From the IMG/VR virus record IMGVR_UViG_3300032038_000036, positions 36,727 to 100,726 of that record: a stretch of 64,000 nt of DNA. One strand, given 5' to 3'. Position numbers and translations under genes: made by a program. This DNA is from a virus. Lineage: Duplodnaviria; Caudoviricetes. The notes below the pieces were generated by a model. The model made no database searches and had not been told where the DNA came from. It was given only the letters and a program-made list of their open reading frames with translations. Positions within the stretch are counted from its first letter, which is position 1. Each line of letters opens with the position of its first letter. This document shows, piece after piece, positions 1 to 64,000 of the stretch.

Positions 1-11
1 TTAAACAAAAC

Positions 12-248
12 ATGGCAGAAGAAACAGCAGCTGGAGCAGGTGGAGCAACTGAAATTGACTTAACTGAAACCAATCAGAAACTTGATGAAATTGTTAAAGC
101 ATTAGCTGGAGATCCTAAAAATTTGGTTAAAGAAATTGCAATAAAATTATATGCAAATTCAGAATTTGATAGGTCAGGCAAATCTGCCGCACAATTAGCT
201 GATGCTGCAATTGAACGTGCAAAGATATTAGTAGCAAAATTAGGTTAA
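12..248 (+). CDS. hypothetical protein
   Basis: 78 aa ORF, A-rich start context, no recognisable motif. Confidence 0.7.
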   Translation: MAEETAAGAGGATEIDLTETNQKLDEIVKALAGDPKNLVKEIAIKLYANSEFDRSGKSAAQLADAAIERAKILVAKLG

Positions 249-255
249 TAATATT

Positions 256-846
256 ATGAAAAAACTTTACATTTTTTTAATTGTCTTAATGATGATGTTT
301 TCATTAAGTAGTTGTGAAACATATACTTATGCAACAACACAAGATGATATATATGTTGAAACTGAAGTAGATGTAGTTCGTTCAAACGTATCATTTGATG
401 TTATAATACAATATGGTACTCCTTATTATAGAGATGATGTATTGTTATATTATCTTTATAGAGATATTTATTACTATCCATTCTATTATAACAATTATTG
501 GTATGTAAGAGCATATCGAAGACCATTTACTCATTTTAATACAAGGCCTTATTTTAGACCACATAGATATGATTATAGATTCAGCCCAGGACATTATAGA
601 GGATTTGATAGACCAAATAGACCTATACCTCATTATCGTCATAATCCAAATATGCGTCGTCCTGATTATCCTCCAAGACAACCTCGTCCTGATGTAGGTA
701 ATCGTAGACCTAATCAACCAAGAATTAATGGAAATCGTCCACAAAGACCACCACAAATACGTCCTAATACAAGAACAAATCAGCCAAGAATTGATAGAAA
801 TCAAAATAATCGTAGTAGAAGCGGAAATTTTGGTGGAAGACGATAA
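256..846 (+). CDS. predicted lipoprotein with Tyr-rich middle and Arg/Pro/Asn-rich disordered tail
   Basis: MKK + hydrophobic stretch + lipobox LSSC. Confidence 0.65.
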   Translation: MKKLYIFLIVLMMMFSLSSCETYTYATTQDDIYVETEVDVVRSNVSFDVIIQYGTPYYRDDVLLYYLYRDIYYYPFYYNNYWYVRAYRRPFTHFNTRPYFRPHRYDYRFSPGHYRGFDRPNRPIPHYRHNPNMRRPDYPPRQPRPDVGNRRPNQPRINGNRPQRPPQIRPNTRTNQPRIDRNQNNRSRSGNFGGRR

Positions 847-947
847 AAAATTTTTATTATTTATTGAATATAATTTAGTTGTGAACTATTTTATTATTCG
901 TTTAACAAATTAATTTTTTTATTAACTTAAATATAACATAACGTAAA

Positions 948-1142
948 ATGAAAAAGACAATTTTTGCTTTAATTTTTGCAATGATGTTAGGTTTCTCAGT
1001 TTCATCTTGTAATGGATGTGGAGCTGGAACAGCAACAGATGCAGATAGCACAAAAGTTGATACTGTACTTGTAGATAGCACAGCAGTAGACTCAGTTGTT
1101 GCAGACACAATTGCAGTAGATACTACAGTAGTTGCTGAGTAA
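948..1142 (+). CDS. small Bacteroidetes-type lipoprotein
   Basis: signal peptide ending VSSC; repeated D-S/T-x-x-V motifs. Confidence 0.65.
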   Translation: MKKTIFALIFAMMLGFSVSSCNGCGAGTATDADSTKVDTVLVDSTAVDSVVADTIAVDTTVVAE

Positions 1143-1204
1143 ATTTGAAAACTCAAATGTAGTATAGGCAGGTAGAGATACCTGCATTTTTTATCTTAAT
1201 AAAA

Positions 1205-1243
1205 TTTGAATATTATTTATTTTTTACTATATTATATTTGTAA
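1205..1243 (+). promoter_or_regulatory. putative phage promoter (TTTGAA-N15-17-CTAT..TA..TTTG)
   Basis: matches Bacteroidetes TTTG / TAnnTTTG; same motif recurs upstream of several operons. Confidence 0.55.
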
Positions 1244-1261
1244 TCAATAAATAATTTAAAT

Positions 1262-1456
1262 ATGGACAAACAAGATTGGAAACATTTCAAAAAATCATTC
1301 AAAGAGGATTGGTTTGGTTGGTTGCTCCAATTTTTTATGATTGCAATGCTTTTTGGTTTGCTTGGATATTTAGTTTATTCAAGATTTACAAATCCACAAC
1401 CTGTTAATATAAATGAAGAAGATGTTGAATTAATAATGTCAAGTACTGTTTTTTAA
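1262..1456 (+). CDS. small membrane protein
   Basis: 64 aa with one hydrophobic segment. Confidence 0.6.
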   Translation: MDKQDWKHFKKSFKEDWFGWLLQFFMIAMLFGLLGYLVYSRFTNPQPVNINEEDVELIMSSTVF

Positions 1457-1457
1457 T

Positions 1458-1829
1458 ATGAAGAAGATTCCATACAATTGTTATATTGACCGCAAAGGTT
1501 ATGTAATGCCAAAGAGCGCAGTAATCAAACTTACTCCAGATCTTATTGAATGGCTTAGTACTGATGATGCTGTTCGTTTTCTTTTTACAGATAAACCAAA
1601 TTCTTTAAAGTTAAATAAAGAGTGGCTTACTGTAGGAATTAGTCATTCTTGGGTTGGAAATATTTATGCATATGCTGCTGATGAATCAAAAGAAGTAATT
1701 GATAAATATTTTATTGATAATCCTTATGTTAAAATTTTTGATGAAAATGACGAGGCATTTATAAAATATATGAAGTGGGTTGCAAAACTTGGTCCTTGGT
1801 TTACAAAACAGAGATTCAAGAAAGATTAA
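1458..1829 (+). CDS. hypothetical protein
   Basis: 123 aa ORF abutting previous gene. Confidence 0.65.
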   Translation: MKKIPYNCYIDRKGYVMPKSAVIKLTPDLIEWLSTDDAVRFLFTDKPNSLKLNKEWLTVGISHSWVGNIYAYAADESKEVIDKYFIDNPYVKIFDENDEAFIKYMKWVAKLGPWFTKQRFKKD

Positions 1830-1911
1830 TAAATGTTAAATTTAAATAGTAAATTTGTTTTATTATATAAGATAGGTTTACTATTTTTATTTAAATATAT
1901 ACTTACATAAT

Positions 1912-2979
1912 ATGCCTAAAAGTAAATTAACATTAATTGTTGATGGAAATTGGCTTTTGATGAGTAGACTTTCGGTATTAAATAATCGTTATGTTGATGA
2001 ATTTGAATTAAATCAAGAACTTAAGTTAATGCTTATCAAATCTATAAATGTCGTTCTTCGTACATTTACAGATATTGACAATGTGATTTTTGTTGCTGAT
2101 GGCGGTTCTTGGAGAAATTCAATTGAAATACCAGATTATTTATATAAAGAGAAAACGTCAGAGGACCAATCAGTTGAATATAAAGGAAACAGAGTAAAAT
2201 CATCAGACATCAACTGGGATTTATTATTTGAATCTTATGGAGATTTTATAACAACATTACAAAGTTGCGGTATTACAGCTTGTCAAGAACAAGGAGTTGA
2301 AGGAGATGATTGGTGTTATCATTGGTCAACATATCTTAATTCACAAGGAACAAATTGTATTATTTGGACAAAGGATAATGACTTAAAACAATTAGTAAAC
2401 ATTGACTCAAATAAATGCTTTACTGTTTGGTGGAATAGTTCAAATGGTTTATTTGTTAAAGATTTTCCTGAAGAAGAATTTAATTTCTTATTTAATACAG
2501 AGTTCAATATCAATGAAGATATTTTGAATAATCTTATTCATAAGTCAGGAGAAGTACATAAAATCAATCCATCAGAAATTATAGTTGATAAGATTATAAG
2601 AGGAGATGCTGGAGATAATATTTATCCAATAATATTAAGAAAGGCAAAGACTAATTCAACACGATCATTTAAGGTTGCAACAAAAGATATTGATTATTCA
2701 TTAGATTATAAAGATGATAATGCTGTAAATAATTATATTCACAATCTTGTAAATTCAAAAAATTATGCAGGAAGAATAAATAAAACTGAGCAAGAGATTA
2801 TCAGTCATTTTAAGTATAATAGAAAACTTGTTGCTCTTGAAAAAGAATCATATCCACAAGAAATATTGGATATATTTGAAAAATATCATGATTATAACAT
2901 AAGTAAAGATACATCAATTGCTGAAAGTCAATTACAAGCCAAAAGTAATAAATTGAATGGTATTTTAGATATAATTTAA
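1912..2979 (+). CDS. rnh: 5'-3' exonuclease / T4 RNase H-like flap nuclease
   Basis: LIVDGN, YKGNR, EGDD, KDNDLKQL, GDAGDNI motifs of the FEN/PolA 5'-nuclease family. Confidence 0.85.
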   Translation: MPKSKLTLIVDGNWLLMSRLSVLNNRYVDEFELNQELKLMLIKSINVVLRTFTDIDNVIFVADGGSWRNSIEIPDYLYKEKTSEDQSVEYKGNRVKSSDINWDLLFESYGDFITTLQSCGITACQEQGVEGDDWCYHWSTYLNSQGTNCIIWTKDNDLKQLVNIDSNKCFTVWWNSSNGLFVKDFPEEEFNFLFNTEFNINEDILNNLIHKSGEVHKINPSEIIVDKIIRGDAGDNIYPIILRKAKTNSTRSFKVATKDIDYSLDYKDDNAVNNYIHNLVNSKNYAGRINKTEQEIISHFKYNRKLVALEKESYPQEILDIFEKYHDYNISKDTSIAESQLQAKSNKLNGILDII

Positions 2980-3046
2980 TTGTTAATGAATATTAAAATA
3001 TTAACACAATAATAGCTAGGAAATAACATCCTAGCTATTGTTATTT

Positions 3047-3119
3047 ATTCCTCTAGCACGGTAAAATAATAAAATAATAAAATTATATTATTCAGAAAAA
3101 TAGACCGTGATATAGGAAT
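3047..3119. repeat. ~70-bp inverted-repeat element (copy 1; copy 2 at 59084-59153)
   Basis: ATTCCTCTAGCACGGT...ACCGTGATATAGGAAT between convergent genes. Confidence 0.5.
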
Positions 3120-3122
3120 GAT

Positions 3123-3368
3123 TTACTGCTTCATTCCGTAGATTACATTAATAAATTCATCCCCAATTGTTTCTTGAATGTATTCCTTAGCAGCTGCAAG
3201 GTTCAAGCTTTCATTTACATTAGGAGACCAAATATACAATATATCATCTTCTTCAGAATATTCACTATTAATATGATAGTTTTCTTTTATGTATTGTTGT
3301 GCCTTTGATATATTGTCATTTAATCCTAAAAATGTCTCTACAAGAATTTTTTCATTTTCCTTACTCAT
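3123..3368 (-). CDS. hypothetical protein
   Basis: likely start MSKENEK overlapping stop of upstream gene. Confidence 0.65.
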   Translation of the reverse strand: MSKENEKILVETFLGLNDNISKAQQYIKENYHINSEYSEEDDILYIWSPNVNESLNLAAAKEYIQETIGDEFINVIYGMKQ

Positions 3369-3975
3369 CAATTGTATCTTCAATATTTTTGTGCAATTTT
3401 TCTTTAAGAATATCTGTTAATTCTAAAGCTAATGCTTCAACATTTACATATTTTTTGATGATATAAGCAGAAATGTCTTCAAATTTTACATCAAGAAATT
3501 CAACTAATGTATTGATTTGAGCTTCAGGAAAATCATCCCATTTTACATCTACTTCAATTTTAGGTACTGATGTTAATTTATCAAATACCTTTTTTATTAT
3601 TTGCTCATTATTGATAGGTGCTGCTGTTGCTTGTGGAACTAATGGGTCAACTCCAAATTCTTTTTCATATTCTGCAATTGCTGCAGCATCATCATTTGTT
3701 GGTTCTGCTTTCCCAACAACCTTTCCTGACTCATCATATATATCATCAGAAACTTGTATATAATCTCGTGAAAAGATTTCCATTGGAAGCTGACCTTTAT
3801 CTGTTATGATAATCATATTATCACCATCTTGTACAGTTTGATTGATACGAATTTTCTGACCTGTTTGTCTATGCATCCATATACCTTCAATACCCATACC
3901 ACTACCATCAGCACCTGGTTCAAATTCACGTCCTTGCACCTTACCTTCAAAAGGTGTTGGTTGATATTCTGCCAT
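3361..3975 (-). CDS. hypothetical protein
   Basis: 204 aa ORF. Confidence 0.7.
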   Translation of the reverse strand: MAEYQPTPFEGKVQGREFEPGADGSGMGIEGIWMHRQTGQKIRINQTVQDGDNMIIITDKGQLPMEIFSRDYIQVSDDIYDESGKVVGKAEPTNDDAAAIAEYEKEFGVDPLVPQATAAPINNEQIIKKVFDKLTSVPKIEVDVKWDDFPEAQINTLVEFLDVKFEDISAYIIKKYVNVEALALELTDILKEKLHKNIEDTIDE

Positions 3976-4052
3976 CTTTATATTAATCTTATATGTTTAT
4001 AATTAAAAATAGATAATATTAAATTTTTAATTCAAACATTTGTTAAATTTTA

Positions 4053-4586
4053 TTAATTATTTTCTTCTAATAAATACTTTCTTTTTTCTTCATCACCAAA
4101 TATATATTCAAGAATAGTATTATGAATATCTATTTCATTCTCTAAAAAATATAAATAATTAATTGTAGTAATGAATGTATTAAAATAATTAATTTCAATT
4201 AAATCTGAATTAGATATTGCTTTGTTATTTTTTGTATCAATCCAAACAACTAATATATCATACTTTTTAAATATGATTTCAGGAATTGAATTAAATTCTT
4301 CTACTGTTAAATAACAGACGTCATTATTATAAAAATCATCAATCGTTATTCCATTTGAAATATACTTATTTGTTTTTATATATAACAATGCATTGTTTTT
4401 ATATGATAGATTAACAGTATTTACATCAAGATAATAAATGTAATTTTCATTTACTTCATCTTTATATTCTGTATCTGTTGTAAATCGTGGAATAATTGAT
4501 AATTCATCATTTATTCTAACAATATCTTTTGCAACATTTAATGCTTTTTCTTTATCTAAGCATACTATAAAAGTTTTTAAATTCAT
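4053..4586 (-). CDS. degenerate guanylate-kinase-like protein
   Basis: IIPRFTT..E..Y.Y resembles the GK nucleotide-binding segment; no intact P-loop. Confidence 0.35.
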   Translation of the reverse strand: MNLKTFIVCLDKEKALNVAKDIVRINDELSIIPRFTTDTEYKDEVNENYIYYLDVNTVNLSYKNNALLYIKTNKYISNGITIDDFYNNDVCYLTVEEFNSIPEIIFKKYDILVVWIDTKNNKAISNSDLIEINYFNTFITTINYLYFLENEIDIHNTILEYIFGDEEKRKYLLEENN

Positions 4587-4608
4587 TCGTTATTACTTAA
4601 TTATTTTG

Positions 4609-7600
4609 TTAATTAATTGAGAGAGTTATAAAGTATTTATTAGTATCACGAGATTCATCAAATGCAGTATAATACATTACTGTCAAATTAAGTCCCGGAT
4701 ATACAATGTTATTATTTATAACATGTGAACCTTGTATTAAATCATTCTTAAATAATATATGGGTTCTATTTAAGTTTTGTGTTCCATATTTTGTATTTAT
4801 ATAATACATCTTTTCATTAAATTGTGGATTTTCAATTACTCGTCCATTTTCATCATATAAGATATTTTTAATATTATAAATATTTAAAGATATCATATCT
4901 TCAGCATTAGGCAATGTAATATTAAAATATGTTTTGAATAAATTATATAAAGATAACTTATAACTTGAAATACCTGTTATTTCATTAAGTTCTATTGAAT
5001 TTACTAACATATTTTCTGCTGTAAATAATGAAGATGTATAAGCAGCACTACACATTCCTATTAATGGAATTGTCATAATATTATATGTAACTCCATTAAC
5101 AATTGGTTGGAATAAAATACTTTGTTTTGATATTATTTGCTTTGATGCATTTAATATAATATTATTAAAGTCAATTGATACAGTATCGTGTGTACTAAAT
5201 TTTGTTTTTTCAAGTTCATCAACAAGTGTTTCAGTACCCACATTGATATTTGTATTTGTTGAACCAATATGTAATGTTCCTTTATTTTGTTCATCATATG
5301 ATGTACCTAAATATGCGTTATAAATTTTACCATTTTGGTCAAGTGATACAATATTTAATCTGTTAAGTACATTAAAGTTTCTATTAAATACTTCTCCAAA
5401 ATCTAATGATGGAACATTTTCATTAAATACAAATTCATTATAATTATATTTTGATTTTTCAACTTGTTCAATTTGTATTTGATGTTCAACTATATTTTCT
5501 GTTTCTGCATATTGTTTTTCAATTGTCTGTATTAATGATTCAACATTTTGTATTTGTGCACCATCAACATATACTTTAGATTTTCTTTCACTTCCAATTA
5601 ATGTACCAATGTTTCTTAACTCTTTAATAATTTCTGTTTTAGATGTTGAAACAGTAGACTGTGATTTGTAATATTTAGGATAAAGTGAATTTGTTGTTCT
5701 AATGTTTCCTAATGATGGTAAATACTTATTTGTTTGTGAATGTGTTATATGATTATTGTTTAATGTAACTGTATCGTTATATTGTATAATACCATTAAGA
5801 TCATTTAAGTATTGTCCTATATTATCATTAACTGCTGAATATTCTTCAGATTGTTTATTCTTAATGATCATCCAATTGTTTTCATTAATAGCTAATCTTT
5901 CTTGACTTAATTGTGTAATGATTGCTTTCAATAAAATTAAATCTTGGTCATTTAAGTTTTCAACTGTTTCATCATTTGTTGCATTAATAAGATTTACTGT
6001 TGAACCTAATGCTAATGCATAATCTGAATCTATTTGATTAATACATTGGAACTCATATTCATCATCAGATACTTCAGCAACACGCCACATTGTTAATATA
6101 TAAGATCCCTTATAATATGTCTTATATAATGTATCTGATAAACATTCAAGATCTGATATACTTAATATAATACTATTTCTAAAATATTCAAAGTTGTTTT
6201 TATTTATAGTAGGAATATAAGCACAACATTGAATTTTTATTGTGTATGTATTTTCAAATAAAGCAGGATGAACATTAAAGAATTTCTGTTCAAATTTTGC
6301 ACCTTTTATTTTTTCATAATTTGATACTGCATTAAGCAAATAATAACTACTTTTTTCATCACAAGCTTTATCTCTATTATATATAAGAATAATATTAGGA
6401 TTGCCTGCATCTTTACCAACAGCTCTTATAGTAGTATTTTTATCATTAATACTCCAGTTATTTTCAGCATTAATATAAGGCATTGTAAAGATATCTTTGA
6501 TTATAACAGAATTAATAAGTTTTTCATTATTTCTATTATAATTAATTTCAAAATTGTATGTTTTTACTTTACCTATATCATTATCATAATCAAATATAAG
6601 ATTAGTATTTTCTTCCCAGAAATGATTGCTTGTATTTGTTGTTTTTAAGTTAACATAATTTATATATGTATTAGTTGAGTAATAAATATACATACTATCG
6701 TTACTATTACATATATAATGGAATTGATAATTAATTGGAATATATAAGAATGTTTCTTTTGAAAAATCTGGTTTATCATCATTAGATTTTACACAAGCCT
6801 TTTCATACAATTTTGATAATATTCGTTTGATAAATCCTGCACGTGTTTCAAGATAATACTTTTCATTATAATAACTAAAAATATTATAATAAAGATTATT
6901 ACAGTCTTCATTTAACTGATATATATCTTCATTTAAATTAATTCCATATTCTGCCTTAAAATTAGCTACAATATTTTCAAATTCAGTTGAATTTATTGAA
7001 AAGAACTCATTATTGTTTGAATTATATACAAGTTCAATTGTTCCTTTATCATATAATGAATTTGGTAAATAATTCAATATTAATGATATTGGAGAATTTG
7101 ATGAAAAATGATATGAATCAACATCGTTATAACTTAATAATTCGTTTATATCATTATATTCTGCTCTTATTAATGAAAATGGAATTTCATTTGTACTTTT
7201 GTAATTACTAAACTTAAATGAAGATAAGAAACTATTATAATACTTGTTATCTAATTCTTTAAGTGTTTTAGCATTAAACATATAAAATTTCATTTCATAT
7301 TCATCAGATAATGCACTATTTGAATATCCATTACTTTTATATGTTTTATTTGTTATCATCATCAAATGAAACCAGTCCCCGTTATCATCTGAATTATCAT
7401 AATAAATCTTTGCACCAAATTTTAATAAATTAGAATTAATATCAAACTTATAGTAATATAAAATAGAATTTAAATCATCGTCATCATTAGTACCCATCAT
7501 TTTACCAACGAGCATAAATGTAAGATCTTTACCATCGTTTATACAAATACTATTCTTTCCATATTTTTCAATGCCACCTAAAATAATATCAAAACTTAAA

Positions 7601-7941
7601 TCATTAGGAAAATATAATACATCATTAATATCTAAACTTTCAGATAATGGATTGTAATTATATACTTCTCCAGTTTCTTCATCATATGTACAAGTACCAA
7701 ATACTGCAACATATTTGTCAGAATCAACTGCTTTTCTATATTGTATATATCCTAATGTTGGTGTTCCATAATATGAAGTAGATTCTCCAATTATATCACC
7801 AAATGTAAAATGTTGATATGATATACCATCACCTTTTATACCTATACGTTGTCCTAAATTTGCTAAGGCTTGTATAAGATATTCTTCAACATATTTATCA
7901 TATTCTATTGGATTCTGTAATAAATTTACACTTTTTATCAT
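4609..7941 (-). CDS. large hypothetical (probable virion) protein
   Basis: 1110 aa uninterrupted ORF, Asn/Tyr-rich. Confidence 0.75.
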   Translation of the reverse strand: MIKSVNLLQNPIEYDKYVEEYLIQALANLGQRIGIKGDGISYQHFTFGDIIGESTSYYGTPTLGYIQYRKAVDSDKYVAVFGTCTYDEETGEVYNYNPLSESLDINDVLYFPNDLSFDIILGGIEKYGKNSICINDGKDLTFMLVGKMMGTNDDDDLNSILYYYKFDINSNLLKFGAKIYYDNSDDNGDWFHLMMITNKTYKSNGYSNSALSDEYEMKFYMFNAKTLKELDNKYYNSFLSSFKFSNYKSTNEIPFSLIRAEYNDINELLSYNDVDSYHFSSNSPISLILNYLPNSLYDKGTIELVYNSNNNEFFSINSTEFENIVANFKAEYGINLNEDIYQLNEDCNNLYYNIFSYYNEKYYLETRAGFIKRILSKLYEKACVKSNDDKPDFSKETFLYIPINYQFHYICNSNDSMYIYYSTNTYINYVNLKTTNTSNHFWEENTNLIFDYDNDIGKVKTYNFEINYNRNNEKLINSVIIKDIFTMPYINAENNWSINDKNTTIRAVGKDAGNPNIILIYNRDKACDEKSSYYLLNAVSNYEKIKGAKFEQKFFNVHPALFENTYTIKIQCCAYIPTINKNNFEYFRNSIILSISDLECLSDTLYKTYYKGSYILTMWRVAEVSDDEYEFQCINQIDSDYALALGSTVNLINATNDETVENLNDQDLILLKAIITQLSQERLAINENNWMIIKNKQSEEYSAVNDNIGQYLNDLNGIIQYNDTVTLNNNHITHSQTNKYLPSLGNIRTTNSLYPKYYKSQSTVSTSKTEIIKELRNIGTLIGSERKSKVYVDGAQIQNVESLIQTIEKQYAETENIVEHQIQIEQVEKSKYNYNEFVFNENVPSLDFGEVFNRNFNVLNRLNIVSLDQNGKIYNAYLGTSYDEQNKGTLHIGSTNTNINVGTETLVDELEKTKFSTHDTVSIDFNNIILNASKQIISKQSILFQPIVNGVTYNIMTIPLIGMCSAAYTSSLFTAENMLVNSIELNEITGISSYKLSLYNLFKTYFNITLPNAEDMISLNIYNIKNILYDENGRVIENPQFNEKMYYINTKYGTQNLNRTHILFKNDLIQGSHVINNNIVYPGLNLTVMYYTAFDESRDTNKYFITLSIN

Positions 7942-7943
7942 TT

Positions 7944-10900
7944 TTATATTAACTTAAATTTGTATGAAACTTTGTAAAGTTTTTCGTTTTTGTTTGCTCT
8001 AAGTTTAATAGGTTCAATAGTCATATTACTATCATACTTATTAAATAAAAATAAAATAATATTGTTATATTCTAATCCTAAATCATTAAAATATTCTAAT
8101 AATATTTTCTTTTTTTCTTCAGTCATTTTATCTCTATTTTCTTTATATTCAGAAATTTCATCATAAGTATAAACCTTATTATCTTCAATAAATATTTCTT
8201 CAGGTAAATTGTAAACTACATTATCATTAAAATGTTTATATTCATATTGTGATAATATTGTAGGTTGTTCTATTTCTGAGTTCTTCATAAAACTTTCTGT
8301 TGTTTTTGAATAACTACCATTATAATATTTAATTCCATTATATCTATAAATGTTAATATTATCTTTAGTAAGAACATTATATTTCTTTATATAAATATCA
8401 TTATTTGTGTTATCAATAAATTGTAATTCCCAATTATCTTGAATAACATGTTTCTTAACTAATAATGGTGTTATATAATTAAAATATCTTAAAAGTTTAA
8501 TTTTCTTTGATTTTGACATTTTAATAATATTATCATATAATATTCCATCATCAGACATTAATTTATATTGTTTCTTTATATTATCGTCATTAGTTAATGA
8601 TGACATATATTCAACATTTATTTCTGCTTCATAAGGATATATAATTGTATTTGCATTTTTTGCAAATTCATTAAATACATTTAATCTCAAGAATGGTTCT
8701 AATAAATAGAATATTTTACTAAAGAAACTATTAAATCTTTCATCAGTTATTTTAATATCATCAATTGCATCAAATTTAACATTTAAGTTAAATTCATTAA
8801 GAACATTGAATGAATTGTTTGTATTATCAATATCAATATTTATATAATAGAAAGCATATTTCTTTCCATTATATTCATATGTATAAATTTTGTATTTATC
8901 GTCATATTGTAATTTATCTCCAATAAGTAAATCATATTTCATATCAAGTATAGTACTTAATGAATATAATATAATACCTCTGTTATTTATAAGCTTATAA
9001 TACAATTCATTATAATATGATTTAACGTAATCAATAATGATATCTATTCTTTTTTCATAATTATCTTTATTGATGTCTTCAACATATATTTCATTATTTA
9101 AACAATAATCATTCCATTTATCTTTGAATATTACAGCATCATTATAATTATATGATTCTATATTTACAATTTCATTAATCCAACTTATTGAAAATGTATT
9201 ATCACGCAAATGTTCAATGAATAATTCCTTATTATTCATTAATATATTAATTGTTAAATTATCTAGATTAAAATTACTTATTGATACACTAAAATTTTTA
9301 TCTATATAGAATAACGATGTTAATTCATTTTTAATATCATTAAAGAATGGTAGTAATTCATTATTATATTTTGTAATTAATGTATTAATGATATCTAATG
9401 TATTATCTAAATGTTCATCATTTAATAATCTGATACCATTTAACATTGGAGCAGACATATTTAATTCATTAATTATATTATCAATATGATCTAATGTATT
9501 ATAAACATTTAATGTATTCAAGTATACATAAATATCATATTGCTTTACAATTGTATCATATATATCTTTTAATTTGTTATAATATATACCTCCTTCAGAT
9601 AATCTTGAATCATTAAGACCATTAATTTGTCCTTCTACTAAAATTTCAAAAGTATCTTTATAGTCATTATTAAATTGAACAACATTTATATTATCTCTAT
9701 GATTAATAAAATTATCAAGCAATAATTTTTCTAACGAAATATTTTCAATGTTTTCATCAAATATAAAATAATTGAAGTTAAAATGACTTGCAAGTAACTC
9801 TTTTAATTCAATAAATGTTTCTTCTAAATTATTATGATCATTATATAATTTCTCAATATCATCAATAATAGAATAAATGTTTTTATCATTGTTTATTAAT
9901 AATGATCTAAATGTGTCATCAACATCAATTTCTTTAAAATACTTATTACTTGAAACTATGTATTTATTGTTTATACTTATTTTATTACTATTTATCATTT
10001 GTTGAATAAGATTTAAATCATATTCATTAAAATATATATTAGTAAATAATGGAGTTAAATAATCATCAGTTTCTTTGTATGTGTATTTTTCATTATTTAT
10101 TAAATCATTATTCGATATAATTGGCCACATACTTAAGTTTTCGAGTGTAGCTTTATCATTAATAAATAAGTATAAGAAATAATTATGATCTATAAGTTTT
10201 CTTAAATTACTATCAAGTAATATCATATCTTTATAAATACATAAATCAAGTTCAATATTCCAAGATATATTTATATCATATCCTGTTAAATTAACATTAA
10301 ATACAAACTTATTATTAACAGACTTCATATCTGATAATGAATTTGTTAACCAATCTAAAACAACTCCATTATCTTTTGAATTATGCAAATATATAAAATA
10401 TTCAAAGAAATCGTTAAGACATGATAAATATTTATTTTCTAATAACTTCTTTTGTTTTTTATCTTCAGCATCAACATATTGTTTATATTTACGACGTCCA
10501 TCATCTCCTAATTCAATGAATTTTTTATAAAGATATTCATATAACGTAATATATCTATCTTTAATATTTATTTTGTTCTTTTCAATATACCAACAACGTT
10601 CTTTGACATAAATAATGTCTAATAAATTATTATTTATGATTATTGAATTATAGTCGGCATCTGAATCCTTAAGTTTTCTATAAAATTCAATTAAATGATC
10701 TTTACTTAATATATTACTGTAGAATTTTTTATAAACAAATGTGGTATTAATTTTATCATTTGGATATTCTTTATTATATAATTTAATATATTCTTCAATA
10801 TTATATGGATCTACATATATATTTTTTTCATTTACCTCATTCTTTATAAAATAATCTTTAATATCAATGCCATTATTGTTTCCTAATACTTCAAATCTGT

Positions 10901-13463
10901 ATGATTGAATATTAGACAAATAGTTTATTAAGAATAATAAATTATGTCCTTTTATTGTATCTGATGGATGAATATCTATGGATGCAATATTTGCATTTTT
11001 ATTATATTTACCTATCATTTCTAATAAAAGAGTTCTAAATTGATTATATGCATAATGAGATTTTAAATCATTGAATATGTTTTTACCTAATTGCTGCAAT
11101 AACCAATCATCTAATCTAAGACGTTTAATTTTTCCATTAATATCTAATATATTATCATCAATATTACTAATTGTGTGCATTGGTGTATTTTCTGCTAAGT
11201 AATTGAAATATGTTCTTAACAATTGATTAAGATCACCAAATTTAGACAAATCTTCATTATAATCTTTAAGAATATTTATAAGATCATTTTTATGTATAAA
11301 TCTATCTTTAATAAACATACACATTTTACCATTAATATCTTCATTATAATAAATGGAATTAAAATATTCACTTACTTTATATTTATTTGTTGTAAGTTGT
11401 GTTGTGTAATATAAAGTATCATACAACCAATAAAATCTTTCAAAATATTCTTGGGTATCATATGTTTTACCAATAAGCATAAATTGCTTTACTTTTTCTT
11501 CATCATATATGTTTGCATATACTTCTTCAAAGAAATTAATATTATTGTATGCTTCCAATATTTCAAATCCAGTAACTTCTTTTTCAACAATTTTATCTGA
11601 CAATTCTTTGATAGTAAGATAATACTTAAATTGATTTAAGATATCAGTTGTTTTATAGTACATATTTTCTTCAATGTAATTTTCTTCAATTATATATGTA
11701 CCATGTAAATCTTTAATCATGTTTTGGTCAATTTTAACATTATCACTATTGAAATTATTTAAAGATATATCAATAATCTTGTTATAATATTCTACATTAT
11801 TTTCTTTATTATATAATTTCATATTATATGCTTGATTATAATTGTAGAATTTTTGTCCATTTGATAATGTTTCTGAACTTAATACAATATCTGCTTTAAC
11901 TAATGCATCATAAAAATTTTGCTCAGTTAAGTAATTTAAATGAGCTCCACAGAATACACCAAATTTATCAATATCACCAAGTTCTTTTAAGTTATATAAA
12001 ATTCCATTAAAATATGTATATCCGTATCTAACATCAGTCCATTTTGAATTTTTGAAGAAATTATTAACAAATGATTTATCATTAAAGTTTGGACAATATT
12101 CTTCCATATTATACCATGATGAACAATAGTTAGTCATTAACTTATAATATTTATCAATATTGTTTGTATTAGTAACAAGTTTATTACCAACATTTTTAAC
12201 AACTCTATAATATTTATCAATTGATGCTCCTATAGGTAATTTTAAGTTATTATGATCTATTATAACTTTAGGGAATAATCCTTTGAACATTGTTGGGAAC
12301 TCCCCATATTTTTTATTAGGATATTGATTATATGAATAAGCAAAGTTAACATTTGTTATATAAGGATTATTATCATCAGATAACATCATCTTAAATTTAC
12401 AATACATTGGTGTTATCTTATTTGTATATGCATACTTTGTATATTTAGATTCATTGAGAGCAGGGAATCCAACATCCATTATATTGATATTCTTACTATC
12501 TGCATCTTTACCAATTACAAAATCATATAACCCAGTATATGCATTATATTTTTTGAACTTTGTATATGATGTTGTATAATTAATATCAAAGTCATACATT
12601 TCATATGCGGTATTTCCTTTTGTATAATAATGACCAAATATTTTGAATTTTGCTCCAGTAAAGAATTTACGTTCATAACTATTAAATAAATCATTAATAT
12701 TAAATGAGAAGCTTAATGGGATAATTTGTCTCATTATCATATGATTTCTTTCAAATCCTTTACATATTGTATAATCAAAATTATTAATAGTTTTTTGACT
12801 TACATATAAGTCACCAAATAAATTATCTTTATATTGTTCAATACCTCCATTATTAATATCAATACCAAAATATGTAGCTTGTAAAGAATCCTGCAAACAG
12901 AATATAACACGTTCATCTATTTGCTTTAAGTATCTTGTTAAATAGTTCTTAAGATAATTACGTTTATTGTCTTTATTAATATATACTTTTATTGTTTTTG
13001 TTAAATGATCATTAAATACAATGCTTATACAGAAATATTCTGGAAGATCATTAACATTATCAATATATATTGGTGCATAGAAATTAAACTGACTACCATT
13101 TTGACTATATTGGATTCTTTTACAACCAAATTCGTAGTCTTTATTACGAGAGTCATTATTGTAATTATATATTGAGTTTAAATCTAAAATTGCATAATTA
13201 TTTTTATTGTATGTATAATTATGCTTGTAAAAAACATCTGAATAATAGTAATGATATCTTGATACATCATATTCATACTTACCATCTAATAAATTCAATT
13301 CATAATTTTTATTAGCCATGAAATTCTGCAATGGAACCATGTTAGCAAGTCTAACATATGTTGAATATTCATTAGTACTTTCTTTGTCAATTTCTCTTAA
13401 TTTACAAGCAATTGTAAAATTGCCAGATAATGTTGGTAAAGTTCTTAATAAAGGTTTGAACAT
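7944..13463 (-). CDS. giant hypothetical (probable virion/baseplate) protein
   Basis: 1839 aa uninterrupted ORF. Confidence 0.75.
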   Translation of the reverse strand: MFKPLLRTLPTLSGNFTIACKLREIDKESTNEYSTYVRLANMVPLQNFMANKNYELNLLDGKYEYDVSRYHYYYSDVFYKHNYTYNKNNYAILDLNSIYNYNNDSRNKDYEFGCKRIQYSQNGSQFNFYAPIYIDNVNDLPEYFCISIVFNDHLTKTIKVYINKDNKRNYLKNYLTRYLKQIDERVIFCLQDSLQATYFGIDINNGGIEQYKDNLFGDLYVSQKTINNFDYTICKGFERNHMIMRQIIPLSFSFNINDLFNSYERKFFTGAKFKIFGHYYTKGNTAYEMYDFDINYTTSYTKFKKYNAYTGLYDFVIGKDADSKNINIMDVGFPALNESKYTKYAYTNKITPMYCKFKMMLSDDNNPYITNVNFAYSYNQYPNKKYGEFPTMFKGLFPKVIIDHNNLKLPIGASIDKYYRVVKNVGNKLVTNTNNIDKYYKLMTNYCSSWYNMEEYCPNFNDKSFVNNFFKNSKWTDVRYGYTYFNGILYNLKELGDIDKFGVFCGAHLNYLTEQNFYDALVKADIVLSSETLSNGQKFYNYNQAYNMKLYNKENNVEYYNKIIDISLNNFNSDNVKIDQNMIKDLHGTYIIEENYIEENMYYKTTDILNQFKYYLTIKELSDKIVEKEVTGFEILEAYNNINFFEEVYANIYDEEKVKQFMLIGKTYDTQEYFERFYWLYDTLYYTTQLTTNKYKVSEYFNSIYYNEDINGKMCMFIKDRFIHKNDLINILKDYNEDLSKFGDLNQLLRTYFNYLAENTPMHTISNIDDNILDINGKIKRLRLDDWLLQQLGKNIFNDLKSHYAYNQFRTLLLEMIGKYNKNANIASIDIHPSDTIKGHNLLFLINYLSNIQSYRFEVLGNNNGIDIKDYFIKNEVNEKNIYVDPYNIEEYIKLYNKEYPNDKINTTFVYKKFYSNILSKDHLIEFYRKLKDSDADYNSIIINNNLLDIIYVKERCWYIEKNKINIKDRYITLYEYLYKKFIELGDDGRRKYKQYVDAEDKKQKKLLENKYLSCLNDFFEYFIYLHNSKDNGVVLDWLTNSLSDMKSVNNKFVFNVNLTGYDINISWNIELDLCIYKDMILLDSNLRKLIDHNYFLYLFINDKATLENLSMWPIISNNDLINNEKYTYKETDDYLTPLFTNIYFNEYDLNLIQQMINSNKISINNKYIVSSNKYFKEIDVDDTFRSLLINNDKNIYSIIDDIEKLYNDHNNLEETFIELKELLASHFNFNYFIFDENIENISLEKLLLDNFINHRDNINVVQFNNDYKDTFEILVEGQINGLNDSRLSEGGIYYNKLKDIYDTIVKQYDIYVYLNTLNVYNTLDHIDNIINELNMSAPMLNGIRLLNDEHLDNTLDIINTLITKYNNELLPFFNDIKNELTSLFYIDKNFSVSISNFNLDNLTINILMNNKELFIEHLRDNTFSISWINEIVNIESYNYNDAVIFKDKWNDYCLNNEIYVEDINKDNYEKRIDIIIDYVKSYYNELYYKLINNRGIILYSLSTILDMKYDLLIGDKLQYDDKYKIYTYEYNGKKYAFYYINIDIDNTNNSFNVLNEFNLNVKFDAIDDIKITDERFNSFFSKIFYLLEPFLRLNVFNEFAKNANTIIYPYEAEINVEYMSSLTNDDNIKKQYKLMSDDGILYDNIIKMSKSKKIKLLRYFNYITPLLVKKHVIQDNWELQFIDNTNNDIYIKKYNVLTKDNINIYRYNGIKYYNGSYSKTTESFMKNSEIEQPTILSQYEYKHFNDNVVYNLPEEIFIEDNKVYTYDEISEYKENRDKMTEEKKKILLEYFNDLGLEYNNIILFLFNKYDSNMTIEPIKLRANKNEKLYKVSYKFKLI

Positions 13464-13623
13464 ATTTCTAAATCTTACTATATATTATATATAATTAAAA
13501 ATAACAGCAAATTTTAGTATCAAATGAAAAAAAATTAAGAAAATCTTGAATTTCTTTTGACATTGTACTAATTTTGTATTATTATAAATTAAATAAACTA
13601 ATAATTAAGTAAATTTCGGAAAT

Positions 13624-13737
13624 ATGAAACAACTCAGTCAACATATCGTATCTATGATCGGCTCATCAATTTTTGGTGAACCTTGTGGATTGAGCTTTGA
13701 ACCTAATGGGATAGTTTCCGGATATACTGAAATATAA
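13624..13737 (+). CDS. 37 aa leader peptide MKQLSQHIVSMIGSSIFGEPCGLSFEPNGIVSGYTEI
   Basis: short ORF read from sequence, followed by a terminator whose 5' arm is complementary to the ORF 3' end. Confidence 0.55.
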   Translation: MKQLSQHIVSMIGSSIFGEPCGLSFEPNGIVSGYTEI

Positions 13738-13772
13738 ATGTTGAGTACATAAGATAGTATCAATATAAAGCA

Positions 13773-13809
13773 GGACTCCGGAACGCAAGTTTCGGAGTTT
13801 TTTAGTTTT
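13773..13809 (+). terminator. intrinsic terminator of attenuator 1
   Basis: GGACTCCGGAAC-GCAA-GTTTCGGAGTTT plus T tract. Confidence 0.75.
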
Positions 13810-13852
13810 ATAAACAATGAATAAAAAATTTCTAAAAAAAATTCTTAAAAAG

Positions 13853-13890
13853 TTTGAAATAAATCCGGAAGATACTATTTTACAATTGTA
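13853..13890 (+). promoter_or_regulatory. putative promoter of tRNA block 1
   Basis: TTTGAAAT...TACTATTTTACAATTG. Confidence 0.5.
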
Positions 13891-13933
13891 ATGAAAAACA
13901 AATAATATTTAATAACAAATATTATATAAATTT

Positions 13934-14005
13934 GGCCGGTTCATCTAAGGGTCAGGATGACAGGTTTTCAACCTGTTCATAGGGGTTCGAATCCCCTACC
14001 GGCTA
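13934..14005 (+). tRNA. tRNA-Glu(UUC)
   Basis: cloverleaf, ACAGG-TTTTCAA-CCTGT. Confidence 0.9.
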
Positions 14006-14009
14006 CGAA

Positions 14010-14084
14010 GCTCTGGAAATATCGGTTCGAATCCGACTAAAGCACCTAATAAGGCATGGTAGACTAACGGTAAGTCAACAGAGT
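14010..14084 (+). ncRNA. circularly permuted tRNA-like RNA
   Basis: closing stem GCTCTG/CAGAGT, T arm first, D arm GACT-AACGGTA-AGTC last. Confidence 0.6.
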
Positions 14085-14111
14085 ATTTTTCTCAATTTCT
14101 AAAATTGAATT

Positions 14112-14128
14112 AGTTCTTTGACATATTG
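14112..14128 (+). promoter_or_regulatory. rrn-type boxA-like antitermination element
   Basis: AGTTCTTTGACATATTG; near-identical copies at 24045 and 24511. Confidence 0.6.
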
Positions 14129-14147
14129 GTACAACAAAATAAACTAA

Positions 14148-14263
14148 AGATTCTATGGGTGCCCATTTGGTGAAAGTCAAATCTTAGGTGGGCCGGGGGT
14201 TCGAATCCCTCACGTTCCGCTGGGAGCGTTGGCAGAGTGGTTTAATGTAGCCCTAAGGAATCT
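14148..14263 (+). ncRNA. circularly permuted Ser-like tRNA mimic (YrlA topology)
   Basis: CTTAGG, T arm, ACGTTCC-GCTG-GGAGCGT closed acceptor, D arm, CCTAAG. Confidence 0.75.
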
Positions 14264-14267
14264 ATTT

Positions 14268-14356
14268 GGAGAGTAATGCTTGATGGTGATAGCGGGTGCC
14301 TGCTAAGCATTGCGTCCGGCTAATCACCGGATCTGGTTCGATTCCAGTGCTCTCCG
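14268..14356 (+). tRNA. tRNA-Ser(GCU)
   Basis: class II cloverleaf, loop CTGCTAA. Confidence 0.85.
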
Positions 14357-14465
14357 CAAGTATTCAAATATATCCGCTAAGGAGTCAGAAGTTTAAATCT
14401 TTCCCTGGGTTTGAATGGCCTGGGTGGCAGAATGTTGAATGATTGCAATATTTGAATACATATTT

Positions 14466-14551
14466 GGAGAATGAACTGCGGCGGCCCGCAGGACTGTCTT
14501 GAAAACAGCTCGTTCGGTGAAACGGATTGGGATCGACACCTACTTTCTCCG
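14466..14551 (+). tRNA. tRNA-Ser(UGA), atypical T loop
   Basis: loop CTTGAAA; T loop ATCGACA. Confidence 0.75.
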
Positions 14552-14552
14552 C

Positions 14553-14720
14553 AAATTTACTGGTGAAGAATAGAGATACTTCATAAGTTTGCAAAACTGG
14601 TGGAAGCAAGTTCCTTGTCGGTTCGAGTCCGGCCCATGGTCATTATGTACCGCGGTGGTGAAACTGGTAAACACGCTGGTCCTTTTATAATTATTCTTTA
14701 TTCGACAATTCCGTAAATTT
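14553..14720 (+). ncRNA. Y-RNA-like module RNA 1 enclosing a permuted tRNA
   Basis: AAATTTAC-T-GG-TGAA-GAATAGAGA-TACTTC...T arm/acceptor/D arm...TCTTTATTC-GACAATT-CC-GTAAATTT. Confidence 0.75.
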
Positions 14721-14726
14721 TTTATT

Positions 14727-14798
14727 GGGTCTATGTCTGAGCGGTGTAGGTGGTGGTCTGCAAAACCATTTAGCCCGGTTCGACTCCGGGTGGGCCCT
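14727..14798 (+). tRNA. tRNA-Cys(GCA)
   Basis: loop CTGCAAA, U73. Confidence 0.9.
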
Positions 14799-14800
14799 CA

Positions 14801-14939
14801 AATTATCTGGTGTATATAAGAGTTACTTCGATTACTTTTTTAATTAAGTGGTTTTAATGCAATTTTTTCAGAATTGATTCCTCGGTTCGAATCCGAGAGA
14901 AAGTTTCATAACAATACTTTTATAGCTGTTCCGATAATT
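14801..14939 (+). ncRNA. Y-RNA-like module RNA 2 containing a lone T arm
   Basis: AATTATC-T-GG-TGTA-TATAAGAGT-TACTTC...ACTTTTATA-GCTGTT-CC-GATAATT. Confidence 0.75.
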
Positions 14940-14944
14940 AATTT

Positions 14945-15021
14945 GGGCTGATAGCGTAGGTGGTAGTTTGGCGCGCTGGACTGAAAATCCAGAGGCGAAG
15001 GTTCGACTCCTTCTCGGCCCA
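14945..15021 (+). tRNA. tRNA-Phe(GAA)
   Basis: CTGGA-CTGAAAA-TCCAG. Confidence 0.9.
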
Positions 15022-15028
15022 CAATAAT

Positions 15029-15101
15029 GGAGGTCTGGCAGATATGGTATATGCGCCGGACTGAAAATCCGGTTAACCTGGTTCGAGTCCGGGGGCCTCC
15101 A
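15029..15101 (+). tRNA. tRNA-Phe(GAA)
   Basis: CCGGA-CTGAAAA-TCCGG. Confidence 0.9.
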
Positions 15102-15387
15102 CAATATAAATTGCAACCCAAAATGATATGGAAAATAAGTTGTAATTTATATTATAAAGACTTAGAGTAAATTGAGCAAAAGTCCCCCAGACGTGTATCT
15201 AAGTTTAAATTGTTTAAGCTCAACCGATGTTGAGTAAACTCTGGAAGTAATTATATTAAACAATATGCGCATATTCATAATTATTTTCAGTATCTTGAGA
15301 GTTATCTTGTCCTTAAGGCGCCAAGAAGTACCTCGCTTACGTGGAATGTAGAGGAAATATTAAGTACAAGGATTTGGAAAGATTTAT

Positions 15388-15464
15388 CTGGGTGTATGCC
15401 GGTAATTGGTGATCCGTCCTCGCTTGGAACGAGGTTTATGCAGGCTCGAGTCCTGTCACCCAGA
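15388..15464 (+). tRNA. tRNA-Pro(UGG), atypical D arm
   Basis: CCTCG-CTTGGAA-CGAGG; T loop CTCGAGT. Confidence 0.75.
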
Positions 15465-15873
15465 CTCAATTGTAATTTTCAAGATATGCGGACAAACGTT
15501 AAAGCAGCTGCAAGTCCAGCTCCAGAAATGGTATAGGACTCGGTAAGACCTATGTGGGTCGGTAGCTACGAACCCCTTAGTGAGACGAGGAAAGTGAGAA
15601 GATTACAATTATCTTATATACGGAGATACGTGGTGAGACGCCTAGTAGGGCCCGCGAGGTTCGATAGTTTAAGATAGAATACCGTATAACAAATAAATGT
15701 TAGGAGATTGCCCACCGAGATTTAAGGTAGCTCCTTAAACAGCTGAATGGGAAACAGGTAAGCTCTGTTATGATATTGAATATCGGCCGTAAAAATATCA
15801 ACAACTTGAAGAGAAATAGTTAACATTTATTTTTGAAAAATATAATGATAATTTCTATTTATTATTATATAAT

Positions 15874-15947
15874 CGGGATGTAGTACAGTTGGTTAGTATT
15901 CGTGTTTTGGGAACATGAGGTCGCTGGTTCGAGTCCAGTCATCCCGA
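15874..15947 (+). tRNA. tRNA-Pro(UGG)
   Basis: loop TTTGGGA. Confidence 0.9.
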
Positions 15948-16077
15948 CATCTCAACCTTGGCAAATAATCAATTATATGTGTGAGAGAGCCATTAAGACG
16001 CGATAACTGAGGTAATCACTGAAACACATGCGAGCAATAGAGATAGTTATCTTGAGGTTGTCAATAATTGATTTTAT

Positions 16078-16151
16078 AGGGAGGTGGCCTAATTGGTTAA
16101 GGTTCGTGATTTGGGATCACGAGAGTGCGGGTTCGAGTCCCGTCCTCCCTA
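16078..16151 (+). tRNA. tRNA-Pro(UGG)
   Basis: CGTGA-TTTGGGA-TCACG. Confidence 0.9.
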
Positions 16152-16154
16152 CAA

Positions 16155-16234
16155 ATTGGCTAGTGAAGTGGAGAGTTACTTCAATGATAATGATTTAAGA
16201 CTGACTATTTACTTTCTGCGCTTATTCTGCCAAT
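16155..16234 (+). ncRNA. Y-RNA-like module RNA 3 (minimal)
   Basis: ATTGGC-T-AG-TGAA-GTGGAGAGT-TACTTC...ACTTTCTGC-GCTTATT-CT-GCCAAT. Confidence 0.75.
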
Positions 16235-16240
16235 AAATTT

Positions 16241-16312
16241 GGCCCTGTCATCTAACGGTCAGGATCTCAGGTTTTCAACCTGGTCATCGGAGTTCGAGTC
16301 TCCGCGGGGCTA
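16241..16312 (+). tRNA. tRNA-Glu(UUC)
   Basis: loop TTTTCAA. Confidence 0.9.
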
Positions 16313-16317
16313 CAAAT

Positions 16318-16394
16318 AATTCCTTGTTGTAGAGTAGAGTTACTTCAAAGAATGTGGTTTTAATAAGATACTTTATTCGCTTATTACAGGAATT
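16318..16394 (+). ncRNA. Y-RNA-like module RNA 4 (minimal)
   Basis: AATTCCT-T-GT-TGTA-GAGTAGAGT-TACTTC...ACTTTATTC-GCTTATT-AC-AGGAATT. Confidence 0.75.
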
Positions 16395-16397
16395 TAT

Positions 16398-16471
16398 GGG
16401 GATATCATACTAACAGGTTAGGTGGCAACCCTTTCAAGGTTGAGATACGGGTTCGAGCCCCGTTATCCCTA
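16398..16471 (+). tRNA. tRNA-Glu(UUC)
   Basis: CAACC-CTTTCAA-GGTTG. Confidence 0.85.
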
Positions 16472-16700
16472 CAAAGTTCACATCCCAGACAGATGGGTAA
16501 AGTTAGCATTAGAGATATGGGTTATCCGGAAATTTTATCACATATCACTTGCTGGAGTTGTCATAATCGAGTGCGCATCAAGAAAGAACTCCCATAGGCT
16601 TAAGCTTAAATACATTGGGCGAGATGGAACAGAACTTTATTTATGCACTTACTAAAACGCGAAAAACGGGTTCTTGAGGTTATCCATAAACCTCAAATAT

Positions 16701-16773
16701 TGGGCTGTCGTCTAACTGGTAAGGATACCGCCCTGATAAGGCGGCGATCTCGGATCATTCCCGAGTGGCCCAA
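16701..16773 (+). tRNA. tRNA-Ile(GAU) with Gln/Glu-like body and atypical T loop
   Basis: CCGCC-CTGATAA-GGCGG; T loop ATCATTC. Confidence 0.7.
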
Positions 16774-16779
16774 CAACAT

Positions 16780-16853
16780 TGGGATATACAGTATAATGGT
16801 TAGTACAGCGGACTCTGACTCCGCAGGTTTCGGTTCGAATCCGGATATCCCAA
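16780..16853 (+). tRNA. tRNA-Gln(CUG)
   Basis: GCGGA-CTCTGAC-TCCGC. Confidence 0.85.
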
Positions 16854-16938
16854 CGTACCTTTTGGTTGTAGGTGACTTTTCAGCATAGGCACAGCGAGCT
16901 TCGCGCCGCCGTTTACTAATAATGGAACCTTCATTTAT

Positions 16939-17012
16939 TGGGCTATGCTGTGTAACGGTTAGCACGTCAGCCTTTGAAGCTGAAGGTCTGAGTTCGAATC
17001 TCGGTAGCCCAA
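16939..17012 (+). tRNA. tRNA-Gln(UUG)
   Basis: TCAGC-CTTTGAA-GCTGA. Confidence 0.85.
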
Positions 17013-17013
17013 C

Positions 17014-17138
17014 AATAAAGGTATAGGTTCGAATCCTATATGGCAGTATTGAAGTCTATATGACTGATGGTTAATAGTTCTAGAATGTTAATCTGAAAAT
17101 GTAAACTCTGTCATTGGTGTAGGAGGTAGCATATTATT
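17014..17138 (+). ncRNA. circularly permuted tRNA-like RNA with ~60-nt insert closing the acceptor stem
   Basis: T arm ATAGG-TTCGAAT-CCTAT, ATGGCAG...CTGTCAT acceptor, then D arm GTGT-AGGAGGTA-GCAT. Confidence 0.65.
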
Positions 17139-17143
17139 TATAT

Positions 17144-17217
17144 TGAGCTGTATTTCAGTTGGTTAGAATGCCATCCTGATAAGATGGAGGTCGTAGGTTC
17201 AAGTCCTATCAGCTCAA
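17144..17217 (+). tRNA. tRNA-Ile(GAU)
   Basis: CCATC-CTGATAA-GATGG. Confidence 0.9.
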
Positions 17218-17542
17218 CTTTGGGAATTAGCAAAATGATTCGTATGAAAGTCATTATCTGTAAATATTTGCGTAAGGCCGCGATTAGGCCGAAAGTTCTC
17301 GAGATCAATAATATTTATAATAATGATAAGTAATGACAGAAAGAGAAATTAGTAAGATTAGCTAACTTACGAAATTGAATTTGAAGAAGCGAACATACTG
17401 CGCTACCCGTGGGTGGGTAGAGGTCCTGTGAAAGTCAGTGGTTCCCGACCGTATAATGAAGTTTTGAAAATTTCATATTTTCAATAACACCGGTCCCATC
17501 CTATGCTACTCGAGGTAGGCATGGAACTAGGCCGGTGACCAT

Positions 17543-17615
17543 GGGGATGTCGTATAACGGTTTATTACGATGGTCTCATAAGCCGTAGAAGGTGGTTCGA
17601 TTCCACCCATCCCTA
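17543..17615 (+). tRNA. tRNA-CAU (elongator Met or Ile2)
   Basis: loop CTCATAA. Confidence 0.85.
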
Positions 17616-17719
17616 CACATGGAGGTTCACTTGCGCAGGACTAGTTAAACAGTACTTACAATTATATCTTGCAAAGAAAAACAATCGGATATCTGATAGT
17701 GATAAGATACCTCCACCCA

Positions 17720-17862
17720 AATTCCTTGTTGAATTGAAGAGTTACTTCTTAATCCGCCAGAAACTTTGGATTTTTAGCTTAATTGGTTAGAGCGCGGGCC
17801 TGCAAAGCCCGAGGTGATGGTTCAAGCCCATAAATATACTTTTCGAGAATGTTACAGGAATT
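17720..17862 (+). ncRNA. Y-RNA-like module RNA 5 enclosing D arm, GCA anticodon arm and T arm (module replaces acceptor stem)
   Basis: AATTCCT-T-GT-TGAA-TTGAAGAGT-TACTTC...CGGGC-CTGCAAA-GCCCG...ACTTTTCGA-GAATGTT-AC-AGGAATT. Confidence 0.75.
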
Positions 17863-17866
17863 ACTT

Positions 17867-17939
17867 GCGGCTGTCGTATAACGGTTTATTATACTCGCCT
17901 TCCAAGCCAGGGACGTGGGTTCGACTCCCATCAGCCGCT
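17867..17939 (+). tRNA. tRNA-Gly(UCC)
   Basis: loop CTTCCAA. Confidence 0.85.
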
Positions 17940-18061
17940 CGCATTAGTAATGGAGTTTGGTAACGCAGAGTTTTCTCAAGGTTCTCCACGTTAAATTTAA
18001 AAACTGCTTTTAATGTGGGCACCGTTTTATATTCGAGAATATAGTACGGTGCTTATATAAT

Positions 18062-18134
18062 GCATCTGTCGTATAACGGTTCAGTACGTTCGCCTTCCAA
18101 GCCTAAGACGTGGGTTCGACTCCCATCAGATGCT
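18062..18134 (+). tRNA. tRNA-Gly(UCC)
   Basis: loop CTTCCAA, weak anticodon stem. Confidence 0.8.
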
Positions 18135-18149
18135 CTATTCTTAATTGAT

Positions 18150-18223
18150 GGCCCTCGGGACAGATTGGTTTAAGTCGTCGGTCTCTCAAGCCGGAATAAC
18201 GGGTTCGAATCCCGTGGGGGCTA
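18150..18223 (+). tRNA. tRNA-Glu(CUC)
   Basis: loop CTCTCAA. Confidence 0.85.
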
Positions 18224-18231
18224 CAATAATT

Positions 18232-18363
18232 CGCGGAGTGGTGAAATTTAAAATTAGACTTTATTCGCTGTTGCTTCGAATGAATGCTGTAGATTAGAGT
18301 TACTTCGGTATACACGCTTTTCAGGAAAAAAAGATTATGTTGGTTCGAGTCCAACCTCCGCGA
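18232..18363 (+). tRNA. tRNA-like RNA (Leu-type D arm, ambiguous anticodon) with module inserted in D loop
   Basis: acceptor CGCGGAG/CTCCGCG; module 18258-18306. Confidence 0.65.
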
Positions 18364-18471
18364 CGACGCAGTTTCGAAAGACCCATACTCTGGTGTGATG
18401 AGATAATATCAAGGAAGCACATACTAGTGGCAAAAAGTAGAGGTTCAAAATGGTGGGAAGCCATTAACAAT

Positions 18472-18546
18472 GCGGGTGTAGTATAACGGTTATTACATGA
18501 CATTGCCAATGTCGAGACGTGAGTTCGACTCTCATCATCCGCTCCA
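18472..18546 (+). tRNA. tRNA-Gly(GCC)
   Basis: loop TTGCCAA, encoded CCA. Confidence 0.9.
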
Positions 18547-18602
18547 TTTTGGAATCATATTGAACAATTGGTGAACTTTAGTGTGGTTCCTGTTCACCCC
18601 AT

Positions 18603-18675
18603 GCGGTAGTAGCTCAATTGGTAGAATGTCACCTTGCCAAGGTGAAGGTTGCGGGTTCGAGTCCCGTCTACCGCT
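18603..18675 (+). tRNA. tRNA-Gly(GCC)
   Basis: TCACC-TTGCCAA-GGTGA. Confidence 0.9.
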
Positions 18676-18788
18676 CACAATAAAAATAGTCCAATGCCGA
18701 TAAAGTTCTTACAGCACGGTATAAAAACATGTATATTTATCTGTAAGTAATATATGCATAGATAGTTTAAGTGGTTTCTATCATTTAT

Positions 18789-18935
18789 GCGGATGTAGTA
18801 TAAAGGAAAGTACACCGTTAAAAAGATTTTTATGACCTTTTAACGCTGTTACATCGTAAGATTGTTGTAGTTGAGAGTTACTTCAAATTATTGCATTCCA
18901 AGCCGGGGATGTTGGTTCGAGTCCAACCGTCCGCT
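18789..18935 (+). tRNA. tRNA-Gly(UCC) with 75-nt module insert in anticodon stem
   Basis: removing 18818-18892 restores CCGGC-ATTCCAA-GCCGG. Confidence 0.75.
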
Positions 18936-19211
18936 CAAATTATTTAAGATCTTAAATCCAGTTGTTGTTCCTGTTCTGGGAGAATATATTCCGGTATATC
19001 TCATAAAAACAAAAGCAGGGCCGTGACAATACAGAGGATTCCCTGAGGCCTCTGAAAAAATCCGCTTAGGGCCATCTTCATGAGGTTAATGTTGAAATCC
19101 CGCCCTCGCAGCTTGAGCAACTATAAGCCTTGATTATAGTAAAAAACATATCGGGACAAGACAGGGAGAATGGTTGACCTGTCATTTTTATAAATAAATA
19201 GGAATTTTGTT

Positions 19212-19535
19212 ATGGAATACACTTACAGTGGATTAGAAAACAGAATTTCTGCGGAACACTTGAAAGCTGGTGAAGTTGTAAAAGTTACAGGAAAGGGGAA
19301 TTCGATGACCCCAATATTAAAGTCTAGACAACCTGTAATTTGTATTCCAGTTGATGAAAATACTGTGTTAGCGAAACGTGACATAGTTTTGTGCAAAGTC
19401 AATGGACATTATTACCTTCACCTTATTTGGAGTTTGAAACCAGGAGATAGATTCTTGATTGGGAATAATCATAATCATCCAAATGGGGTTATATCAAGAA
19501 ACAATATCTTTGGTAAAGTGGTAGAAATTCTATGA
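19212..19535 (+). CDS. S24/S26 family peptidase-like protein
   Basis: GNSMTP catalytic-Ser motif, DIVL, GNN. Confidence 0.7.
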   Translation: MEYTYSGLENRISAEHLKAGEVVKVTGKGNSMTPILKSRQPVICIPVDENTVLAKRDIVLCKVNGHYYLHLIWSLKPGDRFLIGNNHNHPNGVISRNNIFGKVVEIL

Positions 19536-19580
19536 GTTTCACAAACTCATTATTTTTCCTTAATTCCTTTTTATTAACAT

Positions 19581-19655
19581 GGTGTCGTTAACTTAACTGG
19601 TGAAAGGCGGTGACTGTGAATCACTGAGATGTCGGTTCGAATCCGATGCGACACA
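19581..19655 (+). tRNA. tRNA-His(GUG)
   Basis: GGTGA-CTGTGAA-TCACT, G-1 present. Confidence 0.85.
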
Positions 19656-19821
19656 CGCGATAAAACTATAATAAATTCTAAGTAATGCTGTCGAGGTTAG
19701 TCCGAAGGTAACGAAGAAGTGTACACCTGCAACTCAGGAGAGGAAAATTCGCAGAAACATCGGTGAGGGATTTATTTACAATTTGAGTTTTTGATAAGTT
19801 GTTTAAGAAATTGTTTTATAT

Positions 19822-19905
19822 GGTGGTATTCGTCTAGAGGCCGATGACGCCAGATTGTGGTCCTGGTAGCGAGAGCTCACGTTGGTTCGAATCCAACATA
19901 CCACC
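19822..19905 (+). tRNA. tRNA-His(GUG) with long variable arm
   Basis: loop TTGTGGT; G-1/C73; V arm AGC-GAGA-GCT. Confidence 0.8.
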
Positions 19906-20070
19906 CGAATATCTTGAAGGACATACCTGTATATGAACCAGGAGAAGTTACCGTAGGCAACCAATGTGTAGCATCATACAATCAAGGCAAAGCATTAGAG
20001 TTGTACGGGATAGTGAAATGTAAAGGTATCTATCGAGGCTTATGCTTGTGCCAGTCAAACAAGCATCATT

Positions 20071-20157
20071 GGAGGTGTGGCAGAGCGGTCGATTGCACCG
20101 GTCTTGAAAACCGGAGGCCGTGAGAGCGGCCCGTAGGTTCGAATCCTACCGCCTCCG
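20071..20157 (+). tRNA. tRNA-Ser(UGA)
   Basis: canonical class II. Confidence 0.92.
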
Positions 20158-20177
20158 CAATAATATATAGAGAGAAA

Positions 20178-20498
20178 ATGAAAATCGATGAAAAGAGATT
20201 TTTACAAGAAAGCGATAAAACCGGTCGTTTTATTGTAAAATCAAAAATAACAGGAAAGAAATATTTTGTAGAACCTATTGGTAATACACATTCTGCAGAT
20301 TGGGGAGATTTGGATCCTGCAACAAAAAAGATGACTGGATCTTATGGAGAACGATATGAAGGATGTGTACCTGAAAAAGATTCTCTTATAACTGAAGCAA
20401 ACGGATTTGAGAAAATTGAATTGCTTGATGCTGGTGTTTCTCCATTATCAGAAATTGATAGAAGAGATAGAGAATATCAGAAACAGATGGGTTTATAA
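20178..20498 (+). CDS. hypothetical protein
   Basis: 106 aa ORF with typical codon usage. Confidence 0.7.
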   Translation: MKIDEKRFLQESDKTGRFIVKSKITGKKYFVEPIGNTHSADWGDLDPATKKMTGSYGERYEGCVPEKDSLITEANGFEKIELLDAGVSPLSEIDRRDREYQKQMGL

Positions 20499-20534
20499 TT
20501 TTATTTTTAATTACAAATATAATTATATAATAAA

Positions 20535-21650
20535 ATGAAAGACTTATTTGAGTTTTTATCAGATAATATTTATGAAAAGGATATATTCCTTGAGACAGTA
20601 AATATGATTGTTGATGAAACAATTAATGAAAGTTTCCAAGCATCAATATTAACTGAATTAGCAAAGAGAATTAAAGATGCTGAAAAGGAACATGCTGACC
20701 AAGATAAAAAAGAAGAACAAAGATACAAAGAAGAAGGTCGCGGTTATAAGCCAACAAAGACAGCAAAAACTTTCGCATCTATTTTTGGTCCATTAACAGA
20801 AACTCCAAGATGGGGTGACAAGAAAACTGGTATTCGTGGTTTGAAATGGTCAGAAATTAAAGATAGTGATTTCAAACAATATAAAGGTGATGATAAAGAA
20901 TTTGTAAAGTTCTTAAAATCAGTTTATGCAAAGAAAGCAATTGCCGATATGATTGTTTGTGCTCCAGGTACTAAAGATATTGTATGTTTTATTAAAGGAT
21001 ATGCAAAAACTTTAGGAGATGTAAGAGTATATTACTTTGCAACAGAAGGTTGGAAAAAGGGTGTTCAAGAGAAAACTGAAAAGAAATACAAATATGATGT
21101 ACGTTCTTTGAAGGTTAATGAAACACTTGAATTGATTAAAGATTTTGACGTATATGTTCTTGAAGTTACAGAATCAATGATTAAAGATTATGATGAACTT
21201 CATAAAGATCGTACTGATGCTCAAAAAGGTTCAATTGAAATGGACGAAGCAAGTATGAAAACTTTGCTTAAACAACAAAAAGCTCGTTATGATGCAATGG
21301 TTAAAGAAATAAAAGCAAAGAAACTTCAAGATGATCCAAATATTTTATTCAATGACATAAAGAAAGCAAATGATGATGTTGTTGCTTTGTTCCAAAAGGT
21401 AATGTCAAAACCTGAAAATATGGATATGCGTTTTGATTTATCAGATTTAATGAGATATGTTTCTTATGCATATGAACAATTCTACAAATCAATGAAATCT
21501 CTTAGAACTGCTAAACGTAGTGAAGATAGATATGGTAAGGGATATGGGAAATATGATAAAGAACGTTCTGATGAAGAAATTCGTGATGCAAAAGAATATC
21601 TTGAAAAGGTAAACAAAATGGTTAAGGAGATTGAAGACCAATTGAAATAA
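20535..21650 (+). CDS. hypothetical protein, possibly head-packaged
   Basis: 371 aa; N-terminal IYE/INES resembling T4-type prohead protease sites. Confidence 0.7.
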   Translation: MKDLFEFLSDNIYEKDIFLETVNMIVDETINESFQASILTELAKRIKDAEKEHADQDKKEEQRYKEEGRGYKPTKTAKTFASIFGPLTETPRWGDKKTGIRGLKWSEIKDSDFKQYKGDDKEFVKFLKSVYAKKAIADMIVCAPGTKDIVCFIKGYAKTLGDVRVYYFATEGWKKGVQEKTEKKYKYDVRSLKVNETLELIKDFDVYVLEVTESMIKDYDELHKDRTDAQKGSIEMDEASMKTLLKQQKARYDAMVKEIKAKKLQDDPNILFNDIKKANDDVVALFQKVMSKPENMDMRFDLSDLMRYVSYAYEQFYKSMKSLRTAKRSEDRYGKGYGKYDKERSDEEIRDAKEYLEKVNKMVKEIEDQLK

Positions 21651-21890
21651 CCTTAAAGATAATACTATTTATAATTACGGGCAGTCATAGGTTGGTGCAC
21701 AGGCCTATGAATCGAAGCAGCCTGTTAGCTACGGCAGCAGGGGAAATCGTTCGTTCCGTTCCTTAAGTGCGTGGTCTGAGGAATCTATAGAAGCGTTAGT
21801 TAGAGTTGTTGCACCTTTGTATCTTCGGATATGTGCCACATCCTGTAGAGGGCGAGAAACCTCGTTGAAACTCGAAAGAGCCACGTGTAT

Positions 21891-21959
21891 CGGGAGTTAG
21901 CTCAACGATAGAGCCATGGATTTTACTGTGAGACGGTTGTTTAACTCAATCACTCCCGA
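21891..21959 (+). ncRNA. degenerate tRNA-like RNA with 6-nt anticodon loop
   Basis: CGGGAGT/ACTCCCG acceptor; CATGG-ATTTTA-CTGTG; T loop TTTAACT. Confidence 0.55.
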
Positions 21960-21964
21960 CAAAA

Positions 21965-22025
21965 TTGGTTACGCAGTAAATGGTACATGTATGCTAGCTA
22001 TTTGGTTCGATTCCAACGTAACCAA
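21965..22025 (+). ncRNA. anticodon-less tRNA-like RNA
   Basis: TTGGTTACG/CGTAACCAA stem plus T arm. Confidence 0.55.
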
Positions 22026-22216
22026 CTAATAATTTGGATGCCTGCATTATCTTTTTTGACGGGTGAAAGCAGATGGAAGATAAAAACCAGCTCGGCCATT
22101 AAACAACAGAATGTGTCCAAATAAATAATAGGTTGAATAATGACGTAACCTTAATCGTGATGGTCATTCGTGTGGTTCGGTGCCTAAGACTGCGTTAATG
22201 GAACAAGGACACTTAT

Positions 22217-22291
22217 GGGTCGGTGGCGCAAATGGTAAGACGCGCTTGCCTTAGAAGCAAGATCTTGGGGGTTCGACTCCCCCTCGGCCTA
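22217..22291 (+). tRNA. tRNA-Leu(UAG) with short variable loop
   Basis: CTTGC-CTTAGAA-GCAAG. Confidence 0.8.
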
Positions 22292-22420
22292 CGCCTAATA
22301 GAATACTTGGGAGACTAAGAAAGGAAACGTAATAAAGATACATAAGGCCTTTGTTGATTTATTACAGACTCATCGCAAGATTTTCCTGGAGTCGGCAGTG
22401 GAATACCAAGAGGCAGATCT

Positions 22421-22496
22421 AGGAGCATAGCTCAGCTGGTTCAGTAGCGTCAGTCTTACAAACTGAAGGTCATGGGTTCGATCCCCATTGCTCCTA
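22421..22496 (+). tRNA. tRNA-Val(UAC)
   Basis: TCAGT-CTTACAA-ACTGA. Confidence 0.9.
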
Positions 22497-22743
22497 CGAA
22501 TACGATACCGCGTTTATGGGTAAGTTTATCCGGTTAAAATAAAACCACCTTATAACTCATTATTCAATGACTTGGTGATAGGAACTTATCGTTACCTATG
22601 AAAAAAGGAAATCATCAAGCTGAAAGAGATAGTATAACGACCTTGTCATGGCAACGTTATACATTTTTAGTAAGACCAGTTATGTGGGTATTTGTATGTC
22701 GCGAAGTACAAATATTCATTGGTTAGAATAATTGAGTGTTTAT

Positions 22744-22822
22744 GCGGCTGTGGCGCAATTGGTCGACGCAGCGGTCTAAGAAGCCGTCCTTCGGGGTATG
22801 GGTTCGAGTCCCATCAGCCGCA
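22744..22822 (+). tRNA. tRNA-Leu(AAG)
   Basis: loop CTAAGAA. Confidence 0.85.
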
Positions 22823-22970
22823 CAAAGAGATACTAAGAGGTTTACTCAATGATGTATTCAAAGTACAAGGATATTAGAGTATGGGATAGCGGGCGCTAAC
22901 AGTGTGATACAGAACTTCGCACACTTAGTAACAACATAGGCGAGTGTACAGTAACTTATGGCTCTTAAAT

Positions 22971-23058
22971 ACCTTCTTGGTGGAAATGGTAGACACGCCA
23001 GTCTAAGAAACTGGTCCGAAGTAACAGTAGGGTGCGGGTTCAAATCCCGTGGGAGGTA
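22971..23058 (+). tRNA. tRNA-Leu(AAG)
   Basis: CCAGT-CTAAGAA-ACTGG. Confidence 0.88.
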
Positions 23059-23062
23059 CAAA

Positions 23063-23128
23063 TAGAACTTATCCGGTGAATGCGCGCGGGATGAGAATAC
23101 TAGGAGGGTTCGACTCCCTCAGTTCTAT
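23063..23128 (+). ncRNA. tRNA-like RNA: acceptor + T arm, no canonical anticodon arm
   Basis: TAGAACT/AGTTCTA; GAGGG-TTCGACT-CCCTC. Confidence 0.55.
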
Positions 23129-23160
23129 TTATATAATAAATTAATATAATAGAGAGAAAA

Positions 23161-23409
23161 ATGATTACTCATGATTTAAAGACAATTGTAAAAGGTTCTG
23201 CCGTTCTTGATTGTGTAAAGGCAGGTGGTATTGCTGTTTATCATATAACAGTAGAAGATGGTACAATTTATTCACTTGATATTGATTTGTCTGATAAGCA
23301 TGATGTTGGAGAAACTGCTACATTTATGTCTCATTATGATAAAGCTTTAATATTGATGAGATGGATAAGACGTGCAATTGATAATGAAGAATTGTATAAG
23401 ATAAACTAA
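23161..23409 (+). CDS. hypothetical protein
   Basis: 82 aa; same AGAGAGAAAATG start context as 20178. Confidence 0.7.
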   Translation: MITHDLKTIVKGSAVLDCVKAGGIAVYHITVEDGTIYSLDIDLSDKHDVGETATFMSHYDKALILMRWIRRAIDNEELYKIN

Positions 23410-23537
23410 TTTGTTGTATCAATATATTTTTATACGAGGATAGGCTTTAATGCCTGCGGCTTGAACCGCTGCTGTCCGATTTATAACGGCTAACGAGATT
23501 TAATCTCCGTGAGAACAAATGGATCCTCGTTTTTAAT

Positions 23538-23616
23538 GGCCCGATGGCGGAATTGGTCTACGCAGCTGTCTCAAAAGCAGTGCTTCGGCGTCTGGGTTCG
23601 AATCCCAGTTGGGCTA
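23538..23616 (+). tRNA. tRNA-Leu(CAA)
   Basis: loop CTCAAAA. Confidence 0.9.
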
Positions 23617-23753
23617 CTCGCAATTGACATTACTTATGTAATTAGAATGATTTGGAGAAAAAAATTTCTAAATCATTCATTTTTTGTGAAAATATTTTGT
23701 CCATAAGACTATTTTATATTTATTATTAATTAAATTAAAAGAAAATATCGCAA

Positions 23754-23864
23754 ATGCAATTAGTCAATACATATAAACAAATATTAGACCAAACATTAGA
23801 TAATGCTTGGAATAAGGATTATGCGTTAAATTTTGACCACTTGCAGAATGATATGGAAGGATAA
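23754..23864 (+). CDS. 36 aa leader peptide MQLVNTYKQILDQTLDNAWNKDYALNFDHLQNDMEG
   Basis: short ORF containing antiterminator strand GACCACTTGCAG. Confidence 0.6.
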   Translation: MQLVNTYKQILDQTLDNAWNKDYALNFDHLQNDMEG

Positions 23865-23895
23865 TAAGAATATAACTATAAAATGATATAGCTGC

Positions 23896-23932
23896 AAGTG
23901 GTTAGGTGAAAAACTTAACCACTTATTTTTTT
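23896..23932 (+). terminator. intrinsic terminator of attenuator 2
   Basis: AAGTGGTTAGGT-GAAAA-ACTTAACCACTT-ATTTTTTT. Confidence 0.8.
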
Positions 23933-23963
23933 GTAAAAATTTCTAAAATATTTTCATAAATAA

Positions 23964-24001
23964 TTTGAAATTAAAACAGAAGATACTATATTATAATTGT
24001 A
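23964..24001 (+). promoter_or_regulatory. putative promoter of tRNA block 2
   Basis: TTTGAAAT...TACTATATTATAATTG. Confidence 0.5.
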
Positions 24002-24312
24002 ACAAAATTAAATATTATTTAATAACAAATATTATTTGATTTTTAGTTCTTTGAAATATTGAACTCAAGAGAAATAAAATCCACTGGGTTATTGAAGAAT
24101 AGGTTCAATTCCGATTCTATAACGTAGTCAGCCGGTACTCCTAAATAGGCAAAAGGAGCAATAATTCAGTAAAGGTACAAAGGTACTATATATGAGGGAT
24201 TGAAAATTTCCATGGGAATTTGAAAATCAGGGTAAAGTGACCCACCACATGTAGAGCAAGGATTCGCACTTAAATGAACATTATAGAAGAATAGTACTGG
24301 ATTTTTATAAAT

Positions 24313-24383
24313 TGGATCATGGTGTAATGGTAACACGCAAGATTTTGGTCCTTGCGTTCTGGGTTCGAGCCCCGGTGATCCAA
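24313..24383 (+). tRNA. tRNA-Gln(UUG)
   Basis: loop TTTTGGT. Confidence 0.88.
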
Positions 24384-24425
24384 CAAATTGATGTAGAAAT
24401 TTTTTTGAAATTTTTCTTACAAAAG

Positions 24426-24527
24426 TTTGAAATATTGAAATTAAGTTCTATATTAATATTGTAATTTTCAAATAATATTTAGAAAAATGTTATTTGATTA
24501 TTTACACTTGAGATCTTTGACATATTG
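24426..24527 (+). promoter_or_regulatory. promoter plus boxA-like leader
   Basis: TTTGAAAT...CTATATTAATATTG then AGATCTTTGACATATTG. Confidence 0.55.
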
Positions 24528-24806
24528 GTACAACAAAATAAATTTAATAAGGATCCTCTGAGATGGGTGCCCTAAGGTAGAAGCTTGAGGATTGAAATGG
24601 ATAATGTTTTATGCAACATCAAAAGCAGCTGTTTATTCAGCGGCGCCCGTGGGTATTAATCCCGATGAAAATATCGCCTTATTAAAACAAAAAACTGATT
24701 TGGAAGAGGAGTGGTGGAAAACCCCTTTCAATGGGATGCCAAGCAACCCAGCGAAATAGTTCAGTAAATATATGTAGTAATACAAACAGAATTTCCTTAT
24801 CATTCT

Positions 24807-24879
24807 GGTCTTATAATTTTAATGGTTAGAATACCTGATTAGTAATCAGGATGTTTGAGTTCGAATCTCAATGGGACCT
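24807..24879 (+). tRNA. tRNA-Thr(AGU)
   Basis: CCTGA-TTAGTAA-TCAGG. Confidence 0.85.
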
Positions 24880-25021
24880 CAATATGAATGCCTTCGATGT
24901 AAATTGGAAGATTATTTAATAAGTTGGAATAACATTCATAATTTAGGCCGAGAGAATACCACAGGAGCAGATTGAAATAAGTATTAGCTGATGTGGAACA
25001 ATATTCTTGATGACGCCATTT

Positions 25022-25095
25022 GCTCTGTTAGCTTTAATTGGTAGAGCGCCGCACTTGTAATGCGGATGTTATCGGTTCGAGTCCGGTACGGAGCT
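25022..25095 (+). tRNA. tRNA-Thr(UGU)
   Basis: CCGCA-CTTGTAA-TGCGG. Confidence 0.9.
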
Positions 25096-25152
25096 CCCGA
25101 AAGTACGATAGGTTTCAGGAATTTTCCCATCGTACTAAAAAATTCCAAATTT

Positions 25153-25226
25153 GGGCTTGCATGTACCAAGGCTGGCGAGGTTCCCTTGCAAGGAACTTGT
25201 GGAGAGTTCGATTCTCTTCGGGTCCA
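25153..25226 (+). tRNA. tRNA-Ala(UGC)
   Basis: GTTCC-CTTGCAA-GGAAC; G3.U70. Confidence 0.8.
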
Positions 25227-25378
25227 CAAATACAAAACTTCTATAAAGGAAATTTACTTAAGCTGCAGATTTTGTAAAAAGTATGTTATAGATGCGTCCG
25301 TTAGAAGTAATTTGATAGTTCATTTCCCTATGAAGGTTAAGGAGTCGGTAGAAGTAGAATCCGGCGCGGACATTTTTT

Positions 25379-25450
25379 GCTCCTGTAGCTCAGTGGTAGA
25401 GCAGTAGACTGTTAATCTATTGGTCGTGGGTTCAATCCCCTCCGGGAGCG
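25379..25450 (+). tRNA. tRNA-Asn(GUU)
   Basis: loop CTGTTAA. Confidence 0.9.
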
Positions 25451-25558
25451 CGAACATGGCGAAACATATCCAGTAACTATAGGTGAACAGAAAGGTGAAC
25501 AGCAAATAACCGAGTATGACTGGTGAATTTCACAAATCATGAATGATGCTGCATTCAT

Positions 25559-25684
25559 TTGTTTTTAGTTTAATTTGGATAAAACACCCGGATGAAACCG
25601 GGAGATGTAAAGAGCTGCTTAATTAGGCCTGATTGCAATGAGGAAACCGGTTAAGTTAGTTGGGTTCGAATCCCACAAAATAGC
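25559..25684 (+). ncRNA. tRNA-like RNA with ~50-nt insert at the T stem and 6-nt anticodon loop
   Basis: D arm GTTT/AAAC; CCCGG-ATGAAA-CCGGG; TGGG-TTCGAAT-CCCA. Confidence 0.55.
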
Positions 25685-25698
25685 AAATTAATAAAATT

Positions 25699-25772
25699 GG
25701 GGATATAGCTATAATGGTCAGAGCGGCGGCCTGTTAAGCCGATGGTTGTGGGTTCGAATCCCTCTGTCCCCG
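25699..25772 (+). tRNA. tRNA-Asn(GUU)
   Basis: loop CTGTTAA. Confidence 0.88.
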
Positions 25773-25858
25773 CTAGTGGTTTGAACTTGAATTAACAAGC
25801 GAAAGGATAAAAGCTTTCACACGAATATAAATCCGAAAATGCTAAATTATCCAATGAT

Positions 25859-25947
25859 GGCGCGATGATGGAATTGGTAGACATAGCAGACTTAAAATCT
25901 GCTGGGCCGTAAGGTCCGTGCGGGTTCGAGTCCCGCTCGCGCTACCA
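25859..25947 (+). tRNA. tRNA-Leu(UAA)
   Basis: GCAGA-CTTAAAA-TCTGC, CCA. Confidence 0.92.
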
Positions 25948-26073
25948 ATAATATGAGTGTGGAAATAACTTGTAACTCAAGTAGAGAGTTTCCAGTAAAT
26001 GGGTGGCGAGAAGAGTAAAGAGCTTACAATTTAGCCATATTATTATTTTGGATCACTTAGGTGACAGATATTT

Positions 26074-26148
26074 GGTCCATTGGTATAACGGTTAGAATAT
26101 GTGACTGTCGATCACAAGATGAGGGTTCGACTCCCTCATGGACCGCCA
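26074..26148 (+). tRNA. tRNA-Asp(GUC)
   Basis: TGTGA-CTGTCGA-TCACA, CCA. Confidence 0.9.
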
Positions 26149-26169
26149 AATAACTAAGTGATATATTTT

Positions 26170-26243
26170 GGTGGCGTGGTTTGAATGGTTACAATGCCGG
26201 ACTGTCAATCCGTGTGGTGGGGGTTCGAATCCCCTCGTCACCG
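26170..26243 (+). tRNA. tRNA-Asp(GUC)
   Basis: loop CTGTCAA. Confidence 0.85.
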
Positions 26244-26409
26244 CAAATAGAAAATAATAACTTATAAATATAAATTAAAAACATATGAAAACAATGAAAC
26301 GAAAACGTTAGTTGTGTATGTTTCCTGAGAGAAATTGGTATTATGTTTTAACCAAAAGAAGCATGCACATAAAATCAAAATCAAAAACAAATGAATTTAT
26401 TATGTGTAT

Positions 26410-26486
26410 GCCCTCTTAGCTGAGTTGGTTAAAGCTGCGGCCTTTTAAGCCGAGGATCCAGGGTTCGAGTCCCTGAGGGGGTACCA
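26410..26486 (+). tRNA. tRNA-Lys(UUU)
   Basis: loop CTTTTAA, CCA. Confidence 0.9.
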
Positions 26487-26489
26487 TTT

Positions 26490-26564
26490 GCTCTCATGGC
26501 GTTAATTGGTTAGCGTACCAGACTTTTAATCTGCGAGGTCAGGGTTCGAATCCCTGTGGGAGCA
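26490..26564 (+). tRNA. tRNA-Lys(UUU)
   Basis: loop CTTTTAA. Confidence 0.88.
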
Positions 26565-26578
26565 CAATTATAAATTAT

Positions 26579-26652
26579 GCCTCTGTAGCTGAGCTGGTTA
26601 AAGCTGCGGCCTCTTAAGCCGAGGATCGTGGGTTCGAATCCCACCGGAGGTA
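26579..26652 (+). tRNA. tRNA-Lys(CUU)
   Basis: loop CTCTTAA. Confidence 0.9.
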
Positions 26653-26678
26653 CACAACGGTTTCATATTGTTTAATAT

Positions 26679-26765
26679 GGCTCCGTGGCGAAATTGGTAG
26701 TACGCATCAGACTTAAAATCTGAGGTCCAGAAATGGGCGTGTGGGTTCGACTCCCACCGGGGCTA
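26679..26765 (+). tRNA. tRNA-Leu(UAA)
   Basis: TCAGA-CTTAAAA-TCTGA. Confidence 0.92.
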
Positions 26766-26932
26766 CAAATTAAATTTGGATGTGACTGCAGCAATATATA
26801 TAAAATTCATATTTAAGTGGAAGCTGTCACGGCTGCTTACCTGATATAAAGTAAGTAATAAATGTGTAAATGTTGACTTGCCTTAAGAAAGCAAATGTCA
26901 AATCCACTCGGTGAATTAATATGAATTTCCTT

Positions 26933-27005
26933 GGGGAGGTCGTTTAGTGGTCCAGGACAGTAGGCTTACATCCTACCAACCAGAGTTCGATTCTCTGCCG
27001 CCCCA
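26933..27005 (+). tRNA. tRNA-Val(UAC)
   Basis: GTAGG-CTTACAT-CCTAC. Confidence 0.82.
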
Positions 27006-27224
27006 CTCTTGCATGCCGTGCAAAAATTCATGGAGAAGTTAAATGGCTAAAGGTTGTTCTTTGAAGTATTAATGCGTACGACAATTATGGAGAAGATATT
27101 CATGAATCTTATTAGTGATTAGATAAGTTGATAATGGCGTAATTAACCATTTGATGATATTCTTTTTGGTAATAAGTTTAACACAGCTCCAATACAGTTC
27201 TCGATAATCTGGGAAATCGAAGTT

Positions 27225-27297
27225 GGTCCGTTGGTTGAACGGTAACAATGCCGGCTTGTCACGCCGTGTGGTACGGGTTCGATTCCCGTACGGACCG
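27225..27297 (+). tRNA. tRNA-Asp(GUC)
   Basis: loop TTGTCAC. Confidence 0.85.
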
Positions 27298-27393
27298 CGA
27301 ACATGGCTCATTTAGGGTATTCTGAATAAATGGCTGCAACTGTTTTGAAAGTTACCTATTAAATGAACAAATCGTTTCAATTGCAGTTGAAAC

Positions 27394-27479
27394 TTATGTT
27401 TAGTGTATGGGTTGCATGCTGGCGGCAAACAGTACGGCTGTTACCGCCGGAGGATAAGGTTCGAATCCTTGAGCATAGC
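27394..27479 (+). ncRNA. tRNA-like RNA with elongated anticodon arm
   Basis: CTGGCGG-CA-AACAG-TACGG-CTGTT-A-CCGCCGG plus T arm. Confidence 0.55.
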
Positions 27480-27752
27480 TATTTGTTGTATTGCAGGTAA
27501 CAATATAACAAATTATATGGGAAGAAATGGAGATAGTTTGGTTAAGTCGGTTTGTTGAAAATAGATTTAACACGGGCTGTTGAGACGATATAATTCTCAA
27601 CAGTAACAAGGAACAGATCCGAGCCTTTTAAATTCGGACAGCGATAAGTTGTGGCTTATCAGTGGTTGAATCTAAACTTATACCACGCATGAAACACTGC
27701 TAAATACGTTTAGCCGGTTCGTGGAAATTCCGGTTTTAATTTCCACCTTTTT

Positions 27753-27837
27753 GGGGTGGCTGCTCTGATGGTGGAAGGGCGGCGGACTGTAAATCCGTTA
27801 CTATGAAACACAGGGGGTTCGAATCCCTCCCACCCCA
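27753..27837 (+). tRNA. tRNA-Tyr(GUA)
   Basis: GCGGA-CTGTAAA-TCCGT. Confidence 0.88.
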
Positions 27838-27908
27838 CTGGCATCAGAACTGAGGTTCGAATCCTCAGAGAAGTAGTACTACTTAGTTTAGAAATGGTTA
27901 AAACAGTG
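27838..27908 (+). ncRNA. circularly permuted tRNA-like RNA
   Basis: T arm TGAGG/CCTCA, AAGTAG/CTACTT hairpin, D arm GTTT-AGAAATGGTTA-AAAC. Confidence 0.55.
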
Positions 27909-28004
27909 TAAGTCCGAGTTTTATTAATAAATTTAAAAGTTAAGAGTTATGAAGGAAGCAGTATTTTATTGCGGTATAGATGACTCAGAAGCATTCTATA
28001 CCAA

Positions 28005-28098
28005 GCCTGAGTAACGGCACCGGTCTGTAAAACCGATCTGCATCAACAAATTGTCGTAGTGGGCTCGCAGTAAGTAGGTTCGAATCCTACCTCAGGCA
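28005..28098 (+). tRNA. D-armless tRNA-Tyr(GUA)-like RNA with long variable arm
   Basis: GCCTGAG/CTCAGGC; CGGT-CTGTAAA-ACCG. Confidence 0.6.
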
Positions 28099-28111
28099 CA
28101 ATTCTTAACAA

Positions 28112-28248
28112 TGCCGGTTTATCACAGTATATTGGTAACTGTAGCCGCCCCGTACAGGCGGGTTCAACCAATCGAAAGTATATAGCTCGAGACAATATAT
28201 ATGAATAGAAGTTGAATATGTGAATAGGTTCGATTCCCACGATGGCAC
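28112..28248 (+). tRNA. aberrant tRNA-Tyr(GUA)-like RNA with ~55-nt variable insert
   Basis: CCGCC-CCGTACA-GGCGG; TTCAAC...GTTGAA arm; bulged T stem. Confidence 0.5.
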
Positions 28249-28364
28249 AATGGTTTATAATAATTAATCGAATTAATCTTGGAGGTAAAATCTCGCTCCT
28301 TACGATGAAGCGTTTTTATTTCGGTAAAATTCCGATATGGGAGTTAAATAGATTAAAGAGATTT

Positions 28365-28437
28365 GCGCTCTTAGCTCAGTTGGCAGAGCAACGGGCTTTT
28401 AATCCGTGGGTCCTGGGTTCGAGTCCCAGAGGGCGTA
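28365..28437 (+). tRNA. tRNA-Lys(UUU)
   Basis: loop CTTTTAA. Confidence 0.9.
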
Positions 28438-28443
28438 CAATTT

Positions 28444-28515
28444 GCCTCTATGGCAGAAGGGTTCATGCACCGGACTCTTAATCCGGCTATTAGGGTTCGA
28501 GTCCCTATGGAGGTA
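28444..28515 (+). tRNA. tRNA-Lys(CUU)
   Basis: CCGGA-CTCTTAA-TCCGG. Confidence 0.88.
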
Positions 28516-28521
28516 CAATAT

Positions 28522-28596
28522 CGCGGAAGCAGTGTGGTGGTCGCATACAAGGCTCATAACCTTAGTGGTGGAGTTCAATTCTCACTTCCGCAACCA
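28522..28596 (+). tRNA. initiator-like tRNA-Met(CAU)
   Basis: C1:A72 mismatch, loop CTCATAA, CCA. Confidence 0.75.
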
Positions 28597-28785
28597 ATTA
28601 TATTCTATCAGGTCGGAGTGCAGAGAAGTACTAATTAGTAAATTAGTAGGTATGACGAACATTAGGAAAATCCGGCACGTAGGTGGTACAGAATTATGGG
28701 AAGTTGCAAATTCGCTATAATTTCCGAGGCCGTAGGATGCGTTTAGGCGGTCATACGTTGGAAGGCGCAGGTGGGTAGAATATAT

Positions 28786-28858
28786 GGGGAGATAGTGTAA
28801 CGGTCAGCACGGGAGTCTTATACACTCGATAGTCTGGGTTCAAATCCCGGTCTCCCTA
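28786..28858 (+). tRNA. tRNA-Ile(UAU)
   Basis: GAGT-CTTATAC-ACTC. Confidence 0.8.
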
Positions 28859-29097
28859 CTCGTGCCAAGGTAGAGCGATGCAAGCCAGTATCTTGTGCTA
28901 GTCTTTCGCCATGTAGATGACGGGAAGTAATGTAAAATCATTGCAACATGGTACAAGCCCTCCCTATTCGGAACACGTAAGTGGTAAAGGTAAGGACTTT
29001 ATAACCGAAAGGTGAATTTGATAAGGATGCCGAATAGCCGAAAATGTATGAAATTGAAGTGAGTAGGTGAGTTACCAGTCTCGAAATACTGGTTAAT

Positions 29098-29170
29098 GCG
29101 TCTCTGGTCTAATGGTTAAGGCACTGGACTCCAAACCCAGTAGATGAGGGTTCGACTCCTTCGGGGCGCG
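29098..29170 (+). tRNA. tRNA-Trp(CCA)
   Basis: loop CTCCAAA, G73. Confidence 0.85.
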
Positions 29171-29302
29171 CTTATTATTTTGATAGTTCTGAAAAATTTT
29201 AATCAGAATGGGCGACATTGACTTGCTTAGCCCAGTGTTGAAATGCAGACCATTTAGGTAATCCTGCAAAGTATAATCTAAAAAAATCGAGGAGTCAAAT
29301 AT

Positions 29303-29442
29303 GGGTAGGTAACATAAAAAACGATTTAAAACTTCGGTCGTTGTTCTCCGTAAGGTAGTGTAGATTGTGAGTTACTTCAAAGGATTAATGTATTTGTCTG
29401 TTAAACAAAAGAGTGTTGGTTCGAGTCCAACCCTACCCGCCA
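29303..29442 (+). tRNA. tRNA-Asn(GUU) with module in D loop
   Basis: GGGTAGG/CCTACCC-G-CCA; TTTGT-CTGTTAA-ACAAA; module 29331-29378. Confidence 0.8.
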
Positions 29443-29537
29443 CTTATAAGGGAACCGAGTTATGGGGTACTCGGGGATAGGAAAGTTTGGAAACGTATTT
29501 GTCCTGTAAATCAGTCTTTCAAATAAACAACCCTTAT

Positions 29538-29608
29538 GGAGCATTAGGCTAACGGTAAACTGCTCCCGTGCTCTGGGAGTGTTCGAGGTTCAATTCCTTG
29601 GTGTTCCG
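29538..29608 (+). tRNA. tRNA-Ser(GCU)-like with short variable loop
   Basis: CTCCC-GTGCTCT-GGGAG. Confidence 0.6.
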
Positions 29609-29614
29609 CAAATT

Positions 29615-29744
29615 GGTGACGTAGCTAAACGGTAGATAAACGACTTTATTCGCTGTTACTCAGAAATGATGTTGTAGAACAGAGTTACTTCAAAGCATTA
29701 ATCAGTCAAATTAAGGAAAGTTGGTTCGACTCCAACCGTCACCG
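29615..29744 (+). tRNA. tRNA-Asp(GUC)-like with module in D loop
   Basis: TTAAT-CAGTCAA-ATTAA (A33); module 29643-29691. Confidence 0.7.
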
Positions 29745-29781
29745 CAATAATAAATTTTTGAAAATTTTATATTTTCAATAT

Positions 29782-29929
29782 TGGGTAGAAGTATAAGGGT
29801 AAAACAAATTTCAAAATGACTTTATTCGCTGTTACTCAGAAATGATGTTGTAGAACAGAGTTACTTCAAATTTAAATGTACATTTCGTCGTAATCGAAAG
29901 AGATGGTGGTTCGAGTCCACCCTACCCAA
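29782..29929 (+). tRNA. tRNA-like RNA (GUA or CGU anticodon) with module in D loop
   Basis: TTTCG-TCGTAAT-CGAAA; module 29819-29867. Confidence 0.65.
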
Positions 29930-29998
29930 CAATTCTCGTCGAGCAGCTGGTTTTCAGGGGCTTGTCACCAGCTGGGAACAAAAAAGACCGCCCACCAT

Positions 29999-30085
29999 GT
30001 GTCTATGGCCGAGTGGTTGAAGGCAGCAGACTGTTAATCTGCCGTGGAGAAATCCCCATCGTAGGTTCGATCCCTACTGGGCACG
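29999..30085 (+). tRNA. tRNA-Asn(GUU) with class II variable arm
   Basis: GCAGA-CTGTTAA-TCTGC; long V arm. Confidence 0.82.
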
Positions 30086-30092
30086 CCCTAAG

Positions 30093-30201
30093 TACTCTAT
30101 GGTGAAATTGGAAACTGACTTGAAGGCCAAAAGTTAGTAATACACGGAGGAACTGTAAACCTCTGCTTTAATGCATCTCGGTTCGAATCCGAGTAGAGTA
30201 C
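30093..30201 (+). tRNA. tRNA-Tyr(GUA)-like with extra hairpin in D loop and enlarged anticodon loop
   Basis: ACTGACTT..AAGTTAGT insert; GGAGG-AACTGTAAA-CCTCT. Confidence 0.6.
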
Positions 30202-30223
30202 TATGTTATATTCTTGCAAGAAT

Positions 30224-30295
30224 CGGGATTTGGTGTAATGGTAAGCACGGGGTTGTATTTGCGCAACCAGGTGAAGTTCGAATCTTCGGTCCCAA
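30224..30295 (+). ncRNA. tRNA-like RNA with 8-nt anticodon loop
   Basis: GGTTG-TATTTGCG-CAACC; D and T arms present. Confidence 0.55.
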
Positions 30296-30562
30296 CAAAT
30301 AACTATCGGTGTCCGAGTGAAACGGATATGTTTCTATATTGATGTGTCGGCGGACTGTGTTAAGACTTAGAATTAGGGCGCTACTTATCGACGGATAAGC
30401 AATCTTGAAAGGGGTACTTAACAGCATCAAGAAATAAACAAGGTTAAAAGTCAAGCAAGCCCGGGATAAAGTGAGGAACTAAGTTACTTGTTTTGGAAAC
30501 GATCACGGCAGGGATATAGCACCTGCAAATAATGGGTTCGACTCCCATGGCCGCTACAAGAT

Positions 30563-30700
30563 TGCCATTTAGCTCAGTCGGGTAGAGCACGTAACAATAC
30601 TTTTGTCGCTGGTTACGTAATATCATTAATTACTGTTGAAGATGAGAGTTACTTCAGCCTTTTAAGCTCGGGGTCGTGGGTTCGAGCCCCACAGTGGCAA
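30563..30700 (+). tRNA. tRNA-Lys(UUU) with 64-nt module insert in anticodon stem
   Basis: removing 30592-30655 restores CGAGC-CTTTTAA-GCTCG. Confidence 0.78.
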
Positions 30701-30827
30701 CTAATAAAAATATATCAGCATCTAAAACAGGGCCGAAGGAGAAACAATAGGCGCGCATTGTTCAATGGTTTGGGTCTGTCCGATGAGAAAAATCTTTGAG
30801 GCTAAGCCATGATGGATATATTTTTTC

Positions 30828-30865
30828 TTTGAAATTTTATTTATATAAAACTATATTATTATTGT
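30828..30865 (+). promoter_or_regulatory. putative promoter of last tRNA block
   Basis: TTTGAAAT...ACTATATTATTATTG. Confidence 0.45.
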
Positions 30866-30882
30866 TAATAAACAAACAGTTT

Positions 30883-30955
30883 GGGATGTAGGTCAAACGG
30901 TTAAGATGTCTGCCTGTCACGCAGCACGGAGCGGGTTCAACTCCCGTACGTCCCG
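30883..30955 (+). tRNA. tRNA-Asp(GUC)
   Basis: loop CTGTCAC. Confidence 0.85.
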
Positions 30956-31152
30956 CATAATATTGTTAAAAAGATGACATGCTCCTAAGGTAGGAATAAA
31001 TCTTTTTATGCAAGAGTCAATAACGATGGTTCTGATAGAATAAAAATTAAATTCAGAGAAATTAGATATTCAGCGCATGCGGGCTATCGTGGGAAGTACA
31101 ACCACAATTAGGGCGAGGCATAGTTGTTATTGCACAATATTATTTCTTCGTT

Positions 31153-31226
31153 GGGCCCGTAGCTCAGTTGGTTAGAGCAGCAGACTCATAATCTGAAGGT
31201 CGTGGGTTCAATCCCCTCCGGGCCCA
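31153..31226 (+). tRNA. tRNA-CAU (Ile2-like body)
   Basis: GGGCCCG/CGGGCCC; loop CTCATAA. Confidence 0.88.
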
Positions 31227-31245
31227 CAAATTATTATTAATATAT

Positions 31246-31316
31246 CGCGGTGGTAGAGCAATGGTAGCTCGTAAGGCTCATAACCTTGAGACGCAGTTCG
31301 AATCTGACGGCCGCAA
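31246..31316 (+). tRNA. initiator-like tRNA-Met(CAU)
   Basis: C1:A72; GTAGAGCAATGGTAGCTC D arm. Confidence 0.75.
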
Positions 31317-31323
31317 CTAATAT

Positions 31324-31394
31324 CGTGGGATAGTGTAAAGGTAACATTAAAGGCTCATAACCTTTAGCTTCTGGTTCGACTCCAGATCCCGCAA
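31324..31394 (+). tRNA. initiator-like tRNA-Met(CAU)
   Basis: C1:A72; AAAGG-CTCATAA-CCTTT. Confidence 0.8.
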
Positions 31395-31644
31395 CTCCGA
31401 GCCCGTAATAGGGACACGTACCTGACGTAAGCGGAAACGATAGGTAAAATGAATTGGGAGGCTCAGTAAGCTTTGTGGTAATACACGCTAGCCTATCTAC
31501 CTATGCCGAACGACTCTTAACCAATTCAATGAGAAATTTATCAGGTTGTTCTCATATTTTTATAAAGAACTTAAATAGATCACGTGGAGGCAGACCACCC
31601 GACCGGAGTAATTAACCGGAAATATGCATTAGTTCTTTATATTT

Positions 31645-31727
31645 GCCGGAATGGGACAGTGGTCGACTCCACTTGACTTGTAATCATGCTCCGTAAGGAC
31701 GCGTCAGTTCGAATCTGACTTCCGGCT
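31645..31727 (+). tRNA. tRNA-Thr(UGU) with class II variable arm
   Basis: loop CTTGTAA; V arm TCC-GTAA-GGA. Confidence 0.78.
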
Positions 31728-31916
31728 CTATCGTGTACATACCACTTGCTGGATTATCTGCACGTAAAAAATCAAAAGAGGTCGCGCCTCAACGTAACGT
31801 TAGTAATCCCTGAATAAATATGTGAGTGAGAGCGTATTCTATTGTTTGTTCAAATTGACTATTCTATCGTAAGTGAGAAAGTTTTTCTGTTTCGGTAACA
31901 ACTTAAAACAGTATTT

Positions 31917-31989
31917 GGGGTCATGGTATAGTCGGCTAACACTTCTGCCTTGCACGCAGAGATCCCGGGTTCGAAGCCCGGTGGCTCCA
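31917..31989 (+). tRNA. tRNA-Ala(UGC)
   Basis: TCTGC-CTTGCAC-GCAGA; G3.U70. Confidence 0.88.
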
Positions 31990-32247
31990 CACAGAACATA
32001 CTACTAAGTATGAGAAATACAAAAAGTTAAGTACTGGAAATTGGCTTCTAAACGGCGGATTTGTTCCGTGTTAGTTGGAAGAGAAAACTGGGGTACAGGC
32101 TATAAAACTCTGATATCGGAGATGCCCAGGGCTTAAGCACGCGAAGGCCGTGTACAGGAATACTGTAGGTGACAGTGATACGTCTGCATGGAATATATAC
32201 AGTAAGCAATCTTAACCCATACTTAGCAAGTGGACTGTCAATATACT

Positions 32248-32358
32248 AAACAAACCTTGTTGTATTATAGAGATACTTCATATTTTTATTGTTTGTTTGA
32301 TTTTTATTTTATTACGATTACATTTTTATTTCTTTATAAGAGTGTTACGGGTTTGTTT
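32248..32358 (+). ncRNA. Y-RNA-like module RNA 6 with U-rich loop
   Basis: AAACAAACCT-T-GT-TGTA-TTATAGAGA-TACTTC...TCTTTATAA-GAGTGTT-AC-GGGTTTGTTT. Confidence 0.7.
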
Positions 32359-32379
32359 ATTTTTTTAAGAGAAAAATAT

Positions 32380-32451
32380 TGGGCTATCGTATAACGGTTA
32401 TTACACAAGATTTTGGTCCTTGTAATGCAGGTCCGATTCCTGCTGGCCCAA
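32380..32451 (+). tRNA. tRNA-Gln(UUG)
   Basis: loop TTTTGGT. Confidence 0.85.
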
Positions 32452-32842
32452 CTAATTAACTTGCTTAACATAGTTCATGACACTGGTTACCGTTTTAGCA
32501 ATTGTAGGTATACATGCAATGAGGTTATCGGAGAAGAATCAAGGAACCGATGATTTAAAAATATGATTTAAATCAGACTTCACCAGAAGCAAGTTTTTAA
32601 TATAATTTGATGAGTACAGGCCTCTGAGTAGTACTGGGGTAAGTAATAAGCAAATGTCGACTTCTTCTTATTACGTTGGTTGGATCTAAGAAATAGTCCT
32701 CGCCCAGTGAAATGAGTTGAGTTTCGTGAGAGCTCATAAGGTGCAACGCAACAGAAGAGTAAAATCTCAAAGAGATAATGCAATCCGCGTTTTCTAGCCG
32801 TGGTTTCTTCAGTCCGTAGCTCGCAAATTTACTCATCAATAT

Positions 32843-32914
32843 ACGGACTTAGTATAACGGTTATTATGACGGTCTCCAAAACCGTGGATGTGGGTTCGAT
32901 TCCTGCAGTCCGTG
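32843..32914 (+). tRNA. tRNA-Trp(CCA)
   Basis: ACGGT-CTCCAAA-ACCGT. Confidence 0.9.
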
Positions 32915-32998
32915 CTTAATATAAATAATGGAAAATAAATTCATCACTTATGGGAAGTTATTTATATTTAAGGGACGCTGCGTGATGAACAGTGTAAA

Positions 32999-33067
32999 AG
33001 GCTATTAGTATATCGGTTAGTATGCTTGGTAGTGCAAGAGAGGCGGGTTCGACTCCCGTATAGCTTT
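32999..33067 (+). ncRNA. tRNA-like RNA with truncated anticodon arm
   Basis: CTTG-GTAGTG-CAAG (4-bp stem, 6-nt loop); intact D and T arms. Confidence 0.6.
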
Positions 33068-33092
33068 CAAATTTTGTTGTATCAATTTATTT

Positions 33093-33166
33093 GTCCCATT
33101 GGTATAGAGATTGTGCCGCTGCTTCTAAACCAGCTGAGGTGGGTTTGAGTCCTACATGGGGCACCA
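33093..33166 (+). tRNA. amber suppressor tRNA (CUA)
   Basis: GTCCCAT/ATGGGGC-A-CCA; GCTGC-TTCTAAA-CCAGC, anticodon CTA at 33125-33127. Confidence 0.8.
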
Positions 33167-33289
33167 AAGGAAGAGTTCAGGTTAGAATCCTGTTTGAAAA
33201 CGGACTACACATCAAGGTTTGCCCGTTTGGTGTATAGAATTTGAAACAGCACGCCTTTTATTTACTAACAAATTAATTAAATTAAAATT

Positions 33290-33331
33290 ATGAAACAATT
33301 TTGGTAGATTTTTGAAGATGGTTTTCCGTAA
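33290..33331 (+). promoter_or_regulatory. leader mini-ORF MKQFW(TAG)IFEDGFP(TAA) with downstream alternative hairpins
   Basis: strong A-rich start context; competing TGTTCAA/TTGAACA pairings at 33351-33411. Confidence 0.5.
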
Positions 33332-33443
33332 ATAGATTTGTTTATTAAATCTGTTCAATATTTTCTATGTGTTCAACAATATTTGAACAGAACGTTTTCT
33401 TGAACACAGAAACATTATAAACAAAAAATATTTATTTACAATT

Positions 33444-33908
33444 ATGGAAAACAAAGAATTTAGAAACGCTTTATTAGAAGCAATCAAGAACGAATTAAAA
33501 GATTTCACTCAAATTCAAAAGGATTTAAAGAAATCACGTAAGGAACAATATCGTCCAAAAGGAAAAGCATTACAAGATATTGTTGATGAAGCTAAAAGTA
33601 ATGCAGCAAAAATTGAAACTCTTATTTATTATTATCGTTGGTTGAAGCACGGTTTGAAATACTGGGCTAATAGAGGTATTCATAACTTTAAGGAATATAA
33701 GTTCTTAAAATTAAACGATAAAGGCTTTGATGCTGATGACTATTATTTCAAGAACTGGGATAAAGTTATTGATTACGGAACAAACAAAGGTAAAACTCAC
33801 GGTGAACTTTTAATGCAATATTCAAAGACTTATTATATTAACAAATGTAATGAGTATGGAATTGAAGTATCAGAAAGTAATGTTAAGTATATCATTGAAA
33901 ATAAATAA
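33444..33908 (+). CDS. hypothetical protein
   Basis: 154 aa ORF. Confidence 0.7.
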   Translation: MENKEFRNALLEAIKNELKDFTQIQKDLKKSRKEQYRPKGKALQDIVDEAKSNAAKIETLIYYYRWLKHGLKYWANRGIHNFKEYKFLKLNDKGFDADDYYFKNWDKVIDYGTNKGKTHGELLMQYSKTYYINKCNEYGIEVSESNVKYIIENK

Positions 33909-33920
33909 ACGATAATAATT

Positions 33921-34331
33921 ATGGATAAGGAATATATTTTAGATTTAATTAAAAAGAGTGACGAGTTTAATCATATGTACACTCATGAAGGAGAAGACTT
34001 TGTAATTGATGCAACAACTAAAGAACAGTTTTTAGCATTCAAAGATTTCGTTAAGTCTAAATCTCATCACCACTATGTATATGTTGCTTATTATGCATTC
34101 AAGCATCGTATTGGATGTGATTTTGAAAATGGTGAATTGGTTGATAATTTGAAGTTAAGAGAGTATCTTGATAATGAAATTGTCAAATGTTATAAAATGC
34201 TTTACCATGGAGAAAATTCATGGGCTTATGGAGGTGGTGGTGATTGTATGAAATATGAAGCAATCCCAAGATTTAAGAGAAAAGTAATTGAAACATACAA
34301 TAAATTTGCTACATTAAAAAATGAAAAATAA
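33921..34331 (+). CDS. hypothetical protein
   Basis: 136 aa ORF. Confidence 0.7.
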   Translation: MDKEYILDLIKKSDEFNHMYTHEGEDFVIDATTKEQFLAFKDFVKSKSHHHYVYVAYYAFKHRIGCDFENGELVDNLKLREYLDNEIVKCYKMLYHGENSWAYGGGGDCMKYEAIPRFKRKVIETYNKFATLKNEK

Positions 34332-34665
34332 ATTATATATTTTAACAGATAAAACATTAGATCCTATATATGCTGCTGTTCAAGGTGGTCATGCTGTTGC
34401 AGAATGGTTACTTGAAAATTGGTAGATACAAGGAAATGGAGATCCTGCTTTGGAATGGAGAAATGATTATCTTATTTATTTGTCAGCTGATGTAAATGAG
34501 TGGTATGAAAGACTTGCACCATTTGATCCATCAAAATATAAATGGACATATTTTACAGAACCAGATTTAGATAATAAATTAACGGCAATTGCAATATATG
34601 AACATGATTTTCCTGGGATTATAAAGAGAAAATTGAAAAATGAGAAATTATTAGAGAGGAATTAA
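34321..34665 (+). CDS. peptidyl-tRNA hydrolase type 2 (Pth2)-like protein with in-frame TAG at 34423-34425
   Basis: KLYILTD..L...AAVQGGHAVAEW before the TAG and FTEPDLDNKLTAIAI after it in the same frame (114 aa if read through). Confidence 0.7.
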
Positions 34666-34762
34666 CTTCCTCTCTTTTATTTTTAAACATATTGAGCACA
34701 CCGTACTATATTTATTTTTAAATATATATCAATGTTCAATTAACAAAAATATTAAAAATATT

Positions 34763-36541
34763 ATGAAAAAGCATTTATTATATCTTTTGATAGTTTGTAT
34801 GTTTTTATTTTCATCTTGTATGAAACATGATTTTAATGAAAACAATGAACAACAAATAAAAGATAATGTTGAAACAGTATTTGGCACTAATTTTCCAAAT
34901 ACTCAAGATTGGTGTACTACAATAAATAGTTCAGTAAATGTATTTGCAAATACATCTGAAAATATTGTTAAAGTACAAGTGCTTATGTCAAGTGTAAATA
35001 GAAATGATTCATCTATTAATATAACAAGTCTTAATGAAGCAAATATTAGTAAAAATGAAAAAATATCAATTACATTTGATGTTCCCGAAAATTATGAAGC
35101 TTTATTTATTGCTTTCATAAACGATAAAGGTCAATATTTCTACAAGCCGTTTAAAATTGGTGATAAAGAAGTAAATTTTAATAATGTTCAAAAAGCTAGA
35201 ACAAGATCCGTAAGTGTTTCATTACCTTCTGATGCAAGTTTTACAATAAATGGTACAGTTGAAACATTTGCAAATCAAAGAGGTTGGCTTCCTGGTGAAG
35301 TATTTTATAATTTTGATAATACATCATATACACCTGAAGTATATACAACTGATTTTATAACTGTATTCAATAATGTTATATTCAATTACTTTAAAAATGG
35401 TCGTGCATATAATAATTTACCATTGATTAAGAAAAGTGGATATTACAATGAATTATCTTATCCTATAACAACAGGAGATGAACCTATTATTGTATCTCCT
35501 GTATATAAGAATGATGGTGGTTATAAAGAAATTGCATTTGCTGATTTATATTACTATTATTATAAAGGTGATTTATCAGTAGCAGAAATTGAAGCATTAC
35601 CAAAATATAAAGCTATTGATCTTAGCACAGTATTTACAAATGAAGATAATAATGTTACTTACAAACGTGCTTCTTATGGTTTAGTATATTTTGGAGATGG
35701 AACTCCAGAAGTAGGTACCGTTGGCACATACAAATTCCCAATTGGATATAAGATTGGATTCTGTTATAAATCAAACACAACCACAGATAATAAAAAGAAA
35801 CAAGGTGAACTTTATGGAGATGGCCGTTTGAATTATAATATTAACAATTGGGGTAATTTCAAAACATCTAAATTAGAAGCTACTGCACCTCGTATGGCTT
35901 GGATGACAGTTGATAATAGAATGTTCTTATGTGTAGAATCAGGTACTGATGCAGACTTCAATGATTTGATTCTTGAAGTTGAAGGTGGTATTGAACCAAT
36001 TATAATTCCACCAATATATGAAACTAATTTCTATACATTCTGTTTTGAAGATAGACGTCTTGGTGATTATGATATGAATGATGTTGTATTAAAAGGAACT
36101 AGACTTTCAGAAACAACAGTAGAATGGACTTTAATGGCTACTGGAGCAACTGATGAACTTTATATATACAATATTGAAGGTGAACATATTAAAAATACTG
36201 CTGAAGTACATGATATTTTAGGAAAGCCACGTGGAACGTTTATTAATACACAAAGCGGTGATAATACTCCTTATGTTACTGATATTGTAAGAGTTGCAAA
36301 AACATTTAGTTTCTTAGATGTAACAACACAACCTTACATATTTGATAAAAATATGAATTGGGATGTACATATTTCTCGTATAGGACAAGATCCACATGCT
36401 ATTATGATTCCTTATGATTTTAGATGGCCTCTTGAAAAAATTTGTATTAATAAAGCATACTTACAATTTAATTCTTGGGGAATTGGTTCAATTGAAGATA
36501 ATGATTGGTACAAATATCCAGAATTAGATAAAGTTTTTTGA
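34763..36541 (+). CDS. Bacteroidetes-type lipoprotein with LruC/DUF4842-like C-terminal domain
   Basis: lipobox FSSC; DADFNDL; FED..GDYDMNDVV; WPLE..I..AY..F..W. Confidence 0.7.
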   Translation: MKKHLLYLLIVCMFLFSSCMKHDFNENNEQQIKDNVETVFGTNFPNTQDWCTTINSSVNVFANTSENIVKVQVLMSSVNRNDSSINITSLNEANISKNEKISITFDVPENYEALFIAFINDKGQYFYKPFKIGDKEVNFNNVQKARTRSVSVSLPSDASFTINGTVETFANQRGWLPGEVFYNFDNTSYTPEVYTTDFITVFNNVIFNYFKNGRAYNNLPLIKKSGYYNELSYPITTGDEPIIVSPVYKNDGGYKEIAFADLYYYYYKGDLSVAEIEALPKYKAIDLSTVFTNEDNNVTYKRASYGLVYFGDGTPEVGTVGTYKFPIGYKIGFCYKSNTTTDNKKKQGELYGDGRLNYNINNWGNFKTSKLEATAPRMAWMTVDNRMFLCVESGTDADFNDLILEVEGGIEPIIIPPIYETNFYTFCFEDRRLGDYDMNDVVLKGTRLSETTVEWTLMATGATDELYIYNIEGEHIKNTAEVHDILGKPRGTFINTQSGDNTPYVTDIVRVAKTFSFLDVTTQPYIFDKNMNWDVHISRIGQDPHAIMIPYDFRWPLEKICINKAYLQFNSWGIGSIEDNDWYKYPELDKVF

Positions 36542-36715
36542 AAAAATATTTAACAAATTCTATATAAAAATATCGGGACAATCTCGATATTTTTTTATTA
36601 TTAATTAACAATAAGCGTTAGTGTTTTGGTACAGAGGTAATAAACGCTTACCTTTAAGAGTTGTAACAGACTCGAGTTGTATTAGAACAAATTAAAAAAT
36701 ATAAAGCTTAACATT

Positions 36716-37567
36716 ATGGTACAAATTACAAATCCGTTAGCCAAGATTGCGGTTAACAAGTCACTTTTAAAAGAATATTCAAATTCAGAGTATTCAAGAG
36801 TTGTTTATATGAAAAATAACTCAGAGTTTCAAATTCAAATTTTTAATCCTTACGATTACACAATTGGTGCAGACATTTCAATTAATGGTAAGAGAATGTC
36901 TAATCGTATTATCATCAAACCAGGTCAACGTATTTGGTTAGAAAGATATCTTGATGAAGCACGCAAATTCTTGTTCTCAACTTATGAGGTTGAAAATAGT
37001 TATGAAGCAAAACAAGCTATTCGTAATAATGGATTAATCAGTATTTCATTCTATAAAGAAAAGCCTTATCAAGAGCCTATACATATCTTTAAGTCAACAC
37101 CAGAGCCACAGCCATGGTATAATTATAGATTGTATAGTGATAATATTGATAATACTGCTCTTAATGCATATCATATTGACAATGCGGTTAATTTCTGCGC
37201 AGAAACAACAAGAGGTTTAGCAAAGAGTTCAGTAACATCTGCTGCAACATCTGCAACTTATACAAGTACATTAGGTATGGATGATATTAAACCTTCAGGA
37301 GCAAAGAATATTAATGCAAATATAAGAAGTAAGTCAATTGAAACTGGTCGTATTGAAAAGGGTTCACATTCAAATCAAGAGTTTGAGAATGTATTTATTG
37401 ATTTTGAATACTGTTCATTTGCACTTGAGACAATTCAAATACTTCCTGAATCTCAAAAACCCTACACTGATAAAGATCTTAAAAAAGTTTATTGTGTAAA
37501 TTGTGGACGTAAACTTAACACAAAATATAAGTTCTGTCCATACTGTGGTTATAGAATTGTATATTAA
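36716..37567 (+). CDS. hypothetical protein with C-terminal zinc ribbon
   Basis: CVNCG...FCPYCG. Confidence 0.75.
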   Translation: MVQITNPLAKIAVNKSLLKEYSNSEYSRVVYMKNNSEFQIQIFNPYDYTIGADISINGKRMSNRIIIKPGQRIWLERYLDEARKFLFSTYEVENSYEAKQAIRNNGLISISFYKEKPYQEPIHIFKSTPEPQPWYNYRLYSDNIDNTALNAYHIDNAVNFCAETTRGLAKSSVTSAATSATYTSTLGMDDIKPSGAKNINANIRSKSIETGRIEKGSHSNQEFENVFIDFEYCSFALETIQILPESQKPYTDKDLKKVYCVNCGRKLNTKYKFCPYCGYRIVY

Positions 37568-37581
37568 TAAATAAAGCGAGC

Positions 37582-38220
37582 TTATTGCTCGCTTTTTTGT
37601 TTTGGATAAACTCCGATATAATCCATGATATGCATGGTATCGTCATCTATCATTTCTTGAGTAATATAAGGGTTATGTTTCTTTGCATATAATGGTAAAC
37701 ACCAAGAACTCCAATCCATTTGTTTTATATTCTCCCAGAAACCTTTATCAGTGTCCCAATTGAATAAATGACAGTAATATTCTTTTATTGATGTAAATGG
37801 TAAGTTGTCATTTCTAAAATATGTTTTCCATGGGTGATGAGTTCCATATTCCCAAATCATATCTTTATAATCAATAACAGCAAAATTTGCTTCTTTCAAA
37901 TAAAGTTCTGCAATATCTAAAAACTTCTTATTATTTGTATTATCTTCAAGATAAATACGAATTATTGAACCTGGAAACTCAAATTTGAAATACTTACAAA
38001 TATCTGGAATAGTTGCAAAACTTATATTTTTTGATTTATAAAAACCATGTGCAGTATGCCAACGATCTTTGCATCTTGAAACTCGTACATCAAATATTCT
38101 TACACCTAAGTCATATTGGGTTTTAATATCTAACTTTTGACATCTCCAAAAAATAGATATTAAATTATGTAAAGGATTTATTGGCTTATCGTATGTAAAT
38201 GAATCGTGTGATGCTATCAT
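37582..38220 (-). CDS. PI-PLC X-box-like phosphodiesterase
   Basis: SHDSFTY, CQ..I..QY..GVRIFDVR, AHG motifs. Confidence 0.75.
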   Translation of the reverse strand: MIASHDSFTYDKPINPLHNLISIFWRCQKLDIKTQYDLGVRIFDVRVSRCKDRWHTAHGFYKSKNISFATIPDICKYFKFEFPGSIIRIYLEDNTNNKKFLDIAELYLKEANFAVIDYKDMIWEYGTHHPWKTYFRNDNLPFTSIKEYYCHLFNWDTDKGFWENIKQMDWSSWCLPLYAKKHNPYITQEMIDDDTMHIMDYIGVYPKQKSEQ

Positions 38221-38222
38221 AT

Positions 38223-38660
38223 TTATTCAACAACTAATTCTTCTTCAGGATTTATATCGTCTTCTTGGTCATCAGGAATACCGTTATGATTATCATCTTT
38301 TACTGGTCTTCCATTTTCATCAAGAGGTGGCACTTTAAATTTTGAATATGAAAATTCTGTCCATGCTGATGTTAATCCACCTGATGCAAATATACCTGCA
38401 ACTGCGCCAATGTATAAAGCCATATCAGATAAATTAATTGTCATTGTATGATTAAAGAATATATCAACAAGCATACCAACAATAGGTACAATTAATAAGA
38501 TTATACCTACAAACAAAGTTGCTAATAAGAAAAAGTTTAATGCACTAACATTATTATTTTCTTTAACAAGTTTTGCAAAATAATTATCGTTGTCTTCTTT
38601 CTTTTTCATGCCTTTATATAATCCGAAAGTAATTGTTCTTAATATTTTTTGTCCAAACAT
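38223..38660 (-). CDS. two-TM membrane protein (holin-like candidate)
   Basis: two hydrophobic segments, acidic C-terminus. Confidence 0.6.
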   Translation of the reverse strand: MFGQKILRTITFGLYKGMKKKEDNDNYFAKLVKENNNVSALNFFLLATLFVGIILLIVPIVGMLVDIFFNHTMTINLSDMALYIGAVAGIFASGGLTSAWTEFSYSKFKVPPLDENGRPVKDDNHNGIPDDQEDDINPEEELVVE

Positions 38661-38892
38661 AAAATTGTGATATATTTAATGCCTCAATATATCAAATCCT
38701 ATATATTAATAATAACCCAAAAAATTGATTTATGTTAATCTGATGGAAATCAAATAATTAACTAATGATAATTGGGTTAATTTAAATTAATTATTTCATA
38801 GTTATAAGAGAAAAAGCATATATTTCTATACCAATTTTGTTATTTTGAACTATATTTAATTGTAATTAATTGTAAAAAGTACAATAAATATT

Positions 38893-39638
38893 ATGAAAGA
38901 AATAATGGTAGTATTAGGAGTTCTGCTTATATGTATTTTTCTAATAAAAATAAAAGATGAAATATAATATGAAGACAGTAAAGAACTTTTTTAAGAACGC
39001 ATGGGATTGCTACTGCCAAGCTATGGCACTTGCATATTATCCTTATTATATGAAGCATGAAACTTCATCAAATGATTAATAGACAATAAATAACAAACAA
39101 CAGTAAAAATATTAAAAATTAGAATTATGAAAACAATTAAAAGAATTACAAAAACATTAGTTCATGGTTATATTAACGGTATGAAAGAAAGTGCTAGATG
39201 GCAGTACGGATATTTATACGAGAAATAACCAATAATTAAATAAAAGATATGAAACATAATTTTATAAAGTGGTTCATATCGGATTATATAGAGATTATCA
39301 AGTATATTAAAACTTTAATAGAAAAACAAAGAATTAAAAAAATTGTTAATCGGTAATTATGAACAAGTTAGTTAAAAAAATTAAAGAATATTTTAGAGTA
39401 AACGCTTCACAAACAATTGAAGAGAAACATCAAAAATATGCATATAGATTTTATTAATTATGAAAACAATAAAACGAATTGTAAAAAAAATAATATCTGG
39501 TAATGTTCTTATGACACCAACAGGTATGATACCAATGAATATATGAAAACAATAATTGTTGGTATATTGTTTATATTTGGACTTATAATTGCAAAAGCAG
39601 TTGATACATATTTTCAGTCCAAACATTATTTTAAGTAA
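38893..39638 (+). other. operon of seven microprotein genes (about 24-36 aa each)
   Basis: ORFs starting at 38893, 38969, 39127, 39249, 39359, 39460, 39543; promoter motif upstream; terminator downstream. Confidence 0.7.
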
Positions 39639-39664
39639 ACTCCTTAAAACAACATACAACCATT

Positions 39665-39692
39665 AAAAAAAGGCGAGCATTAGCTCGCCTTT
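39665..39692. terminator. bidirectional intrinsic terminator
   Basis: AAAAAAAGGCGAGC-ATTA-GCTCGCCTTT. Confidence 0.75.
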
Positions 39693-39694
39693 CA

Positions 39695-40618
39695 TTATCT
39701 ATCTCTAAATACGCCTCCCTCATATCCTTGAATAGTTTTATCTATTTCAGATTTGTCTATTCGATATTGACCCAATTCACAGTATTCTTTTTCTATTTCA
39801 ATACAAGTATAATTTCTTCCTAATTTATTTGCAACAACTCCTGCTGTACAAACTCCTGCAAATGGTTCGTAAATCCTATCTTCAGGTTTTGATGATGCAA
39901 GAATTAATTTTGCAAATAATTTTTCAGATTTTTGTGTTGGATGATCTGTATTTTCTGGCATTGACCAAAATGGTACTGTAATATCAAACCAAATATTTGA
40001 TGGATATGTCATTCGCATATTACCTTCTTCAGTTGATTCCCAATCCTTATTATTTCCATTTTTATCTTTATATGGAGCTAATACTTTCTTTTTGATTTTA
40101 ACTGCTTCAACATCAAAATAATAATTTGCTTTATCTTTAACAACCATATAAATATCTTCGGAATTATTCTTCCAATTATTCATTGCACCACGACCTTTAT
40201 CTCGTGCCCATGTTATTCTATTAATAACATCATTTGTTGCAACTCCAGTTGTATCAAGATTTTGTAAAGCAAGATATTCAATAAATGAAGTTTTCCAATC
40301 ACCACAAACATACATTGTTCCATTAGGCTTCAAAACACGCAAGCATTCCTTGAATATATCATAAACATATTTCAAATATTCATCTTGGTCCATTGCTTTG
40401 AATGTTGTTGTGCTATATTGCTTGGTTAAATTATATGGAGGATCTACTATGATTAAATCAAAATATTTATCTGGAATTGTTTTGTTAATTTCATTGAAAT
40501 CTCCATGAATTATCTGATTCTTATTTTCAATAAATACATGATCTATTTTTGGAGCAACTATACCTATTTCCTCAGCTGATAATGTTATAGTTCTATTCAT
40601 TGAGGCTCTTTCTTTCAT
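39695..40618 (-). CDS. N4/N6 DNA methyltransferase (beta class)
   Basis: DPPY, HPTQK, EPFAG motifs. Confidence 0.9.
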   Translation of the reverse strand: MKERASMNRTITLSAEEIGIVAPKIDHVFIENKNQIIHGDFNEINKTIPDKYFDLIIVDPPYNLTKQYSTTTFKAMDQDEYLKYVYDIFKECLRVLKPNGTMYVCGDWKTSFIEYLALQNLDTTGVATNDVINRITWARDKGRGAMNNWKNNSEDIYMVVKDKANYYFDVEAVKIKKKVLAPYKDKNGNNKDWESTEEGNMRMTYPSNIWFDITVPFWSMPENTDHPTQKSEKLFAKLILASSKPEDRIYEPFAGVCTAGVVANKLGRNYTCIEIEKEYCELGQYRIDKSEIDKTIQGYEGGVFRDR

Positions 40619-40686
40619 TCATCTAATAAACATATATTTTATACAATATAGTAATTATATATTAATAAATTTTAAATTTTGTTAAA

Positions 40687-42642
40687 TTATTGTCCAGTCG
40701 CAAATATATCATATGTACCTTTTTGATTTGGAATATATCCACCAAGACGATTTGCAAATATATCATCTCCATTATTCATTGGTGGGAACATTGGACTGTT
40801 ATCACCAAAGTAATCAAAGCTTCTATCTCCCCATTTGTTATTATAACTATCTTCAACTTCAGATTCAATATATTCTTCAATTAATGATTTATATTTACCT
40901 GTCTGTTGTACCATAGGAATTTGAACAAATGTCATAATTAAATCATCATGTCCATAAGAAGCTTTATATGATCCATTGCCATTTTTATCTTCAAAGTTTT
41001 CAAGTTCACCAAGAGATATAAGGTCAGTAGTATCAATTTGTTCCTTTTCAAATAATATCTTTAACAATGAACAAGCTGTACCTTTATTTCCTGATGTAAA
41101 CTTAATACCAGGGATAAAGTTTGATGTTGATTTTGTTCTACCAAGAATTTGTTCATCCATTGCTGTTTTCTTATACATAACAAAGTTTGATAATTCAAGT
41201 TCATCAACAATATTAAATCTATAAGCAGCTTCAGTGTTAAAATCATCATCATTCAAATCCATAAGCATTCTATAGAATAATGCTCCATAAGTATTCCATT
41301 CTAATGACCAAATACATCTATCATAATTGAATAATTGCCCAGCTAATAACCAAAATTCTAAAGCAGCATGTTCAAGATCTACTGAATTGGCTTTCCAATA
41401 ACCAACATGTTTAAATTTGTCCTTTCCTACAATTTGGAATATATTGAATATAGTGGAATCATTTCCACCGCCTTCTGCTAAGTCAATTGTTAATAAAAAG
41501 AATACTTTCTTAAGCAATATCAAATCAAAATCTGGTCTGAAGAACAAATTCTGATGATATTGTAAATGTGTTCCATATAAATCTTCAAGTTCTTCTGTTT
41601 TTGGTTCCCACAATATTGCTTTATCTCGTAATCTTGATAAACATTCACGAGATACAAGACATTGGTCAGAAGCAGAGAATTGTGTACCGTATTGATAATA
41701 GAAAGCTTCTTCACTTCCTAATATACCAATCATTTCTTCCTTCCATTTTTCAGTACGTTTTTCCCAGATCTTTAATTTTGTATTAAATTGTGGTACTTGA
41801 TACCAGTCAACTTTAAATGGTGCATATATGTTTTTCTTTTCAATTGCACCTTTCCACAATTTATAGAATAAGTTAAATCCATTCTGTGTTGACATTATAC
41901 AAACATTTGAGTCAGTAATAGTTGTTACAGTAGGTATAATGTTATTATAGAACAATTCAACATCATTAGGTGGACACCAAGCAAACTCATCAAGAATAAG
42001 GAAATTGATTGTTTTACCAAGACCTGCAGTTGGTGAGAATGATTCTGTTGCAATTGTTGAATTATTATCAAATGAAATTTCTGTTTGATTCCATTTCATA
42101 GTACCTATCTTCAAATGATAAGGAAGATACAAGTACATATCTTTTATTTTTTTAATCAAGTCTACACCAGCTGGACCTGATTTTGATAATATAAGTCCAT
42201 TCTTATCTGAATTGAACAATATAACCCAAAGACAATAAATTGCTGTTGTCGTTGATTTACCAGATTGACGACAACTTAAGAATATGCTAAATCTATTGTT
42301 TTGTAAATGTCTTATATAATCTTCTTGATAATCACGTAACTTACAGGCTTTCAAACCTTCAGGTGTCATCAAGAAACATTTTGAAGCGAAATATATTGGG
42401 TCAGTTGCACAATGCTTATAATCTTCTATTTCTTCAGGAGTATATCTTCTAACAAGTTCAGGTTTTAATAACTTTGTATTCTTGTTTAAAAAAGGACTAG
42501 CCTTTAATGGCTGTCCTGATTGAATACCTTCTAATGCTTTTTGTATAACTGAAGTTGACCAAATAACCTTTTCGGCAGCTTTACCACCAACTTGTTCTTT
42601 TATCGGATTATACTCATATTCAAATTCTTTATCTTTAGCCAT
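40687..42642 (-). CDS. terL: terminase large subunit (T4 gp17-like)
   Basis: LRDYQ, RQSGKS Walker A, LILDEFAW, STQNG, IDLAEG, HDDL. Confidence 0.92.
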   Translation of the reverse strand: MAKDKEFEYEYNPIKEQVGGKAAEKVIWSTSVIQKALEGIQSGQPLKASPFLNKNTKLLKPELVRRYTPEEIEDYKHCATDPIYFASKCFLMTPEGLKACKLRDYQEDYIRHLQNNRFSIFLSCRQSGKSTTTAIYCLWVILFNSDKNGLILSKSGPAGVDLIKKIKDMYLYLPYHLKIGTMKWNQTEISFDNNSTIATESFSPTAGLGKTINFLILDEFAWCPPNDVELFYNNIIPTVTTITDSNVCIMSTQNGFNLFYKLWKGAIEKKNIYAPFKVDWYQVPQFNTKLKIWEKRTEKWKEEMIGILGSEEAFYYQYGTQFSASDQCLVSRECLSRLRDKAILWEPKTEELEDLYGTHLQYHQNLFFRPDFDLILLKKVFFLLTIDLAEGGGNDSTIFNIFQIVGKDKFKHVGYWKANSVDLEHAALEFWLLAGQLFNYDRCIWSLEWNTYGALFYRMLMDLNDDDFNTEAAYRFNIVDELELSNFVMYKKTAMDEQILGRTKSTSNFIPGIKFTSGNKGTACSLLKILFEKEQIDTTDLISLGELENFEDKNGNGSYKASYGHDDLIMTFVQIPMVQQTGKYKSLIEEYIESEVEDSYNNKWGDRSFDYFGDNSPMFPPMNNGDDIFANRLGGYIPNQKGTYDIFATGQ

Positions 42643-42644
42643 AT

Positions 42645-43643
42645 TTACAATCCTATTAAGGCAAATATTTTTAACTTTGCTTTTTGTATAGCTGCATCAG
42701 CTTTTATTTTTGCTTTCTTTTCAACTTTCTTTTTTTCGTCTACAATTTTTTTAGCTTGTTTTTCAAGTTCTTTATTATATAATCTTACAATATTAGATCC
42801 AATTTTATCACCCTCATCTTGACAGAAATCATCAATATCTTTTTCAATTTTCTTATATCCTGTTTCTAATTCTTGAGTGATATTCTTTTCAGCTCTTGCT
42901 ATTTCTTTATCTACATTTTGTTGTACCCATTCTGCACCTTCAGCAATATGTGATGTAATCTTACCGATAGTTTCGGCACTTTTTGCAGCTACCTTTTGTG
43001 CAGATTCAATAAACTTTGAAGCTTTCTTTTTTGCTTCATCTGCCTTTTTATTTTTCTTCTTTTCATTATTGTCTTCCTTTTTACTTTCATCTAAATCTTC
43101 AACAGGAGTTGTCATTTGAGGCATGACGTCTCCTAATGATAATTTAACTGGTTCATAAGGTTGACCATTTCTATCTATATCGCCTTTTGATTTTCCAACT
43201 CTTGCAGATGTATAACCTGCAATTCTCCCAGGAATTGATGCAGGTAATGCAATCATTTTCGTAGTATATTCTGCAGCTAATGAAACTGCTTTATTTGCAA
43301 TTGCATCATTAACAGCTGCAGCTACCGCTGCTGCGGCTGCTGTTGCATCTCCAGCATTGTCCATTATTGACTTAACATCTACCTCAGATTTCTTTTCTTC
43401 TGAATGTATAGGATCTGGATAATCTGGGCCACTATTTTCTGGATCTGCTGTATCTGTTCCTGGATAATCTTTAGGATTACCAGTTGCCATTGAGTTTGGT
43501 GGATCACCTGCTAATAATGGAACAATCTTTGGATCTGGTGGTTCAGGTTCAAACATTGGAGTAAATGCTGGAGCAGGTTCAATCATTGGACCATTATATG
43601 TTGCTTGCCCATAACTTTCAGCTCCTATATATCCTTCACTCAT
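42645..43643 (-). CDS. hypothetical protein (Pro-rich N-term, coiled-coil C-term)
   Basis: likely start MSEGYIG. Confidence 0.7.
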   Translation of the reverse strand: MSEGYIGAESYGQATYNGPMIEPAPAFTPMFEPEPPDPKIVPLLAGDPPNSMATGNPKDYPGTDTADPENSGPDYPDPIHSEEKKSEVDVKSIMDNAGDATAAAAAVAAAVNDAIANKAVSLAAEYTTKMIALPASIPGRIAGYTSARVGKSKGDIDRNGQPYEPVKLSLGDVMPQMTTPVEDLDESKKEDNNEKKKNKKADEAKKKASKFIESAQKVAAKSAETIGKITSHIAEGAEWVQQNVDKEIARAEKNITQELETGYKKIEKDIDDFCQDEGDKIGSNIVRLYNKELEKQAKKIVDEKKKVEKKAKIKADAAIQKAKLKIFALIGL

Positions 43644-43659
43644 ATAAACTAAAATATAT

Positions 43660-44361
43660 TTAATTAACGTGACATTTTGCACATAATATATCGTTAGCAG
43701 TAAATGAATTTGCTAACTGTTGTAATGGTTCTTGTAAATGAGATGTATATGGGCTTCCTGCTGCAGCTGCAGCAACGGCCATACACTTTTCTTGCATTCC
43801 ACCTCTTAATGTTTGACATTTATGTCCCATAACAGCTGGTTCATAAGGTCCTGCAGGTGAATTGTCTCCGCCACATTGAAGTATATTTCCTGATGTAACA
43901 TTAATATTACAATCATGAATATTCAACTTATATTCTCGTGTTGGAAAAAAGTCAATATAGTCTTCACCAATTACTTGTTTGTAACCTTGCTTATTATCCC
44001 AAGTTGACATAATTGGTGTTTCCATTTCTTCACGAGCATGAAATACATCAGGTGTATCGTCATAATACTCATTAAGATATCCTTGTACTATGTCAATTGT
44101 TTCAAAGAATGGAAACCACCAAAATTCGTTATAATTTGATTTATTAACTAAAACCCATACTTTTTGACCTTTAAGAGGCTTTGTAAATGTTTGATAACAA
44201 TACATCTTAAATGGTCTTACCCAAGGCAAGGCTTCTTTTGTTGGTGTTGTTGTATGATGAATAACTCCAGGAATTGAACATCTAACACGTCCAATTTTAA
44301 GAGGGTCATCATTATACTCAACAACACTCTCAATAATATAATAATCTATTAATTCTCCCAT
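43660..44361 (-). CDS. baseplate hub gp5/VgrG-like OB-fold protein
   Basis: DDPLKIGRVRC..G..LPW..P..GQKVWV. Confidence 0.7.
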   Translation of the reverse strand: MGELIDYYIIESVVEYNDDPLKIGRVRCSIPGVIHHTTTPTKEALPWVRPFKMYCYQTFTKPLKGQKVWVLVNKSNYNEFWWFPFFETIDIVQGYLNEYYDDTPDVFHAREEMETPIMSTWDNKQGYKQVIGEDYIDFFPTREYKLNIHDCNINVTSGNILQCGGDNSPAGPYEPAVMGHKCQTLRGGMQEKCMAVAAAAAGSPYTSHLQEPLQQLANSFTANDILCAKCHVN

Positions 44362-44383
44362 CTATAAATATAATAAAAATAAA

Positions 44384-44830
44384 TTAAGTTAATACTTTAT
44401 CTAATGAATTATAATCAACCATGTTGTCATATCCAACTAATGGAACTTCTTTGTTAGGGTCATACATTGTAAATATATACTTAACCCATGCAAATCTTTT
44501 ACGATTTTTTAAATAATCCCAATCATATGTATGATAAAAAGCTTCTTGTTCAAATGATATTGAACGATATGCTACTTTTGAAATTGTTCTACCATACTTC
44601 TTTTTCTTATAAAACCAACTAAATGGAATTTTAATTATCCATTCTAAAACATATAAAGGCAAGAAAAATACATAAAGTAAATCTTTATATTGTTCAGTAT
44701 GAATAGATTCGTGATTATATGTACTTTGTTTAAGTCTACCACGATATTCATTACGACCAAATAATACTCCAAATAGATTCATATATGAGAATCCAGAAAA
44801 TGGAATAATTGAATTATAAATTACTTTCAT
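44384..44830 (-). CDS. HExxH zincin-like protein
   Basis: NHESIHTEQ...AYRSISFEQEA. Confidence 0.6.
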   Translation of the reverse strand: MKVIYNSIIPFSGFSYMNLFGVLFGRNEYRGRLKQSTYNHESIHTEQYKDLLYVFFLPLYVLEWIIKIPFSWFYKKKKYGRTISKVAYRSISFEQEAFYHTYDWDYLKNRKRFAWVKYIFTMYDPNKEVPLVGYDNMVDYNSLDKVLT

Positions 44831-45345
44831 ATTTTATTAAAATTTATTTGTGATGCTTCTGCTTGTTTAGCAGTATTTTGTTGCAACTTTGCTTTTTCTT
44901 CTTTTTTAACGTGATCCTTCATAAGTTTATCGTATTTTTCGCTAACCTTCTTTCGTTTTTCTAATGATTTACGCATCTTATCAGGATCTTCCCAATCTTC
45001 AATCCATTTTTCATCACCTATGCATTGGTTCAATAATTTATCATAAAGTTCAAATATGTTTTTATGATCTTTATCAATTAAACGGAACCAATAATAGTAT
45101 TTATCAGAATCATTTTTATCTCCCAATGGAAAGCCTTCCATTTTTGTTACTTCTTCAAAGAAATGTTCAATATTACCTAATGCTGCCCATGCACACCCAG
45201 TATCTTTACTATATGATTCACATTTATCGTAAATCAATCCACATATCTCTCTATATAAATCACCTCTTAAATCAAGTGGTGCATCTCCTTCATTAGGTTC
45301 ATATCCCCAAGAACCTTCATTTATAAATTCATTAAGATTCTTCAT
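44827..45345 (-). CDS. hypothetical protein
   Basis: N-terminal MKNLNEFINEG. Confidence 0.7.
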   Translation of the reverse strand: MKNLNEFINEGSWGYEPNEGDAPLDLRGDLYREICGLIYDKCESYSKDTGCAWAALGNIEHFFEEVTKMEGFPLGDKNDSDKYYYWFRLIDKDHKNIFELYDKLLNQCIGDEKWIEDWEDPDKMRKSLEKRKKVSEKYDKLMKDHVKKEEKAKLQQNTAKQAEASQINFNKI

Positions 45346-45931
45346 TTCCGTATAACTTATTGAATATTTCTAAATAATTTACTTCATTAAGATTTTCATT
45401 TAAACCTGAATATGGTTCTATTTTATCTAATTCATTATAAAAATCATCAATTGCTTTATCAAGATTTTCTAACTTACGATCTTTACAACGATATTCAAGA
45501 TGCCAACAAGTACTTTTGTTTTCAACACCTGTTAAAGGATCTCCATGAATATCAAAATACAAATGCCATTTATTATCTAATTTTGAATGATAATCAAATA
45601 TTTCTAAATACTTATGCATAAAAACCAAAAATGCGCATAAATATTCCATCTTATGAAACCAAAAGAAATAAACCAAATGACCACCTTTATATAATACTGC
45701 ACCTGGATAATTATCATTCTGTTTTGAATCTAAAGGTTCTATTAAATTCTTTTTTGCTAATACTTCTCTTATTTTATTAGAATCTTTATAATTGCTAATA
45801 TAATGTGTTTCAACAGAGTCACACAATTCATTTATAGTATTATATTTACTATAATCATCAACTTGATTTGTTATCTTTGCACCACCAACTTTAATGGCAG
45901 CTTCATTAATTGTATTAGTTAATCGTTTCAT
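45332..45931 (-). CDS. hypothetical protein
   Basis: likely start MKRLTNTINEA. Confidence 0.7.
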   Translation of the reverse strand: MKRLTNTINEAAIKVGGAKITNQVDDYSKYNTINELCDSVETHYISNYKDSNKIREVLAKKNLIEPLDSKQNDNYPGAVLYKGGHLVYFFWFHKMEYLCAFLVFMHKYLEIFDYHSKLDNKWHLYFDIHGDPLTGVENKSTCWHLEYRCKDRKLENLDKAIDDFYNELDKIEPYSGLNENLNEVNYLEIFNKLYGNEES

Positions 45932-45935
45932 ATTA

Positions 45936-47702
45936 TTATACTTGTGTTGTTTCTGGAGATTCAGGTTGTACTTCACCCATCATTTCGTCATCTATATCTG
46001 ATGCATCTGATTCTGGTTCTTCACCACCTGTTTCTTCAGTTCCTGTTTCTTCTTCAGCACCAGCTTCTTCCTCTTCAGCTCCGCCTTCTTCGCCTTTTTG
46101 TTTTGCAAGCTTTTCTTCCATCTTGTACTTTTCATTCAATTCAAGGTCAGCATCAGACATCTTAAGATATTTCATAACCAAGAACTTAAGTGAGAAGAAT
46201 GATTCTTCATTACCATCAGCATCAGTTGTTGCTAAACTATCTTTCATTGTACCAATAAATTCAATTCTCTTTGTCATAACTTCAATGTCCATCATTTCTT
46301 CAAACAAGTTGTATGAGTTCCAACGAAGAGAAATTGAGTCAAGTATACGTTTATCGTTTTTAATATCTGGAACAGAAAGTGTTAATTGAATACGAAGCGG
46401 TTTAAGTAATATTTCTGCAAATGAATTACGAAGACGAGTAACAAAACGTGAGAAGTCAATTTCATCACGTAATGCTTGTGTTGGATCATTACCGAACCAA
46501 GTTGATTGAGCTTCTTTATCAAATCTATTTGCAGGTATTTTTGACATCTTCCAAAGTTTAGATTCAAACCATCTTATTTGGTCAGAGTCATTAAGCATAG
46601 GACCATTATCAACAAGTGTTTCAATTTGAGGTGCACCATTTTCAGTTTCTGGGAACCAATATTCTTTATTGAATGGCAAGTTCATTTTACCATTAACTGT
46701 CAATTCACCTGTTTCTGTATTGAATGATATATCTTCTTTATATCTATTCATTGAATTTGCAAGTGTCTGCATACCATTCTTCTTTGACATTGAACCTACA
46801 GGAATTGTAAATAATGTCTTAAATGATGATTGTGTTACCGTCCAAATAACTTGTGCTTGTTCAATGATACGATACAAATTAAATGGACGAATCAAACGCT
46901 CAAGATATGATTGTCTTGTTGATACACCACTATCTTCATATTTTATATAAATAACTTGTGAGTCAAGCAATGTACGTTCAAATCCAAGTTTACCTTCAAA
47001 CTGAATCCAATATGTTGTACCGTCTTTAATCTTTTGAGTTAATGTTGCTGGGTCAATATCAATAATACCAATAATTGCTTTTGGATTTTCAAGGTTATCA
47101 TAAACAATTTCATATGCCATTACACCGTCTATCAAATAACGCTTATATTCATCCCAAGCAAACTTTTTCCATTCAAGTAATAAATAAATCTTATAGAACG
47201 CAATATCCATAGCATTACGAATTTCTTCAGCTGACTTTTCATTCAAATCTTGAATAAGACCTGTATCTAAGAATGGAGTACAAATATAAGATTCATCATC
47301 ATCATATACAATTGATTCATTAGACATAATATCAAGAATATCTTCAAGTTCAGGCTGCATAGCCATCTTACGAAGAATATCACGTTTCTGCTCTAATGTT
47401 TTTTCAGCAAATGATTTGTCTTCTTCTGGTTTTACTTTCCAGTTATTCATTGATGATCCCATAAGAACTTGTTGCAATGCAACTTCTTCTTTAGGTTGAA
47501 TTGCTTTATCTGCTGGAAATGCAACCATGTTCTTATAAACCTGGTCATTATAGTTCATTCCATAATGAGATAAAGAAGTCAATATCTTAGACCATCTTGT
47601 TGGTTTTTGTGTACTATCATAAGATTGCTGGAAATTTTTCTGTACCGCTTCATTAATAGTTTGTTCATTTTCCAACACACTTTCTAAATTACCAAATATC
47701 AT
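45936..47702 (-). CDS. portal protein (T4 gp20-like)
   Basis: YLIDG, SYLE..RP.N...IE, KEYWFP, LRDEIDFSRFVTRLR; acidic tail. Confidence 0.88.
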   Translation of the reverse strand: MIFGNLESVLENEQTINEAVQKNFQQSYDSTQKPTRWSKILTSLSHYGMNYNDQVYKNMVAFPADKAIQPKEEVALQQVLMGSSMNNWKVKPEEDKSFAEKTLEQKRDILRKMAMQPELEDILDIMSNESIVYDDDESYICTPFLDTGLIQDLNEKSAEEIRNAMDIAFYKIYLLLEWKKFAWDEYKRYLIDGVMAYEIVYDNLENPKAIIGIIDIDPATLTQKIKDGTTYWIQFEGKLGFERTLLDSQVIYIKYEDSGVSTRQSYLERLIRPFNLYRIIEQAQVIWTVTQSSFKTLFTIPVGSMSKKNGMQTLANSMNRYKEDISFNTETGELTVNGKMNLPFNKEYWFPETENGAPQIETLVDNGPMLNDSDQIRWFESKLWKMSKIPANRFDKEAQSTWFGNDPTQALRDEIDFSRFVTRLRNSFAEILLKPLRIQLTLSVPDIKNDKRILDSISLRWNSYNLFEEMMDIEVMTKRIEFIGTMKDSLATTDADGNEESFFSLKFLVMKYLKMSDADLELNEKYKMEEKLAKQKGEEGGAEEEEAGAEEETGTEETGGEEPESDASDIDDEMMGEVQPESPETTQV

Positions 47703-47803
47703 AATTTATCAAATATATGTATATATAAAAATATATTTTTTGGTTTATTGTATGCTTTACAATAAGATATATTTATTTTAAAAATAAGATTTTTTCTAAA
47801 TAA

Positions 47804-47841
47804 TTTGAATAATATATAAATTTTACTATATTATATTTGTA
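47804..47841 (+). promoter_or_regulatory. putative promoter
   Basis: TTTGAATA...TACTATATTATATTTG. Confidence 0.6.
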
Positions 47842-47854
47842 ACAAATAATAAAA

Positions 47855-49042
47855 ATGAACATGGAAATTTGCCCAAAAGTTTATTTCAAAGTCAACAAGA
47901 ATTACGGTGTAATGGTTCCCGTAAGTGGTCTCATTTCAAAGATCGACAAGGAGTTTCTGAATCCCGAGGTTCTTGAAGCCAACAAGAAAGGCTACAATGA
48001 TTATACTCGCGACTTTATTACCAATTGTGATAAGTCGGATGTTTTCTTCTCAGAAAGCTACAACTACGATCCTAAGAAAATCACTTTCAACTTCGACGAA
48101 ATTAAGGTCTGTGCAGACTCTGATTTTATTGAGATGTCAACTGGAGTTTGTACTTTCGATATGAAGAAAGCTTACAATTCAGGCGTCAAAAATGAGGATG
48201 CTGTTTCGTTTCTTAAGAAGATGATAAAGGATTATCCTTGTCCCGATGTCAATTCAGGTTTCTATGTTGAAGAGCGTCGATGGAATATCTTGCTCCGCAA
48301 CATTATGAAGCACAAGAACACAATGTTGGTTGGTCCTACCGGAACTGGTAAGACTGATGTTATCATTCGAATCTGCAAGGCTTTGAATATTCCTTGCCGA
48401 ATTTATGATATGGGTGCAATGATGGATCCTCTGACAGATTTGCTTGGTTCTCACCGTCTTGAGAACGGCACTTCAAAGTTCGACTATGCAAAGTTTGTTC
48501 AGGATGTTCAGGAGCCCGGAGTTATTCTTCTCGATGAGCTTTCACGAGCACCTCAGATGACCAACAATATTCTGTTCCCCTGCTTGGATGACCGTCGAAT
48601 GCTTCCTGTAGAAATTGCAGACTCAAAAGGACTTCGTTCAGTTCCCGTTCATCCTGAGTGTACCTTCATTGCCACTGCAAATATTGGTTCTGAATATTCA
48701 GGTACAAATGAACTCGATGCTGCTCTTGAGAATCGTTTCATGACAATTCAGGTTGACTACCTGCCTAAGACAATTGAGTCTCAGGTAATTTCAATTCGTA
48801 CAGGTTGTGATGAGCGTTCCGCAATGAAAATTGTTGGAGTTGCAAATGCAATTCGTGAGCGTTACTTGGATGGTTCACTTTCAAAGACAATTTCAACTCG
48901 TGAAACTCTCGCTTGCGGAGAACTTATCGTTGATGGTTTTTCACTTCTTGAGGCAGTCAATTTCTCCTTCTGTGAAAAGTTCCCCAAGTACGGAGAGAAC
49001 TCAGAATATGATACTGTAAAGAAAATAATGATGGGATTCTAA
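47855..49042 (+). CDS. MoxR-family AAA+ ATPase (CbbQ/NorQ/CobS-like)
   Basis: GPTGTGKT, LLDELSR, FIATAN, LDAALENRF, STR. Confidence 0.9.
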   Translation: MNMEICPKVYFKVNKNYGVMVPVSGLISKIDKEFLNPEVLEANKKGYNDYTRDFITNCDKSDVFFSESYNYDPKKITFNFDEIKVCADSDFIEMSTGVCTFDMKKAYNSGVKNEDAVSFLKKMIKDYPCPDVNSGFYVEERRWNILLRNIMKHKNTMLVGPTGTGKTDVIIRICKALNIPCRIYDMGAMMDPLTDLLGSHRLENGTSKFDYAKFVQDVQEPGVILLDELSRAPQMTNNILFPCLDDRRMLPVEIADSKGLRSVPVHPECTFIATANIGSEYSGTNELDAALENRFMTIQVDYLPKTIESQVISIRTGCDERSAMKIVGVANAIRERYLDGSLSKTISTRETLACGELIVDGFSLLEAVNFSFCEKFPKYGENSEYDTVKKIMMGF

Positions 49043-49044
49043 TT

Positions 49045-49488
49045 ATGGAAATTATAAATAGAAAAGCAAGACACGAATATACTGTCATAGAAGATTTTGT
49101 TGCAGGACTTGTTCTTCAGGGTTCTGAAGTAAAATCAATTCGAGCTGGCAAATGTAATATATCTGATGCATATTGCTATGTATCATCAAAGGGTGAAGTG
49201 TGGATGAAGAACTCCCATATTTCAAAATATGACTCAGATCGGTTTACAAATCATGATGAACTTCGTGAACGTAAACTTCTATTAACTAAAAAAGAAATCA
49301 GAAAGCTAGCAGGTGAAGTACAGAACCCAGGTATCACACTTGTACCACTTAAAATTTTTGTTGACGAACGTGGTCTGTTGAAACTTGTACTTGGCCTTTG
49401 TAAGGGTAAGAAAGAATATGACAAAAGAGAAACTATTAAAGAGAGAGATTCTAAAAAAGAACTTAATCGTATTATGAAAAACTACTAG
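49045..49488 (+). CDS. smpB: SsrA-binding protein SmpB
   Basis: NRKARHEY, AGLVLQGSEVKSIR, RKLLL, GKKEYDKRE. Confidence 0.95.
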   Translation: MEIINRKARHEYTVIEDFVAGLVLQGSEVKSIRAGKCNISDAYCYVSSKGEVWMKNSHISKYDSDRFTNHDELRERKLLLTKKEIRKLAGEVQNPGITLVPLKIFVDERGLLKLVLGLCKGKKEYDKRETIKERDSKKELNRIMKNY

Positions 49489-49577
49489 CATTTATTTGTT
49501 AATAAATGTTTAAGCAACTTTAAATTTTAAGGTTGCTTTTTCTATTTTAAACAAAATAAAGTATATATACAAAATTT

Positions 49578-50615
49578 ATGGAAAACATTGAACAGCTAAA
49601 GCAAGATAATGCGAAATTAACAGAAAGACTTAATAATGCAGCAAAATTCTTTAGAGAACAAAAAGCTCAAATAGAATTATTAACAAAAGAGAATGAAGAG
49701 TTAAAAGCTCAAATTAATAGAACACCACAAGAAGAAGTAATTGATACAGAAAAATGGAATAAATTAGTTACTGAAAAAGAAAATCTACAAAAGCAAATTG
49801 AAGGATACGAAAACGAACGTAAATCAAATGAAGCATATTCAGATGATTTAAATAAACAATGTGACAAATATGAATTAAAAGTTCAGGAATTAGAAAAAAA
49901 TATTGAGTCAAAAGATAAAGCTTATAAGGTTCTTCAAGATACATATAATGAAGTATTTGCTGATTATAACAAATTAAAAGAAGAAATATCTCAAATTGAT
50001 AAACTTCAAAATACAATTAAAACATATGAACGTAAAATTGATGAACTTGAAAATAATAACCCAGAAGTTCAAAAATTAGAAGAGCAATTAGTAAAAGCTG
50101 AAAAGACAATTGAAAACGATAAACTTGATTATAATAAACTTAATAAAGAACATGAAGCTCTTAATGATACTTATAATAAATTGAATAATGAGTATTCAGA
50201 TATATATACAAAGTATAATGATTTAGAACAAGGACGAATTAAATCTGAAGAACAACTTAATGCTTTGAATACTTTGTGTATTCAATACAAAGAAGACAAC
50301 AAAGAGCTTCAAGATAAATTTGATAATCTTGAGAAAATCTGTAATGATTTTGAAAATCAGAAATTAGCAGCAGATGCTGATTATCAAGGTATATTAGATA
50401 TGTATCAAGAGTTGCAAAAAGAATACGAAAGACTCAGAAATGAAAGAGATATATATTCACAATCAGATGATGCATTAGCAGAAATTGCAAAGATATTAAT
50501 TGAAAAAGGTCTTGTAAATAAAAATGATTTAACACCACAAACAGCTATTAAAGAAAGCGGAACAGCTCATCGTATGGGAGATAGTTTAGAAGGTGGTAAG
50601 AATGTTGGTGTATGA
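49578..50615 (+). CDS. coiled-coil protein
   Basis: heptad-rich 345 aa. Confidence 0.75.
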   Translation: MENIEQLKQDNAKLTERLNNAAKFFREQKAQIELLTKENEELKAQINRTPQEEVIDTEKWNKLVTEKENLQKQIEGYENERKSNEAYSDDLNKQCDKYELKVQELEKNIESKDKAYKVLQDTYNEVFADYNKLKEEISQIDKLQNTIKTYERKIDELENNNPEVQKLEEQLVKAEKTIENDKLDYNKLNKEHEALNDTYNKLNNEYSDIYTKYNDLEQGRIKSEEQLNALNTLCIQYKEDNKELQDKFDNLEKICNDFENQKLAADADYQGILDMYQELQKEYERLRNERDIYSQSDDALAEIAKILIEKGLVNKNDLTPQTAIKESGTAHRMGDSLEGGKNVGV

Positions 50616-51709
50616 AGATAGATACTTGTATAATTGTAAAAAACGAAGAAAAAACAATTAAAAAGCTTATTGAACAGTTTTTAGTTTTTTCAAATGAAAT
50701 TCACATAACTGATACGGGATCAACAGATAACACAATAAAGATCATTGAAGATTTCCAAAAAAGTTATTCTAATGTTTTCTTGCATCATTTTGAATGGTGT
50801 ATGGATTTTGCAAAAGCTAGAAACTATTCATTAACTTGTTATGAATGTAAATCCGATTATCAATTTTGGTGTGATGGTGATGATGAACTTAATGATAAGC
50901 TTCTTGAAACATTAAAAGAGTTTTCGCAATCAAATAAATATGATGCGGATATATATTTTATGAAATATCAATACTTTGATGGTGATAAAAATCCCCATAA
51001 TCGTACATCACTATTAAAAGTTGGTAAAGGATTAATATGGCATGATCCTATTCATGAATATATAGGATATACAACTGCACATAAAGTTGATTATGACACA
51101 TTTAATAATGGTTCTTTAATTATACATAGAAGACCAGCGAATGTTGCGCATACAGATAGAAATTTGCAAATATTTATGCAAATGGAACGTAATCAATATC
51201 CTTTTACATGTCGTAATAGATATTATTATGCTCGTGAATTAATGTATAATAAATTGTATGATTGCGCAATTAATCAATATCATAAATGTATTGACTCAAC
51301 AGAAGATAATAAACTTGATAAATATAATGCTTGTAATAGATTATTTGAAATAAAAGATCCTGAAGCAATTGATTATTTCTTTAAGCTATTGAAGAATAAT
51401 GTTTATCGCAAAGATATGTTTTATAATGTTGCTAAATATTATTATGATAATAAAAATTATGATTTAGCAAGATTATATTATCTATGGTGTATCAATACAC
51501 CTGAGCCTAAACCAGGTCAATCATTTGGATATAATAAAATATGTCAAGTTAATTCATTATTACAATTAAATGTAATTGAATATAAATTAGGCAATATTAA
51601 AGCGGCAATAGAATATAATAACAGAGTATTGGCATTAGAACCTTCTCATAAAACAGCATTAAGTAATTTAGCTTTTTATAAGAATTATGAAAATAATCAA
51701 AATAAGTGA
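50612..51709 (+). CDS. GT2 glycosyltransferase with TPR repeats
   Basis: IIVKNEE, DTGSTDNT, DFAKARN, DGDD, IHE. Confidence 0.88.
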   Translation: MKIDTCIIVKNEEKTIKKLIEQFLVFSNEIHITDTGSTDNTIKIIEDFQKSYSNVFLHHFEWCMDFAKARNYSLTCYECKSDYQFWCDGDDELNDKLLETLKEFSQSNKYDADIYFMKYQYFDGDKNPHNRTSLLKVGKGLIWHDPIHEYIGYTTAHKVDYDTFNNGSLIIHRRPANVAHTDRNLQIFMQMERNQYPFTCRNRYYYARELMYNKLYDCAINQYHKCIDSTEDNKLDKYNACNRLFEIKDPEAIDYFFKLLKNNVYRKDMFYNVAKYYYDNKNYDLARLYYLWCINTPEPKPGQSFGYNKICQVNSLLQLNVIEYKLGNIKAAIEYNNRVLALEPSHKTALSNLAFYKNYENNQNK

Positions 51710-52064
51710 TAACTTAAAGATAAATATTGAAATGCTTTATTCATTAGAGAAACGAGATAATAAGAAAGATATTGATGAATGGGAAAATAAGTATCAAAAA
51801 TATTTAACTAATTTTACTCAAGATCCACCAATGCTTGCTATTACTGATGATGAAGTATTTCAACCAGTATTTGGAGAAGAAGTTGATGAAGACAAAATGA
51901 AATTATATGGGGATGCATTATCTAATCATATAATTTCAATTATTGGAGCATGCCCAATTTATAATGAAACTTATTTTGTTATACTTGCATCAGGATTAAA
52001 AATTAACATTGATAAAACAATTTATGATGCAATTGATGAATACTTAAATAAATTTATAGATTAA
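51687..52064 (+). CDS. hypothetical protein
   Basis: 125 aa ORF. Confidence 0.65.
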   Translation: MKIIKISDNLKINIEMLYSLEKRDNKKDIDEWENKYQKYLTNFTQDPPMLAITDDEVFQPVFGEEVDEDKMKLYGDALSNHIISIIGACPIYNETYFVILASGLKINIDKTIYDAIDEYLNKFID

Positions 52065-52137
52065 ATTATAAATATTATTAATTTTTTAAATTTCGTTCAT
52101 AATTTACTATATTAGTTTTGTAATTAATTGGTAAATT

Positions 52138-52683
52138 ATGAACGAAATTGATTTTAGAAAATTGGAGCTAGATGTTTATCATATTTTAGATAAATATTTC
52201 AAAGATGTAAAAGATGTAGCAGGAAATGACTATGTCTTGCATTTATATGCTGTTGCTGATGCAGTACAAAAGGAAGCAAATTATGAAGTTGTAGATCCAA
52301 AATCAACATTAGCAACATTTTATAAAAAGGCATTTATTGTTGCATTGCTTCATGATATATTTGAAGATACTGCTTGTACAGAAGATGAACTTCGAAAGAT
52401 TGGATGCGATGATGAAATAATTGATGCTATCAAGTCAGTTACTCGTCGTAAGGATGAACAATATTATTTTGATTTTATTTTACGAGCAAGTAAAAATGAT
52501 ATAGGTCGTATTGTTAAAATTCATGATTTGGAGAACAACATGGATATTAAACGTCTCAATAAGTTTGGAGATTATGAACAAAAACGACTAAAGAAATATT
52601 GGTATTCATGGAAATTCCTTAAAAAGGAAATTGATGAAGTTACTGCAAATAATGAAATACATCCTGATAGAAAATTTAGATAA
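52138..52683 (+). CDS. HD-domain small alarmone ((p)ppGpp) hydrolase-like protein
   Basis: G..Y..H..AV, ALLHDIFEDT, VKIHDLENNM. Confidence 0.78.
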   Translation: MNEIDFRKLELDVYHILDKYFKDVKDVAGNDYVLHLYAVADAVQKEANYEVVDPKSTLATFYKKAFIVALLHDIFEDTACTEDELRKIGCDDEIIDAIKSVTRRKDEQYYFDFILRASKNDIGRIVKIHDLENNMDIKRLNKFGDYEQKRLKKYWYSWKFLKKEIDEVTANNEIHPDRKFR

Positions 52684-52715
52684 TTCATTAATTAGTAATC
52701 AATAAAATATAAAGT

Positions 52716-53129
52716 ATGTTTTTTTATTATTTCGGTCTTATTAGTTTTACAGTAATTATAGCAGTTATATTAGCACTGATAACAGTTTCTTGTTGCAGAG
52801 GTCATTATCTTTATTATCAGTTTACAAAACCACAATTGAGAGCATATGATAATAAGCTCCAATATTATAGAATTGATTGTGATAAAGATAAATCAAAATG
52901 GGTGCCTCTTAGGTGTACTATTATGAGAAAGTATCATCCACGTGGTGATGAAAATAAAATTGCTCATCAGGGAGAATCTGTACCTATCATAATTGAGTCA
53001 ATTGATGAGCTTAATGAGTATCGAAAGAAGCTTTCAAATTATAATAAGCTTTTGGATTTTATCGACCTTCAGGAAACTCTTATGAAAGATTACAATTCAT
53101 TTGATGAACAACAGAGAATTATACAATAA
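52716..53129 (+). CDS. membrane-anchored hypothetical protein
   Basis: N-terminal TM segment. Confidence 0.65.
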   Translation: MFFYYFGLISFTVIIAVILALITVSCCRGHYLYYQFTKPQLRAYDNKLQYYRIDCDKDKSKWVPLRCTIMRKYHPRGDENKIAHQGESVPIIIESIDELNEYRKKLSNYNKLLDFIDLQETLMKDYNSFDEQQRIIQ

Positions 53130-53134
53130 TTAAT

Positions 53135-53518
53135 ATGAATATTAAAACAATCAAAGAACGTTGGAAAGCAATTAAAGCTTTATTGAAATGCGACGAATAT
53201 TTTTTAGGAGTTGCGTGGAAAGATGATCGTTATCATAATGATCATGCCCTTATCTGTTATGATTATATAAATAATACAGATAGAAATTTATTCTATACTT
53301 TTATTCATGATTTTATTGAAAATAACTTGCGTTCTATTTCAGGAAAATTTATATGTGTACGATCTTATGAAGATTTAGAACATGACATATATATACCAAA
53401 AGGATCTGAAATTACATTTGACAAAGGATATGCTAATGTAATATCACATGGAAATGTAATTACATATAAAATGCCAATTGAAGAAATATTCTCCCATTTT
53501 AAGTTTATGTCAAAATAA
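53135..53518 (+). CDS. hypothetical protein
   Basis: 127 aa ORF. Confidence 0.65.
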   Translation: MNIKTIKERWKAIKALLKCDEYFLGVAWKDDRYHNDHALICYDYINNTDRNLFYTFIHDFIENNLRSISGKFICVRSYEDLEHDIYIPKGSEITFDKGYANVISHGNVITYKMPIEEIFSHFKFMSK

Positions 53519-53572
53519 AGAAAGCGAATACTTGGCCAAAGTATTCGCTTGATTATTTTAGATTTAATTAAA

Positions 53573-53968
53573 TTAATATGCAGTAAACTTATTACCTTCA
53601 ACACCATTTGATTTCATATATGCAAATGCATTCAAATTAGATGCTGATTCCCAGTTGTTGAAATTTGTACCGGTACCTGTATCATTACTATTAAAGAATT
53701 TATTGAATACACTCTTTACTTTTGTATTACTAATAAGTGATGTTAAATTATTTTTTGTAGGTACAAAGTTTGAACCTGATTGTGAAAATACTTTACCTTT
53801 TGAACTGTCTAAAACACCGTTTTTATAGAAATTAGTTCCGCTTGTTTTGAAAATACCAACTTCTGAATTAGTTTTTAATACTGATCCGCCATTTGCTGCA
53901 CTTGTTCCTGTGTTAACTTCATTAGCTTCATTAGTACTTTCAATTTTTTTAACATAATAATTTGCCAT
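53573..53968 (-). CDS. hypothetical protein
   Basis: 131 aa Asn/Ser-rich ORF. Confidence 0.7.
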   Translation of the reverse strand: MANYYVKKIESTNEANEVNTGTSAANGGSVLKTNSEVGIFKTSGTNFYKNGVLDSSKGKVFSQSGSNFVPTKNNLTSLISNTKVKSVFNKFFNSNDTGTGTNFNNWESASNLNAFAYMKSNGVEGNKFTAY

Positions 53969-54103
53969 GATATCTAGATATAAAATTATATTTATGCATA
54001 AATTTAATTAAAAATAATATATAAAATAGAAAAATAACCAAAATTATTTTTGAATTTTTTTAAGAAAAAATCTATATATTATTTGTAAAATTGATAATTA
54101 AAT

Positions 54104-55999
54104 ATGATTTCAAAAATTTATACTGAAGATTGGTTTGGTCGTACAAATGGTGGTTATACATTTGATGAGGCTGAAATGAACAGTGGTATTGTTAAAATTG
54201 ATAATCATAAGTATTCATCCTTCCTATATAATGAAGATAAAGCCGAGCGTATTTGTTCAGATCCTGAGTTCTTGAAGAAAGAGATGATGGATATGATACA
54301 TGCTGTGGGTTTGAGTAATATTGCTTTCAAGCTTTCAACAACTTGTGAGACTGCACAGACAAACGGTCGTTTTATTGAGGTTGGAATTGGAAAAGAATAT
54401 CAGGATATATCTGATTGTTATGAAAAGTTGGACCGTGTAATTGCAATGACTCTTCATGAGTGCTGTCATTGCCTTTATACTGACTTCAGTCACGTACACA
54501 AGGTTTGTTCAAAATATCCTTCAATTGTTCATCATATTCACAATGTCATTGAGGATGAAATTATTGAACAGAAGCTTTGCTTGAAGTACCCAGGATATGA
54601 GAATTTCTTGGCAAAGCTGAAATATAATTTGTTTGATAAGCATTCTGATGAAGCTGAAGAACCTGAAACCGATCTTCAGGAAGTAATGCAGATTTTCTTT
54701 TTTGCTGTTCGTTATCCCAAATATCTTGCTAACATCGATGAGGATACTCTCAATAAGCACGAGAACATCATTATTGATATTAAGAAGATTATGAGGGAGA
54801 CTAACTGTTTTGTTACTGATAATTCAACTCCCACTATTTCTTCAACTGATGCAGCTGTTAAGATTTATGAACTGCTTGTTGATAATTTCTGTTCAGGAAA
54901 TGGTGATGGAGAATCTGAATCTTCAAATGGTAACGGAAATTCAAATTCTTCAAATAGTTCTTCCGCTTCAGGAATCAATATTTCAAATGAGGAGCCTGAT
55001 TTTGATGGAGAAAATGGAGGAACTGATTTTGGTGATATTGCTGCTATTCTTGCAAAGATACTTCAGGAATTGTCTTCAGAATCTGAAATGACAGATCCTA
55101 AGGACCTTACAATTTATCATACTGATATTGAAGATAAGGTTTCTGATTTTAAGGAGTTTGAATGGAAACAGTGCAAAGATACTCGCATTGATTATAATGA
55201 AATTACAACTTGGACGAACGAGAATGTAATGAAATATAAATCATATTACCGTGAGGCTGCTCCTTATATTGCTCAGGCAAATAACTTGATTATCAATAAT
55301 AAGACAAAGCAGACTGTTAATTTAACTCGTTTCACTCGTAACGGTTCACTTGATCCTACAAGACTTGCAAATGCAATGTGCAATGAGCAGACAGTTTATA
55401 CTCGTCGTACTGTTGAAACAAAGCACATCGATGCTGAATATGCACTTGTTATTATGCTTGATGAATCTGGTTCAATGAATGACCACGGTATCAATATTCT
55501 TGCAACAAAGATTGCAATTATGTTGTATGAAGCTGTTCGTAATTATCCAAAGATTAAGTTGTTTGTTTACGGTCACGGTGATTGTGTATATAAGTACATT
55601 GACTGTGATAAGAACAAGAACAAATATGTACTTGGCGCTCGTCGTAATCAGTGTGGTCAGGATGAAGTTCGTTCTTATCAGTTAATTGTTGATGACGTTA
55701 AGAAATATACAAAGCTTCCTATTGTAATGTTTAACATTACTGATTCTTGCTACTGTTCAAATGAAAACAGACTTGCAGAACTAGTTCATAAGCTTAAGGA
55801 TGACAAAGAACAGCCTACATATATTAATTTGATTTGTCTTGGACATAATGAGGCAACTAACCGCAATGTTCGTAGTTGGAATGATATAATTTACGGAGAA
55901 GGAAACTGGGTAATTTATGATAAGGTTGTTTTCTGTAATGAATGGACAAACACCATCAAGAAGATTGCAAATATTATTCATAGGACAGTAAAACTCTAA
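54104..55999 (+). CDS. vWA-domain protein with N-terminal HExxH (CobT-like MoxR partner)
   Basis: LHECCH..YTD, HNVIED; MIDAS DESGS. Confidence 0.85.
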   Translation: MISKIYTEDWFGRTNGGYTFDEAEMNSGIVKIDNHKYSSFLYNEDKAERICSDPEFLKKEMMDMIHAVGLSNIAFKLSTTCETAQTNGRFIEVGIGKEYQDISDCYEKLDRVIAMTLHECCHCLYTDFSHVHKVCSKYPSIVHHIHNVIEDEIIEQKLCLKYPGYENFLAKLKYNLFDKHSDEAEEPETDLQEVMQIFFFAVRYPKYLANIDEDTLNKHENIIIDIKKIMRETNCFVTDNSTPTISSTDAAVKIYELLVDNFCSGNGDGESESSNGNGNSNSSNSSSASGINISNEEPDFDGENGGTDFGDIAAILAKILQELSSESEMTDPKDLTIYHTDIEDKVSDFKEFEWKQCKDTRIDYNEITTWTNENVMKYKSYYREAAPYIAQANNLIINNKTKQTVNLTRFTRNGSLDPTRLANAMCNEQTVYTRRTVETKHIDAEYALVIMLDESGSMNDHGINILATKIAIMLYEAVRNYPKIKLFVYGHGDCVYKYIDCDKNKNKYVLGARRNQCGQDEVRSYQLIVDDVKKYTKLPIVMFNITDSCYCSNENRLAELVHKLKDDKEQPTYINLICLGHNEATNRNVRSWNDIIYGEGNWVIYDKVVFCNEWTNTIKKIANIIHRTVKL

Positions 56000-56046
56000 A
56001 TATTACATAAGACATCATTTATATGTTTATTTTTAAATATATATAA

Positions 56047-57171
56047 ATGATGTCTTATTTTATGCAGTCAAATATATTACAAGCTGAAAAGGATATATAT
56101 GAACTTTTATGTAATGATGATCTATATGAATTTTATATTGATAGTGTTCACTATGCACATTATATAATTTATACAGATAACTTTGGCATAAATTATAGAG
56201 TATTTATCCATGATGCATTATTGTATAATGACATAGAATTTTTTGTTGAATCATTTGATACTAAAAATAAATTAATAATATTGGCATATGAAAAAGATCT
56301 TCCTATGGTAATATTATTAGAGGATAATGAATATTCAGTTGATGAATATAATAATTATGAATTTAGAGAAGTTGGTAAAGAAACTGAAGTTATTGCACCA
56401 GAGAATAATACAATTGAAGAATTAGATATATATCAAAATTCTACAGATCAGATATTTAATTATGATACTGTTCAATTAACTTATAATTCATCTGAAAATG
56501 TATATAAAGATTCTTTAGGAAATAAATATAAAATCTATAATAAGGATAATTCAAAAATTAATAGAATTATACGTCATTATAAATTAATACAAAAAAATAA
56601 TGAATGGTATAATACTGAAATTGGTAAAGTACAGCATTCATTTGTTGTTAGTTTTATTGATAATACAAAAGTACCTTATTGCTTAATTGAAGTAAGTCAA
56701 AATCCTAATGCATATAATAATTTGTATCAAGATGATGGATTTTCAGCACATAATGAACATAGAGAAGAACCATTATATTTTTCAAGATATTATTCACAAG
56801 AAGATTTGAAAAATAAATTAAAAAATGATGCATTATTAGCTTCTTATAGTTATGCAAATAAAATTAATAAAGATTATACTGAAGATGAAGAATTTATTGG
56901 TACGATTAATGAATGTTTGAATAACTATAATAATACAAATAATATGTATTTAAGATTAGCACCATCATTAGATATGAGAGTTTCTCAATATGAACGTGCA
57001 TTGAAAATAAACAAGATATATACAGATTATTATAATGATGATTATATTTATCAATTAGCTCAGAATGGGCAAATACCTGTATTTAATGATAATCTATTAT
57101 ATTCTGAAAGTAAATATAACTATATAAAACAAAATATAGAAACAAAACAAATTAGAAATTTAGGTGATTAA
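56047..57171 (+). CDS. hypothetical protein
   Basis: 374 aa ORF. Confidence 0.7.
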   Translation: MMSYFMQSNILQAEKDIYELLCNDDLYEFYIDSVHYAHYIIYTDNFGINYRVFIHDALLYNDIEFFVESFDTKNKLIILAYEKDLPMVILLEDNEYSVDEYNNYEFREVGKETEVIAPENNTIEELDIYQNSTDQIFNYDTVQLTYNSSENVYKDSLGNKYKIYNKDNSKINRIIRHYKLIQKNNEWYNTEIGKVQHSFVVSFIDNTKVPYCLIEVSQNPNAYNNLYQDDGFSAHNEHREEPLYFSRYYSQEDLKNKLKNDALLASYSYANKINKDYTEDEEFIGTINECLNNYNNTNNMYLRLAPSLDMRVSQYERALKINKIYTDYYNDDYIYQLAQNGQIPVFNDNLLYSESKYNYIKQNIETKQIRNLGD

Positions 57172-57176
57172 ATAAA

Positions 57177-58349
57177 ATGAATATAAGTCCAAGAAATAAT
57201 TTTGATTTACTTCAAAATTTTATTCCATATAGAATTGTAAAATATAAGGATAATAAATATTATATAATGATTAACATATTTGTTCATGAAACAGATATAT
57301 TTGGTTATAGTATTTATTTCTTTATTGATGATAAATTTGCTCCTGATTATAGAGGTAATGAAATATATGATTTCTTATCAAATATTGATTTGGAAAATGA
57401 TAACATTAGAGATATATTAATAAATGGTACAGAATCATTGTTAATAGGAACAGATTATTTTTTATCTGGAAATACTGATGATCCAGGAATTATGTCATCA
57501 AATATCAATGATTATTTATGTATATCTGGAATTAAGATAAAAGATATTGATAATATTAGTTATTTTATATATAAGAATAAAGCAATAGAGAATAATCAAT
57601 TTAATGATGATGAATTAAATAAATTAAATTCAACATTTATGAAGATTATTCAAACTTATTCAGATATGTATGGTAATGCAATTGATTCATTAGATTTTGT
57701 TTATCAAAATGTAATTGATTATTATGCTAATGGACAATATGATGATGCAATTATATTAATGAACTCTATATTTAATACACAATTAACTACATCAGTTACA
57801 GCTAATTGTGGATGTAATTCTCAAAGCGACTGTACAAGTGTAGCTTCAGGAACAAGTACAATTAACACAGGTACAGATTTAGTATCATTAGATACAGCAA
57901 CTTGCGCTGATAAATATAAGGCAGCAATGTATCAATGGCTTATACAAATGTTATCAGATATTAACTTTTATTGTAATTGGATGTTTACAACAGTTGAAGA
58001 TGAAGATAATATAACAATTCCTGATGAAGAATTAATTGATAACTTAATAGAATTATTAACAGAGTTCTTAAATGCTAATTATGATTTGTCAAATTTAAAA
58101 GGTTGTAAGAGTGCATGCAATTGTGGTCATTCAAAGAAATATTTCAGTAATAATACAACTGGAGACTGTGCAGATTTAATGAATAATGGAATAGGAGTTA
58201 ATGTTGATAACTGTTCATATTATACAATTATTGAAAATTATATTAAAGCACTTAATTGGGTAAAAAATAATCAAATTGACGAAAATAAGAACAAGATATA
58301 TGTATATGGAAAACAGTTTGCAGAAATATTTCCATTATTAAGTTTTTAG
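57177..58349 (+). CDS. hypothetical protein with Cys clusters
   Basis: 390 aa; CGC and CxxxCNCGH; ends in TAG. Confidence 0.7.
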   Translation: MNISPRNNFDLLQNFIPYRIVKYKDNKYYIMINIFVHETDIFGYSIYFFIDDKFAPDYRGNEIYDFLSNIDLENDNIRDILINGTESLLIGTDYFLSGNTDDPGIMSSNINDYLCISGIKIKDIDNISYFIYKNKAIENNQFNDDELNKLNSTFMKIIQTYSDMYGNAIDSLDFVYQNVIDYYANGQYDDAIILMNSIFNTQLTTSVTANCGCNSQSDCTSVASGTSTINTGTDLVSLDTATCADKYKAAMYQWLIQMLSDINFYCNWMFTTVEDEDNITIPDEELIDNLIELLTEFLNANYDLSNLKGCKSACNCGHSKKYFSNNTTGDCADLMNNGIGVNVDNCSYYTIIENYIKALNWVKNNQIDENKNKIYVYGKQFAEIFPLLSF

Positions 58350-58418
58350 TTAAACATTAAAGTTTAATATTAAGTTTTTAATTTTATATTTAATTATACA
58401 AAAACATATTGTTAAGAT

Positions 58419-58640
58419 ATGAAAAATATTGCTAATTATCTTGAATTTGTAGATGAAGATGGAATCTATGAATGCACTAAACGTAATGTAAAAGATATGA
58501 AAGACAGAATGAAAGCTTTTAAGAGAGGATCACGAGAAGAAGAAATAGAAGCACATGGACGTCCAATATCTTACAACAAGACTTTTAGAGATAGAAGCAA
58601 ATATACAAGAAAGGATAAACATAAAAACAATAATTTTTAA
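58419..58640 (+). CDS. small basic protein
   Basis: SREEEIEAHG...YTRKDKHK. Confidence 0.65.
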   Translation: MKNIANYLEFVDEDGIYECTKRNVKDMKDRMKAFKRGSREEEIEAHGRPISYNKTFRDRSKYTRKDKHKNNNF

Positions 58641-58641
58641 T

Positions 58642-59022
58642 ATGAAACATTTACAAGATTACATTATTGAACAAGTACAAGTTAATGAAGGTGCTACTTC
58701 AAAATCAGTTACTTTCGATTTTACAGATTTAGAAAATGGAAAGGAAACAATTGAATCATTAAAGGATAAAGAAGGTGTTGAAGTTGATGGTGACAAGTTA
58801 ACTGTTACTGTTAATTCAGATACAGTAGATAAACTTGATACTGTACAAGATATACTTCAGCAATTCTGTCAAACAATTCGTAATTCTCAAAAGAGATCTT
58901 CAGATGAACAATATGCTCAAAAGACAGTTGACTTCGAAAAGAAAGTTGGTGAATTAAATGATGCAATTGATGAAATTAAGAATCCGGATGATACTGGAGA
59001 AAAAGGAAATGAAGATGAATAA
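58642..59022 (+). CDS. hypothetical protein, possibly head-packaged
   Basis: likely start MKHLQDYIIEQVQVNEG. Confidence 0.7.
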   Translation: MKHLQDYIIEQVQVNEGATSKSVTFDFTDLENGKETIESLKDKEGVEVDGDKLTVTVNSDTVDKLDTVQDILQQFCQTIRNSQKRSSDEQYAQKTVDFEKKVGELNDAIDEIKNPDDTGEKGNEDE

Positions 59023-59083
59023 TCATTAATATTTTTTAACAGTATAAAGATATATCAAAAAACTTCGAGAATATATCTAGATG

Positions 59084-59153
59084 TTCCTCTAGCATCCTTC
59101 AATATTAAAATCATATAATTATATTTCATATGAAAGTTGATGATGCTAGAGGA
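59084..59153. repeat. ~70-bp inverted-repeat element (copy 2)
   Basis: TTCCTCTAGCATC...GATGCTAGAGGAA. Confidence 0.55.
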
Positions 59154-59164
59154 ATTTTTTTCTC

Positions 59165-59539
59165 TTATTTATAATAGTGATTATTAATTATTATAAAATT
59201 TTCATTTGAATAATCTTCCATCTTTTGAATTTCATCATTTGTTAATTGAACAAGATTATTCATATCATATTTTATTTGTTTTAATTTATTTTCAAGAACT
59301 TCATTTTCTTGCTTATTATAATTTGTAACAAATAAGTATTTTTTATCGTGAAGAATATATAATTTGAATGGTATGCTTATTCCATTATACATATAAATAT
59401 TCTTAGGCATTGCATATGTTTCAAGGAATCCATTTATTGTTGTTCTTTCTTTAATTACTTTATCTTCTATTAACATTAAATCAATTTCATGTTTTGTTAA
59501 TATAAGATCTTCAATATCGTTAATATTTACTATTTTCAT
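59165..59539 (-). CDS. hypothetical protein
   Basis: 124 aa ORF. Confidence 0.6.
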   Translation of the reverse strand: MKIVNINDIEDLILTKHEIDLMLIEDKVIKERTTINGFLETYAMPKNIYMYNGISIPFKLYILHDKKYLFVTNYNKQENEVLENKLKQIKYDMNNLVQLTNDEIQKMEDYSNENFIIINNHYYK

Positions 59540-59642
59540 TTTATTATTGTTTTATTTATAGTATTAAATTATCTTACAAATAAAAATATCATTTTATTTT
59601 TAATTATATATATTATATAGTACATAATTATCTTTATATAAA

Positions 59643-61103
59643 ATGAATAATGTTTTTAATAGAGAACGAGAACCATGGATAAGACCTTGGAACCAAGAAA
59701 AGTTTGATGATTTATATAATAGAGATGAACGATTCTTTTCACTTGTTGTAAAAGGATTATTATCTTGGCTTAATAGAAATATTGTCTTATATAATAAATC
59801 AATTAATCATTTTATATTTAATACAGGTTCATCTTATTTATATGTAGAATCAAATGGATATGAATATAATGTGGCAGAAACAACTGGAGAAGATACTATG
59901 TATATGAAACTTCCAAGATGCCTTATTGAAATTTCAGATATTAATATACCTATGGAAGAGTTGTCAGCTCCATTTTCAAGAGGTAATTATGAAAGACGTA
60001 GTGGTAATCAATTACAAGGATTTAATGCTGAAATTAGAAGATTACCAATTGAGCTTACAATTAATATGAAATACTATTTATCTAACTTTAATGAAACAAT
60101 TGTTTTGTTACAAGAACTTATAGATAAACTTGTTTTTCAAAGATATTTCAATATAACATATTTAGGTAAAGTTGTTCAATGTTCAATTGAGTTCCCAGCA
60201 AATTATAATCCTGAACTTAATAAAATTGATATGTCTTCACCAGAGCCAAATCAAAGAAATATAACATTTGATATAAAAATCTGTACAAACTATCCATTAA
60301 TTGATACACGTACTGAAATTCCTACTGATAAAGTTATTAGTAAATTTGGTCATGAAGTTGATTTATATCTTAAAGGATTTAGTTCTGATTCTATGAAAAA
60401 AGGACAAACTATTTCTGATGATGATGGATTTACTGAATTTGAAAATAATTTAATAAATGAAAAAGAAGATATAATATTTGATAAAGTTGAACCAATTCAT
60501 ACTCAAGATAATCATATAGATAATCCTGATGATAATACTCAAGATAATCCTATAGATAATCCTGATGATAATACTCAAGATAATCCTATAGATAATCCTG
60601 ATGATAATACTCAAGATAATCCTATAGATAATCCTGATGATAATACTCAAGATAATCCTATAGATAATCCTGATGATAATACTCAAGATAATCCTATAGA
60701 TAATCCTGATGTTGTTGAAGATAAAGATGGTATAACAATTTATACTAAAGATATTAAAGATCCATTTATTAAAGGATTTGATATAAATAATGATGGAATT
60801 ATTGATATTAATGATTTAATAACAAAATTTGATACTAATAATGATGGTGTTATTGATGAACATGAATTGATAACAATTTTAGAAAAAATGAAATATGAAG
60901 CATATGATGAAAATTGTGATTATGCTGAATCTTGTCATTATAAAATTGATTATAAAGATGTTTATTATGCAATTAAATTAATAAATAAACAAGAAGCAGT
61001 GTCTGCCCATTATGATAAATTTGCAAAGAAGATATATGTAACACATAATGATACTGGAGAAACTGCCGAAATTGATATGGTGAAATATAAAGTAATAAAT
61101 TAA
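59643..61103 (+). CDS. T4 gp15-like tail completion/sheath stabiliser fused to repeat linker and EF-hand-like Ca-binding motifs
   Basis: LPR...RLPIELTINMKYY...QELIDK; DINNDGIID and DTNNDGVID. Confidence 0.55.
   Translation: MNNVFNREREPWIRPWNQEKFDDLYNRDERFFSLVVKGLLSWLNRNIVLYNKSINHFIFNTGSSYLYVESNGYEYNVAETTGEDTMYMKLPRCLIEISDINIPMEELSAPFSRGNYERRSGNQLQGFNAEIRRLPIELTINMKYYLSNFNETIVLLQELIDKLVFQRYFNITYLGKVVQCSIEFPANYNPELNKIDMSSPEPNQRNITFDIKICTNYPLIDTRTEIPTDKVISKFGHEVDLYLKGFSSDSMKKGQTISDDDGFTEFENNLINEKEDIIFDKVEPIHTQDNHIDNPDDNTQDNPIDNPDDNTQDNPIDNPDDNTQDNPIDNPDDNTQDNPIDNPDDNTQDNPIDNPDVVEDKDGITIYTKDIKDPFIKGFDINNDGIIDINDLITKFDTNNDGVIDEHELITILEKMKYEAYDENCDYAESCHYKIDYKDVYYAIKLINKQEAVSAHYDKFAKKIYVTHNDTGETAEIDMVKYKVIN
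60501..60710 (+). repeat. 36-bp coding tandem repeat, ~6 copies (TQDNPIDNPDDN)
   Basis: ACTCAAGATAATCCTATAGATAATCCTGATGATAAT unit. Confidence 0.95.
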
Positions 61104-61105
61104 AT

Positions 61106-62422
61106 ATGAGTAAAATAGGTACAGAAATAATTGTTGGTCAAATATTTAAACCAATTGTTACCACATTCACTTATGACGAACTTAAAAATTATCGAGACAA
61201 TGATATATCTATAGGAATAAATAATGCTGTAATTTTTTCAATTCCACAACAAGGATTAGATAATGATTCATCTGTTGATAACCATGAAGAAACATCAATA
61301 TGGGCAACAGATAATTCTGGGTTATTATGTCCTTTATCATTTCCTTATTCAATGATTGCAAAAATTAAAGATTCATTGGATAGATACGAAGAAAATACAA
61401 ATGCTAAGAAAATTGTATCAGTTAACTGGACAAAAACACAAGGAACTAGTGAAGCAGGTATATCTCCAAATATCAATATTAAAGTTGAAGTTAAATATGC
61501 AAATGATAGAACTGCATTATTAAATGTAACTGGTATTAAAGTATATAAAAATCCACAATTTACTGAAGAATATGTTACTGTTATTGCTGGTGGTGAAACA
61601 ATAAACTGGTATGATAAAGCTGGTATTTATTATTTACAAGGTCTTGTAACAGATACTGCTATAGGTAGTATAATGGCTACAACAAATGATTTACCTTTGG
61701 AGTGGACAATTACAGAAATTAAAAAAGAAAACCCAAGATGCACATCTAATGTTCAAATTAAATTTTATGAACATAATAATATTAAATTTTATTATGCTGA
61801 AATAAATTTATCAGCAAATATTGCAGGTAAATTTGAAATAGAAAATTTAACAGAAGGTTGTTTTTTAGATAATACTGAATGTTATGTTACAACTGATAAT
61901 TTACATGCAATATTTAATTTATCTAATAGAACGTATGAAGCATTAAATGGAAAAATTAAATATAGATTTTATCCTGATAATACAAAATATTATAATGATA
62001 TATTCTGGACAAATATTGATGTTGGAGCTATTAATGGTATGCCTATTGAATCTGATTATTATATTTATATAGGATTACAAAAACCAACAGAAAATACAAA
62101 TCCTGATGATGATTTAGCAATAAATAATGCTCCTTTATATACTGGATATGGAGCTGCTGGTTGGAGATCTATAGGACAAACAATTGAACAATATAATGCA
62201 AGTAATCCAGCATATAATGGTGGATTTAAAACAGTTATTTTAGATAGAGATTTTAATTATGTTACTTGTTATATTGCTGTGCCACCTAATATGCATACGT
62301 ATGACGGACTTGGTAATCCTATAACATGGACATTAGAAGAATCTAATATAACTATTAAAAATCGTAAATACAATATTTATAAAAACAATATAGAAGGTGA
62401 AATGACGAATTTAATTTACTAA
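61106..62422 (+). CDS. hypothetical structural protein
   Basis: C-terminal ~120 aa paralogous to next gene. Confidence 0.7.
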   Translation: MSKIGTEIIVGQIFKPIVTTFTYDELKNYRDNDISIGINNAVIFSIPQQGLDNDSSVDNHEETSIWATDNSGLLCPLSFPYSMIAKIKDSLDRYEENTNAKKIVSVNWTKTQGTSEAGISPNINIKVEVKYANDRTALLNVTGIKVYKNPQFTEEYVTVIAGGETINWYDKAGIYYLQGLVTDTAIGSIMATTNDLPLEWTITEIKKENPRCTSNVQIKFYEHNNIKFYYAEINLSANIAGKFEIENLTEGCFLDNTECYVTTDNLHAIFNLSNRTYEALNGKIKYRFYPDNTKYYNDIFWTNIDVGAINGMPIESDYYIYIGLQKPTENTNPDDDLAINNAPLYTGYGAAGWRSIGQTIEQYNASNPAYNGGFKTVILDRDFNYVTCYIAVPPNMHTYDGLGNPITWTLEESNITIKNRKYNIYKNNIEGEMTNLIY

Positions 62423-62446
62423 TATAAATATATAATAAATATAAAT

Positions 62447-63136
62447 ATGGTGCAAAATGGAATTGAATTTACAATAAATAATGAAGATTATTTAATAGTA
62501 AATAAAAAAATATCTATTGATTCTTACAATAAAATACAAGCAGGTAAAAATAATCCAATTATTAATGCAATATCAATTGATTGGAATAATGCAAAAGTAG
62601 ATGAAAATACATATATTAATTCTACTGGTGATTTATTATCGTGGATTAAATCATTTAAATCAAATAATAATTCAGGAAACACACAGTTAACACAAGAACA
62701 ATTAGAAGCATTAAATTATTTAGTTGATTTTGTTAAACAAATAAAATTTAATAATCTTATTAATAAAAATGATTATTTCATATATATAGGTTTAAATAAA
62801 CCAGTATCAAAAACAAATCCTTTATTGGATTTAGCAATGAATAAACAACCATTATATGAAAATACATATCCATGTGGATGGTATAGCATTGGGGAAGATA
62901 TATCTCAATATAATGAACAAAATCCTGCATTTAATGGTGGATTTACTCCAATATGTTTAGATATTGATTTTAATAACGTAAATTGTTATATTGCACTTCC
63001 TATAAATATGAATATATATGATGGATTAGGTAATCAAATTGAATGGGATTATGTTGATGAAATTACAATTAATGATCATCAATATAAAATATTAACTAAT
63101 ATATTAGAAGGTGAATTTACAAGTATAATATATTAA
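62447..63136 (+). CDS. hypothetical structural protein
   Basis: INAISIDWN motif; shared C-terminal domain. Confidence 0.7.
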   Translation: MVQNGIEFTINNEDYLIVNKKISIDSYNKIQAGKNNPIINAISIDWNNAKVDENTYINSTGDLLSWIKSFKSNNNSGNTQLTQEQLEALNYLVDFVKQIKFNNLINKNDYFIYIGLNKPVSKTNPLLDLAMNKQPLYENTYPCGWYSIGEDISQYNEQNPAFNGGFTPICLDIDFNNVNCYIALPINMNIYDGLGNQIEWDYVDEITINDHQYKILTNILEGEFTSIIY

Positions 63137-63185
63137 TAAATATTAAATATAATTAGTAATGCGAGTACTTAAGTACTCGCATTTT

Positions 63186-64000
63186 TTATTTCTTTGATTG
63201 TTCATATTCAATTGCAGATTTTGAATCATAATTGAATGGAGGCTCAGTTACTTCATGTGCAGCATTACCTATACCATCAACCATATCTTCTGATTTATAT
63301 TCTCCACCTGCTTTACTTTGTTCATATGATACAGCATTCTTATGATCATAATTGAATGGAGGTTCAGTATAACCTTCAGATATTGCAGCATTATTTACTT
63401 TATTTTGCTCATATTCAATTGCAGATTTAGGATCATAATTGAATGGTGCTTCAGTTACTTCGTGTTCAGCATTACCTATTCCATCAACCATGTCTTGAAC
63501 TTTATATTGACCACCTGCTTTGCTATTTTCATAGTTGATTGCATTCTTAGGATCATAATTGAATGGTGCTTCAGTTACTTCATGCTCAGCATTACCTATT
63601 CCATCAACCATGTCTTGTACTTTGTATTGTCCTCCTGCTTTACCTTGTTCGTATGATACAGCATTCTTAGGATCATAATTGAATGGTGCTTCAGTTACTT
63701 CGTGCTCAGCATTACCTATTCCATCAACCATGTCTTGAACTTTATATTGACCACCTGCTTTGCTATTTTCATAGTTGACTGCATTCTTAGGATCATAATT
63801 GAATGGTGCTTCAGTTACCTCATGTTCGGCATTACCTATACCATCAACCATATCTTGAACTTTATATTGACCACCTGCTTTGCTATTTTCATAGTTGACT
63901 GCATTCTTAGGATCATAATTGAATGGTGCTTCAGTTACCTCATGTTCGGCATTACCTATACCATCAACCATATCTTGGACTTTATATTGACCACCTGCTT
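63186..64000 (-). CDS. 3' part of a repeat protein (begins outside window)
   Basis: 40 aa repeats MVDGIGNAEHEVTEAPFNYDPKNAVNYENSKAGGQYKVQD. Confidence 0.85.
   Translation of the reverse strand, partial: AGGQYKVQDMVDGIGNAEHEVTEAPFNYDPKNAVNYENSKAGGQYKVQDMVDGIGNAEHEVTEAPFNYDPKNAVNYENSKAGGQYKVQDMVDGIGNAEHEVTEAPFNYDPKNAVSYEQGKAGGQYKVQDMVDGIGNAEHEVTEAPFNYDPKNAINYENSKAGGQYKVQDMVDGIGNAEHEVTEAPFNYDPKSAIEYEQNKVNNAAISEGYTEPPFNYDHKNAVSYEQSKAGGEYKSEDMVDGIGNAAHEVTEPPFNYDSKSAIEYEQSKK
63190..64000 (-). repeat. 120-bp coding tandem repeat, at least 6 copies
   Basis: near-identical units with synonymous variation. Confidence 0.95.

Follow-up and report, generated by a model that had tools for sequence, protein, structure and literature searches.

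Between two blocks of tRNA genes in a 64,000-nucleotide stretch of DNA (the window) from a giant phage of the gut or rumen there is an element in which a short open reading frame (ORF) is combined with an intrinsic terminator and an antiterminator that compete for a common strand. We propose that this is a ribosome-mediated (leader-peptide) transcription attenuator that senses the codons read by the tRNA block lying downstream (block 2), and from the computational evidence we put the probability of this reading at about 0.65. The anatomy of the element is conserved in related phages, both of the alternative helices covary, the ORF is maintained, and its codons correspond to the tRNAs encoded in the block that it precedes. 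The coordinates of the features are collected in Table 1.

Table 1. Positions of the element, its twin and the surrounding features in the window.
Feature	Position	Strand	Remarks
Twin element 1	13624-13801	+	37-codon leader 13624-13737; terminator 13772-13801; ahead of block 1
tRNA block 1	13934-23617	+
P1 (promoter-like), with the 5′ leader sequence of ORF 2	23661-23738	+	Weaker motif copy, core 23708-23725
Leader ORF 2	23754-23864	+	36 codons and TAA
Sensing codons 2-23 of leader ORF 2	23757-23822	+	Codon match to block 2
Hairpin inside leader ORF 2	23789-23810	+	Conserved; one compensatory change
Region 2, 5′ strand of antiterminator, within codons 27-31	23832-23846 (core 23835-23846)	+	Pairing, covariation
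Region 3, common strand	23892-23906	+	Pairs with region 2 (antiterminator) or region 4 (terminator)
Intrinsic terminator	23896-23932	+	12-pair hairpin 23896-23924 and T-run
P2 (predicted promoter)	23937-24035	+	Strong motif copy, core 23985-24002, 1 mismatch; A/T palindrome 24014-24035
Structured non-tRNA RNA, ~130 nt	24176-24305	+	Conserved, between P2 and first tRNA; no Rfam match
tRNA block 2	24313-33166	+
Amber suppressor (CUA) tRNA gene	33093-33166	+

Genomic setting of the element

The window spans bases 36727-100726 of an IMG/VR virus record that is 100.7 kb long (G+C 30%; completeness estimate 35%). At least 61 tRNA genes are encoded on its + strand within 13934-33166. Genes of this phage are preceded by a motif of which there are about 15 good copies in the 100.7-kb record, each lying 11-23 nt 5′ of an ORF start; it includes the sequence TAnnTTTG, which we take to be the −7 box of Bacteroidota promoters. 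Relatives were collected by means of an 82-aa ORF that neighbours the element, and are found on contigs of 39-554 kb. The tRNA load, the contig sizes of the relatives and the TAnnTTTG promoter element in combination point to a huge phage infecting a Bacteroidota host, similar in kind to the huge phages described as Lak-type megaphages (PMC6784885).

The baits used to find homologues of the element left out both the ORF and the hairpins; they were the 82-aa ORF and a motif from the small RNA located downstream. The alignment contains 16 element sequences with 15 distinct leader peptides. Fourteen of the sequences constitute the main family, and the relatives of the element form one clade. A blastn search with 23620-24060 against 50,697 phage records gave zero matches. 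Scanning 13000-34000 against Rfam 15 with E values up to 1 returned tRNAs and noise, with nothing at 23620-24310. At the same threshold the Rfam leader models (Trp, His, Leu, Thr and Phe) did not match the element, and a T-box riboswitch was rejected because the scan revealed neither a specifier structure nor a T-box. Pfam has no family for the leader peptide of either element, nor for the neighbouring 82-aa ORF.

The features are arranged in the order P1, leader, switchable terminator, P2, the conserved 130-nt RNA and tRNA block 2. The block encodes tRNAs for Gln, Thr, Asn, Leu (UAA), Asp, Lys, Val, Tyr, Ile (UAU), Trp, Ser, Met and Ala, together with the CUA suppressor. Strong + strand terminators occur at just four positions within 12001-35000 of the window, i.e. 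13772, 23645, 23896 and 34653. The second is directly 3′ of the last block-1 tRNA and closes block 1 with a hairpin of its own, while the fourth follows the whole island.

The P1 region contains a copy of the gene-upstream motif with three mismatches. The better copy behind the terminator is read as the phage's standard promoter, and we refer to this predicted promoter as P2. It is conserved behind the terminator in the relatives, and the A/T palindrome that follows it is also conserved; a search of viral contigs with the exact pattern of the P2 core gave no match beyond its own genome. Given that the predicted P2 separates the terminator from the tRNA genes, block 2 should be transcribable without read-through from P1. 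The element would not then be the sole gate of the block, and read-through could only add to its transcription. Indeed the element could be a transcription unit separate from a P2-driven block 2. Attenuated operons do have internal promoters, however, so that the presence of P2 would restrict how large the effect can be, and not the mechanism. An initial annotation, made from the sequence of the window, had the element heading block 2. This is correct for its location but not as a statement that the element alone gates the block, because a conserved promoter motif intervenes.

Alternative pairing of the terminator

The hairpin of the terminator is followed directly by ATTTTTTT. Its 5′ arm (23896-23906) falls inside region 3, and can thus be taken up by an alternative partner within the leader ORF. 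The initial annotation had described a 12-bp pairing between GACCACTTGCAG (23835-23846) and CTGCAAGTGGTT (23892-23903) that overlaps this arm, and we find the same helix, made up of 11 Watson-Crick pairs and one G-U pair. With the addition of A-U and G-U pairs it extends to 15 pairs, formed between 23832-23846 and 23892-23906. When the 115 nt upstream were shuffled with preservation of dinucleotides (n = 5000), runs of 12 or more pairs arose in 0.16% of shuffles and a run of 15 pairs in none, on which basis chance pairing of regions 2 and 3 was rejected.

Both helices are conserved. The 12-pair core of the antiterminator is kept at ~100% among the 14 sequences of the main family, and the antiterminator is 84.7% paired, compared with 29-42% in slid controls. 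Compensatory changes are found in four of its pairs. Two of these pairs are outside the stem of the terminator, one changing from G-C to A-U via G-U and the other from G-C to U-A or A-U, and the terminator therefore cannot account for them. In the terminator 94.3% of cells are paired, and again four pairs exhibit compensatory change. In one lineage regions 2, 3 and 4 have been altered in concert. Covariation of terminator and antiterminator across related phages had been suggested as a check on the initial annotation; it is present in both helices, and the pairing is conserved.

Three divergent members of the family, fetched by peptide profile, have a different terminator, yet the tail of each ORF pairs with the arm of its own terminator. 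In these a P2-like motif comes next, followed by tRNAs for Gln (UUG), Thr, Tyr, Ile (UAU) and Asn.

When the RNA was folded without the 3′ arm of the terminator, region 2 was the partner of the 5′ arm in each of the 14 variants of the main family. In the absence of a ribosome the antiterminator would therefore be the first structure to form. A helix between regions 1 and 2 is seen in the fold of the single sequence, but is poorly conserved across the relatives, and no convincing conserved anti-antiterminator was found in the leader 2 family. This suggests that untranslated RNA would default to read-through.

Constraint on the leader ORF

The 36-codon ORF of the initial annotation is present at the position given in Table 1, and no stop codon interrupts it in any of the 15 distinct relatives in the 16-sequence alignment. 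Insertions and deletions within it are either in-frame or frameshifts that are compensated; two variants undergo a frameshift 5′ of region 2 with the frame restored just 3′ of it. The position of the stop codon is nearly fixed in the relatives, at 15-20 nt (mostly 17 nt) past the conserved core of region 2. A profile search of 1.84 billion representatives with the peptide revealed 30 further cluster representatives of leader 2, 28 of which are 31-37 aa in length; the other two have longer calls (49 and 60 aa). Wherever its context was examined, the leader 2 family is located at the junction between blocks 1 and 2. The constraint is clear, in that leader ORF 2 is maintained as an ORF, and we predict from this that it is translated. 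The peptide is hydrophilic, and on this ground a type I toxin was rejected.

The two ends of the ORF are constrained in different ways. Over 40 variants conserve the N-terminal 24 residues of the peptide, and towards the 5′ end of the ORF conservation of nucleotides is very high, including the third codon positions. By contrast, region 2 keeps its nucleotides although family members translate it in three different frames, which indicates a constraint on RNA and not on protein. Thus the ORF appears to behave as codons over its first two thirds and, over the last third, as RNA that the ribosome must cross.

The 5′ part also contains a hairpin (23789-23810) in which 93.8% of cells are paired over the 16 sequences, compared with 18-47% in slid controls. 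There is one compensatory change, from C-G to U-A, in four sequences. This may be a hairpin for pausing or timing of the polymerase and the ribosome.

Match between leader codons and tRNA blocks

Taking each leader as a whole and applying strict wobble, block-2 tRNAs read 30 of the 36 codons of leader 2, and block-1 tRNAs read 11. The preference is reversed in leader 1, the leader of the twin element ahead of block 1, where 26 of 37 codons are read by block-1 tRNAs and 14 by those of block 2. Permutation of the 29 anticodon species between the blocks gave P = 8.5e-5 for the contrast between the leaders; when the same permutation was confined to codons upstream of region 2 the contrast was reached in 0 of 200,000 trials.

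The match is closer still in the sensing codons. These counts follow the wobble rule by which U34 reads A, G and U in four-codon boxes, and the background was treated alike. Block-2 tRNAs read 21 of the 22 sensing codons of leader 2 (background 61%; P = 2.9e-4), and block-1 tRNAs can read 3 of the 22. In leader 1, 25 of the 26 sensing codons are read by block-1 tRNAs (background 47.5%; P = 1.2e-7). A diverged third leader family that occupies the same position matches at 19 of 19 sensing codons (background 61%; P = 8.6e-5). The match of leader 2 to block 2 holds in all 15 variants (19-24 of 19-24 sensing codons), although as the relatives constitute one clade these counts are not independent. 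Codons that have no match are clustered at and after region 2.

The choice of synonymous codon follows the anticodons of the block. Within the sensing part of the 15 variants Leu is always encoded by TTA, and Ile by ATA in 14 variants and ATT in one; TTA and ATA are the codons of the block-2 Leu-UAA and Ile-UAU tRNAs. None of the 15 variants has a codon for Glu, Gly, His, Pro, Cys, Phe or Arg in its sensing part, but such codons occur freely in the tails. Similarly, in the 30 peptide clusters the amino acids at residues 2-22 fall within the block-2 set at 99.0%, compared with 71.8% for the tails, but these peptides are homologous and so the figures do not represent an independent count. Leader 2 has no tandem runs of any one codon. 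It contains about a dozen kinds of codon, each used one to five times.

The division of the tRNAs between the blocks is the same in the relatives. There is one co-change, in a relative (G003) that has gained Leu-UAA in block 1; its leader 1 contains three TTA codons, compared with none in leader 1 of the window.

We considered whether A/T-richness might be the source of the match, and rejected it. The deviation of leader 1 is the reverse of that of leader 2, and in the distribution formed by 36-codon windows from long genes of this phage one leader is found in each tail (0.4% and 1.4%), so that A/T-richness is not the cause.

The twin element ahead of block 1

The initial annotation drew attention to the mirrored geometry of the elements beginning at 13624 and 23754, and this is borne out. 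The leader ORFs have 37 and 36 codons respectively. The distance from the pairing segment to the stop codon is 12 nt in element 1 and 15 nt in element 2, and the terminator stem begins about 36 nt after the stop codon in element 1 and 31 nt after it in element 2. The two elements had also been described as unrelated in sequence. This holds for the ORFs and hairpins but not for the flanks, where two segments are common to both. One is a motif of ~21 nt located 15-26 nt before the start codon (13577-13597 and 23718-23738), for which the best matches in the genome are only at the two small ORFs. The other is a segment of ~110 nt that comes after the terminator (13824-13933 and 23925-24040), with 82% identity between the elements; in it each terminator is followed by a strong copy of the gene-upstream motif. 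The pairing of element 1 in its own genome is weak, at 7 bp, and is not above that of shuffled sequences.

A leader of the same design in a distant relative

A complete genome of 356 kb (G005) belongs to a distant relative, and has an unrelated ORF of 35 codons ahead of a small tRNA block encoding Glu-CUC, Glu-UUC, Arg-CCU, Arg-UCU, Gln-UUG, Gln-CUG, Cys-GCA and a CUA suppressor. The leader includes 14 consecutive codons that are all among the nine codons read by this block (log10 P about −12), and samples each of the seven sense tRNAs. It ends in a TAG stop codon. In the predicted fold (overall z = −6.9) the sensing codons pair with the tail of the ORF in a strong 1:2 helix, and nine nucleotides of the tail are complementary to the 5′ arm of a long hairpin that forms the terminator, so setting 2:3 against 3:4 pairing. 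The terminator and the tRNA genes are separated by an ORF of roughly 130 aa.

As predicted from its sequence this is the classical design of an attenuator, with 1:2, 2:3 and 3:4 helices. Because the leader is unrelated to that of the window yet has the same design, the principle is not bound to one sequence family. We found no second exact copy of this leader in viral contigs. Apart from that one case, the tRNA islands of G005 and three other relatives (G006-G008) contain no clear module. There is none at the corresponding place in more distant relatives where the 82-aa ORF has 59-70% identity, and most of the distant relatives examined have no recognisable module.

A model for the control of block 2

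We suggest that transcription would begin at P1 (about 23700-23730) and proceed through the 36-codon leader, which would be translated by a ribosome following the polymerase. At the point where the polymerase makes regions 3 and 4, region 2 would pair with region 3 unless a ribosome were on or just past region 2. A ribosome that moves quickly would reach the stop codon, where it would cover region 2 or hold it away from region 3; regions 3 and 4 would then form the terminator, and if this acts in vivo as predicted the P1 transcript would end at about 23932. If on the other hand the ribosome is stalled or lagging in codons 2-23, or is absent, region 2 would be free to form the antiterminator, and the polymerase would continue through P2, the conserved small RNA and tRNA block 2. 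In this way the ribosome would control the switch.

Since block-2 tRNAs read nearly all of codons 2-23, the element would act as an OR-gate gauge of the capacity to decode exactly these codons, and scarcity of just one of the sampled tRNAs should suffice to open the terminator. The result would be negative feedback, whereby the extra transcription is turned off when the block-2 tRNAs are ample. The twin element would perform the same control for block 1.

The initial annotation regarded the RNA island as a module induced by translational stress, for example in answer to cleavage of host tRNA. The sensing of translation gains support from the codon match in both leaders and in the unrelated leader of G005. 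Cleavage of host tRNA is a plausible proposal for the physiological trigger, which we can only infer. A broader and more tentative suggestion, which we would put at a little under even odds, is that in the huge phages of gut and rumen Bacteroidota the tRNA islands are homeostats, with a leader written in its own codons placed before each block. A shortage of any of about a dozen tRNAs would then stall the ribosome and open the terminator, whether the shortage came about through codon usage that does not fit that of the host or through anticodon nucleases of the host.

The same anatomy would serve an attenuator that is not specific to codons. Such a device might respond to the overall capacity for translation, to the coupling of transcription and translation, or to arrest by a peptide or drug, with the codon match as a by-product of favoured codons. 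Leader 2 would suit this in having no runs of a single codon and in the conservation of its N-terminal peptide sequence, as in arrest peptides, and in this genome of 30% G+C the A/T-rich codons that are common are those of block 2, with a background of 61%. But the bias of leader 1 is in the opposite direction, towards the rarer block-1 codons (25 of 26 against a background of 47.5%), and the two leaders fall in opposite tails of the windows drawn from the phage's own genes (0.4% and 1.4%). Moreover the leader in G005 is composed of exactly the Arg, Glu, Gln and Cys codons of its block, and the amino acid replacements among variants remain within the set of the block. We therefore consider an attenuator blind to codon identity to be unlikely.

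It is rather less probable that the ORF encodes a functional protein of 36 residues in a unit of its own running from P1 to the terminator, with block 2 transcribed from P2 only and the 2:3 helix serving the stability or translation of the mRNA. The unit does have a promoter-like motif and a terminator with a second promoter motif directly after it, and 24 N-terminal residues are conserved in over 40 variants. Yet all three reading frames are in use in the C-terminal third, although its nucleotides and the sequence complementary to them have been retained, and the 2:3 helix uses exactly the 5′ arm of the terminator and covaries with it. A protein would also leave unexplained the codon match, its reversal in leader 1 and the case of G005; no protein family matches the peptide, and its family has been found at the junction of the two blocks in every context examined. 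Very high conservation of nucleotides in the 5′ part, third positions included, and the conserved internal hairpin might instead suggest a non-coding small RNA that ends at the terminator, for which the ORF would be incidental and the alternative helix part of its own fold. However, the ORF is open in every variant despite a composition rich in stop codons, its indels are in-frame or compensated, the position of its stop is nearly fixed, and there is no Rfam family. Maintenance of the ORF leads us to reject this interpretation, which we regard as highly improbable. The reading that best fits the observations is thus an attenuator that senses the codons of its own tRNA block.

Significance

The control of large sets of phage tRNAs, and the reason for having them, is an open question. 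Current explanations are compensation for codon usage, and escape from host defences that cleave tRNA. If the proposed mechanism is true, the supply of tRNA would be self-adjusting, and both explanations could be put to the test in one circuit by defined mutations of the start codon, the sensing codons and regions 2 and 3. Attenuation of the classical kind would also be extended from amino acid operons to tRNA genes and to the phages of Bacteroidota, in which the coupling of transcription and translation has been poorly studied. The leaders could mark bioinformatically which tRNAs make up one regulatory unit.

Should the homeostat interpretation be correct, these would be the first tRNA genes under leader-peptide attenuation, and the leaders would provide a direct counter to defences that target tRNA. 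In G005 the leader ends in TAG, which would be read by the suppressor tRNA of the same block; if so, this would tie the switch to a change in the genetic code of the phage.

Comparison with known systems

Leader-peptide attenuators are well known in enterobacteria, where they include trpL, hisL, leuL and pheL, and the multivalent leaders of the thr and ilvGMEDA operons. Like the phage element, these comprise a promoter, a short ORF and a terminator whose 5′ arm can pair alternatively with a segment in or near the ORF. The position of the ribosome selects the helix, and the codons of the leader name what the operon supplies, which in the phage are predicted to be tRNAs. The multivalent leaders are closest in that several kinds of codon are mixed; in this respect the element is unlike trpL and hisL. 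There are clear differences from all the enterobacterial leaders. The element precedes tRNA genes rather than those for biosynthetic enzymes, so that the molecule sensed would itself be the product. Single or few codons for about a dozen tRNA species are present, with no runs. Region 2 is located inside the ORF, before the stop codon, and there is no clear conserved 1:2 helix. Lastly, a predicted promoter comes after the terminator, and the element is carried by a phage of a probable Bacteroidota host.

The pheST operon of E. coli is attenuated via the pheM leader and senses the cognate charged tRNA. Like the element it places a component of the translation apparatus behind leader-peptide attenuation, but that component is a synthetase, and a single amino acid is sensed through tandem Phe codons. 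T-box riboswitches likewise respond to the status of tRNA by means of a switch between terminator and antiterminator ahead of translation-related genes. They differ from the element in binding the tRNA directly, without an ORF.

The nearest published example of a stress-inducible tRNA array is the trn operon of Anabaena PCC 7120, a supernumerary array that is silent by default and is induced when translation is impaired (PMC8421152; PMC10272220). It is controlled at its promoter by the RHH repressor TrcR (PMC10272220). Thus the cellular array relies on a repressor protein, whereas the element is phage-borne and consists of a leader and a terminator. Small upstream ORFs can also report on ribosome stalling to the genes downstream of them, as with that of topAI in E. 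coli (bioRxiv 10.1101/682021). Unlike the element, stalling ORFs of this type respond to drugs and control genes for resistance or toxins, often via Rho or translation, and they have no codon match to downstream tRNA genes. In the literature that we searched there was no published account of tRNA arrays, or of tRNA genes in phages, being controlled by a leader peptide. Taken against these systems, the element is most likely the multivalent type of attenuator carried over to tRNA genes, with many codons sampled.

Genetic context of the leaders in the tRNA island

The positions of the features discussed here are collected in the table. The promoter-like motif of the phage comprises a TTTGAA box, a spacer of ~17 nt and an 18-nt core with TATATTTGTAA at its end. 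There are ~15 copies in the 100 kb of the whole record, each lying 11–23 nt 5′ of the start of an ORF; weaker copies are found within tRNA block 2, at 24447 and 30850.

The A/T-rich hairpin that follows tRNA-Leu(CAA) has a counterpart in the related phage G001. It probably marks the closure of tRNA block 1, and it overlaps the upstream box of P1, the promoter-like region 5′ of leader ORF 2. The 82-aa ORF near this end of the block is conserved in 20 huge-phage contigs with identities of 59–100%, and a search of Pfam assigned it to no family.

The structured RNA ahead of block 2 is strongly conserved. It occurs in 14 or more distinct contigs of relatives, and is absent from some others, such as that represented by locus L097. 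It comprises a closing stem and inner hairpins, in which there are a few compensatory changes, and no match to it was found in Rfam.

Features of the tRNA island and of related leaders
Feature	Position	Strand	Context or basis
82-aa ORF	window 23161-23409		within tRNA island, immediately 5′ of last tRNA of block 1
A/T-rich hairpin, 14 pairs and T-run	window 23645-23678		27 nt 3′ of tRNA-Leu(CAA)
Structured non-tRNA RNA, ~130 nt	window 24176-24305		between P2 (strong phage promoter motif) and tRNA-Gln (24313)
tRNA, CUA anticodon (amber suppressor)	window 33093-33166		last gene of block 2
tRNA-like genes, odd anticodon loops	window 30223-30296; 27394-27479; 32999-33068		ARAGORN
Promoter-like motif, example copies	window 1226, 47825, 52106, 54071	+	
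1:2 helix of element 1	window 13613-13622 with 13714-13722		5′ leader paired with region 2
Third leader family, two members	L067:8141-8325; L075:4941-5125	-; +	junction shared with leader 2
Leader ORF of G005	L047:4187-4402 = G005:C1 about 256186-256401	- (L047)	codon match and helices

Unusual tRNAs and possible amber suppression

The odd tRNA-like genes have anticodons of four bases (tttg) or two bases (gc and ag) as called by ARAGORN, and the tttg and ag forms recur in relatives at unchanged position. The suppressor tRNA is also kept in relatives. As TAG is the stop codon of several variants of leader 2 and block 2 carries this CUA-anticodon tRNA, amber suppression could lengthen those variants towards region 3, the segment shared by antiterminator and terminator.

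Helices and codon content of other leaders

The 1:2 helix of element 1, the twin leader ahead of block 1, covers the sequence directly 5′ of the start codon. It is confined to the genome of the window, and is not kept in the three relatives compared.

The third leader family is strongly diverged, has a different terminator and occupies the same junction as leader 2. All 19 sensing positions are occupied by block-2 codons, followed on the 3′ side by tails of His, Pro, Gly, Ser, Cys and Arg codons; the alternative pairing spans only 6–8 bp.

The distant phage G005 (356 kb) has a leader ORF unrelated to those of the window. Fourteen consecutive Arg, Glu, Gln and Cys codons exactly match the seven tRNAs of the downstream block; the ORF stops at TAG, and that block includes a CUA suppressor. 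Its RNA is predicted to form the classic set of 1:2, 2:3 and 3:4 helices.

What the first reader, a model, noticed from the sequence alone, without database searches (positions are those of the whole stretch)
29303..29929. Three clustered tRNAs with the module in the D loop, two sharing an identical 53-nt copy
Seen: Asn(GUU) at 29303 has canonical arms and encoded CCA; 29615 and 29782 have different tRNA bodies, yet 29642-29694 and 29818-29870 are identical. The latter two and the D-loop copy at 18232 lack U33 when folded with a 7-nt loop. Inference: recent duplication or gene conversion of the module independent of its host tRNA; loss of U33 suggests non-decoding roles.
Basis: partly seen in the sequence, partly recalled or inferred. 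Interest (0 to 1): 0.75.

Follow-up and report, generated by a model that had tools for sequence, protein, structure and literature searches.

The report
tRNA-shaped Y RNAs in phage
Three tRNA-like genes in a giant phage's tRNA cluster each carry, inside the D loop, the docking stem that bacterial and phage Y RNAs use next to Ro60 genes. They are therefore most likely Ro60-partner RNAs built on a full tRNA body, a layout I found described in no paper in the held library.

Summary
Three cloverleaf genes (29303-29442, 29615-29744, 29782-29929) have anticodons GUU, GUC and GUA. Each has a roughly 50-nt structured module closed inside its D stem. The second and third share an exactly identical 53-nt copy, and the identity stops at both module edges.

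The module is a real RNA element: 87% of cells pair, 11 of 14 pairs show double changes, and 0 of 500 shuffles reach the observed value. It is the stem ("handle") of a YrlA-type Y RNA, turned inside out:
- The same handle forms the terminal stem of YrlA-like RNAs beside TROVE/Ro60 genes in Acidobacteriota.
- It lies just downstream of the TROVE gene gp96 of Bacteroides phage crAss001 and of relatives, both free and grafted into tRNA-like bodies.
- The 98%-complete relative of this phage encodes a Ro60-type protein 59% identical to gp96, and also RtcB.

The third gene is absent from five related contigs. It pairs a body like gene 1 with the module of gene 2, so recent recombination or conversion is supported.

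Best reading: Ro60-docking tRNA mimics, not ordinary decoders. Ro60 binding is inferred, not shown. This scan has already noted the same handle beside Ro60 genes on other DNA. I rate it a new variant of a known kind.

The parts
29303..29442 (+). t1: tRNA-shaped RNA with anticodon GUU, U33, G73 and encoded CCA. The capped handle sits in the D loop.
   Evidence: Parts mapped. ARAGORN calls Asn-gtt after module removal. Orthologs in G001 and G002 show compensatory changes in the acceptor and anticodon stems.
29331..29378 (+). Handle of t1. Order: P2 3' strand, 6-nt loop, 2 bp, 2-bp P1 capped by a GNRA loop, bulged U, 2 bp, UGUA, P2 5' strand with one bulge, UACUUC.
   Evidence: Model R1 scores it 50.7 bits, E 1.3e-8.
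29615..29744 (+). t2: tRNA-shaped RNA with anticodon GUC and A33. The capped handle sits in the D loop after G18 G19.
   Evidence: Rfam tRNA model 45.3 bits over positions 1-71. Parts. 98.5% identical to its G001 ortholog.
29642..29694 (+). 53-nt stretch identical to 29818-29870. The handle core is 29643-29691.
   Evidence: Exact identity with sharp edges. R1 scores it 64.1 bits.
29782..29929 (+). t3: tRNA-shaped RNA with anticodon GUA and C33. It is specific to this lineage: the body resembles t1 and the module is that of t2.
   Evidence: Parts. Absent from G001-G005. Body similarity.
29818..29870 (+). Second copy of the identical 53-nt stretch. The handle core is 29819-29867.
18233..18361 (+). 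Fourth D-loop chimera (anticodon GGA, A33), a paralog of t1-t3.
30564..30702 (+). tRNA-Lys(UUU)-like RNA with a complete D arm. The capped handle lies between the D arm and the anticodon stem. crAss-like contig L185 carries a similarly built Lys(UUU)-like RNA just downstream of its TROVE gene.
14554..14722 (+). Free-standing handle whose cargo is a T arm, a closed acceptor hairpin and a D arm, which is the YrlA layout. Other free-standing copies start near 14801, 16155, 16317, 17720 and 32250.

Best explanation
**What the genes encode.** The three genes encode non-canonical, tRNA-shaped Y RNAs.
- Each keeps a complete cloverleaf: a 7-bp acceptor stem, D stem, anticodon arm and T arm.
- Each D loop carries a roughly 50-nt handle.
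- The handle runs: a 9-bp helix P2, an asymmetric internal loop (UGWA opposite G-N-UU), 2 bp, an invariant bulged U, and a short helix P1 capped by a tetraloop.
- Invariant unpaired UACUUC follows P2.

**What the handle is.** It is the circular permutation of the terminal stem of YrlA-type Y RNAs. In those RNAs the 5' and 3' ends form P1, and P2 opens onto a tRNA-like cargo.

**Inferred mechanism.**
- The handle docks the phage's Ro60 (TROVE plus vWA) protein.
- The tRNA body then presents an acceptor/T-arm elbow and an anticodon arm to tRNA-binding partners: repair, processing or modification enzymes, or host anticodon nucleases.
- Ro60, perhaps together with the phage RtcB ligase, is thereby tied to tRNA surveillance during infection.

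**Shown versus inferred.**
- Shown: the structure, its conservation, the genomic tie to Ro60 genes, and the recent copying of the module into t3.
- Inferred: Ro60 binding, stability of the unspliced chimera, and the partners.
For: **Structure.**
- 21 capped copies: 87.3% of cells pair, against 65% when shuffled and 30-49% when slid.
- 11 of 14 pairs change on both sides, and 0 of 500 shuffles reach the observed value.
- RNAalifold finds P1 and the top of P2 unaided.
- The bulged U is present in 75 of 75 non-redundant copies, although the scan did not demand it.

**Tie to Ro60.**
- A blastn hit falls in the non-coding gap just downstream of crAss001 gp96, annotated as a TROVE-domain protein. 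That gap holds one free handle and two tRNA-like RNAs with capped handles.
- The same arrangement occurs in crAss-size contigs L183, L185, L186 and L189.
- In 80 TROVE loci from bacterial and archaeal genome assemblies, many of them probably phage contigs binned into MAGs, 61 hits lie on the TROVE strand and 7 on the other.
- Rfam YrlA hits these same RNAs at 28-55 bits, E down to 1e-9.
- The relative G003 (98% complete, TerL 78% identical) encodes a 482-aa TROVE+vWA protein. It is 59% identical to gp96 and matches the Thermus phage Ro60 structure. G003 also encodes RtcB.
- The published M. smegmatis YrlA 5' end, read from a primer in PMC4201824, shows the same grammar of U bulge, GG, UGAU.

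**Selection on the tRNA body.**
- The acceptor stem of t1 has three double changes in G002.
- The anticodon stem has one in G001.
- The anticodon changes from GUU to GAU.
Against: - No TROVE gene lies in the 100.7-kb record that holds the window, which is about 35% complete.
- In G003 the TROVE gene sits about 200 kb from the tRNA array, with no handle beside it.
- The published Ro60-contact motif GNCGAA is not present as such. The handle reads G/A-N-U-G-W-A.
- Rfam YrlA and Y_RNA models do not hit the window's copies.
- Energy-based folding of the whole RNAs is no better than shuffles.
- There is no transcript, binding or processing datum.
- t1 looks fully chargeable, so a decoding role is not excluded.
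Confidence: 0.66

Rival explanations
1. The module is a small intron or processing cassette. An endonuclease cuts it out and RtcB rejoins the halves, giving ordinary decoding tRNAs for Asn, Asp and Tyr.
For: - Removing the module in silico lets ARAGORN call tRNAs.
- t1 has a canonical anticodon loop, G73 and CCA.
- The lineage encodes RtcB.
Against: - I saw no bulge-helix-bulge at the junctions on reading them.
- The 5' linkers differ in length and sequence.
- Precise removal of the handle leaves D loops of 18-34 nt.
- t2 has A33 and t3 has C33.
- The same handle is the terminal stem of free YrlA-like RNAs beside Ro60 genes.
- The bodies do not resemble the array's own isoacceptors, which already exist in two to four copies.
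Confidence: 0.12
2. The handle is real, but in this phage it binds something other than Ro60. It could be a processing or stabilising factor for the tRNA operon, with the Ro60 link being only historical.
For: - In the jumbo lineage the handles lie in the tRNA arrays, not beside the TROVE gene.
- Some handles enclose whole tRNAs as paired leader and trailer.
Against: The handle lies beside TROVE genes in crAss-like phages, gut MAG contigs and Acidobacteriota. The jumbo and crAss001 Ro60 proteins are 59% identical.
Confidence: 0.15
3. The genes are decaying tRNA pseudogenes disrupted by a short repeat that spreads by recombination, with no function.
For: - t3 is new and specific to this lineage.
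- U33 is lost in three copies.
Against: - Compensatory changes keep the acceptor, anticodon and handle helices between relatives.
- All copies lie on one strand.
- The D-loop graft recurs in crAss-like phages.
Confidence: 0.05

Closest known systems
YrlA (Y RNA-like A; Rfam RF02553; PMC4201824; 10.1101/312249)
   Same: - It is a modular RNA that joins a Ro60-side stem to a tRNA-like domain with D and T arms.
- It is encoded with Ro60 genes in bacteria and phages.
- Free-standing copies in this window (for example 14554-14722) have the YrlA order of T arm, closed acceptor and D arm.
- M. smegmatis YrlA is cut by RNase P and gains CCA.
   Different: - In t1-t3 the topology is inverted. The RNA ends lie in an open 7-bp acceptor stem, and t1 encodes CCA.
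- The handle is capped and sits in the D loop.
- A full anticodon arm is present.
- The GNCGAA motif is replaced by G/A-N-U-G-W-A.
- The Rfam model does not hit these genes.
Animal Y RNAs and D. radiodurans Yrn1 bound by Ro60/Rsr
   Same: Both have a stem, a single bulged pyrimidine, a short helix, an internal loop and an upper stem followed by an unpaired U/C-rich run. The detailed parallel with human Y1 is recalled from memory and is only a lead.
   Different: They have no tRNA body with an anticodon arm. The sequence of the Ro60-contact strand also differs.
Phage Ro60 with Y RNA-like partners (Thermus phage phiLo, PMC12135203; mycobacteriophages, PMC4201824)
   Same: The phage encodes both Ro60 and its partner RNAs. 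phiLo Ro60 is the best solved match of the G003 protein.
   Different: There the RNAs are one or two CGAA-type stem-loops beside the gene. Here twelve handles lie in a 61-gene tRNA array, six of them grafted into tRNA bodies.
Non-canonical tRNA introns (archaeal bulge-helix-bulge) and permuted tRNA genes of Cyanidioschyzon
   Same: Extra sequence at unusual tRNA positions, including the D loop, and circular permutation of tRNA parts.
   Different: There is no bulge-helix-bulge, no splicing endonuclease context, and the insert is a conserved protein-handle RNA.

Membership tests
YrlA / Y RNA | Encoded next to a Ro60 (TROVE) gene | tested here: inconclusive
   No TROVE gene lies in the 100.7-kb record. 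The complete relative G003 has one, but about 200 kb away. The handle family lies beside TROVE genes in crAss001, crAss-size contigs and Acidobacteriota.
YrlA / Y RNA | Reaches the Rfam RF02553 or RF00019 gathering score | tested here: not met
   There is no YrlA or Y_RNA hit on t1-t3 or on the free handles. Acidobacterial carriers of the handle reach 28-55 bits against a cut-off of 69.
YrlA / Y RNA | Ro60-contact motif GNCGAAN0-1G (vertebrate GGUCCGA) in the 5' strand of the stem | tested here: not met
   In 75 copies the matching place reads bulged U, G/A, N, then U-G-W-A and mostly G. It is one letter away from the motif in copies with GGUGAAG. The motif itself is taken from PMC4201824.
YrlA / Y RNA | RNA ends form the long stem; the acceptor is closed by a loop; there is no anticodon loop and no free CCA | tested here: not met
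   t1-t3 have open acceptor stems, anticodon loops and capped handles, and t1 encodes CCA. The feature is met by the free copy at 14554.
YrlA / Y RNA | tRNA-like D arm, T arm and elbow nucleotides | tested here: met
   T arms with a TTCGA loop, D stems, and GG in the D loop.
YrlA / Y RNA | Bound by Ro60/Rsr | not testable with these tools
   This needs a gel shift or immunoprecipitation experiment.
Canonical elongator tRNA | Cloverleaf recognised by tRNA finders | tested here: inconclusive
   ARAGORN makes no call on the intact genes. Rfam tRNA gives 45.3 bits for t2, a partial 34 bits for t1, and nothing for t3. Calls appear after the module is removed.
Canonical elongator tRNA | U33 and a D loop of about 7-11 nt | tested here: not met
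   t2 has A33 and t3 has C33; only t1 has U33. The D loops run 72, 65 and 83 nt including the handle.
tRNA intron (bulge-helix-bulge or group I) | A 3-4-3 bulge-helix-bulge at both junctions, or a group I core of at least about 200 nt | tested here: not met
   I saw no such motif on reading the junctions. The insert is about 50 nt and has no Rfam intron hit.

The most novel reading that the evidence does not exclude
The chimeras are stable 'anticodon-display' Y RNAs. Phage Ro60 is parked on tRNA look-alikes whose anticodon loops (GUU, GUC, GUA, UUU, with letters that drift between relatives) act as baits or sensors for host anticodon nucleases or tRNA enzymes. This would couple attack on tRNA to Ro60/RtcB repair or decay. 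Some, such as t1, may even be charged.
Probability: 0.2. Interest if true: 0.85.

Novelty: new variant of a known kind. Interest (0 to 1): 0.62.

Why it matters
Ro60 and Y RNAs are conserved from bacteria to humans, yet what the tRNA-like half of bacterial Y RNAs binds is still open.

- Here the same handle is joined to complete tRNA bodies with real, changing anticodons.
- It occurs in many copies inside phage tRNA operons.
- It also lies, unannotated, beside the early TROVE gene of crAss001, a cultured gut phage.

That gives a tractable system to ask whether Ro60 particles watch over tRNAs during infection. It also flags a class of tRNA-like genes that tRNA finders miss.

Tried and rejected
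- **Self-cleaving ribozyme or known RNA family.** Rfam gave only tRNA hits at gathering score and no ribozyme, Y_RNA or YrlA hit in the 20-kb array even at E up to 5. Weak C/D snoRNA-like hits at E about 2 are chance.
- **K-turn or loop E reading of the internal loop.** I rejected this on reading the copies, because the 3' strand lacks the needed GA.
- **A 14-base scan of viral contigs.** It was unspecific and wasted.
- **A loose pattern over TROVE-bearing records.** It gave no more than its control.
- **Canonical YrlA beside the G003 TROVE gene.** None was found.
- **Energy folding of the whole RNAs.** It did not recover the structure, because the helices are rich in A-U and G-U pairs.
- **An alternative hairpin (UGWAG with CUUCA).** I dropped it because the W position varies without compensation.
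- **Independent insertions into isoacceptor tRNAs.** Rejected for the D-loop family by body comparison. It holds only for the Lys chimera.

Full report
**Setting.** The window is bases 36727-100726 of a 100.7-kb IMG/VR virus record rated about 35% complete. It is a low-GC tailed phage with a terminase and a portal gene. ARAGORN finds 61 tRNA genes between 13.9 and 33.2 kb, all on the + strand. It calls none of the three genes in the finding.

**The observation**
- 29642-29694 and 29818-29870 are identical over 53 nt, and the identity stops at the first base on either side.
- Each of the three genes is a complete cloverleaf.
- t1 (29303-29442) has a 7-bp acceptor stem, a 4-bp D stem, a canonical anticodon loop with U33 and GUU, G73 and encoded CCA.
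- t2 (29615-29744) has GUC with A33.
- t3 (29782-29929) has GUA with C33.
- The D-loop copy at 18232 has A33.
- In each gene the D stem closes around the module, so "in the D loop" is right.
- ARAGORN calls Asn-gtt, Asp-gtc and Tyr-gta once the module and part of its linkers are removed in silico.
- Rfam's tRNA model reads t2 end to end at 45.3 bits.

**The module is a structured RNA**
- Twelve copies in the window share one plan.
- The plan is: helix P1, a bulged U, 2 bp, an internal loop (UGWA opposite a 6-8-nt strand ending in UU), a 9-bp helix P2, then unpaired UACUUC.
- In six copies the RNA ends form P1, and P2 opens onto a cargo.
- In the other six, t1-t3 among them, the element is circularly permuted. 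P1 is capped by a small loop (a GNRA tetraloop in t1-t3) and P2 opens into a tRNA body.
- On 21 capped copies from five phage lineages, 87.3% of cells pair. Shuffles give 65% and slid partners give 30-49%.
- 11 of 14 pairs change on both sides, and no shuffle in 500 reaches the observed value.
- RNAalifold finds P1 and the top of P2 unaided.
- A covariance model finds six capped copies in the window, all on the + strand.
- Energy folding alone does not recover the structure.

**What the module is**
I tested that reading.
- The record itself has no TROVE gene.
- Its 98%-complete relative G003 (376 kb, TerL 78% identical) carries the modules in its tRNA arrays.
- G003 encodes a 482-aa TROVE+vWA protein and RtcB. 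The best solved match of the protein is the Ro60 of Thermus phage phiLo (PMC12135203).
- A blastn search of cultured phages hit Bacteroides phage crAss001 in the 900-nt unannotated gap just downstream of gp96, a TROVE-domain protein.
- That gap holds one free handle, one tRNA-like RNA with the capped handle after its D arm (Rfam tRNA 46.6 bits), and one with the handle in its D loop. ARAGORN sees no tRNA there.
- gp96 and the G003 protein are 59% identical over their full length.
- Other crAss-size contigs show the same RNAs right after their TROVE genes.
- In 80 TROVE loci from bacterial and archaeal genome assemblies, my structural scan found 61 handles on the TROVE strand and 7 on the other. 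Some of these loci are probably phage contigs binned into MAGs.
- In Acidobacteriota the handles lie just upstream of the gene. They enclose a T arm, a closed acceptor hairpin and a D arm.
- Rfam's YrlA model hits exactly these RNAs at 28-55 bits, below its cut-off of 69 but at E down to 1e-9.
- Over 75 non-redundant copies the bulged U is invariant, although the scan did not ask for it.
- A primer printed in PMC4201824 gives the 5' end of M. smegmatis YrlA, an RNA shown to bind Rsr. It has the same grammar of U bulge, GG, UGAU.
- The module is therefore the Ro60-side stem of a YrlA-type Y RNA, in a variant where the published GNCGAA motif reads G/A-N-U-G-W-A.

**The three genes in that light**
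- They are not YrlA by definition. YrlA has its ends in the long stem, a closed acceptor, no anticodon loop and no free CCA (10.1101/312249). t1-t3 are the reverse on each point.
- They are a permuted design that keeps a whole tRNA.
- The capped form is almost absent from the TROVE loci drawn from genome assemblies, so it looks like a phage form.

**Evolution**
- t1 and t2 have orthologs in G001 and G002.
- In G002 the acceptor stem of t1 carries three double changes and the anticodon is GAU instead of GUU.
- In G001 the anticodon stem has a double change. This is selection on the RNA.
- The G002 ortholog of t2 has U33.
- t3 is missing from G001-G005.
- The bodies of t1, t2, t3 and 18232 resemble each other (t1-t3 scores 35, t1-t2 scores 22.5) more than any canonical tRNA of the array (13 or less). 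The Lys chimera at 30564, by contrast, resembles the array's Lys tRNAs.
- The D-loop chimeras are thus one paralogous family with drifting anticodons.
- t3 is a mosaic: a t1-like body with the t2 module. That fits recent recombination or gene conversion limited to the only homologous stretch.
- An assembly artefact is unlikely. The two halves of t3 on either side of the module pair with each other over 7 + 4 bp.

**Mechanism.** Binding of Ro60 to the handle, and display of the tRNA body to tRNA-binding partners, is inferred from the genomic association and from what is known of Y RNAs. In the published work, the Y RNA tethers Ro60 to PNPase in D. radiodurans, and the rsr-yrlBA-rtcBA operon links Ro60 to RNA repair in Salmonella (PMC4201824, PMC7790460). 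I found no paper describing Y RNAs of crAss-like phages or tRNA-grafted handles.

**Earlier notes of this scan.** They describe the same UACUUC handle beside Ro60 genes in at least 12 other genomes, including one copy set inside a tRNA-like body. They are leads that agree with this report, not independent proof.

Noticed in passing
window 29998-30088: A 91-nt tRNA with a long variable arm (class II body) but anticodon GUU. ARAGORN calls it Asn and Rfam gives 56 bits. It is 96.7% conserved in G003. It could be a recoding or mis-assigned tRNA.
   Followed up: no
window 30223-30296: ARAGORN reports a tRNA with an 8-nt anticodon loop and a four-base anticodon (tttg).
   Followed up: no
window 29538-29609: An odd 72-nt tRNA lies between t1 and t2. 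ARAGORN calls it Ser-gct, but it has no long variable arm and C37, and scores 35 bits. It is conserved in G001.
   Followed up: partly
window 14801-14935 and 17720-17860: Whole cloverleaf tRNAs (Glu-UUC at 14834-14905, Cys-GCA at 17768-17840) are nested inside free-standing handles. Leader and trailer would therefore stay paired as a two-piece handle after RNase P and 3' processing.
   Followed up: partly
L172 1185-2090 (crAss001 MH675552.1 95,965-96,869): An unannotated gap downstream of gp96 (TROVE) holds three or four handle-bearing RNAs. The published crAss001 papers I read mention only the protein.
   Followed up: partly
L186 6067-6127: A pistol ribozyme (57.9 bits against a cut-off of 34.5) lies a few hundred bases downstream of the TROVE-linked RNAs and a tRNA in a crAss-size contig.
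   Followed up: no
L194 935-1459: A tmRNA (52 bits) lies upstream of a TROVE gene with handle RNAs, on a contig binned as a Nitrososphaerota MAG. The contig is probably phage DNA.
   Followed up: no
window 29747-29780 and 17453-17486: The spacer just before t3 is 91% identical to a spacer in the first tRNA block. This hints at how t3 was assembled by recombination.
   Followed up: no
window 30297-30560: This stretch, conserved in G001, G002 and G003, ends in a T-arm-like piece just before the Lys chimera. It gave a weak YrlA hit at 30516-30615 (E 0.77).
   Followed up: no

What the first reader, a model, noticed from the sequence alone, without database searches (positions are those of the whole stretch)
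30563..30700. tRNA-Lys(UUU) with an independent module insertion in the anticodon stem
Seen: removing 30592-30655 restores CGAGC-CUUUUAA-GCUCG; the insertion point is one base away from that in the Gly copy and the module sequence differs. Established: tRNA-Lys(UUU) is the target of PrrC-type anticodon nucleases. Inference: bait or sensor presenting a Lys anticodon loop tethered to the module-binding protein; three ordinary Lys(UUU) genes make it dispensable for decoding.
Basis: partly seen in the sequence, partly recalled or inferred. Interest (0 to 1): 0.75.

Follow-up and report, generated by a model that had tools for sequence, protein, structure and literature searches.

The report
tRNA-Lys-shaped Y RNA with Ro60 arm
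A giant rumen phage carries a lysine-tRNA gene with an extra 64-base arm in its anticodon stem; the arm is the docking element that phage and bacterial Y RNAs carry next to Ro60 protein genes, so the gene most likely makes a tRNA-shaped Ro60 partner RNA, not a tRNA awaiting splicing.

Summary
Window 30563-30700 is a complete tRNA-Lys(UUU) cloverleaf once 30592-30655 is removed, and the insert lies between nt 28 and 29.

The insert is one of six copies of a structured module in this tRNA array. Its parts are a 9-bp helix, an internal loop, 2 bp, a bulged U, a variable hairpin and an invariant unpaired UACUUC. Covariation supports this structure.

Three results decide the reading:
- In 50 of 64 Ro60 (TROVE+vWA) loci from other phage contigs, 2-5 copies of the module lie on the same strand just downstream of Ro60. 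Several are the same Lys(UUU) gene with the same 28/29 junction.
- Beside Ro60 genes on contigs binned into bacterial MAGs, the same module occurs in ordinary Y-RNA topology, and Rfam's YrlA model hits several of these RNAs below its threshold.
- Large relatives of this phage encode Ro60 and RtcB but no tRNA-splicing endonuclease.

Contigs from four RNA libraries show no spliced joint, and contigs from two of them span the whole module.

The best reading is therefore a tRNA-topology Y RNA, a new variant of YrlA-type Y RNAs, not an intron.

The scan reached the same reading for neighbouring genes of this genome and for a tRNA-Ile in another genome (e1-5766347).

The parts
30563..30700 (+). Whole gene: tRNA-Lys(UUU) body carrying a Y-RNA-type arm (138 nt)
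30563..30591 (+). tRNA nt 1-28: acceptor 5' strand, D arm, and C27 G28 of the anticodon stem
30592..30598 (+). Unpaired linker UAACAAU between G28 and the module
30599..30607 (+). Module helix H1, first strand ACUUUUGUC; pairs with 30641-30649
30608..30614 (+). Internal loop GCUGGUU (pattern G-N3-4-UU)
30615..30636 (+). 2-bp helix AC/GU around the variable terminal hairpin GUAAU-AUCAUUA-AUUAC (30617-30633), with bulged U at 30634
   Evidence: (covariation)
30635..30641 (+). GUUGAAG: one-base variant of the published Rsr/Ro60 motif GNCGAAN0-1G, at the equivalent place in the stem
   Evidence: PMC4201824; exact matches GGCGAAAG in L102 and GUCGAAUG in L113 at the same module position
30641..30649 (+). 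Module helix H1, second strand GAUGAGAGU
30650..30655 (+). Invariant unpaired UACUUC, directly joined to A29
30656..30700 (+). tRNA nt 29-73: rest of the anticodon stem, loop CUUUUAA, variable loop, T arm, acceptor 3' strand, discriminator A
18255..18309 (+). Same module in the D loop of tRNA-like gene 18232-18363
18834..18887 (+). Same module in the anticodon stem (29/30) of tRNA-Gly(UCC) 18789-18935
29328..29381 (+). Same module in the D loop of tRNA-Asn(GUU)-like gene 29303-29439
29640..29694 (+). Same module in the D loop of gene 29615-29744 (GUC loop)
29816..29870 (+). Same module in the D loop of gene 29782-29929
16318..16394 (+). Free-standing mini Y RNA: same module with the RNA ends in the terminal helix
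14801..14940 (+). Free-standing Y-RNA stem enclosing a whole tRNA-like body (14834-14905)

Best explanation
The gene makes one stable RNA of about 138 nt: a full L-shaped tRNA-Lys(UUU) body from whose anticodon stem, between nt 28 and 29, a 57-nt arm projects. The arm is the Ro60-docking stem of a Y RNA, with a bulged-U helix, the motif GUUGAAG, a 9-bp helix and a single-stranded UACUUC. It is a circular permutation of YrlA-type Y RNAs. In YrlA the RNA ends lie in the Ro60 stem and the acceptor stem is closed; here the ends lie in the acceptor stem and the Ro60 stem is closed by a hairpin. I infer the following steps. The RNA is cut out of the array transcript like its neighbour tRNAs. It keeps the arm. 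It binds the phage's Ro60 ring. It cannot decode, because the arm and a roughly 55-kDa ring sit on the anticodon stem. The complex would then display a lysine anticodon arm. The most likely use is in the conflict over tRNA-Lys: as bait or competitor for host nucleases that cut tRNA-Lys(UUU) (PrrC, RloC, PARIS AriB), or as a platform that brings Ro60 together with its exonuclease partner or the phage's RtcB ligase to such tRNAs. Shown here: the anatomy, the covariation, the genomic link to Ro60, conservation of the gene, and unspliced copies in RNA-library contigs. Inferred: Ro60 binding, no splicing, no decoding, and the bait or repair role.
For: 1. Structure. On 30 modules, 90.5% of cells pair, against 31-48% when partners are slid. 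There are 84 double-sided changes against 6-27, and 0 of 500 shuffles reach the observed score.
2. Link to Ro60. Phage Ro60 has TROVE plus vWA domains. In 50 of 64 viral Ro60 loci the box lies within 1.5 kb downstream on the same strand, averaging 2.4 copies, against 0.06 upstream and 0.19 antisense.
3. The same gene sits next to Ro60. L053, L058 and L078 have GAGCACG|UA...GAGUUACUUC|AGCCUUUUAAGCUC, the same 28/29 junction as here.
4. Contigs binned into bacterial MAGs (Cytophagales, Moraxella, Neisseriaceae, Chloroflexota and others) carry the same module beside Ro60 with the ends in the stem. It is followed by an anticodon-like hairpin, a T arm, a closed acceptor stem and a D arm. Rfam YrlA hits these at 33-40 bits, E from 1e-3 to 1e-5.
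5. Three of the four module-bearing relatives longer than 190 kb encode Ro60. G001 and G002 encode RtcB and no tRNA-splicing endonuclease.
6. No decoding constraint. Near-identical bodies (0.94-0.97 identity) carry different arms (0.60-0.74 identity): Lys UUU, Thr UGU, His GUG, Ser GCU, Glu UUC and 9-nt loops.
7. RNA libraries. Contigs X17 rec 21 (30543-30663) and rec 22 (30552-30674) and X1 rec 1 (29818-31189) span the whole unspliced module. X16 rec 15 (30645-30918) runs through its 3' junction. No joint 30591>30656 appears in four RNA runs.
Against: No Ro60 gene lies in the 100.7 kb held for this phage, which is 35% complete. G001, 83% complete, also lacks one. Rfam YrlA scores only 22.7 bits here against a threshold of 69. 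The Ro60 motif is one base off the published consensus (U for C). The single-sequence minimum-energy fold prefers another pairing, 30589-30595 with 30611-30617, at -38.1 kcal/mol against -26.5 for the comparative structure, and its z-score is only -1.2. The RNA evidence comes from assembled contigs, which can derive from DNA in the library and drop rare forms, so a spliced form is not excluded. Many Ro60 loci are related phages, so 50 of 64 is not 50 independent events. Some of the MAG contigs could be phage DNA binned into a MAG. Nothing here tests protein binding or any nuclease.
Confidence: 0.65

Rival explanations
1. The module is an intron. It is cut out, perhaps yielding a small hairpin Y RNA as a by-product, the halves are joined by the phage's RtcB ligase, and the product is a fourth working tRNA-Lys(UUU).
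For: Removing exactly 64 nt gives a flawless cloverleaf. Nt 27-28 covary with 42-43 across the insert. Relatives encode RtcB, the ligase of protein-dependent tRNA splicing. From general knowledge, archaeal tRNA introns can carry small functional RNAs such as the C/D box RNA in pre-tRNA-Trp.
Against: No tRNA-splicing endonuclease domain was found in G000, G001 or G002. There is no bulge-helix-bulge geometry at the junctions. At 64 nt it is far too small for a group I intron, and no Rfam intron family hits it. No spliced joint appears in four RNA libraries, while unspliced contigs are present. Bacterial homologues carry the same module at the same junction with the RNA ends inside the module, so there it cannot be an intron. 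Anticodon arms change on constant Lys-type bodies, which would give tRNAs with mismatched identity.
Confidence: 0.15
2. The box is a DNA or RNA signal of the tRNA array, such as a phage promoter or an endonuclease processing site. Its presence inside tRNA genes would split or inactivate them, leaving pseudogenes or two-piece tRNAs.
For: The 3' half of the module also stands in spacers right after tRNA 3' ends or after terminator-like hairpins. The box always lies on the transcribed strand.
Against: The spacer copies turn out to be the first strand of free-standing Y RNAs, whose second strand follows 25-110 nt later. Helices covary, as expected of RNA structure and not of a promoter. The box is absent from the rest of the genomes apart from stray matches, two of which I checked and found inside coding regions. 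The interrupted genes are conserved with compensatory changes and are not decaying.
Confidence: 0.05
3. The module is a selfish mobile insertion that happens to land in tRNA genes and has no function for the phage.
For: There are several copies in one array, at different sites (D loop, 28/29, 29/30). Two copies share an identical 53-nt stretch.
Against: The Lys graft is kept at the same junction across phage groups whose Ro60 proteins are only about 60% identical. The module co-diverges with its host gene. It is linked tightly to Ro60. No transposase or target-site duplication was seen at the Lys copy.
Confidence: 0.05

Closest known systems
YrlA-type bacterial and phage Y RNAs bound by Ro60/Rsr (Rfam RF02553; Chen et al. 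2014, PMC4201824; Wang et al. 2018, bioRxiv 10.1101/312249)
   Same: Both join a Ro60-stem module to a tRNA-like domain with D and T arms. Both have a motif like GNCGAAN0-1G on the stem strand that carries the bulge. Both are genomically linked to Ro60, in orthologues and in relatives of this phage. The module meets the tRNA-like domain between the D arm and the anticodon side, as in the permuted bacterial forms found here.
   Different: Published YrlA has its 5' and 3' ends in the Ro60 stem, a closed acceptor stem, no free CCA end and no anticodon loop. This RNA has open acceptor ends, an intact Lys(UUU) anticodon stem-loop, and a Ro60 stem closed by a hairpin as a side arm. It lies in a tRNA array, not beside Ro60. 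The Rfam model does not reach its threshold (22.7 against 69 bits).
Phage-encoded Ro60 with Y-RNA-like RNAs (mycobacteriophages, CcrColossus, Bacillus phage G in PMC4201824; Thermus phage phiLo Yrl1/Yrl2, PMC12135203)
   Same: Both are phage-borne Ro60 with several small RNAs next to the gene, showing a bulged stem and a CGAA-like motif. The phiLo study proposed that the RNP hijacks host PNPase.
   Different: Those RNAs are stem-bulge-stem Y RNAs, and none is described as a complete tRNA with an anticodon arm. Here there are also many copies with different anticodon arms.
Phage tRNA variants that escape or neutralise anticodon-arm nucleases (T5 tRNA-Lys/Thr/Asn against PARIS AriB, PMC12409363; T4 repair of PrrC-cut tRNA-Lys, general knowledge)
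   Same: Both are phage-encoded extra copies of tRNA-Lys(UUU). Arms seen on grafted genes include Lys UUU, Thr UGU and Asn GUU, the AriB target set. The grafts sit in the anticodon stem opposite the AriB cut (40|41) or in the D loop, the two regions AriB is reported to contact.
   Different: T5 tRNAs are ordinary decoding tRNAs with point substitutions. This RNA carries a 64-nt arm and probably does not decode. No nuclease was tested, and the host's defence systems are unknown.
Archaeal non-canonical tRNA introns (bulge-helix-bulge) and bacterial group I introns in tRNA genes
   Same: Both are intervening sequences at non-canonical positions (D loop, anticodon stem) whose removal restores a cloverleaf.
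   Different: There is no BHB geometry and no endonuclease gene, the insert is too small for group I, no spliced RNA was seen, and the insert is itself a conserved Ro60-linked module.

Membership tests
YrlA-type Y RNA (Rfam RF02553) | Scores at or above the Rfam gathering threshold (69 bits) | tested here: not met
   The best overlap is 30516-30615 at 22.7 bits, E 0.77. Canonical-topology homologues beside Ro60 on MAG contigs reach 33-40 bits.
YrlA-type Y RNA (Rfam RF02553) | Ro60/Rsr-binding motif GNCGAAN0-1G on the stem (PMC4201824) | tested here: inconclusive
   GUUGAAG at 30635-30641 has U in place of C. Exact matches (GGCGAAAG in L102, GUCGAAUG in L113) occupy the same position of the same module next to Ro60. 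The Rfam alignment of L108 placed the motif elsewhere.
YrlA-type Y RNA (Rfam RF02553) | Encoded within about 4 kb of a Ro60 (TROVE) gene on the same strand | tested here: not met
   There is no TROVE gene in the 100.7-kb record, which is 35% complete. The feature is met by orthologues in ~100-kb phages (50 of 64 loci). In relative G002, Ro60 is about 31 kb from the array.
YrlA-type Y RNA (Rfam RF02553) | tRNA-like domain with D and T arms able to form the L shape | tested here: met
   The body is a complete cloverleaf with G18 G19 and the T loop UUCGAGC. ARAGORN calls it tRNA-Lys once the module is removed.
YrlA-type Y RNA (Rfam RF02553) | RNA ends in the Ro60 stem, closed acceptor-like stem, no anticodon loop (10.1101/312249) | tested here: not met
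   The topology is the reverse: open acceptor stem, Ro60 stem closed by hairpin 30617-30633, and anticodon loop CUUUUAA present.
YrlA-type Y RNA (Rfam RF02553) | Physically bound by Ro60 | not testable with these tools
   This needs EMSA or RIP with the phage Ro60 (for example the protein of L015:1369-2823).
Decoding tRNA-Lys(UUU) | Continuous cloverleaf recognised by tRNA finders | tested here: not met
   ARAGORN and the Rfam tRNA model do not call 30563-30700 as it stands.
Decoding tRNA-Lys(UUU) | Anticodon and body co-conserved, as a decoder requires | tested here: not met
   Orthologous bodies carry Lys, Thr, His, Ser and Glu arms and 9-nt loops. Within the five Lak-like copies the Lys arm is conserved at 0.96 identity.
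Decoding tRNA-Lys(UUU) | Aminoacylation and use on the ribosome | not testable with these tools
Protein-spliced tRNA intron (archaeal/eukaryal type) | Bulge-helix-bulge motif at the two splice sites | tested here: not met
   In the covariation-supported structure, the 5' junction abuts a 7-nt linker and the 3' junction a 6-nt single strand. There are no 3-nt bulges flanking a 4-bp helix.
Protein-spliced tRNA intron (archaeal/eukaryal type) | A tRNA-splicing endonuclease is available | tested here: not met
   PF01974 is absent from G000, G001 and G002, while the archaeal controls ring. All three records are incomplete.
Protein-spliced tRNA intron (archaeal/eukaryal type) | A spliced RNA exists | tested here: inconclusive
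   No joint 30591>30656 appears in four RNA libraries, and unspliced contigs are present. Contigs cannot show absence.
Group I intron in a tRNA gene | Catalytic core (P3-P9) of roughly 200 nt or more | tested here: not met
   The insert is 64 nt, and no Rfam intron family is hit even at E up to 10.

The most novel reading that the evidence does not exclude
Ro60-docked tRNA look-alikes with exchangeable anticodon arms are a phage counter-defence. Each displays the anticodon arm of a tRNA that host nucleases attack (Lys UUU, Thr UGU, Asn GUU, the GUN family, Glu UUC). Held on the Ro60 ring, it would soak up or mark the nuclease, or hand cut tRNAs to RtcB or an exonuclease. The arms would diversify in an arms race, which would explain why the arm is the fastest-changing part of otherwise near-identical genes.
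Probability: 0.2. Interest if true: 0.85.

Novelty: new variant of a known kind. Interest (0 to 1): 0.62.

Why it matters
Y RNAs and Ro60 are conserved from bacteria to humans, yet the purpose of the tRNA-like part of bacterial Y RNAs has been open since 2014. These phage RNAs keep everything published YrlA lacks: free acceptor ends and a true anticodon stem-loop. Close relatives exchange that anticodon arm while the rest stays fixed. This points to the anticodon arm as the working end and gives a direct test: which tRNA-binding proteins or anticodon nucleases does the Ro60-RNA particle meet?

There is also a practical point for annotation. tRNA genes that look interrupted, in huge-phage arrays and beside Ro60 in ~100-kb gut and rumen phages, should not be scored as intron-containing tRNAs or pseudogenes. 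tRNA counts for such phages mix decoders with Y RNAs.

Tried and rejected
- Intron readings were checked first. A group I intron is ruled out by size and by no Rfam hit. A BHB intron is ruled out by geometry and by no endonuclease gene.
- The promoter or processing-signal reading came from the spacer copies. I dropped it when those copies folded as free-standing Y RNAs and the box proved confined to the arrays and to Ro60 neighbourhoods.
- A resemblance of UGUUGUAGA to the Cas12a repeat hairpin was considered and dropped, because the complementary UCUAC strand is missing.
- Box matches in G002 beside the TROVE gene (57567, minus strand) and 1.4 kb from RtcB (159827) lie inside coding regions and are chance. 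L122 and L123 were fetched and not used.
- Rfam YrlA does not reach threshold on the window or on the ~100-kb phage loci.
- Single-sequence folding does not reproduce the comparative structure and is not better than shuffles, z = -1.2.
- RNA-library depth along the gene was not used to rank expression, because all the runs are contigs. Parts without cover were ignored.
- Literature searches for interrupted tRNA genes in phages and for Ro60 or Y RNA in Lak or crAss-like phages found no description of this form.
- Complex prediction, structure prediction and protein homology searches were not used. None of them can test RNA-protein binding.

Full report
**Setting.** The window is part of an IMG/VR virus record of 100.7 kb that CheckV estimates to be 35% complete. 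It has about 25% G+C and encodes a T4-type terminase and portal. Earlier notes of this scan call it Lak-like. From 13.9 to 33.2 kb it carries an array in which ARAGORN finds 61 tRNA genes. A scan for T-loop motifs found 21 further T arms that belong to no called tRNA. Several of these are tRNA genes with an insert of about 55-75 nt.

At 30563-30700 a perfect acceptor stem, D arm and T arm enclose an anticodon stem split after C27 G28 (30590-30591) by 64 nt (30592-30655). Then come A29 G30 C31, the loop CUUUUAA and GCUCG. With the insert cut out, ARAGORN calls a 74-nt tRNA-Lys(UUU); with it, nothing is called. Three ordinary Lys(UUU) genes lie elsewhere in the array. The Gly(UCC) gene at 18789-18935 has its insert one base further along, at 29/30, and the two inserts are 56% identical.

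**The insert is a structured module.** Six genes of the array carry it, either in the D loop or in the anticodon stem. A covariance model built from 30 copies finds exactly these six in the window, at 48-62 bits. Its architecture runs in this order:
- a helix of about 9 bp (H1; here 30599-30607 with 30641-30649);
- an internal loop (GCUGGUU opposite UGAA);
- two base pairs;
- a bulged U (30634);
- a terminal hairpin of variable length and sequence;
- after H1, an invariant unpaired UACUUC (30650-30655).

On the alignment of 30 modules, 90.5% of cells form standard pairs, against 31-48% when the partners are slid by 1-3 columns. There are 84 cells with changes on both sides against 6-27, and no shuffle out of 500 reaches the observed covariation.

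**What the module is.** My first readings were an intron or a promoter-like signal, because the 3' half of the module also stands in spacers just after tRNA 3' ends. A note from an earlier agent on the neighbouring Gly gene (e1-5951227) proposed a Ro60 Y-RNA stem, and I tested that idea independently.

- *Ro60 in relatives.* One relative (G002, 193 kb) encodes a 484-aa TROVE+vWA protein, that is Ro60. Homologues at 80% identity lie on two other module-bearing contigs, of 254 kb and 435 kb.
- *Ro60 loci in other phages.* In 64 viral Ro60 loci with enough downstream DNA, 50 have the box on the same strand within 1.5 kb downstream. The mean is 2.4 copies, against 0.06 upstream and 0.19 on the other strand. 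Most of these contigs are phages of about 100 kb whose Ro60 is only 52-65% identical to that of the Lak-like group. The loci without a nearby box are mostly the Lak-like contigs, where the modules I found lie in tRNA arrays instead.
- *The spacer copies are Y RNAs.* The 'half modules' are the first strand of free-standing Y RNAs. The second strand follows 25-110 nt later, and the RNA ends form what is the terminal hairpin in the grafted form. Examples are L058 4501-4576, three in tandem after Ro60 in L024, and window 16318-16394 and 14801-14940.
- *Bacterial MAG contigs.* Ro60 homologues occur on 39 contigs binned into bacterial MAGs, among them Cytophagales, Moraxella, Neisseriaceae, Chloroflexota and Paceibacterota. 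About 15 of these contigs have (G/C/A)(A/G)GUUACUUC preceded by GGUGGUGUAGA-like sequence on the Ro60 strand beside the gene. Some of these contigs may themselves be phage DNA. Rfam's YrlA model hits the RNA that begins at the box at 33-40 bits, below the threshold of 69, with E from 1e-3 to 1e-5.
- *The published motif.* In L102 and L113 the position held here by GUUGAAG (30635-30641) reads GGCGAAAG and GUCGAAUG. Both are exact matches to the published Rsr-binding motif GNCGAAN0-1G.

**The Lys gene is an old unit, and a permuted YrlA.** The same gene occurs in four Lak-like relatives: same D arm, same GAGCACG|UA and CUUC|AGCCUUUUAAGCUC junctions. It also lies directly downstream of Ro60 in phages of about 100 kb (L053, L058, L078, and with other stems L032, L045, L051, L062).

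Across 35 genes with the graft in the anticodon stem:
- there are 13 different acceptor stems and 9 different T stems, and nearly all positions pair;
- in nearly all of them the anticodon stem is rebuilt from two bases before the module and three after it;
- nt 27-28 covary with 42-43: CG/CG, GU/AC, GC/GC, CU/AG, UG/CA, CA/UG.

The Lys module is closer to the Lys modules of the ~100-kb phages (0.60) than to the other modules of its own genome (0.48-0.56), so body and module travel together.

In the bacterial forms (L108, L096, L103) the order is: stem strand, UACUUC, anticodon-like hairpin (CUGUUAA, CUUUUAA, AUGUUAA), T arm, closed acceptor stem, D arm, second stem strand. That is the same RNA as here, opened at a different point.

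Published YrlA is described as lacking a free CCA end and an anticodon loop. The phage form has both an open acceptor stem and a canonical anticodon loop. I found no paper that describes this form.

**Spliced or not.** Five points argue against splicing:
- homology with RNAs in which the module holds the RNA ends;
- no tRNA-splicing endonuclease domain in G000, G001 or G002, while the archaeal controls ring;
- no bulge-helix-bulge geometry at the junctions;
- anticodon arms that change on constant Lys-type bodies. In two groups of ~100-kb phages the bodies are 0.94-0.97 identical but the arms only 0.60-0.74, carrying Lys, Thr, His, Ser or Glu loops or 9-nt loops. Spliced, these would be tRNAs with mismatched identity;
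- the RNA libraries. Twenty public runs from 13 studies hold part of this stretch, six of them RNA. In four bovine-gut metatranscriptome runs from four studies, contigs span the whole unspliced module (X17 30543-30663 and 30552-30674; X1 29818-31189) or run through its 3' junction (X16 30645-30918), and no joint skips 30592-30655.

These are contigs. They may derive from DNA in the library and they drop rare forms, so this evidence is weak. RtcB is encoded by G001 and G002, which fits either RNA repair or ligation after splicing. I leave the intron reading at about 15%.

**Mechanism.** Ro60 binding and the lack of decoding are inferred, not shown. A 57-nt arm carrying a ring protein on the 5' strand of the anticodon stem is hard to reconcile with ribosomal decoding, and three ordinary Lys(UUU) genes cover that need.

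Relatives hold Ro60, RtcB and Y RNAs, the same set as the Salmonella rsr-yrlBA-rtcBA operon, which is regulated by damaged tRNAs (title and abstract of PMC7790460; the operon make-up is general knowledge). tRNA-Lys(UUU) is a known target of PrrC and of PARIS AriB. AriB also cuts Thr(UGU) and Asn(GUU), cleaves between 40 and 41, and contacts the D loop. Lys, Thr and Asn arms are among those seen on grafted genes, and the grafts sit opposite the AriB cut or in the D loop.

This overlap is suggestive but untested, and the counts are not independent. The structural reading, a Y RNA in tRNA topology, I rate at about 0.65.

**Caveats.**
- No Ro60 gene lies in the part of this phage that is held, and G001 (83% complete) also lacks one.
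- The Ro60 motif differs from the consensus by one base, and the Rfam alignment of L108 placed the motif elsewhere.
- The minimum-energy fold of the single sequence prefers pairing 30589-30595 with 30611-30617, at -38.1 against -26.5 kcal/mol. That pairing is kept, with one mismatch, in the Lak-like copies only. It may be an alternative state or chance.

**Verdict.** This is a new variant of a known kind, YrlA-type Y RNAs. The same reading was reached earlier in this scan for neighbouring genes of this genome and for a tRNA-Ile in another genome (e1-5766347). What this report adds:
- the Ro60-adjacent orthologues of the Lys gene;
- the permutation relationship to the bacterial forms;
- the variability of the anticodon arm;
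- the RNA-library check.

Noticed in passing
window 30210-30556: A very abundant RNA in two rumen metatranscriptome studies (X17 contig depth 315; X16 depth 250-670, against 7-45 for its neighbours). It holds a box-like AAGTTACTTG (30480-30489) and ends in a T arm plus an acceptor-like 3' end (30536-30556), with a possible 5' partner GGCGGAC at 30349. Its identity is unknown; it may be a large tRNA-like or Y-like RNA. Rfam matches only a tmRNA-like 3' end, at 12.9 bits.
   Followed up: partly
window 14801-14940: A free-standing Y-RNA stem whose interior holds a complete AT-rich tRNA-like body that ARAGORN calls tRNA-Glu (14834-14905). This is a third way of joining the module to a tRNA, at the acceptor end.
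   Followed up: partly
L022-L078 (phage contigs of about 100 kb), locus coordinates about 700-5200: A conserved RNA island. In the loci scanned with Rfam, tRNAs and a tmRNA lie upstream of Ro60 (L024, L032, L041, L059). Across most loci, 3-5 Y RNAs, free-standing and tRNA-grafted, lie downstream on the same strand.
   Followed up: partly
L096 4421-4700, L108 1650-1800, L103 2450-2750: Canonical-topology Y RNAs beside Ro60 on contigs binned into bacterial MAGs carry an anticodon-like hairpin right after UACUUC: CUUUUAA (Lys-like) in Cytophagales, and CUGUUAA and AUGUUAA (Asn-like) in the others. Published YrlA is described as lacking an anticodon loop.
   Followed up: partly
L032/L057/L023/L031 and L051/L041/L047/L044 (genes downstream of Ro60): Among near-identical tRNA-shaped Y RNAs, the anticodon arm is the most variable part (0.60-0.74 identity against 0.94-0.97 for the body). 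Whole arms are exchanged: Lys, Thr, His, Ser, Glu, or 9-nt loops.
   Followed up: yes
window 29640-29694 and 29816-29870: Two D-loop modules share an identical 53-nt stretch. An RNA-library contig (X1) collapses the 176 nt between them, which could be mistaken for a splice.
   Followed up: yes
window 30589-30595 with 30611-30617: An alternative 7-bp pairing ACGUAAC/GUUACGU would undo the top of the anticodon stem and the module's 2-bp helix. It dominates the single-sequence fold and is kept, with one mismatch, in the Lak-like Lys copies only.
   Followed up: partly
L015 254-1069 (G002 57183-57998): An ADP-ribosylglycohydrolase gene lies directly upstream of Ro60 in the Lak-like relative.
   Followed up: no
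window 30223-30296: ARAGORN reports a tRNA with a four-base anticodon (tttg).
   Followed up: no
window 29615-29744, 29782-29929, 18232-18363: The D-loop-grafted genes have anticodon loops with A or C at position 33 in place of the universal U (CAGUCAA, UCGUAAU, CAGGAAA). This is another sign that they do not decode.
   Followed up: no

What the first reader, a model, noticed from the sequence alone, without database searches (positions are those of the whole stretch)
33093..34665. Amber suppressor tRNA coupled to a TAG-interrupted peptidyl-tRNA hydrolase operon in an otherwise standard-code region
Seen: a CUA tRNA with encoded CCA ends the array; 1.2 kb downstream a Pth2-like gene (34321-34665) has one in-frame TAG separating its QxxHA and EPD-TAIA motifs. 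Long genes elsewhere in the window (1839, 1110, 651 aa) have no in-frame TAG and nearly all end in TAA or TGA. Established: Lak phages reassign TAG to Gln. Inference: here TAG read-through acts as a conditional switch or an early stage of recoding, making Pth only when suppressor outcompetes RF1.
Basis: partly seen in the sequence, partly recalled or inferred. Interest (0 to 1): 0.85.

Follow-up and report, generated by a model that had tools for sequence, protein, structure and literature searches.

The report
Conserved amber gate in phage hydrolase
A rumen megaphage that otherwise uses the standard genetic code keeps one stop codon (TAG) inside a small tRNA-hydrolase-like gene, next to its own TAG-reading tRNA, so this one protein can probably be completed only when the phage's suppressor tRNA is working.

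Summary
A tRNA with anticodon CUA (33093-33163) is the last gene of a ~62-tRNA array. It has orthologues in 25 related loci (18 distinct sequences). Its cloverleaf shows compensatory changes in 10 of 21 pairs, and the anticodon never varies.

About 1.2 kb downstream, a 114-codon gene (34321-34665) carries an in-frame TAG at codon 35 (34423-34425). Read through, it folds confidently (pLDDT 94) into the PTH2 peptidyl-tRNA-hydrolase fold. The canonical catalytic Lys is replaced by Tyr, so the enzyme's activity is open.

TAG occupies the same column in 34 of 41 distinct orthologues, although pairwise dS is about 1. A 44%-identical homologue has it at the same position.

My scans found no other credible in-frame TAG in:
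- the 100-kb contig, which includes the portal and terminase genes;
- a 98%-complete 376-kb relative.

One strain-specific case turned up in a 236-kb relative. TAG still ends about 5% of genes.

TAG-recoded relatives lack TAG in this gene. These are Lak-A/B and a subclade nested within the TAG-bearing clade. The gene usually lies next to a stop-anticodon tRNA (CUA, UUA or UCA).

Best reading: programmed, suppressor-dependent expression of this one gene. The mechanism is inferred, not shown. The scan had not noted this on other DNA.

The parts
13934..33166 (+). Array of about 62 tRNA genes, all on the + strand; the suppressor is its last member.
   Evidence: ARAGORN finds 61 genes. Rfam adds one more at 33093.
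33093..33166 (+). tRNA(CUA) amber suppressor. Body 33093-33163, anticodon 33125-33127, incidental CCA 33164-33166. Positions 31 and 39 are never base-paired.
   Evidence: Rfam 33.7 bits. Orthologues score 87-100 bits in 25 related loci. Among 18 distinct sequences, 95% of cells pair, 10 of 21 pairs show compensatory changes, the anticodon is invariant, and the 31-39 pair is unpaired in 18 of 18.
33444..33908 (+). ORF of 154 aa, function unknown; first gene of the three-gene unit downstream of the tRNA.
   Evidence: ORF list. No Pfam, PHROG or NCBIfam match. Conserved in relatives. Covered by the same RNA-library contigs as the PTH2-like gene.
33921..34331 (+). ORF of 136 aa, function unknown; its stop codon overlaps the start of the PTH2-like gene, which suggests translational coupling.
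   Evidence: It is 33-34% identical to the small ORF that overlaps the PTH2-like start in L103 and L105.
34321..34665 (+). PTH2-fold gene of 114 codons when the TAG is read through.
   Evidence: PHROG 3668 'hydrolase', E=1.1e-10, spans residues 1-92 and so crosses the TAG. AlphaFold2 pLDDT 94.4. Twelve of the 14 best Foldseek hits are PTH2 peptidyl-tRNA hydrolases or their annotated homologues, TM 0.49-0.65. dN/dS is 0.09 before the TAG and 0.41 after it.
34423..34425 (+). In-frame TAG (codon 35), in the loop after helix 1, followed by A.
   Evidence: TAG in 34 of 41 distinct orthologues. The next base is a purine in 30 of 34.
34653..34685 (+). Intrinsic terminator-like hairpin with a T-run, overlapping the gene's TAA stop.
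   Evidence: The two RNA-library contigs end at 34644 and 34658 (a weak hint only).

Best explanation
This is a programmed amber codon.

Setting. The phage is a standard-code relative of the Lak megaphages, with a genome of about 376 kb, found in cow and sheep gut or rumen samples. It encodes one tRNA(CUA) at the end of its tRNA array.

The element. Just downstream, a three-gene unit ends in a PTH2-fold hydrolase gene. Codon 35 of that gene is TAG, in a surface loop that tolerates substitutions.

How it most likely works (inferred).
- If RF1 wins at the TAG, translation stops after 34 residues. That peptide lacks the conserved EPD/T half of the fold and should be inactive.
- The full protein is made only when the phage suppressor tRNA is expressed, charged and wins against RF1.
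- Output of the enzyme is therefore tied to the level of amber suppression in the infected cell.
- The inserted residue is probably Gln.

Proposed role (the weakest step). The enzyme acts on peptidyl- or aminoacyl-tRNA in connection with stop-codon suppression. The gate would match its supply to suppressor activity, either feed-forward (coping with read-through and stalled-ribosome products) or as feedback on the suppressor.

Shown here: the anatomy, the conservation, the fold, the standard code elsewhere, and the gene's linkage to stop-anticodon tRNAs.

Inferred: suppression itself, the inserted residue, the enzyme's substrate, and the direction of regulation.
For: 1. The TAG is real and positionally conserved.
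- TAG sits in the same column in 34 of 41 distinct orthologues.
- Median pairwise dS among the TAG-bearing genes is about 0.9-1.0. dN/dS is 0.09 before the TAG and 0.41 after it.
- The flanking loop varies in both sequence and length.
- A homologue only 44% identical (P0149, L111) has TAG at the same position, 3 codons before the conserved Trp.

2. TAG turns over much more slowly here than in genuinely recoded genomes.
- Synonymous sites in the same gene change 0-15 times on the tree, against 2 changes at the TAG column in the 37-sequence set.
- In the Lak-A2 versus Lak-B7 control (80% aa identity), only 12 of 39 TAG columns are shared, and TAG mostly swaps with Q.

3. The rest of the genome uses the standard code.
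- My scans found no other credible in-frame TAG in the 100-kb contig, in the 376-kb relative G001 that CheckV rates 98% complete, in 120 kb of G004, in 34 kb of G005, or in 121 kb of metagenome flanks.
- The portal gene has 0 TAG in 7 clade genomes, against 7 in Lak-A2.
- TAG ends about 5% of genes.

4. The tRNA(CUA) looks functional and co-occurs with the gene.

5. Homology (PHROG, E=1e-10) and a confident single-domain fold span the TAG.

6. The pattern is inverted in relatives that use TAG as a sense codon.
- Lak-A2 and Lak-B7 have AAT and GAT at this column.
- A nested subclade with a 16-34-TAG ORF next door has CAG, CAA or AAT.
- This fits code-switch-related genes having to be TAG-free once other genes depend on the switch.

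7. The nearest tRNA to this gene carries a stop anticodon in five arrangements.
- CUA upstream (this clade).
- CUA 0.5 kb downstream (L072).
- CUA 0.8 kb downstream (L014).
- UUA 0.7 kb upstream (Lak-A2, Lak-B7).
- UCA 16-18 nt downstream (L103, L105, L106).

8. RNA-library contigs from two studies cover the unit with the TAG intact.
Against: - No direct evidence of read-through: no peptide, no reporter assay.
- The window protein does not reach Pfam PTH2.
- The catalytic Lys of archaeal Pth2 (second K of the GKGK motif, identified from my own knowledge of that family) aligns to Tyr17. Peptidyl-tRNA hydrolase activity is therefore uncertain.
- Three nested lineages lost the TAG (TAT or GAG; CAC; CAG/CAA/AAT). 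One of them (L008, L071) still has an intact tRNA(CUA). So the TAG is dispensable, and the tRNA must have another role as well.
- L107 has no stop-anticodon tRNA beside the gene.
- There is no enrichment of back-up stops after TAG-terminated genes.
- There is no read-through-stimulating RNA structure.
- The gene tree rests on about 340 nt, and no branch supports were examined.
Confidence: 0.6

Rival explanations
1. Minimal or incipient code-15 recoding with no regulatory role. The phage acquired a suppressor tRNA, and a single TAG (read as Gln) happened to become fixed in a tolerant loop of the nearest gene. It persists because it does little harm.
For: - Suppressor 'pre-emergence' and incipient code change have been described in crAss-like and Agate phages (PMC7886860; 10.1101/2021.08.26.457843).
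- A nested sister lineage has CAG or CAA at this column.
- The column varies in more distant homologues (N, D, K, E).
- Low GC content and rare TAG stops fit the published path towards recoding.
Against: - A neutral TAG should have turned over. Pairwise dS is about 1, other synonymous sites change up to 15 times, and Lak TAG columns are only 31% shared at 80% identity. Yet TAG is kept in 34 of 41 sequences, and in a 44%-identical homologue.
- No second conserved sense TAG has accumulated in genomes whose portal proteins are only 71-88% identical.
- The TAG always sits in the gene that is linked to stop-anticodon tRNAs.
Confidence: 0.25
2. The TAG is a true stop. The gene is either a pseudogene or is made as two pieces: a 34-aa peptide plus a separately initiated C-terminal fragment.
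For: - Code-11 gene callers produce C-terminal fragments of 64-78 aa, some starting at an ATG just after the TAG (P0070, P0071, P0078).
- In the window, a TTG at 34450 could start a 71-aa ORF.
Against: - There is no conserved start codon after the TAG. The next codons are ATA, ACT, GAT, GTT, CTT and others.
- Both halves are under purifying selection.
- His24 and the EPD/T motif lie on opposite sides of the TAG within a single compact domain.
- Conservation in 34 lineages argues against a pseudogene.
Confidence: 0.06
3. Dedicated decoding of TAG as a special residue, by analogy with pyrrolysine (pylT plus a single UAG in the methyltransferase genes).
For: The anatomy is similar: a dedicated tRNA(CUA) gene lies beside a gene with one position-conserved UAG, in an otherwise standard-code genome. 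Two ORFs of unknown function lie between them.
Against: - No PylS-like synthetase in G000, G001 or G002.
- The tRNA is a canonical cloverleaf without tRNA-Pyl features (those features are recalled from my own knowledge).
- The residue lies in a variable loop and has been replaced by Q, H, N and Y or E in relatives.
Confidence: 0.03

Closest known systems
Code-15 (TAG read as Gln) Lak megaphages of Prevotella (PMC6784885, PMC8346664, 10.1101/2021.08.26.457843)
   Same: Related phages: the PTH2-like protein is 41-43% identical and the portal 33%. Shared features are low GC, large tRNA sets, a phage-encoded suppressor tRNA, and a PTH2-like gene beside a stop-anticodon tRNA.
   Different: In Lak phages, TAG is a common sense codon: 7 in the portal gene and more than 20 in a neighbouring 1334-aa ORF. 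Their PTH2-like gene has no TAG. Here the pattern is reversed: one TAG in the whole genome, and it is in this gene. The genome is about 376 kb rather than about 540 kb. The relative G001 has PrfH, and the RF-1-domain search found no other release-factor gene there; Lak phages are reported to carry RF2.
Suppressor tRNA in standard-code phages: 'pre-emergence' or incipient code change (crAss-like phages, PMC7886860; Agate phages, 10.1101/2021.08.26.457843)
   Same: A suppressor tRNA is present without genome-wide reassignment, in low-GC phages where TAG stops are rare.
   Different: Those cases are described as transient precursors, with either no client codon or TAGs beginning to accumulate in conserved genes. 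Here there is one fixed client codon, conserved across a deep clade.
prfB (RF2) autoregulation through an in-frame UGA
   Same: An in-frame stop codon early in a translation-related gene makes the gene's output depend on how that stop codon is decoded.
   Different: RF2 escapes by a +1 frameshift, and the product is the release factor itself, giving proven negative feedback. Here escape would be by a dedicated suppressor tRNA. The product's effect on decoding is unknown.
Pyrrolysine system (pylT with a single UAG in mtmB, mtbB and mttB)
   Same: A dedicated tRNA(CUA) lies near genes that each have one position-conserved in-frame UAG, in a standard-code genome.
   Different: There is no PylS or PylBCD here. 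The tRNA is canonical. The residue is in a variable loop, not an active site.
Viral programmed read-through (Q-beta A1 protein, retroviral gag-pol)
   Same: A conserved stop codon is partly read through to yield a second, longer product.
   Different: Those viruses rely on near-cognate host tRNAs, and both products are functional. Here the virus supplies a cognate suppressor, and the short product is presumably useless.
PTH2 peptidyl-tRNA hydrolases (PF01981; PDB 1XTY, 2ZV3, 3ERJ, 1Q7S)
   Same: Same fold (TM 0.49-0.65). The Q-G-G-H-A motif is shared. 26 of 62 family members match PF01981.
   Different: The window protein is below the Pfam threshold. The catalytic Lys is replaced by Tyr or Gln. 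The family has its own invariant E-P-D...T motif. It is found in phages, often beside tRNA or RNA-repair genes.

Membership tests
PTH2 peptidyl-tRNA hydrolase (PF01981) | Match to the Pfam model above its gathering score | tested here: not met
   The window protein has no hit even at E<=1. However, 26 of 62 family members hit PTH2 (best E=7e-8), and the family profile hits the archaeal Pth2 structure 2zv3 at E=7e-4.
PTH2 peptidyl-tRNA hydrolase (PF01981) | PTH2 alpha/beta fold | tested here: met
   AlphaFold2 pLDDT 94.4, pTM 0.87. Twelve of the 14 best Foldseek PDB hits are PTH2 hydrolases or their annotated homologues (2zv3, 3erj, 1wn2, 1xty, 1q7s). The other two (2gax, the best-scoring hit, and 1rlk) are deposited as proteins of unknown function. 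After these the scores drop sharply.
PTH2 peptidyl-tRNA hydrolase (PF01981) | Catalytic Lys (second K of the GKGK motif) and Asp of archaeal Pth2. The identity of these residues comes from my own knowledge. | tested here: not met
   In the profile alignment to 2zv3, the second K of GKGK aligns to Tyr17, which is Y or Q across the family. An invariant E80-P81-D82 could supply the acidic residue, but this was not resolved.
PTH2 peptidyl-tRNA hydrolase (PF01981) | Hydrolysis of peptidyl-tRNA | not testable with these tools
   Requires an enzyme assay.
Code-15 (TAG-recoded) phage | Many in-frame TAGs in genes, especially late genes | tested here: not met
   My scans found a single TAG-containing gene in 100 kb and in the 376-kb relative. 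The portal and terminase genes are TAG-free.
Code-15 (TAG-recoded) phage | TAG is not used as a terminator | tested here: not met
   TAG ends 18 of 375 crude genes of at least 100 aa in G001 (22 of 456 at a cut-off of 80 aa). In G000 it ends about 4 real genes.
Code-15 (TAG-recoded) phage | Phage-encoded tRNA(CUA) | tested here: met
Programmed (regulatory) stop-codon read-through | An in-frame stop at a fixed position, conserved beyond neutral expectation, with coding constraint on both sides | tested here: met
Programmed (regulatory) stop-codon read-through | Read-through product demonstrated, and regulation demonstrated | not testable with these tools
   Requires proteomics or reporter assays.
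Pyrrolysine-type dedicated UAG decoding | A PylS synthetase and a tRNA with the tRNA-Pyl architecture | tested here: not met
   No TIGR02367 match in G000, G001 or G002, while the control genomes do match. The tRNA is a canonical cloverleaf.

The most novel reading that the evidence does not exclude
Lak-type megaphages carry a conserved two-part module: a stop-anticodon tRNA (CUA, UUA or UCA, apparently one tRNA lineage whose anticodon moves among the three stop anticodons) plus a PTH2-fold enzyme that acts on it or on its products.

In standard-code members, the enzyme's own mRNA carries the module's only client codon. This would form a self-referential sensor that sets the level of amber suppression.

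The same module would explain the so-far unexplained TAA-reading tRNA reported in all 51 Lak genomes examined (PMC8346664). It may also be the seed from which genome-wide recoding repeatedly grows.
Probability: 0.3. Interest if true: 0.9.

Novelty: new variant of a known kind. Interest (0 to 1): 0.78.

Why it matters
How a virus changes the genetic code inside a standard-code host, and how such a change begins, is an open question. Known recoded phages show the end state, with hundreds of sense TAGs. The published 'pre-emergence' cases show a suppressor tRNA with no client codon.

This clade shows a stable intermediate: one suppressor and one conserved client codon, located in a tRNA-hydrolase-like gene that is itself linked to stop-anticodon tRNAs across the whole Lak group. 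A more heavily recoded lineage is nested inside it.

This provides a small, testable system of one tRNA, one codon and one enzyme. It could be used to ask whether suppression is sensed and regulated, which residue is inserted, and what the PTH2-like protein does. It also gives a lead on the unexplained TAA-reading tRNA reported in all 51 Lak genomes examined.

Tried and rejected
- Pfam and NCBIfam on the read-through protein and on the two upstream ORFs: no matches. The protein atlas for ORF136 returned only its own viral cluster.
- Read-through-stimulating RNA structure around the TAG: none. The region folds less well than shuffled sequence, z=+1.9.
- Back-up stops after TAG-terminated genes, as a signature of in-vivo suppression: no enrichment, p=0.43.
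Relatives end in TAA, and Lak-A2 in TGA.
- Two other ORFs in G001, and several in G002 and G004, that appeared to contain TAG: they look like antisense frames of real genes.
- One genuine-looking case in G002 (189674-190648) has no orthologue in the other genomes and is strain-specific.
- The TAG-dense 828-aa ORF of L107 has no homologue in the standard-code genomes, so the aligned residues could not be read.
- Amino-acid identity of the tRNA: unresolved. The nearest paralogues by covariance score are tRNA-Lys in this clade (56.7 and 48.9 bits) and, in Lak, the Lak suppressors and tRNA-Gln (46-49 bits). The acceptor stem is not Gln-like. Gln is favoured only by the CAG/CAA codons in the sister lineage and by analogy with Lak.
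- PylS: absent.
- A conserved protein partner of the enzyme: the ORF immediately upstream differs between lineages. No complex prediction was run.
- The depth and the ends of the RNA-library contigs are contig-level data. They do not prove transcription.
Full report
**What the window is**

The window is the last 64 kb of a 100,726-bp viral contig with 30% GC. CheckV rates the contig about 35% complete.

It carries a T4-type portal gene (45936-47702), a large terminase gene (40687-42642), smpB (49045-49488), and an array of about 62 tRNA genes at 13.9-33.2 kb.

The gene in question matches Prevotella phages Lak-A, Lak-B and Lak-C at 41-43% identity. It matches a set of IMG/VR and metagenome contigs at 48-96% identity. 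One of these contigs is a 376,291-bp record rated 98% complete (G001).

Runs that hold the sequence are recorded as cow and sheep gut metagenomes and metatranscriptomes.

**Checking the observation**

*The tRNA.*
- ARAGORN does not call a CUA tRNA in the window. Rfam's tRNA model does, at 33093-33163 with 33.7 bits, above the threshold of 29.
- The score is low because of a U at position 56 and an unpaired 31-39 position.
- ARAGORN calls orthologues in relatives as 'tRNA-Pyl (cta)'.
- A covariance model built from nine copies finds orthologues at 87-100 bits in 25 related loci besides the window. Every other tRNA scores 57 bits or less.
- Among 18 distinct sequences, 95% of cells pair and 10 of 21 pairs show compensatory changes. 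None of 500 shuffles reach these values.
- The CUA anticodon is invariant. Pair 31-39 is unpaired in all 18 sequences.
- The CCA that follows the window's copy is not conserved.

*The gene.*
- It spans 34321-34665 and has one in-frame TAG at 34423-34425.

**Is the TAG an error, a pseudogene, or meant to be there?**

- The same column is TAG in 34 of 41 distinct orthologous sequences from independent assemblies.
- Two RNA-library contigs from different studies span the unit with the TAG intact.
- Among the TAG-bearing genes, median pairwise dS is about 0.9-1.0. dN/dS is 0.09 for codons 1-34 and 0.41 for the rest. Both halves therefore encode constrained protein.
- No start codon is conserved after the TAG.
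- PHROG 3668 ('hydrolase', E=1e-10) aligns across the TAG.
- The read-through protein folds as one compact domain (pLDDT 94.4). The TAG falls in the loop after helix 1.
- The loop after the TAG varies in sequence and in length (3 to 15 residues), yet the TAG stays.
- On a tree of the gene, synonymous sites of conserved residues change 0-15 times. The TAG column changes twice in the 37-sequence set, and three lineages lose it in the extended set.
- As a control, I aligned a 1334-codon ORF of Lak-A2 and Lak-B7 (80% identical). Only 12 of 39 TAG columns are shared, and TAG mostly swaps with Gln.
- A homologue only 44% identical (P0149, contig L111) has TAG at the same place, three codons before the conserved Trp.

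I conclude that the TAG is maintained by selection as a codon.

**Is the rest of the genome standard-code?**

- A codon-usage screen for ORFs with coding-like sequence on both sides of a TAG finds only this gene in the 100-kb contig.
- It finds only this gene in the 376-kb G001. Two further hits there look like antisense frames.
- The same holds for 120 kb of G004, for 34 kb of G005, and for 121 kb of metagenome flanks.
- G002 (236 kb) has one extra, strain-specific case.
- The portal gene has no TAG in seven clade genomes, against 7 in Lak-A2.
- TAG still terminates about 5% of genes: 18 of 375 in G001.
- In contrast, the Lak-A2 and Lak-B7 genes that flank the homologous gene are full of TAGs.

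**What the protein is**

- The window protein misses Pfam PTH2.
- However, 26 of 62 family members hit it, and the family profile hits archaeal Pth2 (2zv3, E=7e-4).
- Twelve of the 14 best Foldseek hits are PTH2 hydrolases or their annotated homologues, with TM 0.49-0.65. The other two (2gax, the best-scoring hit, and 1rlk) are deposited as proteins of unknown function.
- In the profile alignment, the second Lys of the archaeal GKGK motif aligns to Tyr17. From my own knowledge, that Lys is the catalytic one.
- The family has its own invariant His24 and Glu-Pro-Asp 80-82.

It is therefore a divergent member of the PTH2 superfamily with an unproven substrate. Another family member sits beside PNKP, a CCA-adding enzyme and a Macro-domain gene, which fits tRNA-related chemistry.

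**Comparative pattern**

Rooted on the Lak sequences, the gene tree places L072 (AAC at this column) at the base. Next comes a clade in which TAG is ancestral. Three nested lineages have lost it:
- L008 and L071 (TAT or GAG);
- L043 (CAC);
- the L103/L105/L107/L109 subclade (CAG, CAA, AAT).

That last subclade has a 670-830-codon ORF with 16-34 in-frame TAGs right beside the gene. So wider use of TAG as a sense codon arose inside the single-TAG clade, and the gene lost its TAG there. CAG and CAA in that lineage, together with the Lak precedent, favour Gln as the inserted residue. The tree rests on about 340 nt and should be treated as suggestive.

The nearest tRNA to this gene carries a stop anticodon in five arrangements:
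- CUA 1.2-1.8 kb upstream (this clade);
- CUA 0.5 kb downstream (L072);
- CUA 0.8 kb downstream (L014);
- UUA 0.7 kb upstream (Lak-A2 and Lak-B7);
- UCA 16-18 nt downstream (L103, L105, L106).

The L072 CUA tRNA and the L105/L106 UCA tRNAs share their acceptor, D and T arms.

Crisci et al. report a TAA-reading tRNA in all 51 Lak genomes they examined and give no explanation for it (PMC8346664). It is this tRNA that lies beside the gene in the two Lak genomes I checked. L107 is an exception, with no such tRNA nearby.

**Mechanism**

*Shown.* A conserved cognate suppressor gene lies upstream on the same strand. The unit consists of ORF154, ORF136 (overlapping the next start) and the PTH2-like gene, and ends in a terminator-like hairpin. 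There is a single conserved TAG early in the gene, followed by a purine in 30 of 34 distinct sequences. I take that context to favour suppression, from general knowledge. It is also simply typical of first codon positions.

*Inferred.* Termination at the TAG gives a useless 34-residue peptide, and suppression gives the enzyme. Enzyme output would therefore track suppressor activity.

The phage also encodes SmpB. The relative G001 encodes tmRNA and PrfH. A role in dealing with the products of read-through or stalled ribosomes is therefore plausible. Feedback on the suppressor itself is an alternative.

L008 and L071 keep the tRNA without the TAG. The tRNA must therefore have another role as well, for example disturbing host termination, as others have proposed for recoded phages (PMC7886860).

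**Comparison with what is known**

Suppressor tRNAs in standard-code phages, and 'incipient' recoding, have been described. Among the papers I searched and read, I found no description of:
- a single position-conserved client codon;
- its placement in a PTH2-like gene;
- the inverse pattern in recoded relatives;
- the linkage of that gene to stop-anticodon tRNAs.

The closest analogies in logic are the in-frame UGA of prfB and the pylT/UAG pairs. Neither family's defining features are met here.

**Verdict**

I class this as a new variant of phage stop-codon recoding, of high interest. Direct proof of read-through and of the enzyme's activity is still missing.

Noticed in passing
L012:5234-5306 and L013:5344-5416 (Lak-A2, Lak-B7): The tRNA(UUA) lies about 0.7 kb upstream of the TAG-free PTH2-like gene and is the only tRNA within 12 kb. 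Crisci et al. report such a tRNA in all 51 Lak genomes they examined and give no explanation for it. Like the window's tRNA(CUA), it has a mismatched 31-39 position (A-C).
   Followed up: partly
L103:6360-6433, L105:6340-6412, L106:2103-2176: In a nested subclade, a tRNA with anticodon UCA (and C at position 33) starts 16-18 nt after the PTH2-like gene. A 670-830-codon ORF with 16-34 in-frame TAGs lies just upstream (L103:3012-5348, L107:6850-9348). It has no Pfam match and no homologue in the standard-code genomes.
   Followed up: partly
window 32999-33068: A tRNA-like gene (Rfam 38.9 bits) has only 6 nt in its anticodon loop, and ARAGORN reports a two-base anticodon '(ag)'. It is conserved in relatives (L003:926-995; G001:343937-344006).
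   Followed up: no
window 33171-33253: The stretch just 3' of the tRNA(CUA) has much higher summed contig depth in RNA libraries (436 against about 25-40 in run X17). Many diverged short contigs map there, which suggests an abundant, repeated small-RNA module. Earlier notes on this genome describe a Y-RNA-like module in the array.
   Followed up: no
window 49045-49488: The phage smpB gene (Pfam SmpB, E=2e-56) ends in TAG here, with 13 further codons before the next stop. Relatives end in TAA, and Lak-A2 in TGA, so the TAG stop is not conserved.
   Followed up: yes
G001:308600-309217 (L048:1192-1809); G001:103338-103744: The 376-kb relative encodes release factor H (PrfH; TIGR03072, 174.5 bits, above its cut-off) and a tmRNA. 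Together with SmpB and the PTH2-like gene, these make up a ribosome-rescue set.
   Followed up: partly
G002:189674-190648 (- strand): A strain-specific 320-codon gene has one in-frame TAG between two strongly coding halves. Its C-terminal domain is also present in G004. It may be a sporadic TAG tolerated because the suppressor is active, or it may be a fresh nonsense mutation.
   Followed up: partly
L008:1112-1441: In the lineage that lost the TAG but kept the tRNA(CUA), the unit between the tRNA and the PTH2-like gene includes a 109-aa ORF with weak GNAT acetyltransferase matches (E=2e-5, below threshold).
   Followed up: partly
L112:815-5330: A distant member of the family (P0128) lies downstream of genes for a PNKP-type HAD phosphatase, a CCA-adding enzyme or poly(A) polymerase with an HD domain, and a Macro domain. 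This is a tRNA/RNA-repair neighbourhood.
   Followed up: no
window 34763-36541: The gene after the terminator encodes a 592-aa protein with a lipoprotein-like N-terminus and a DUF4842 match. Its position downstream of the PTH2-like gene is conserved in relatives (L043, L105).
   Followed up: no
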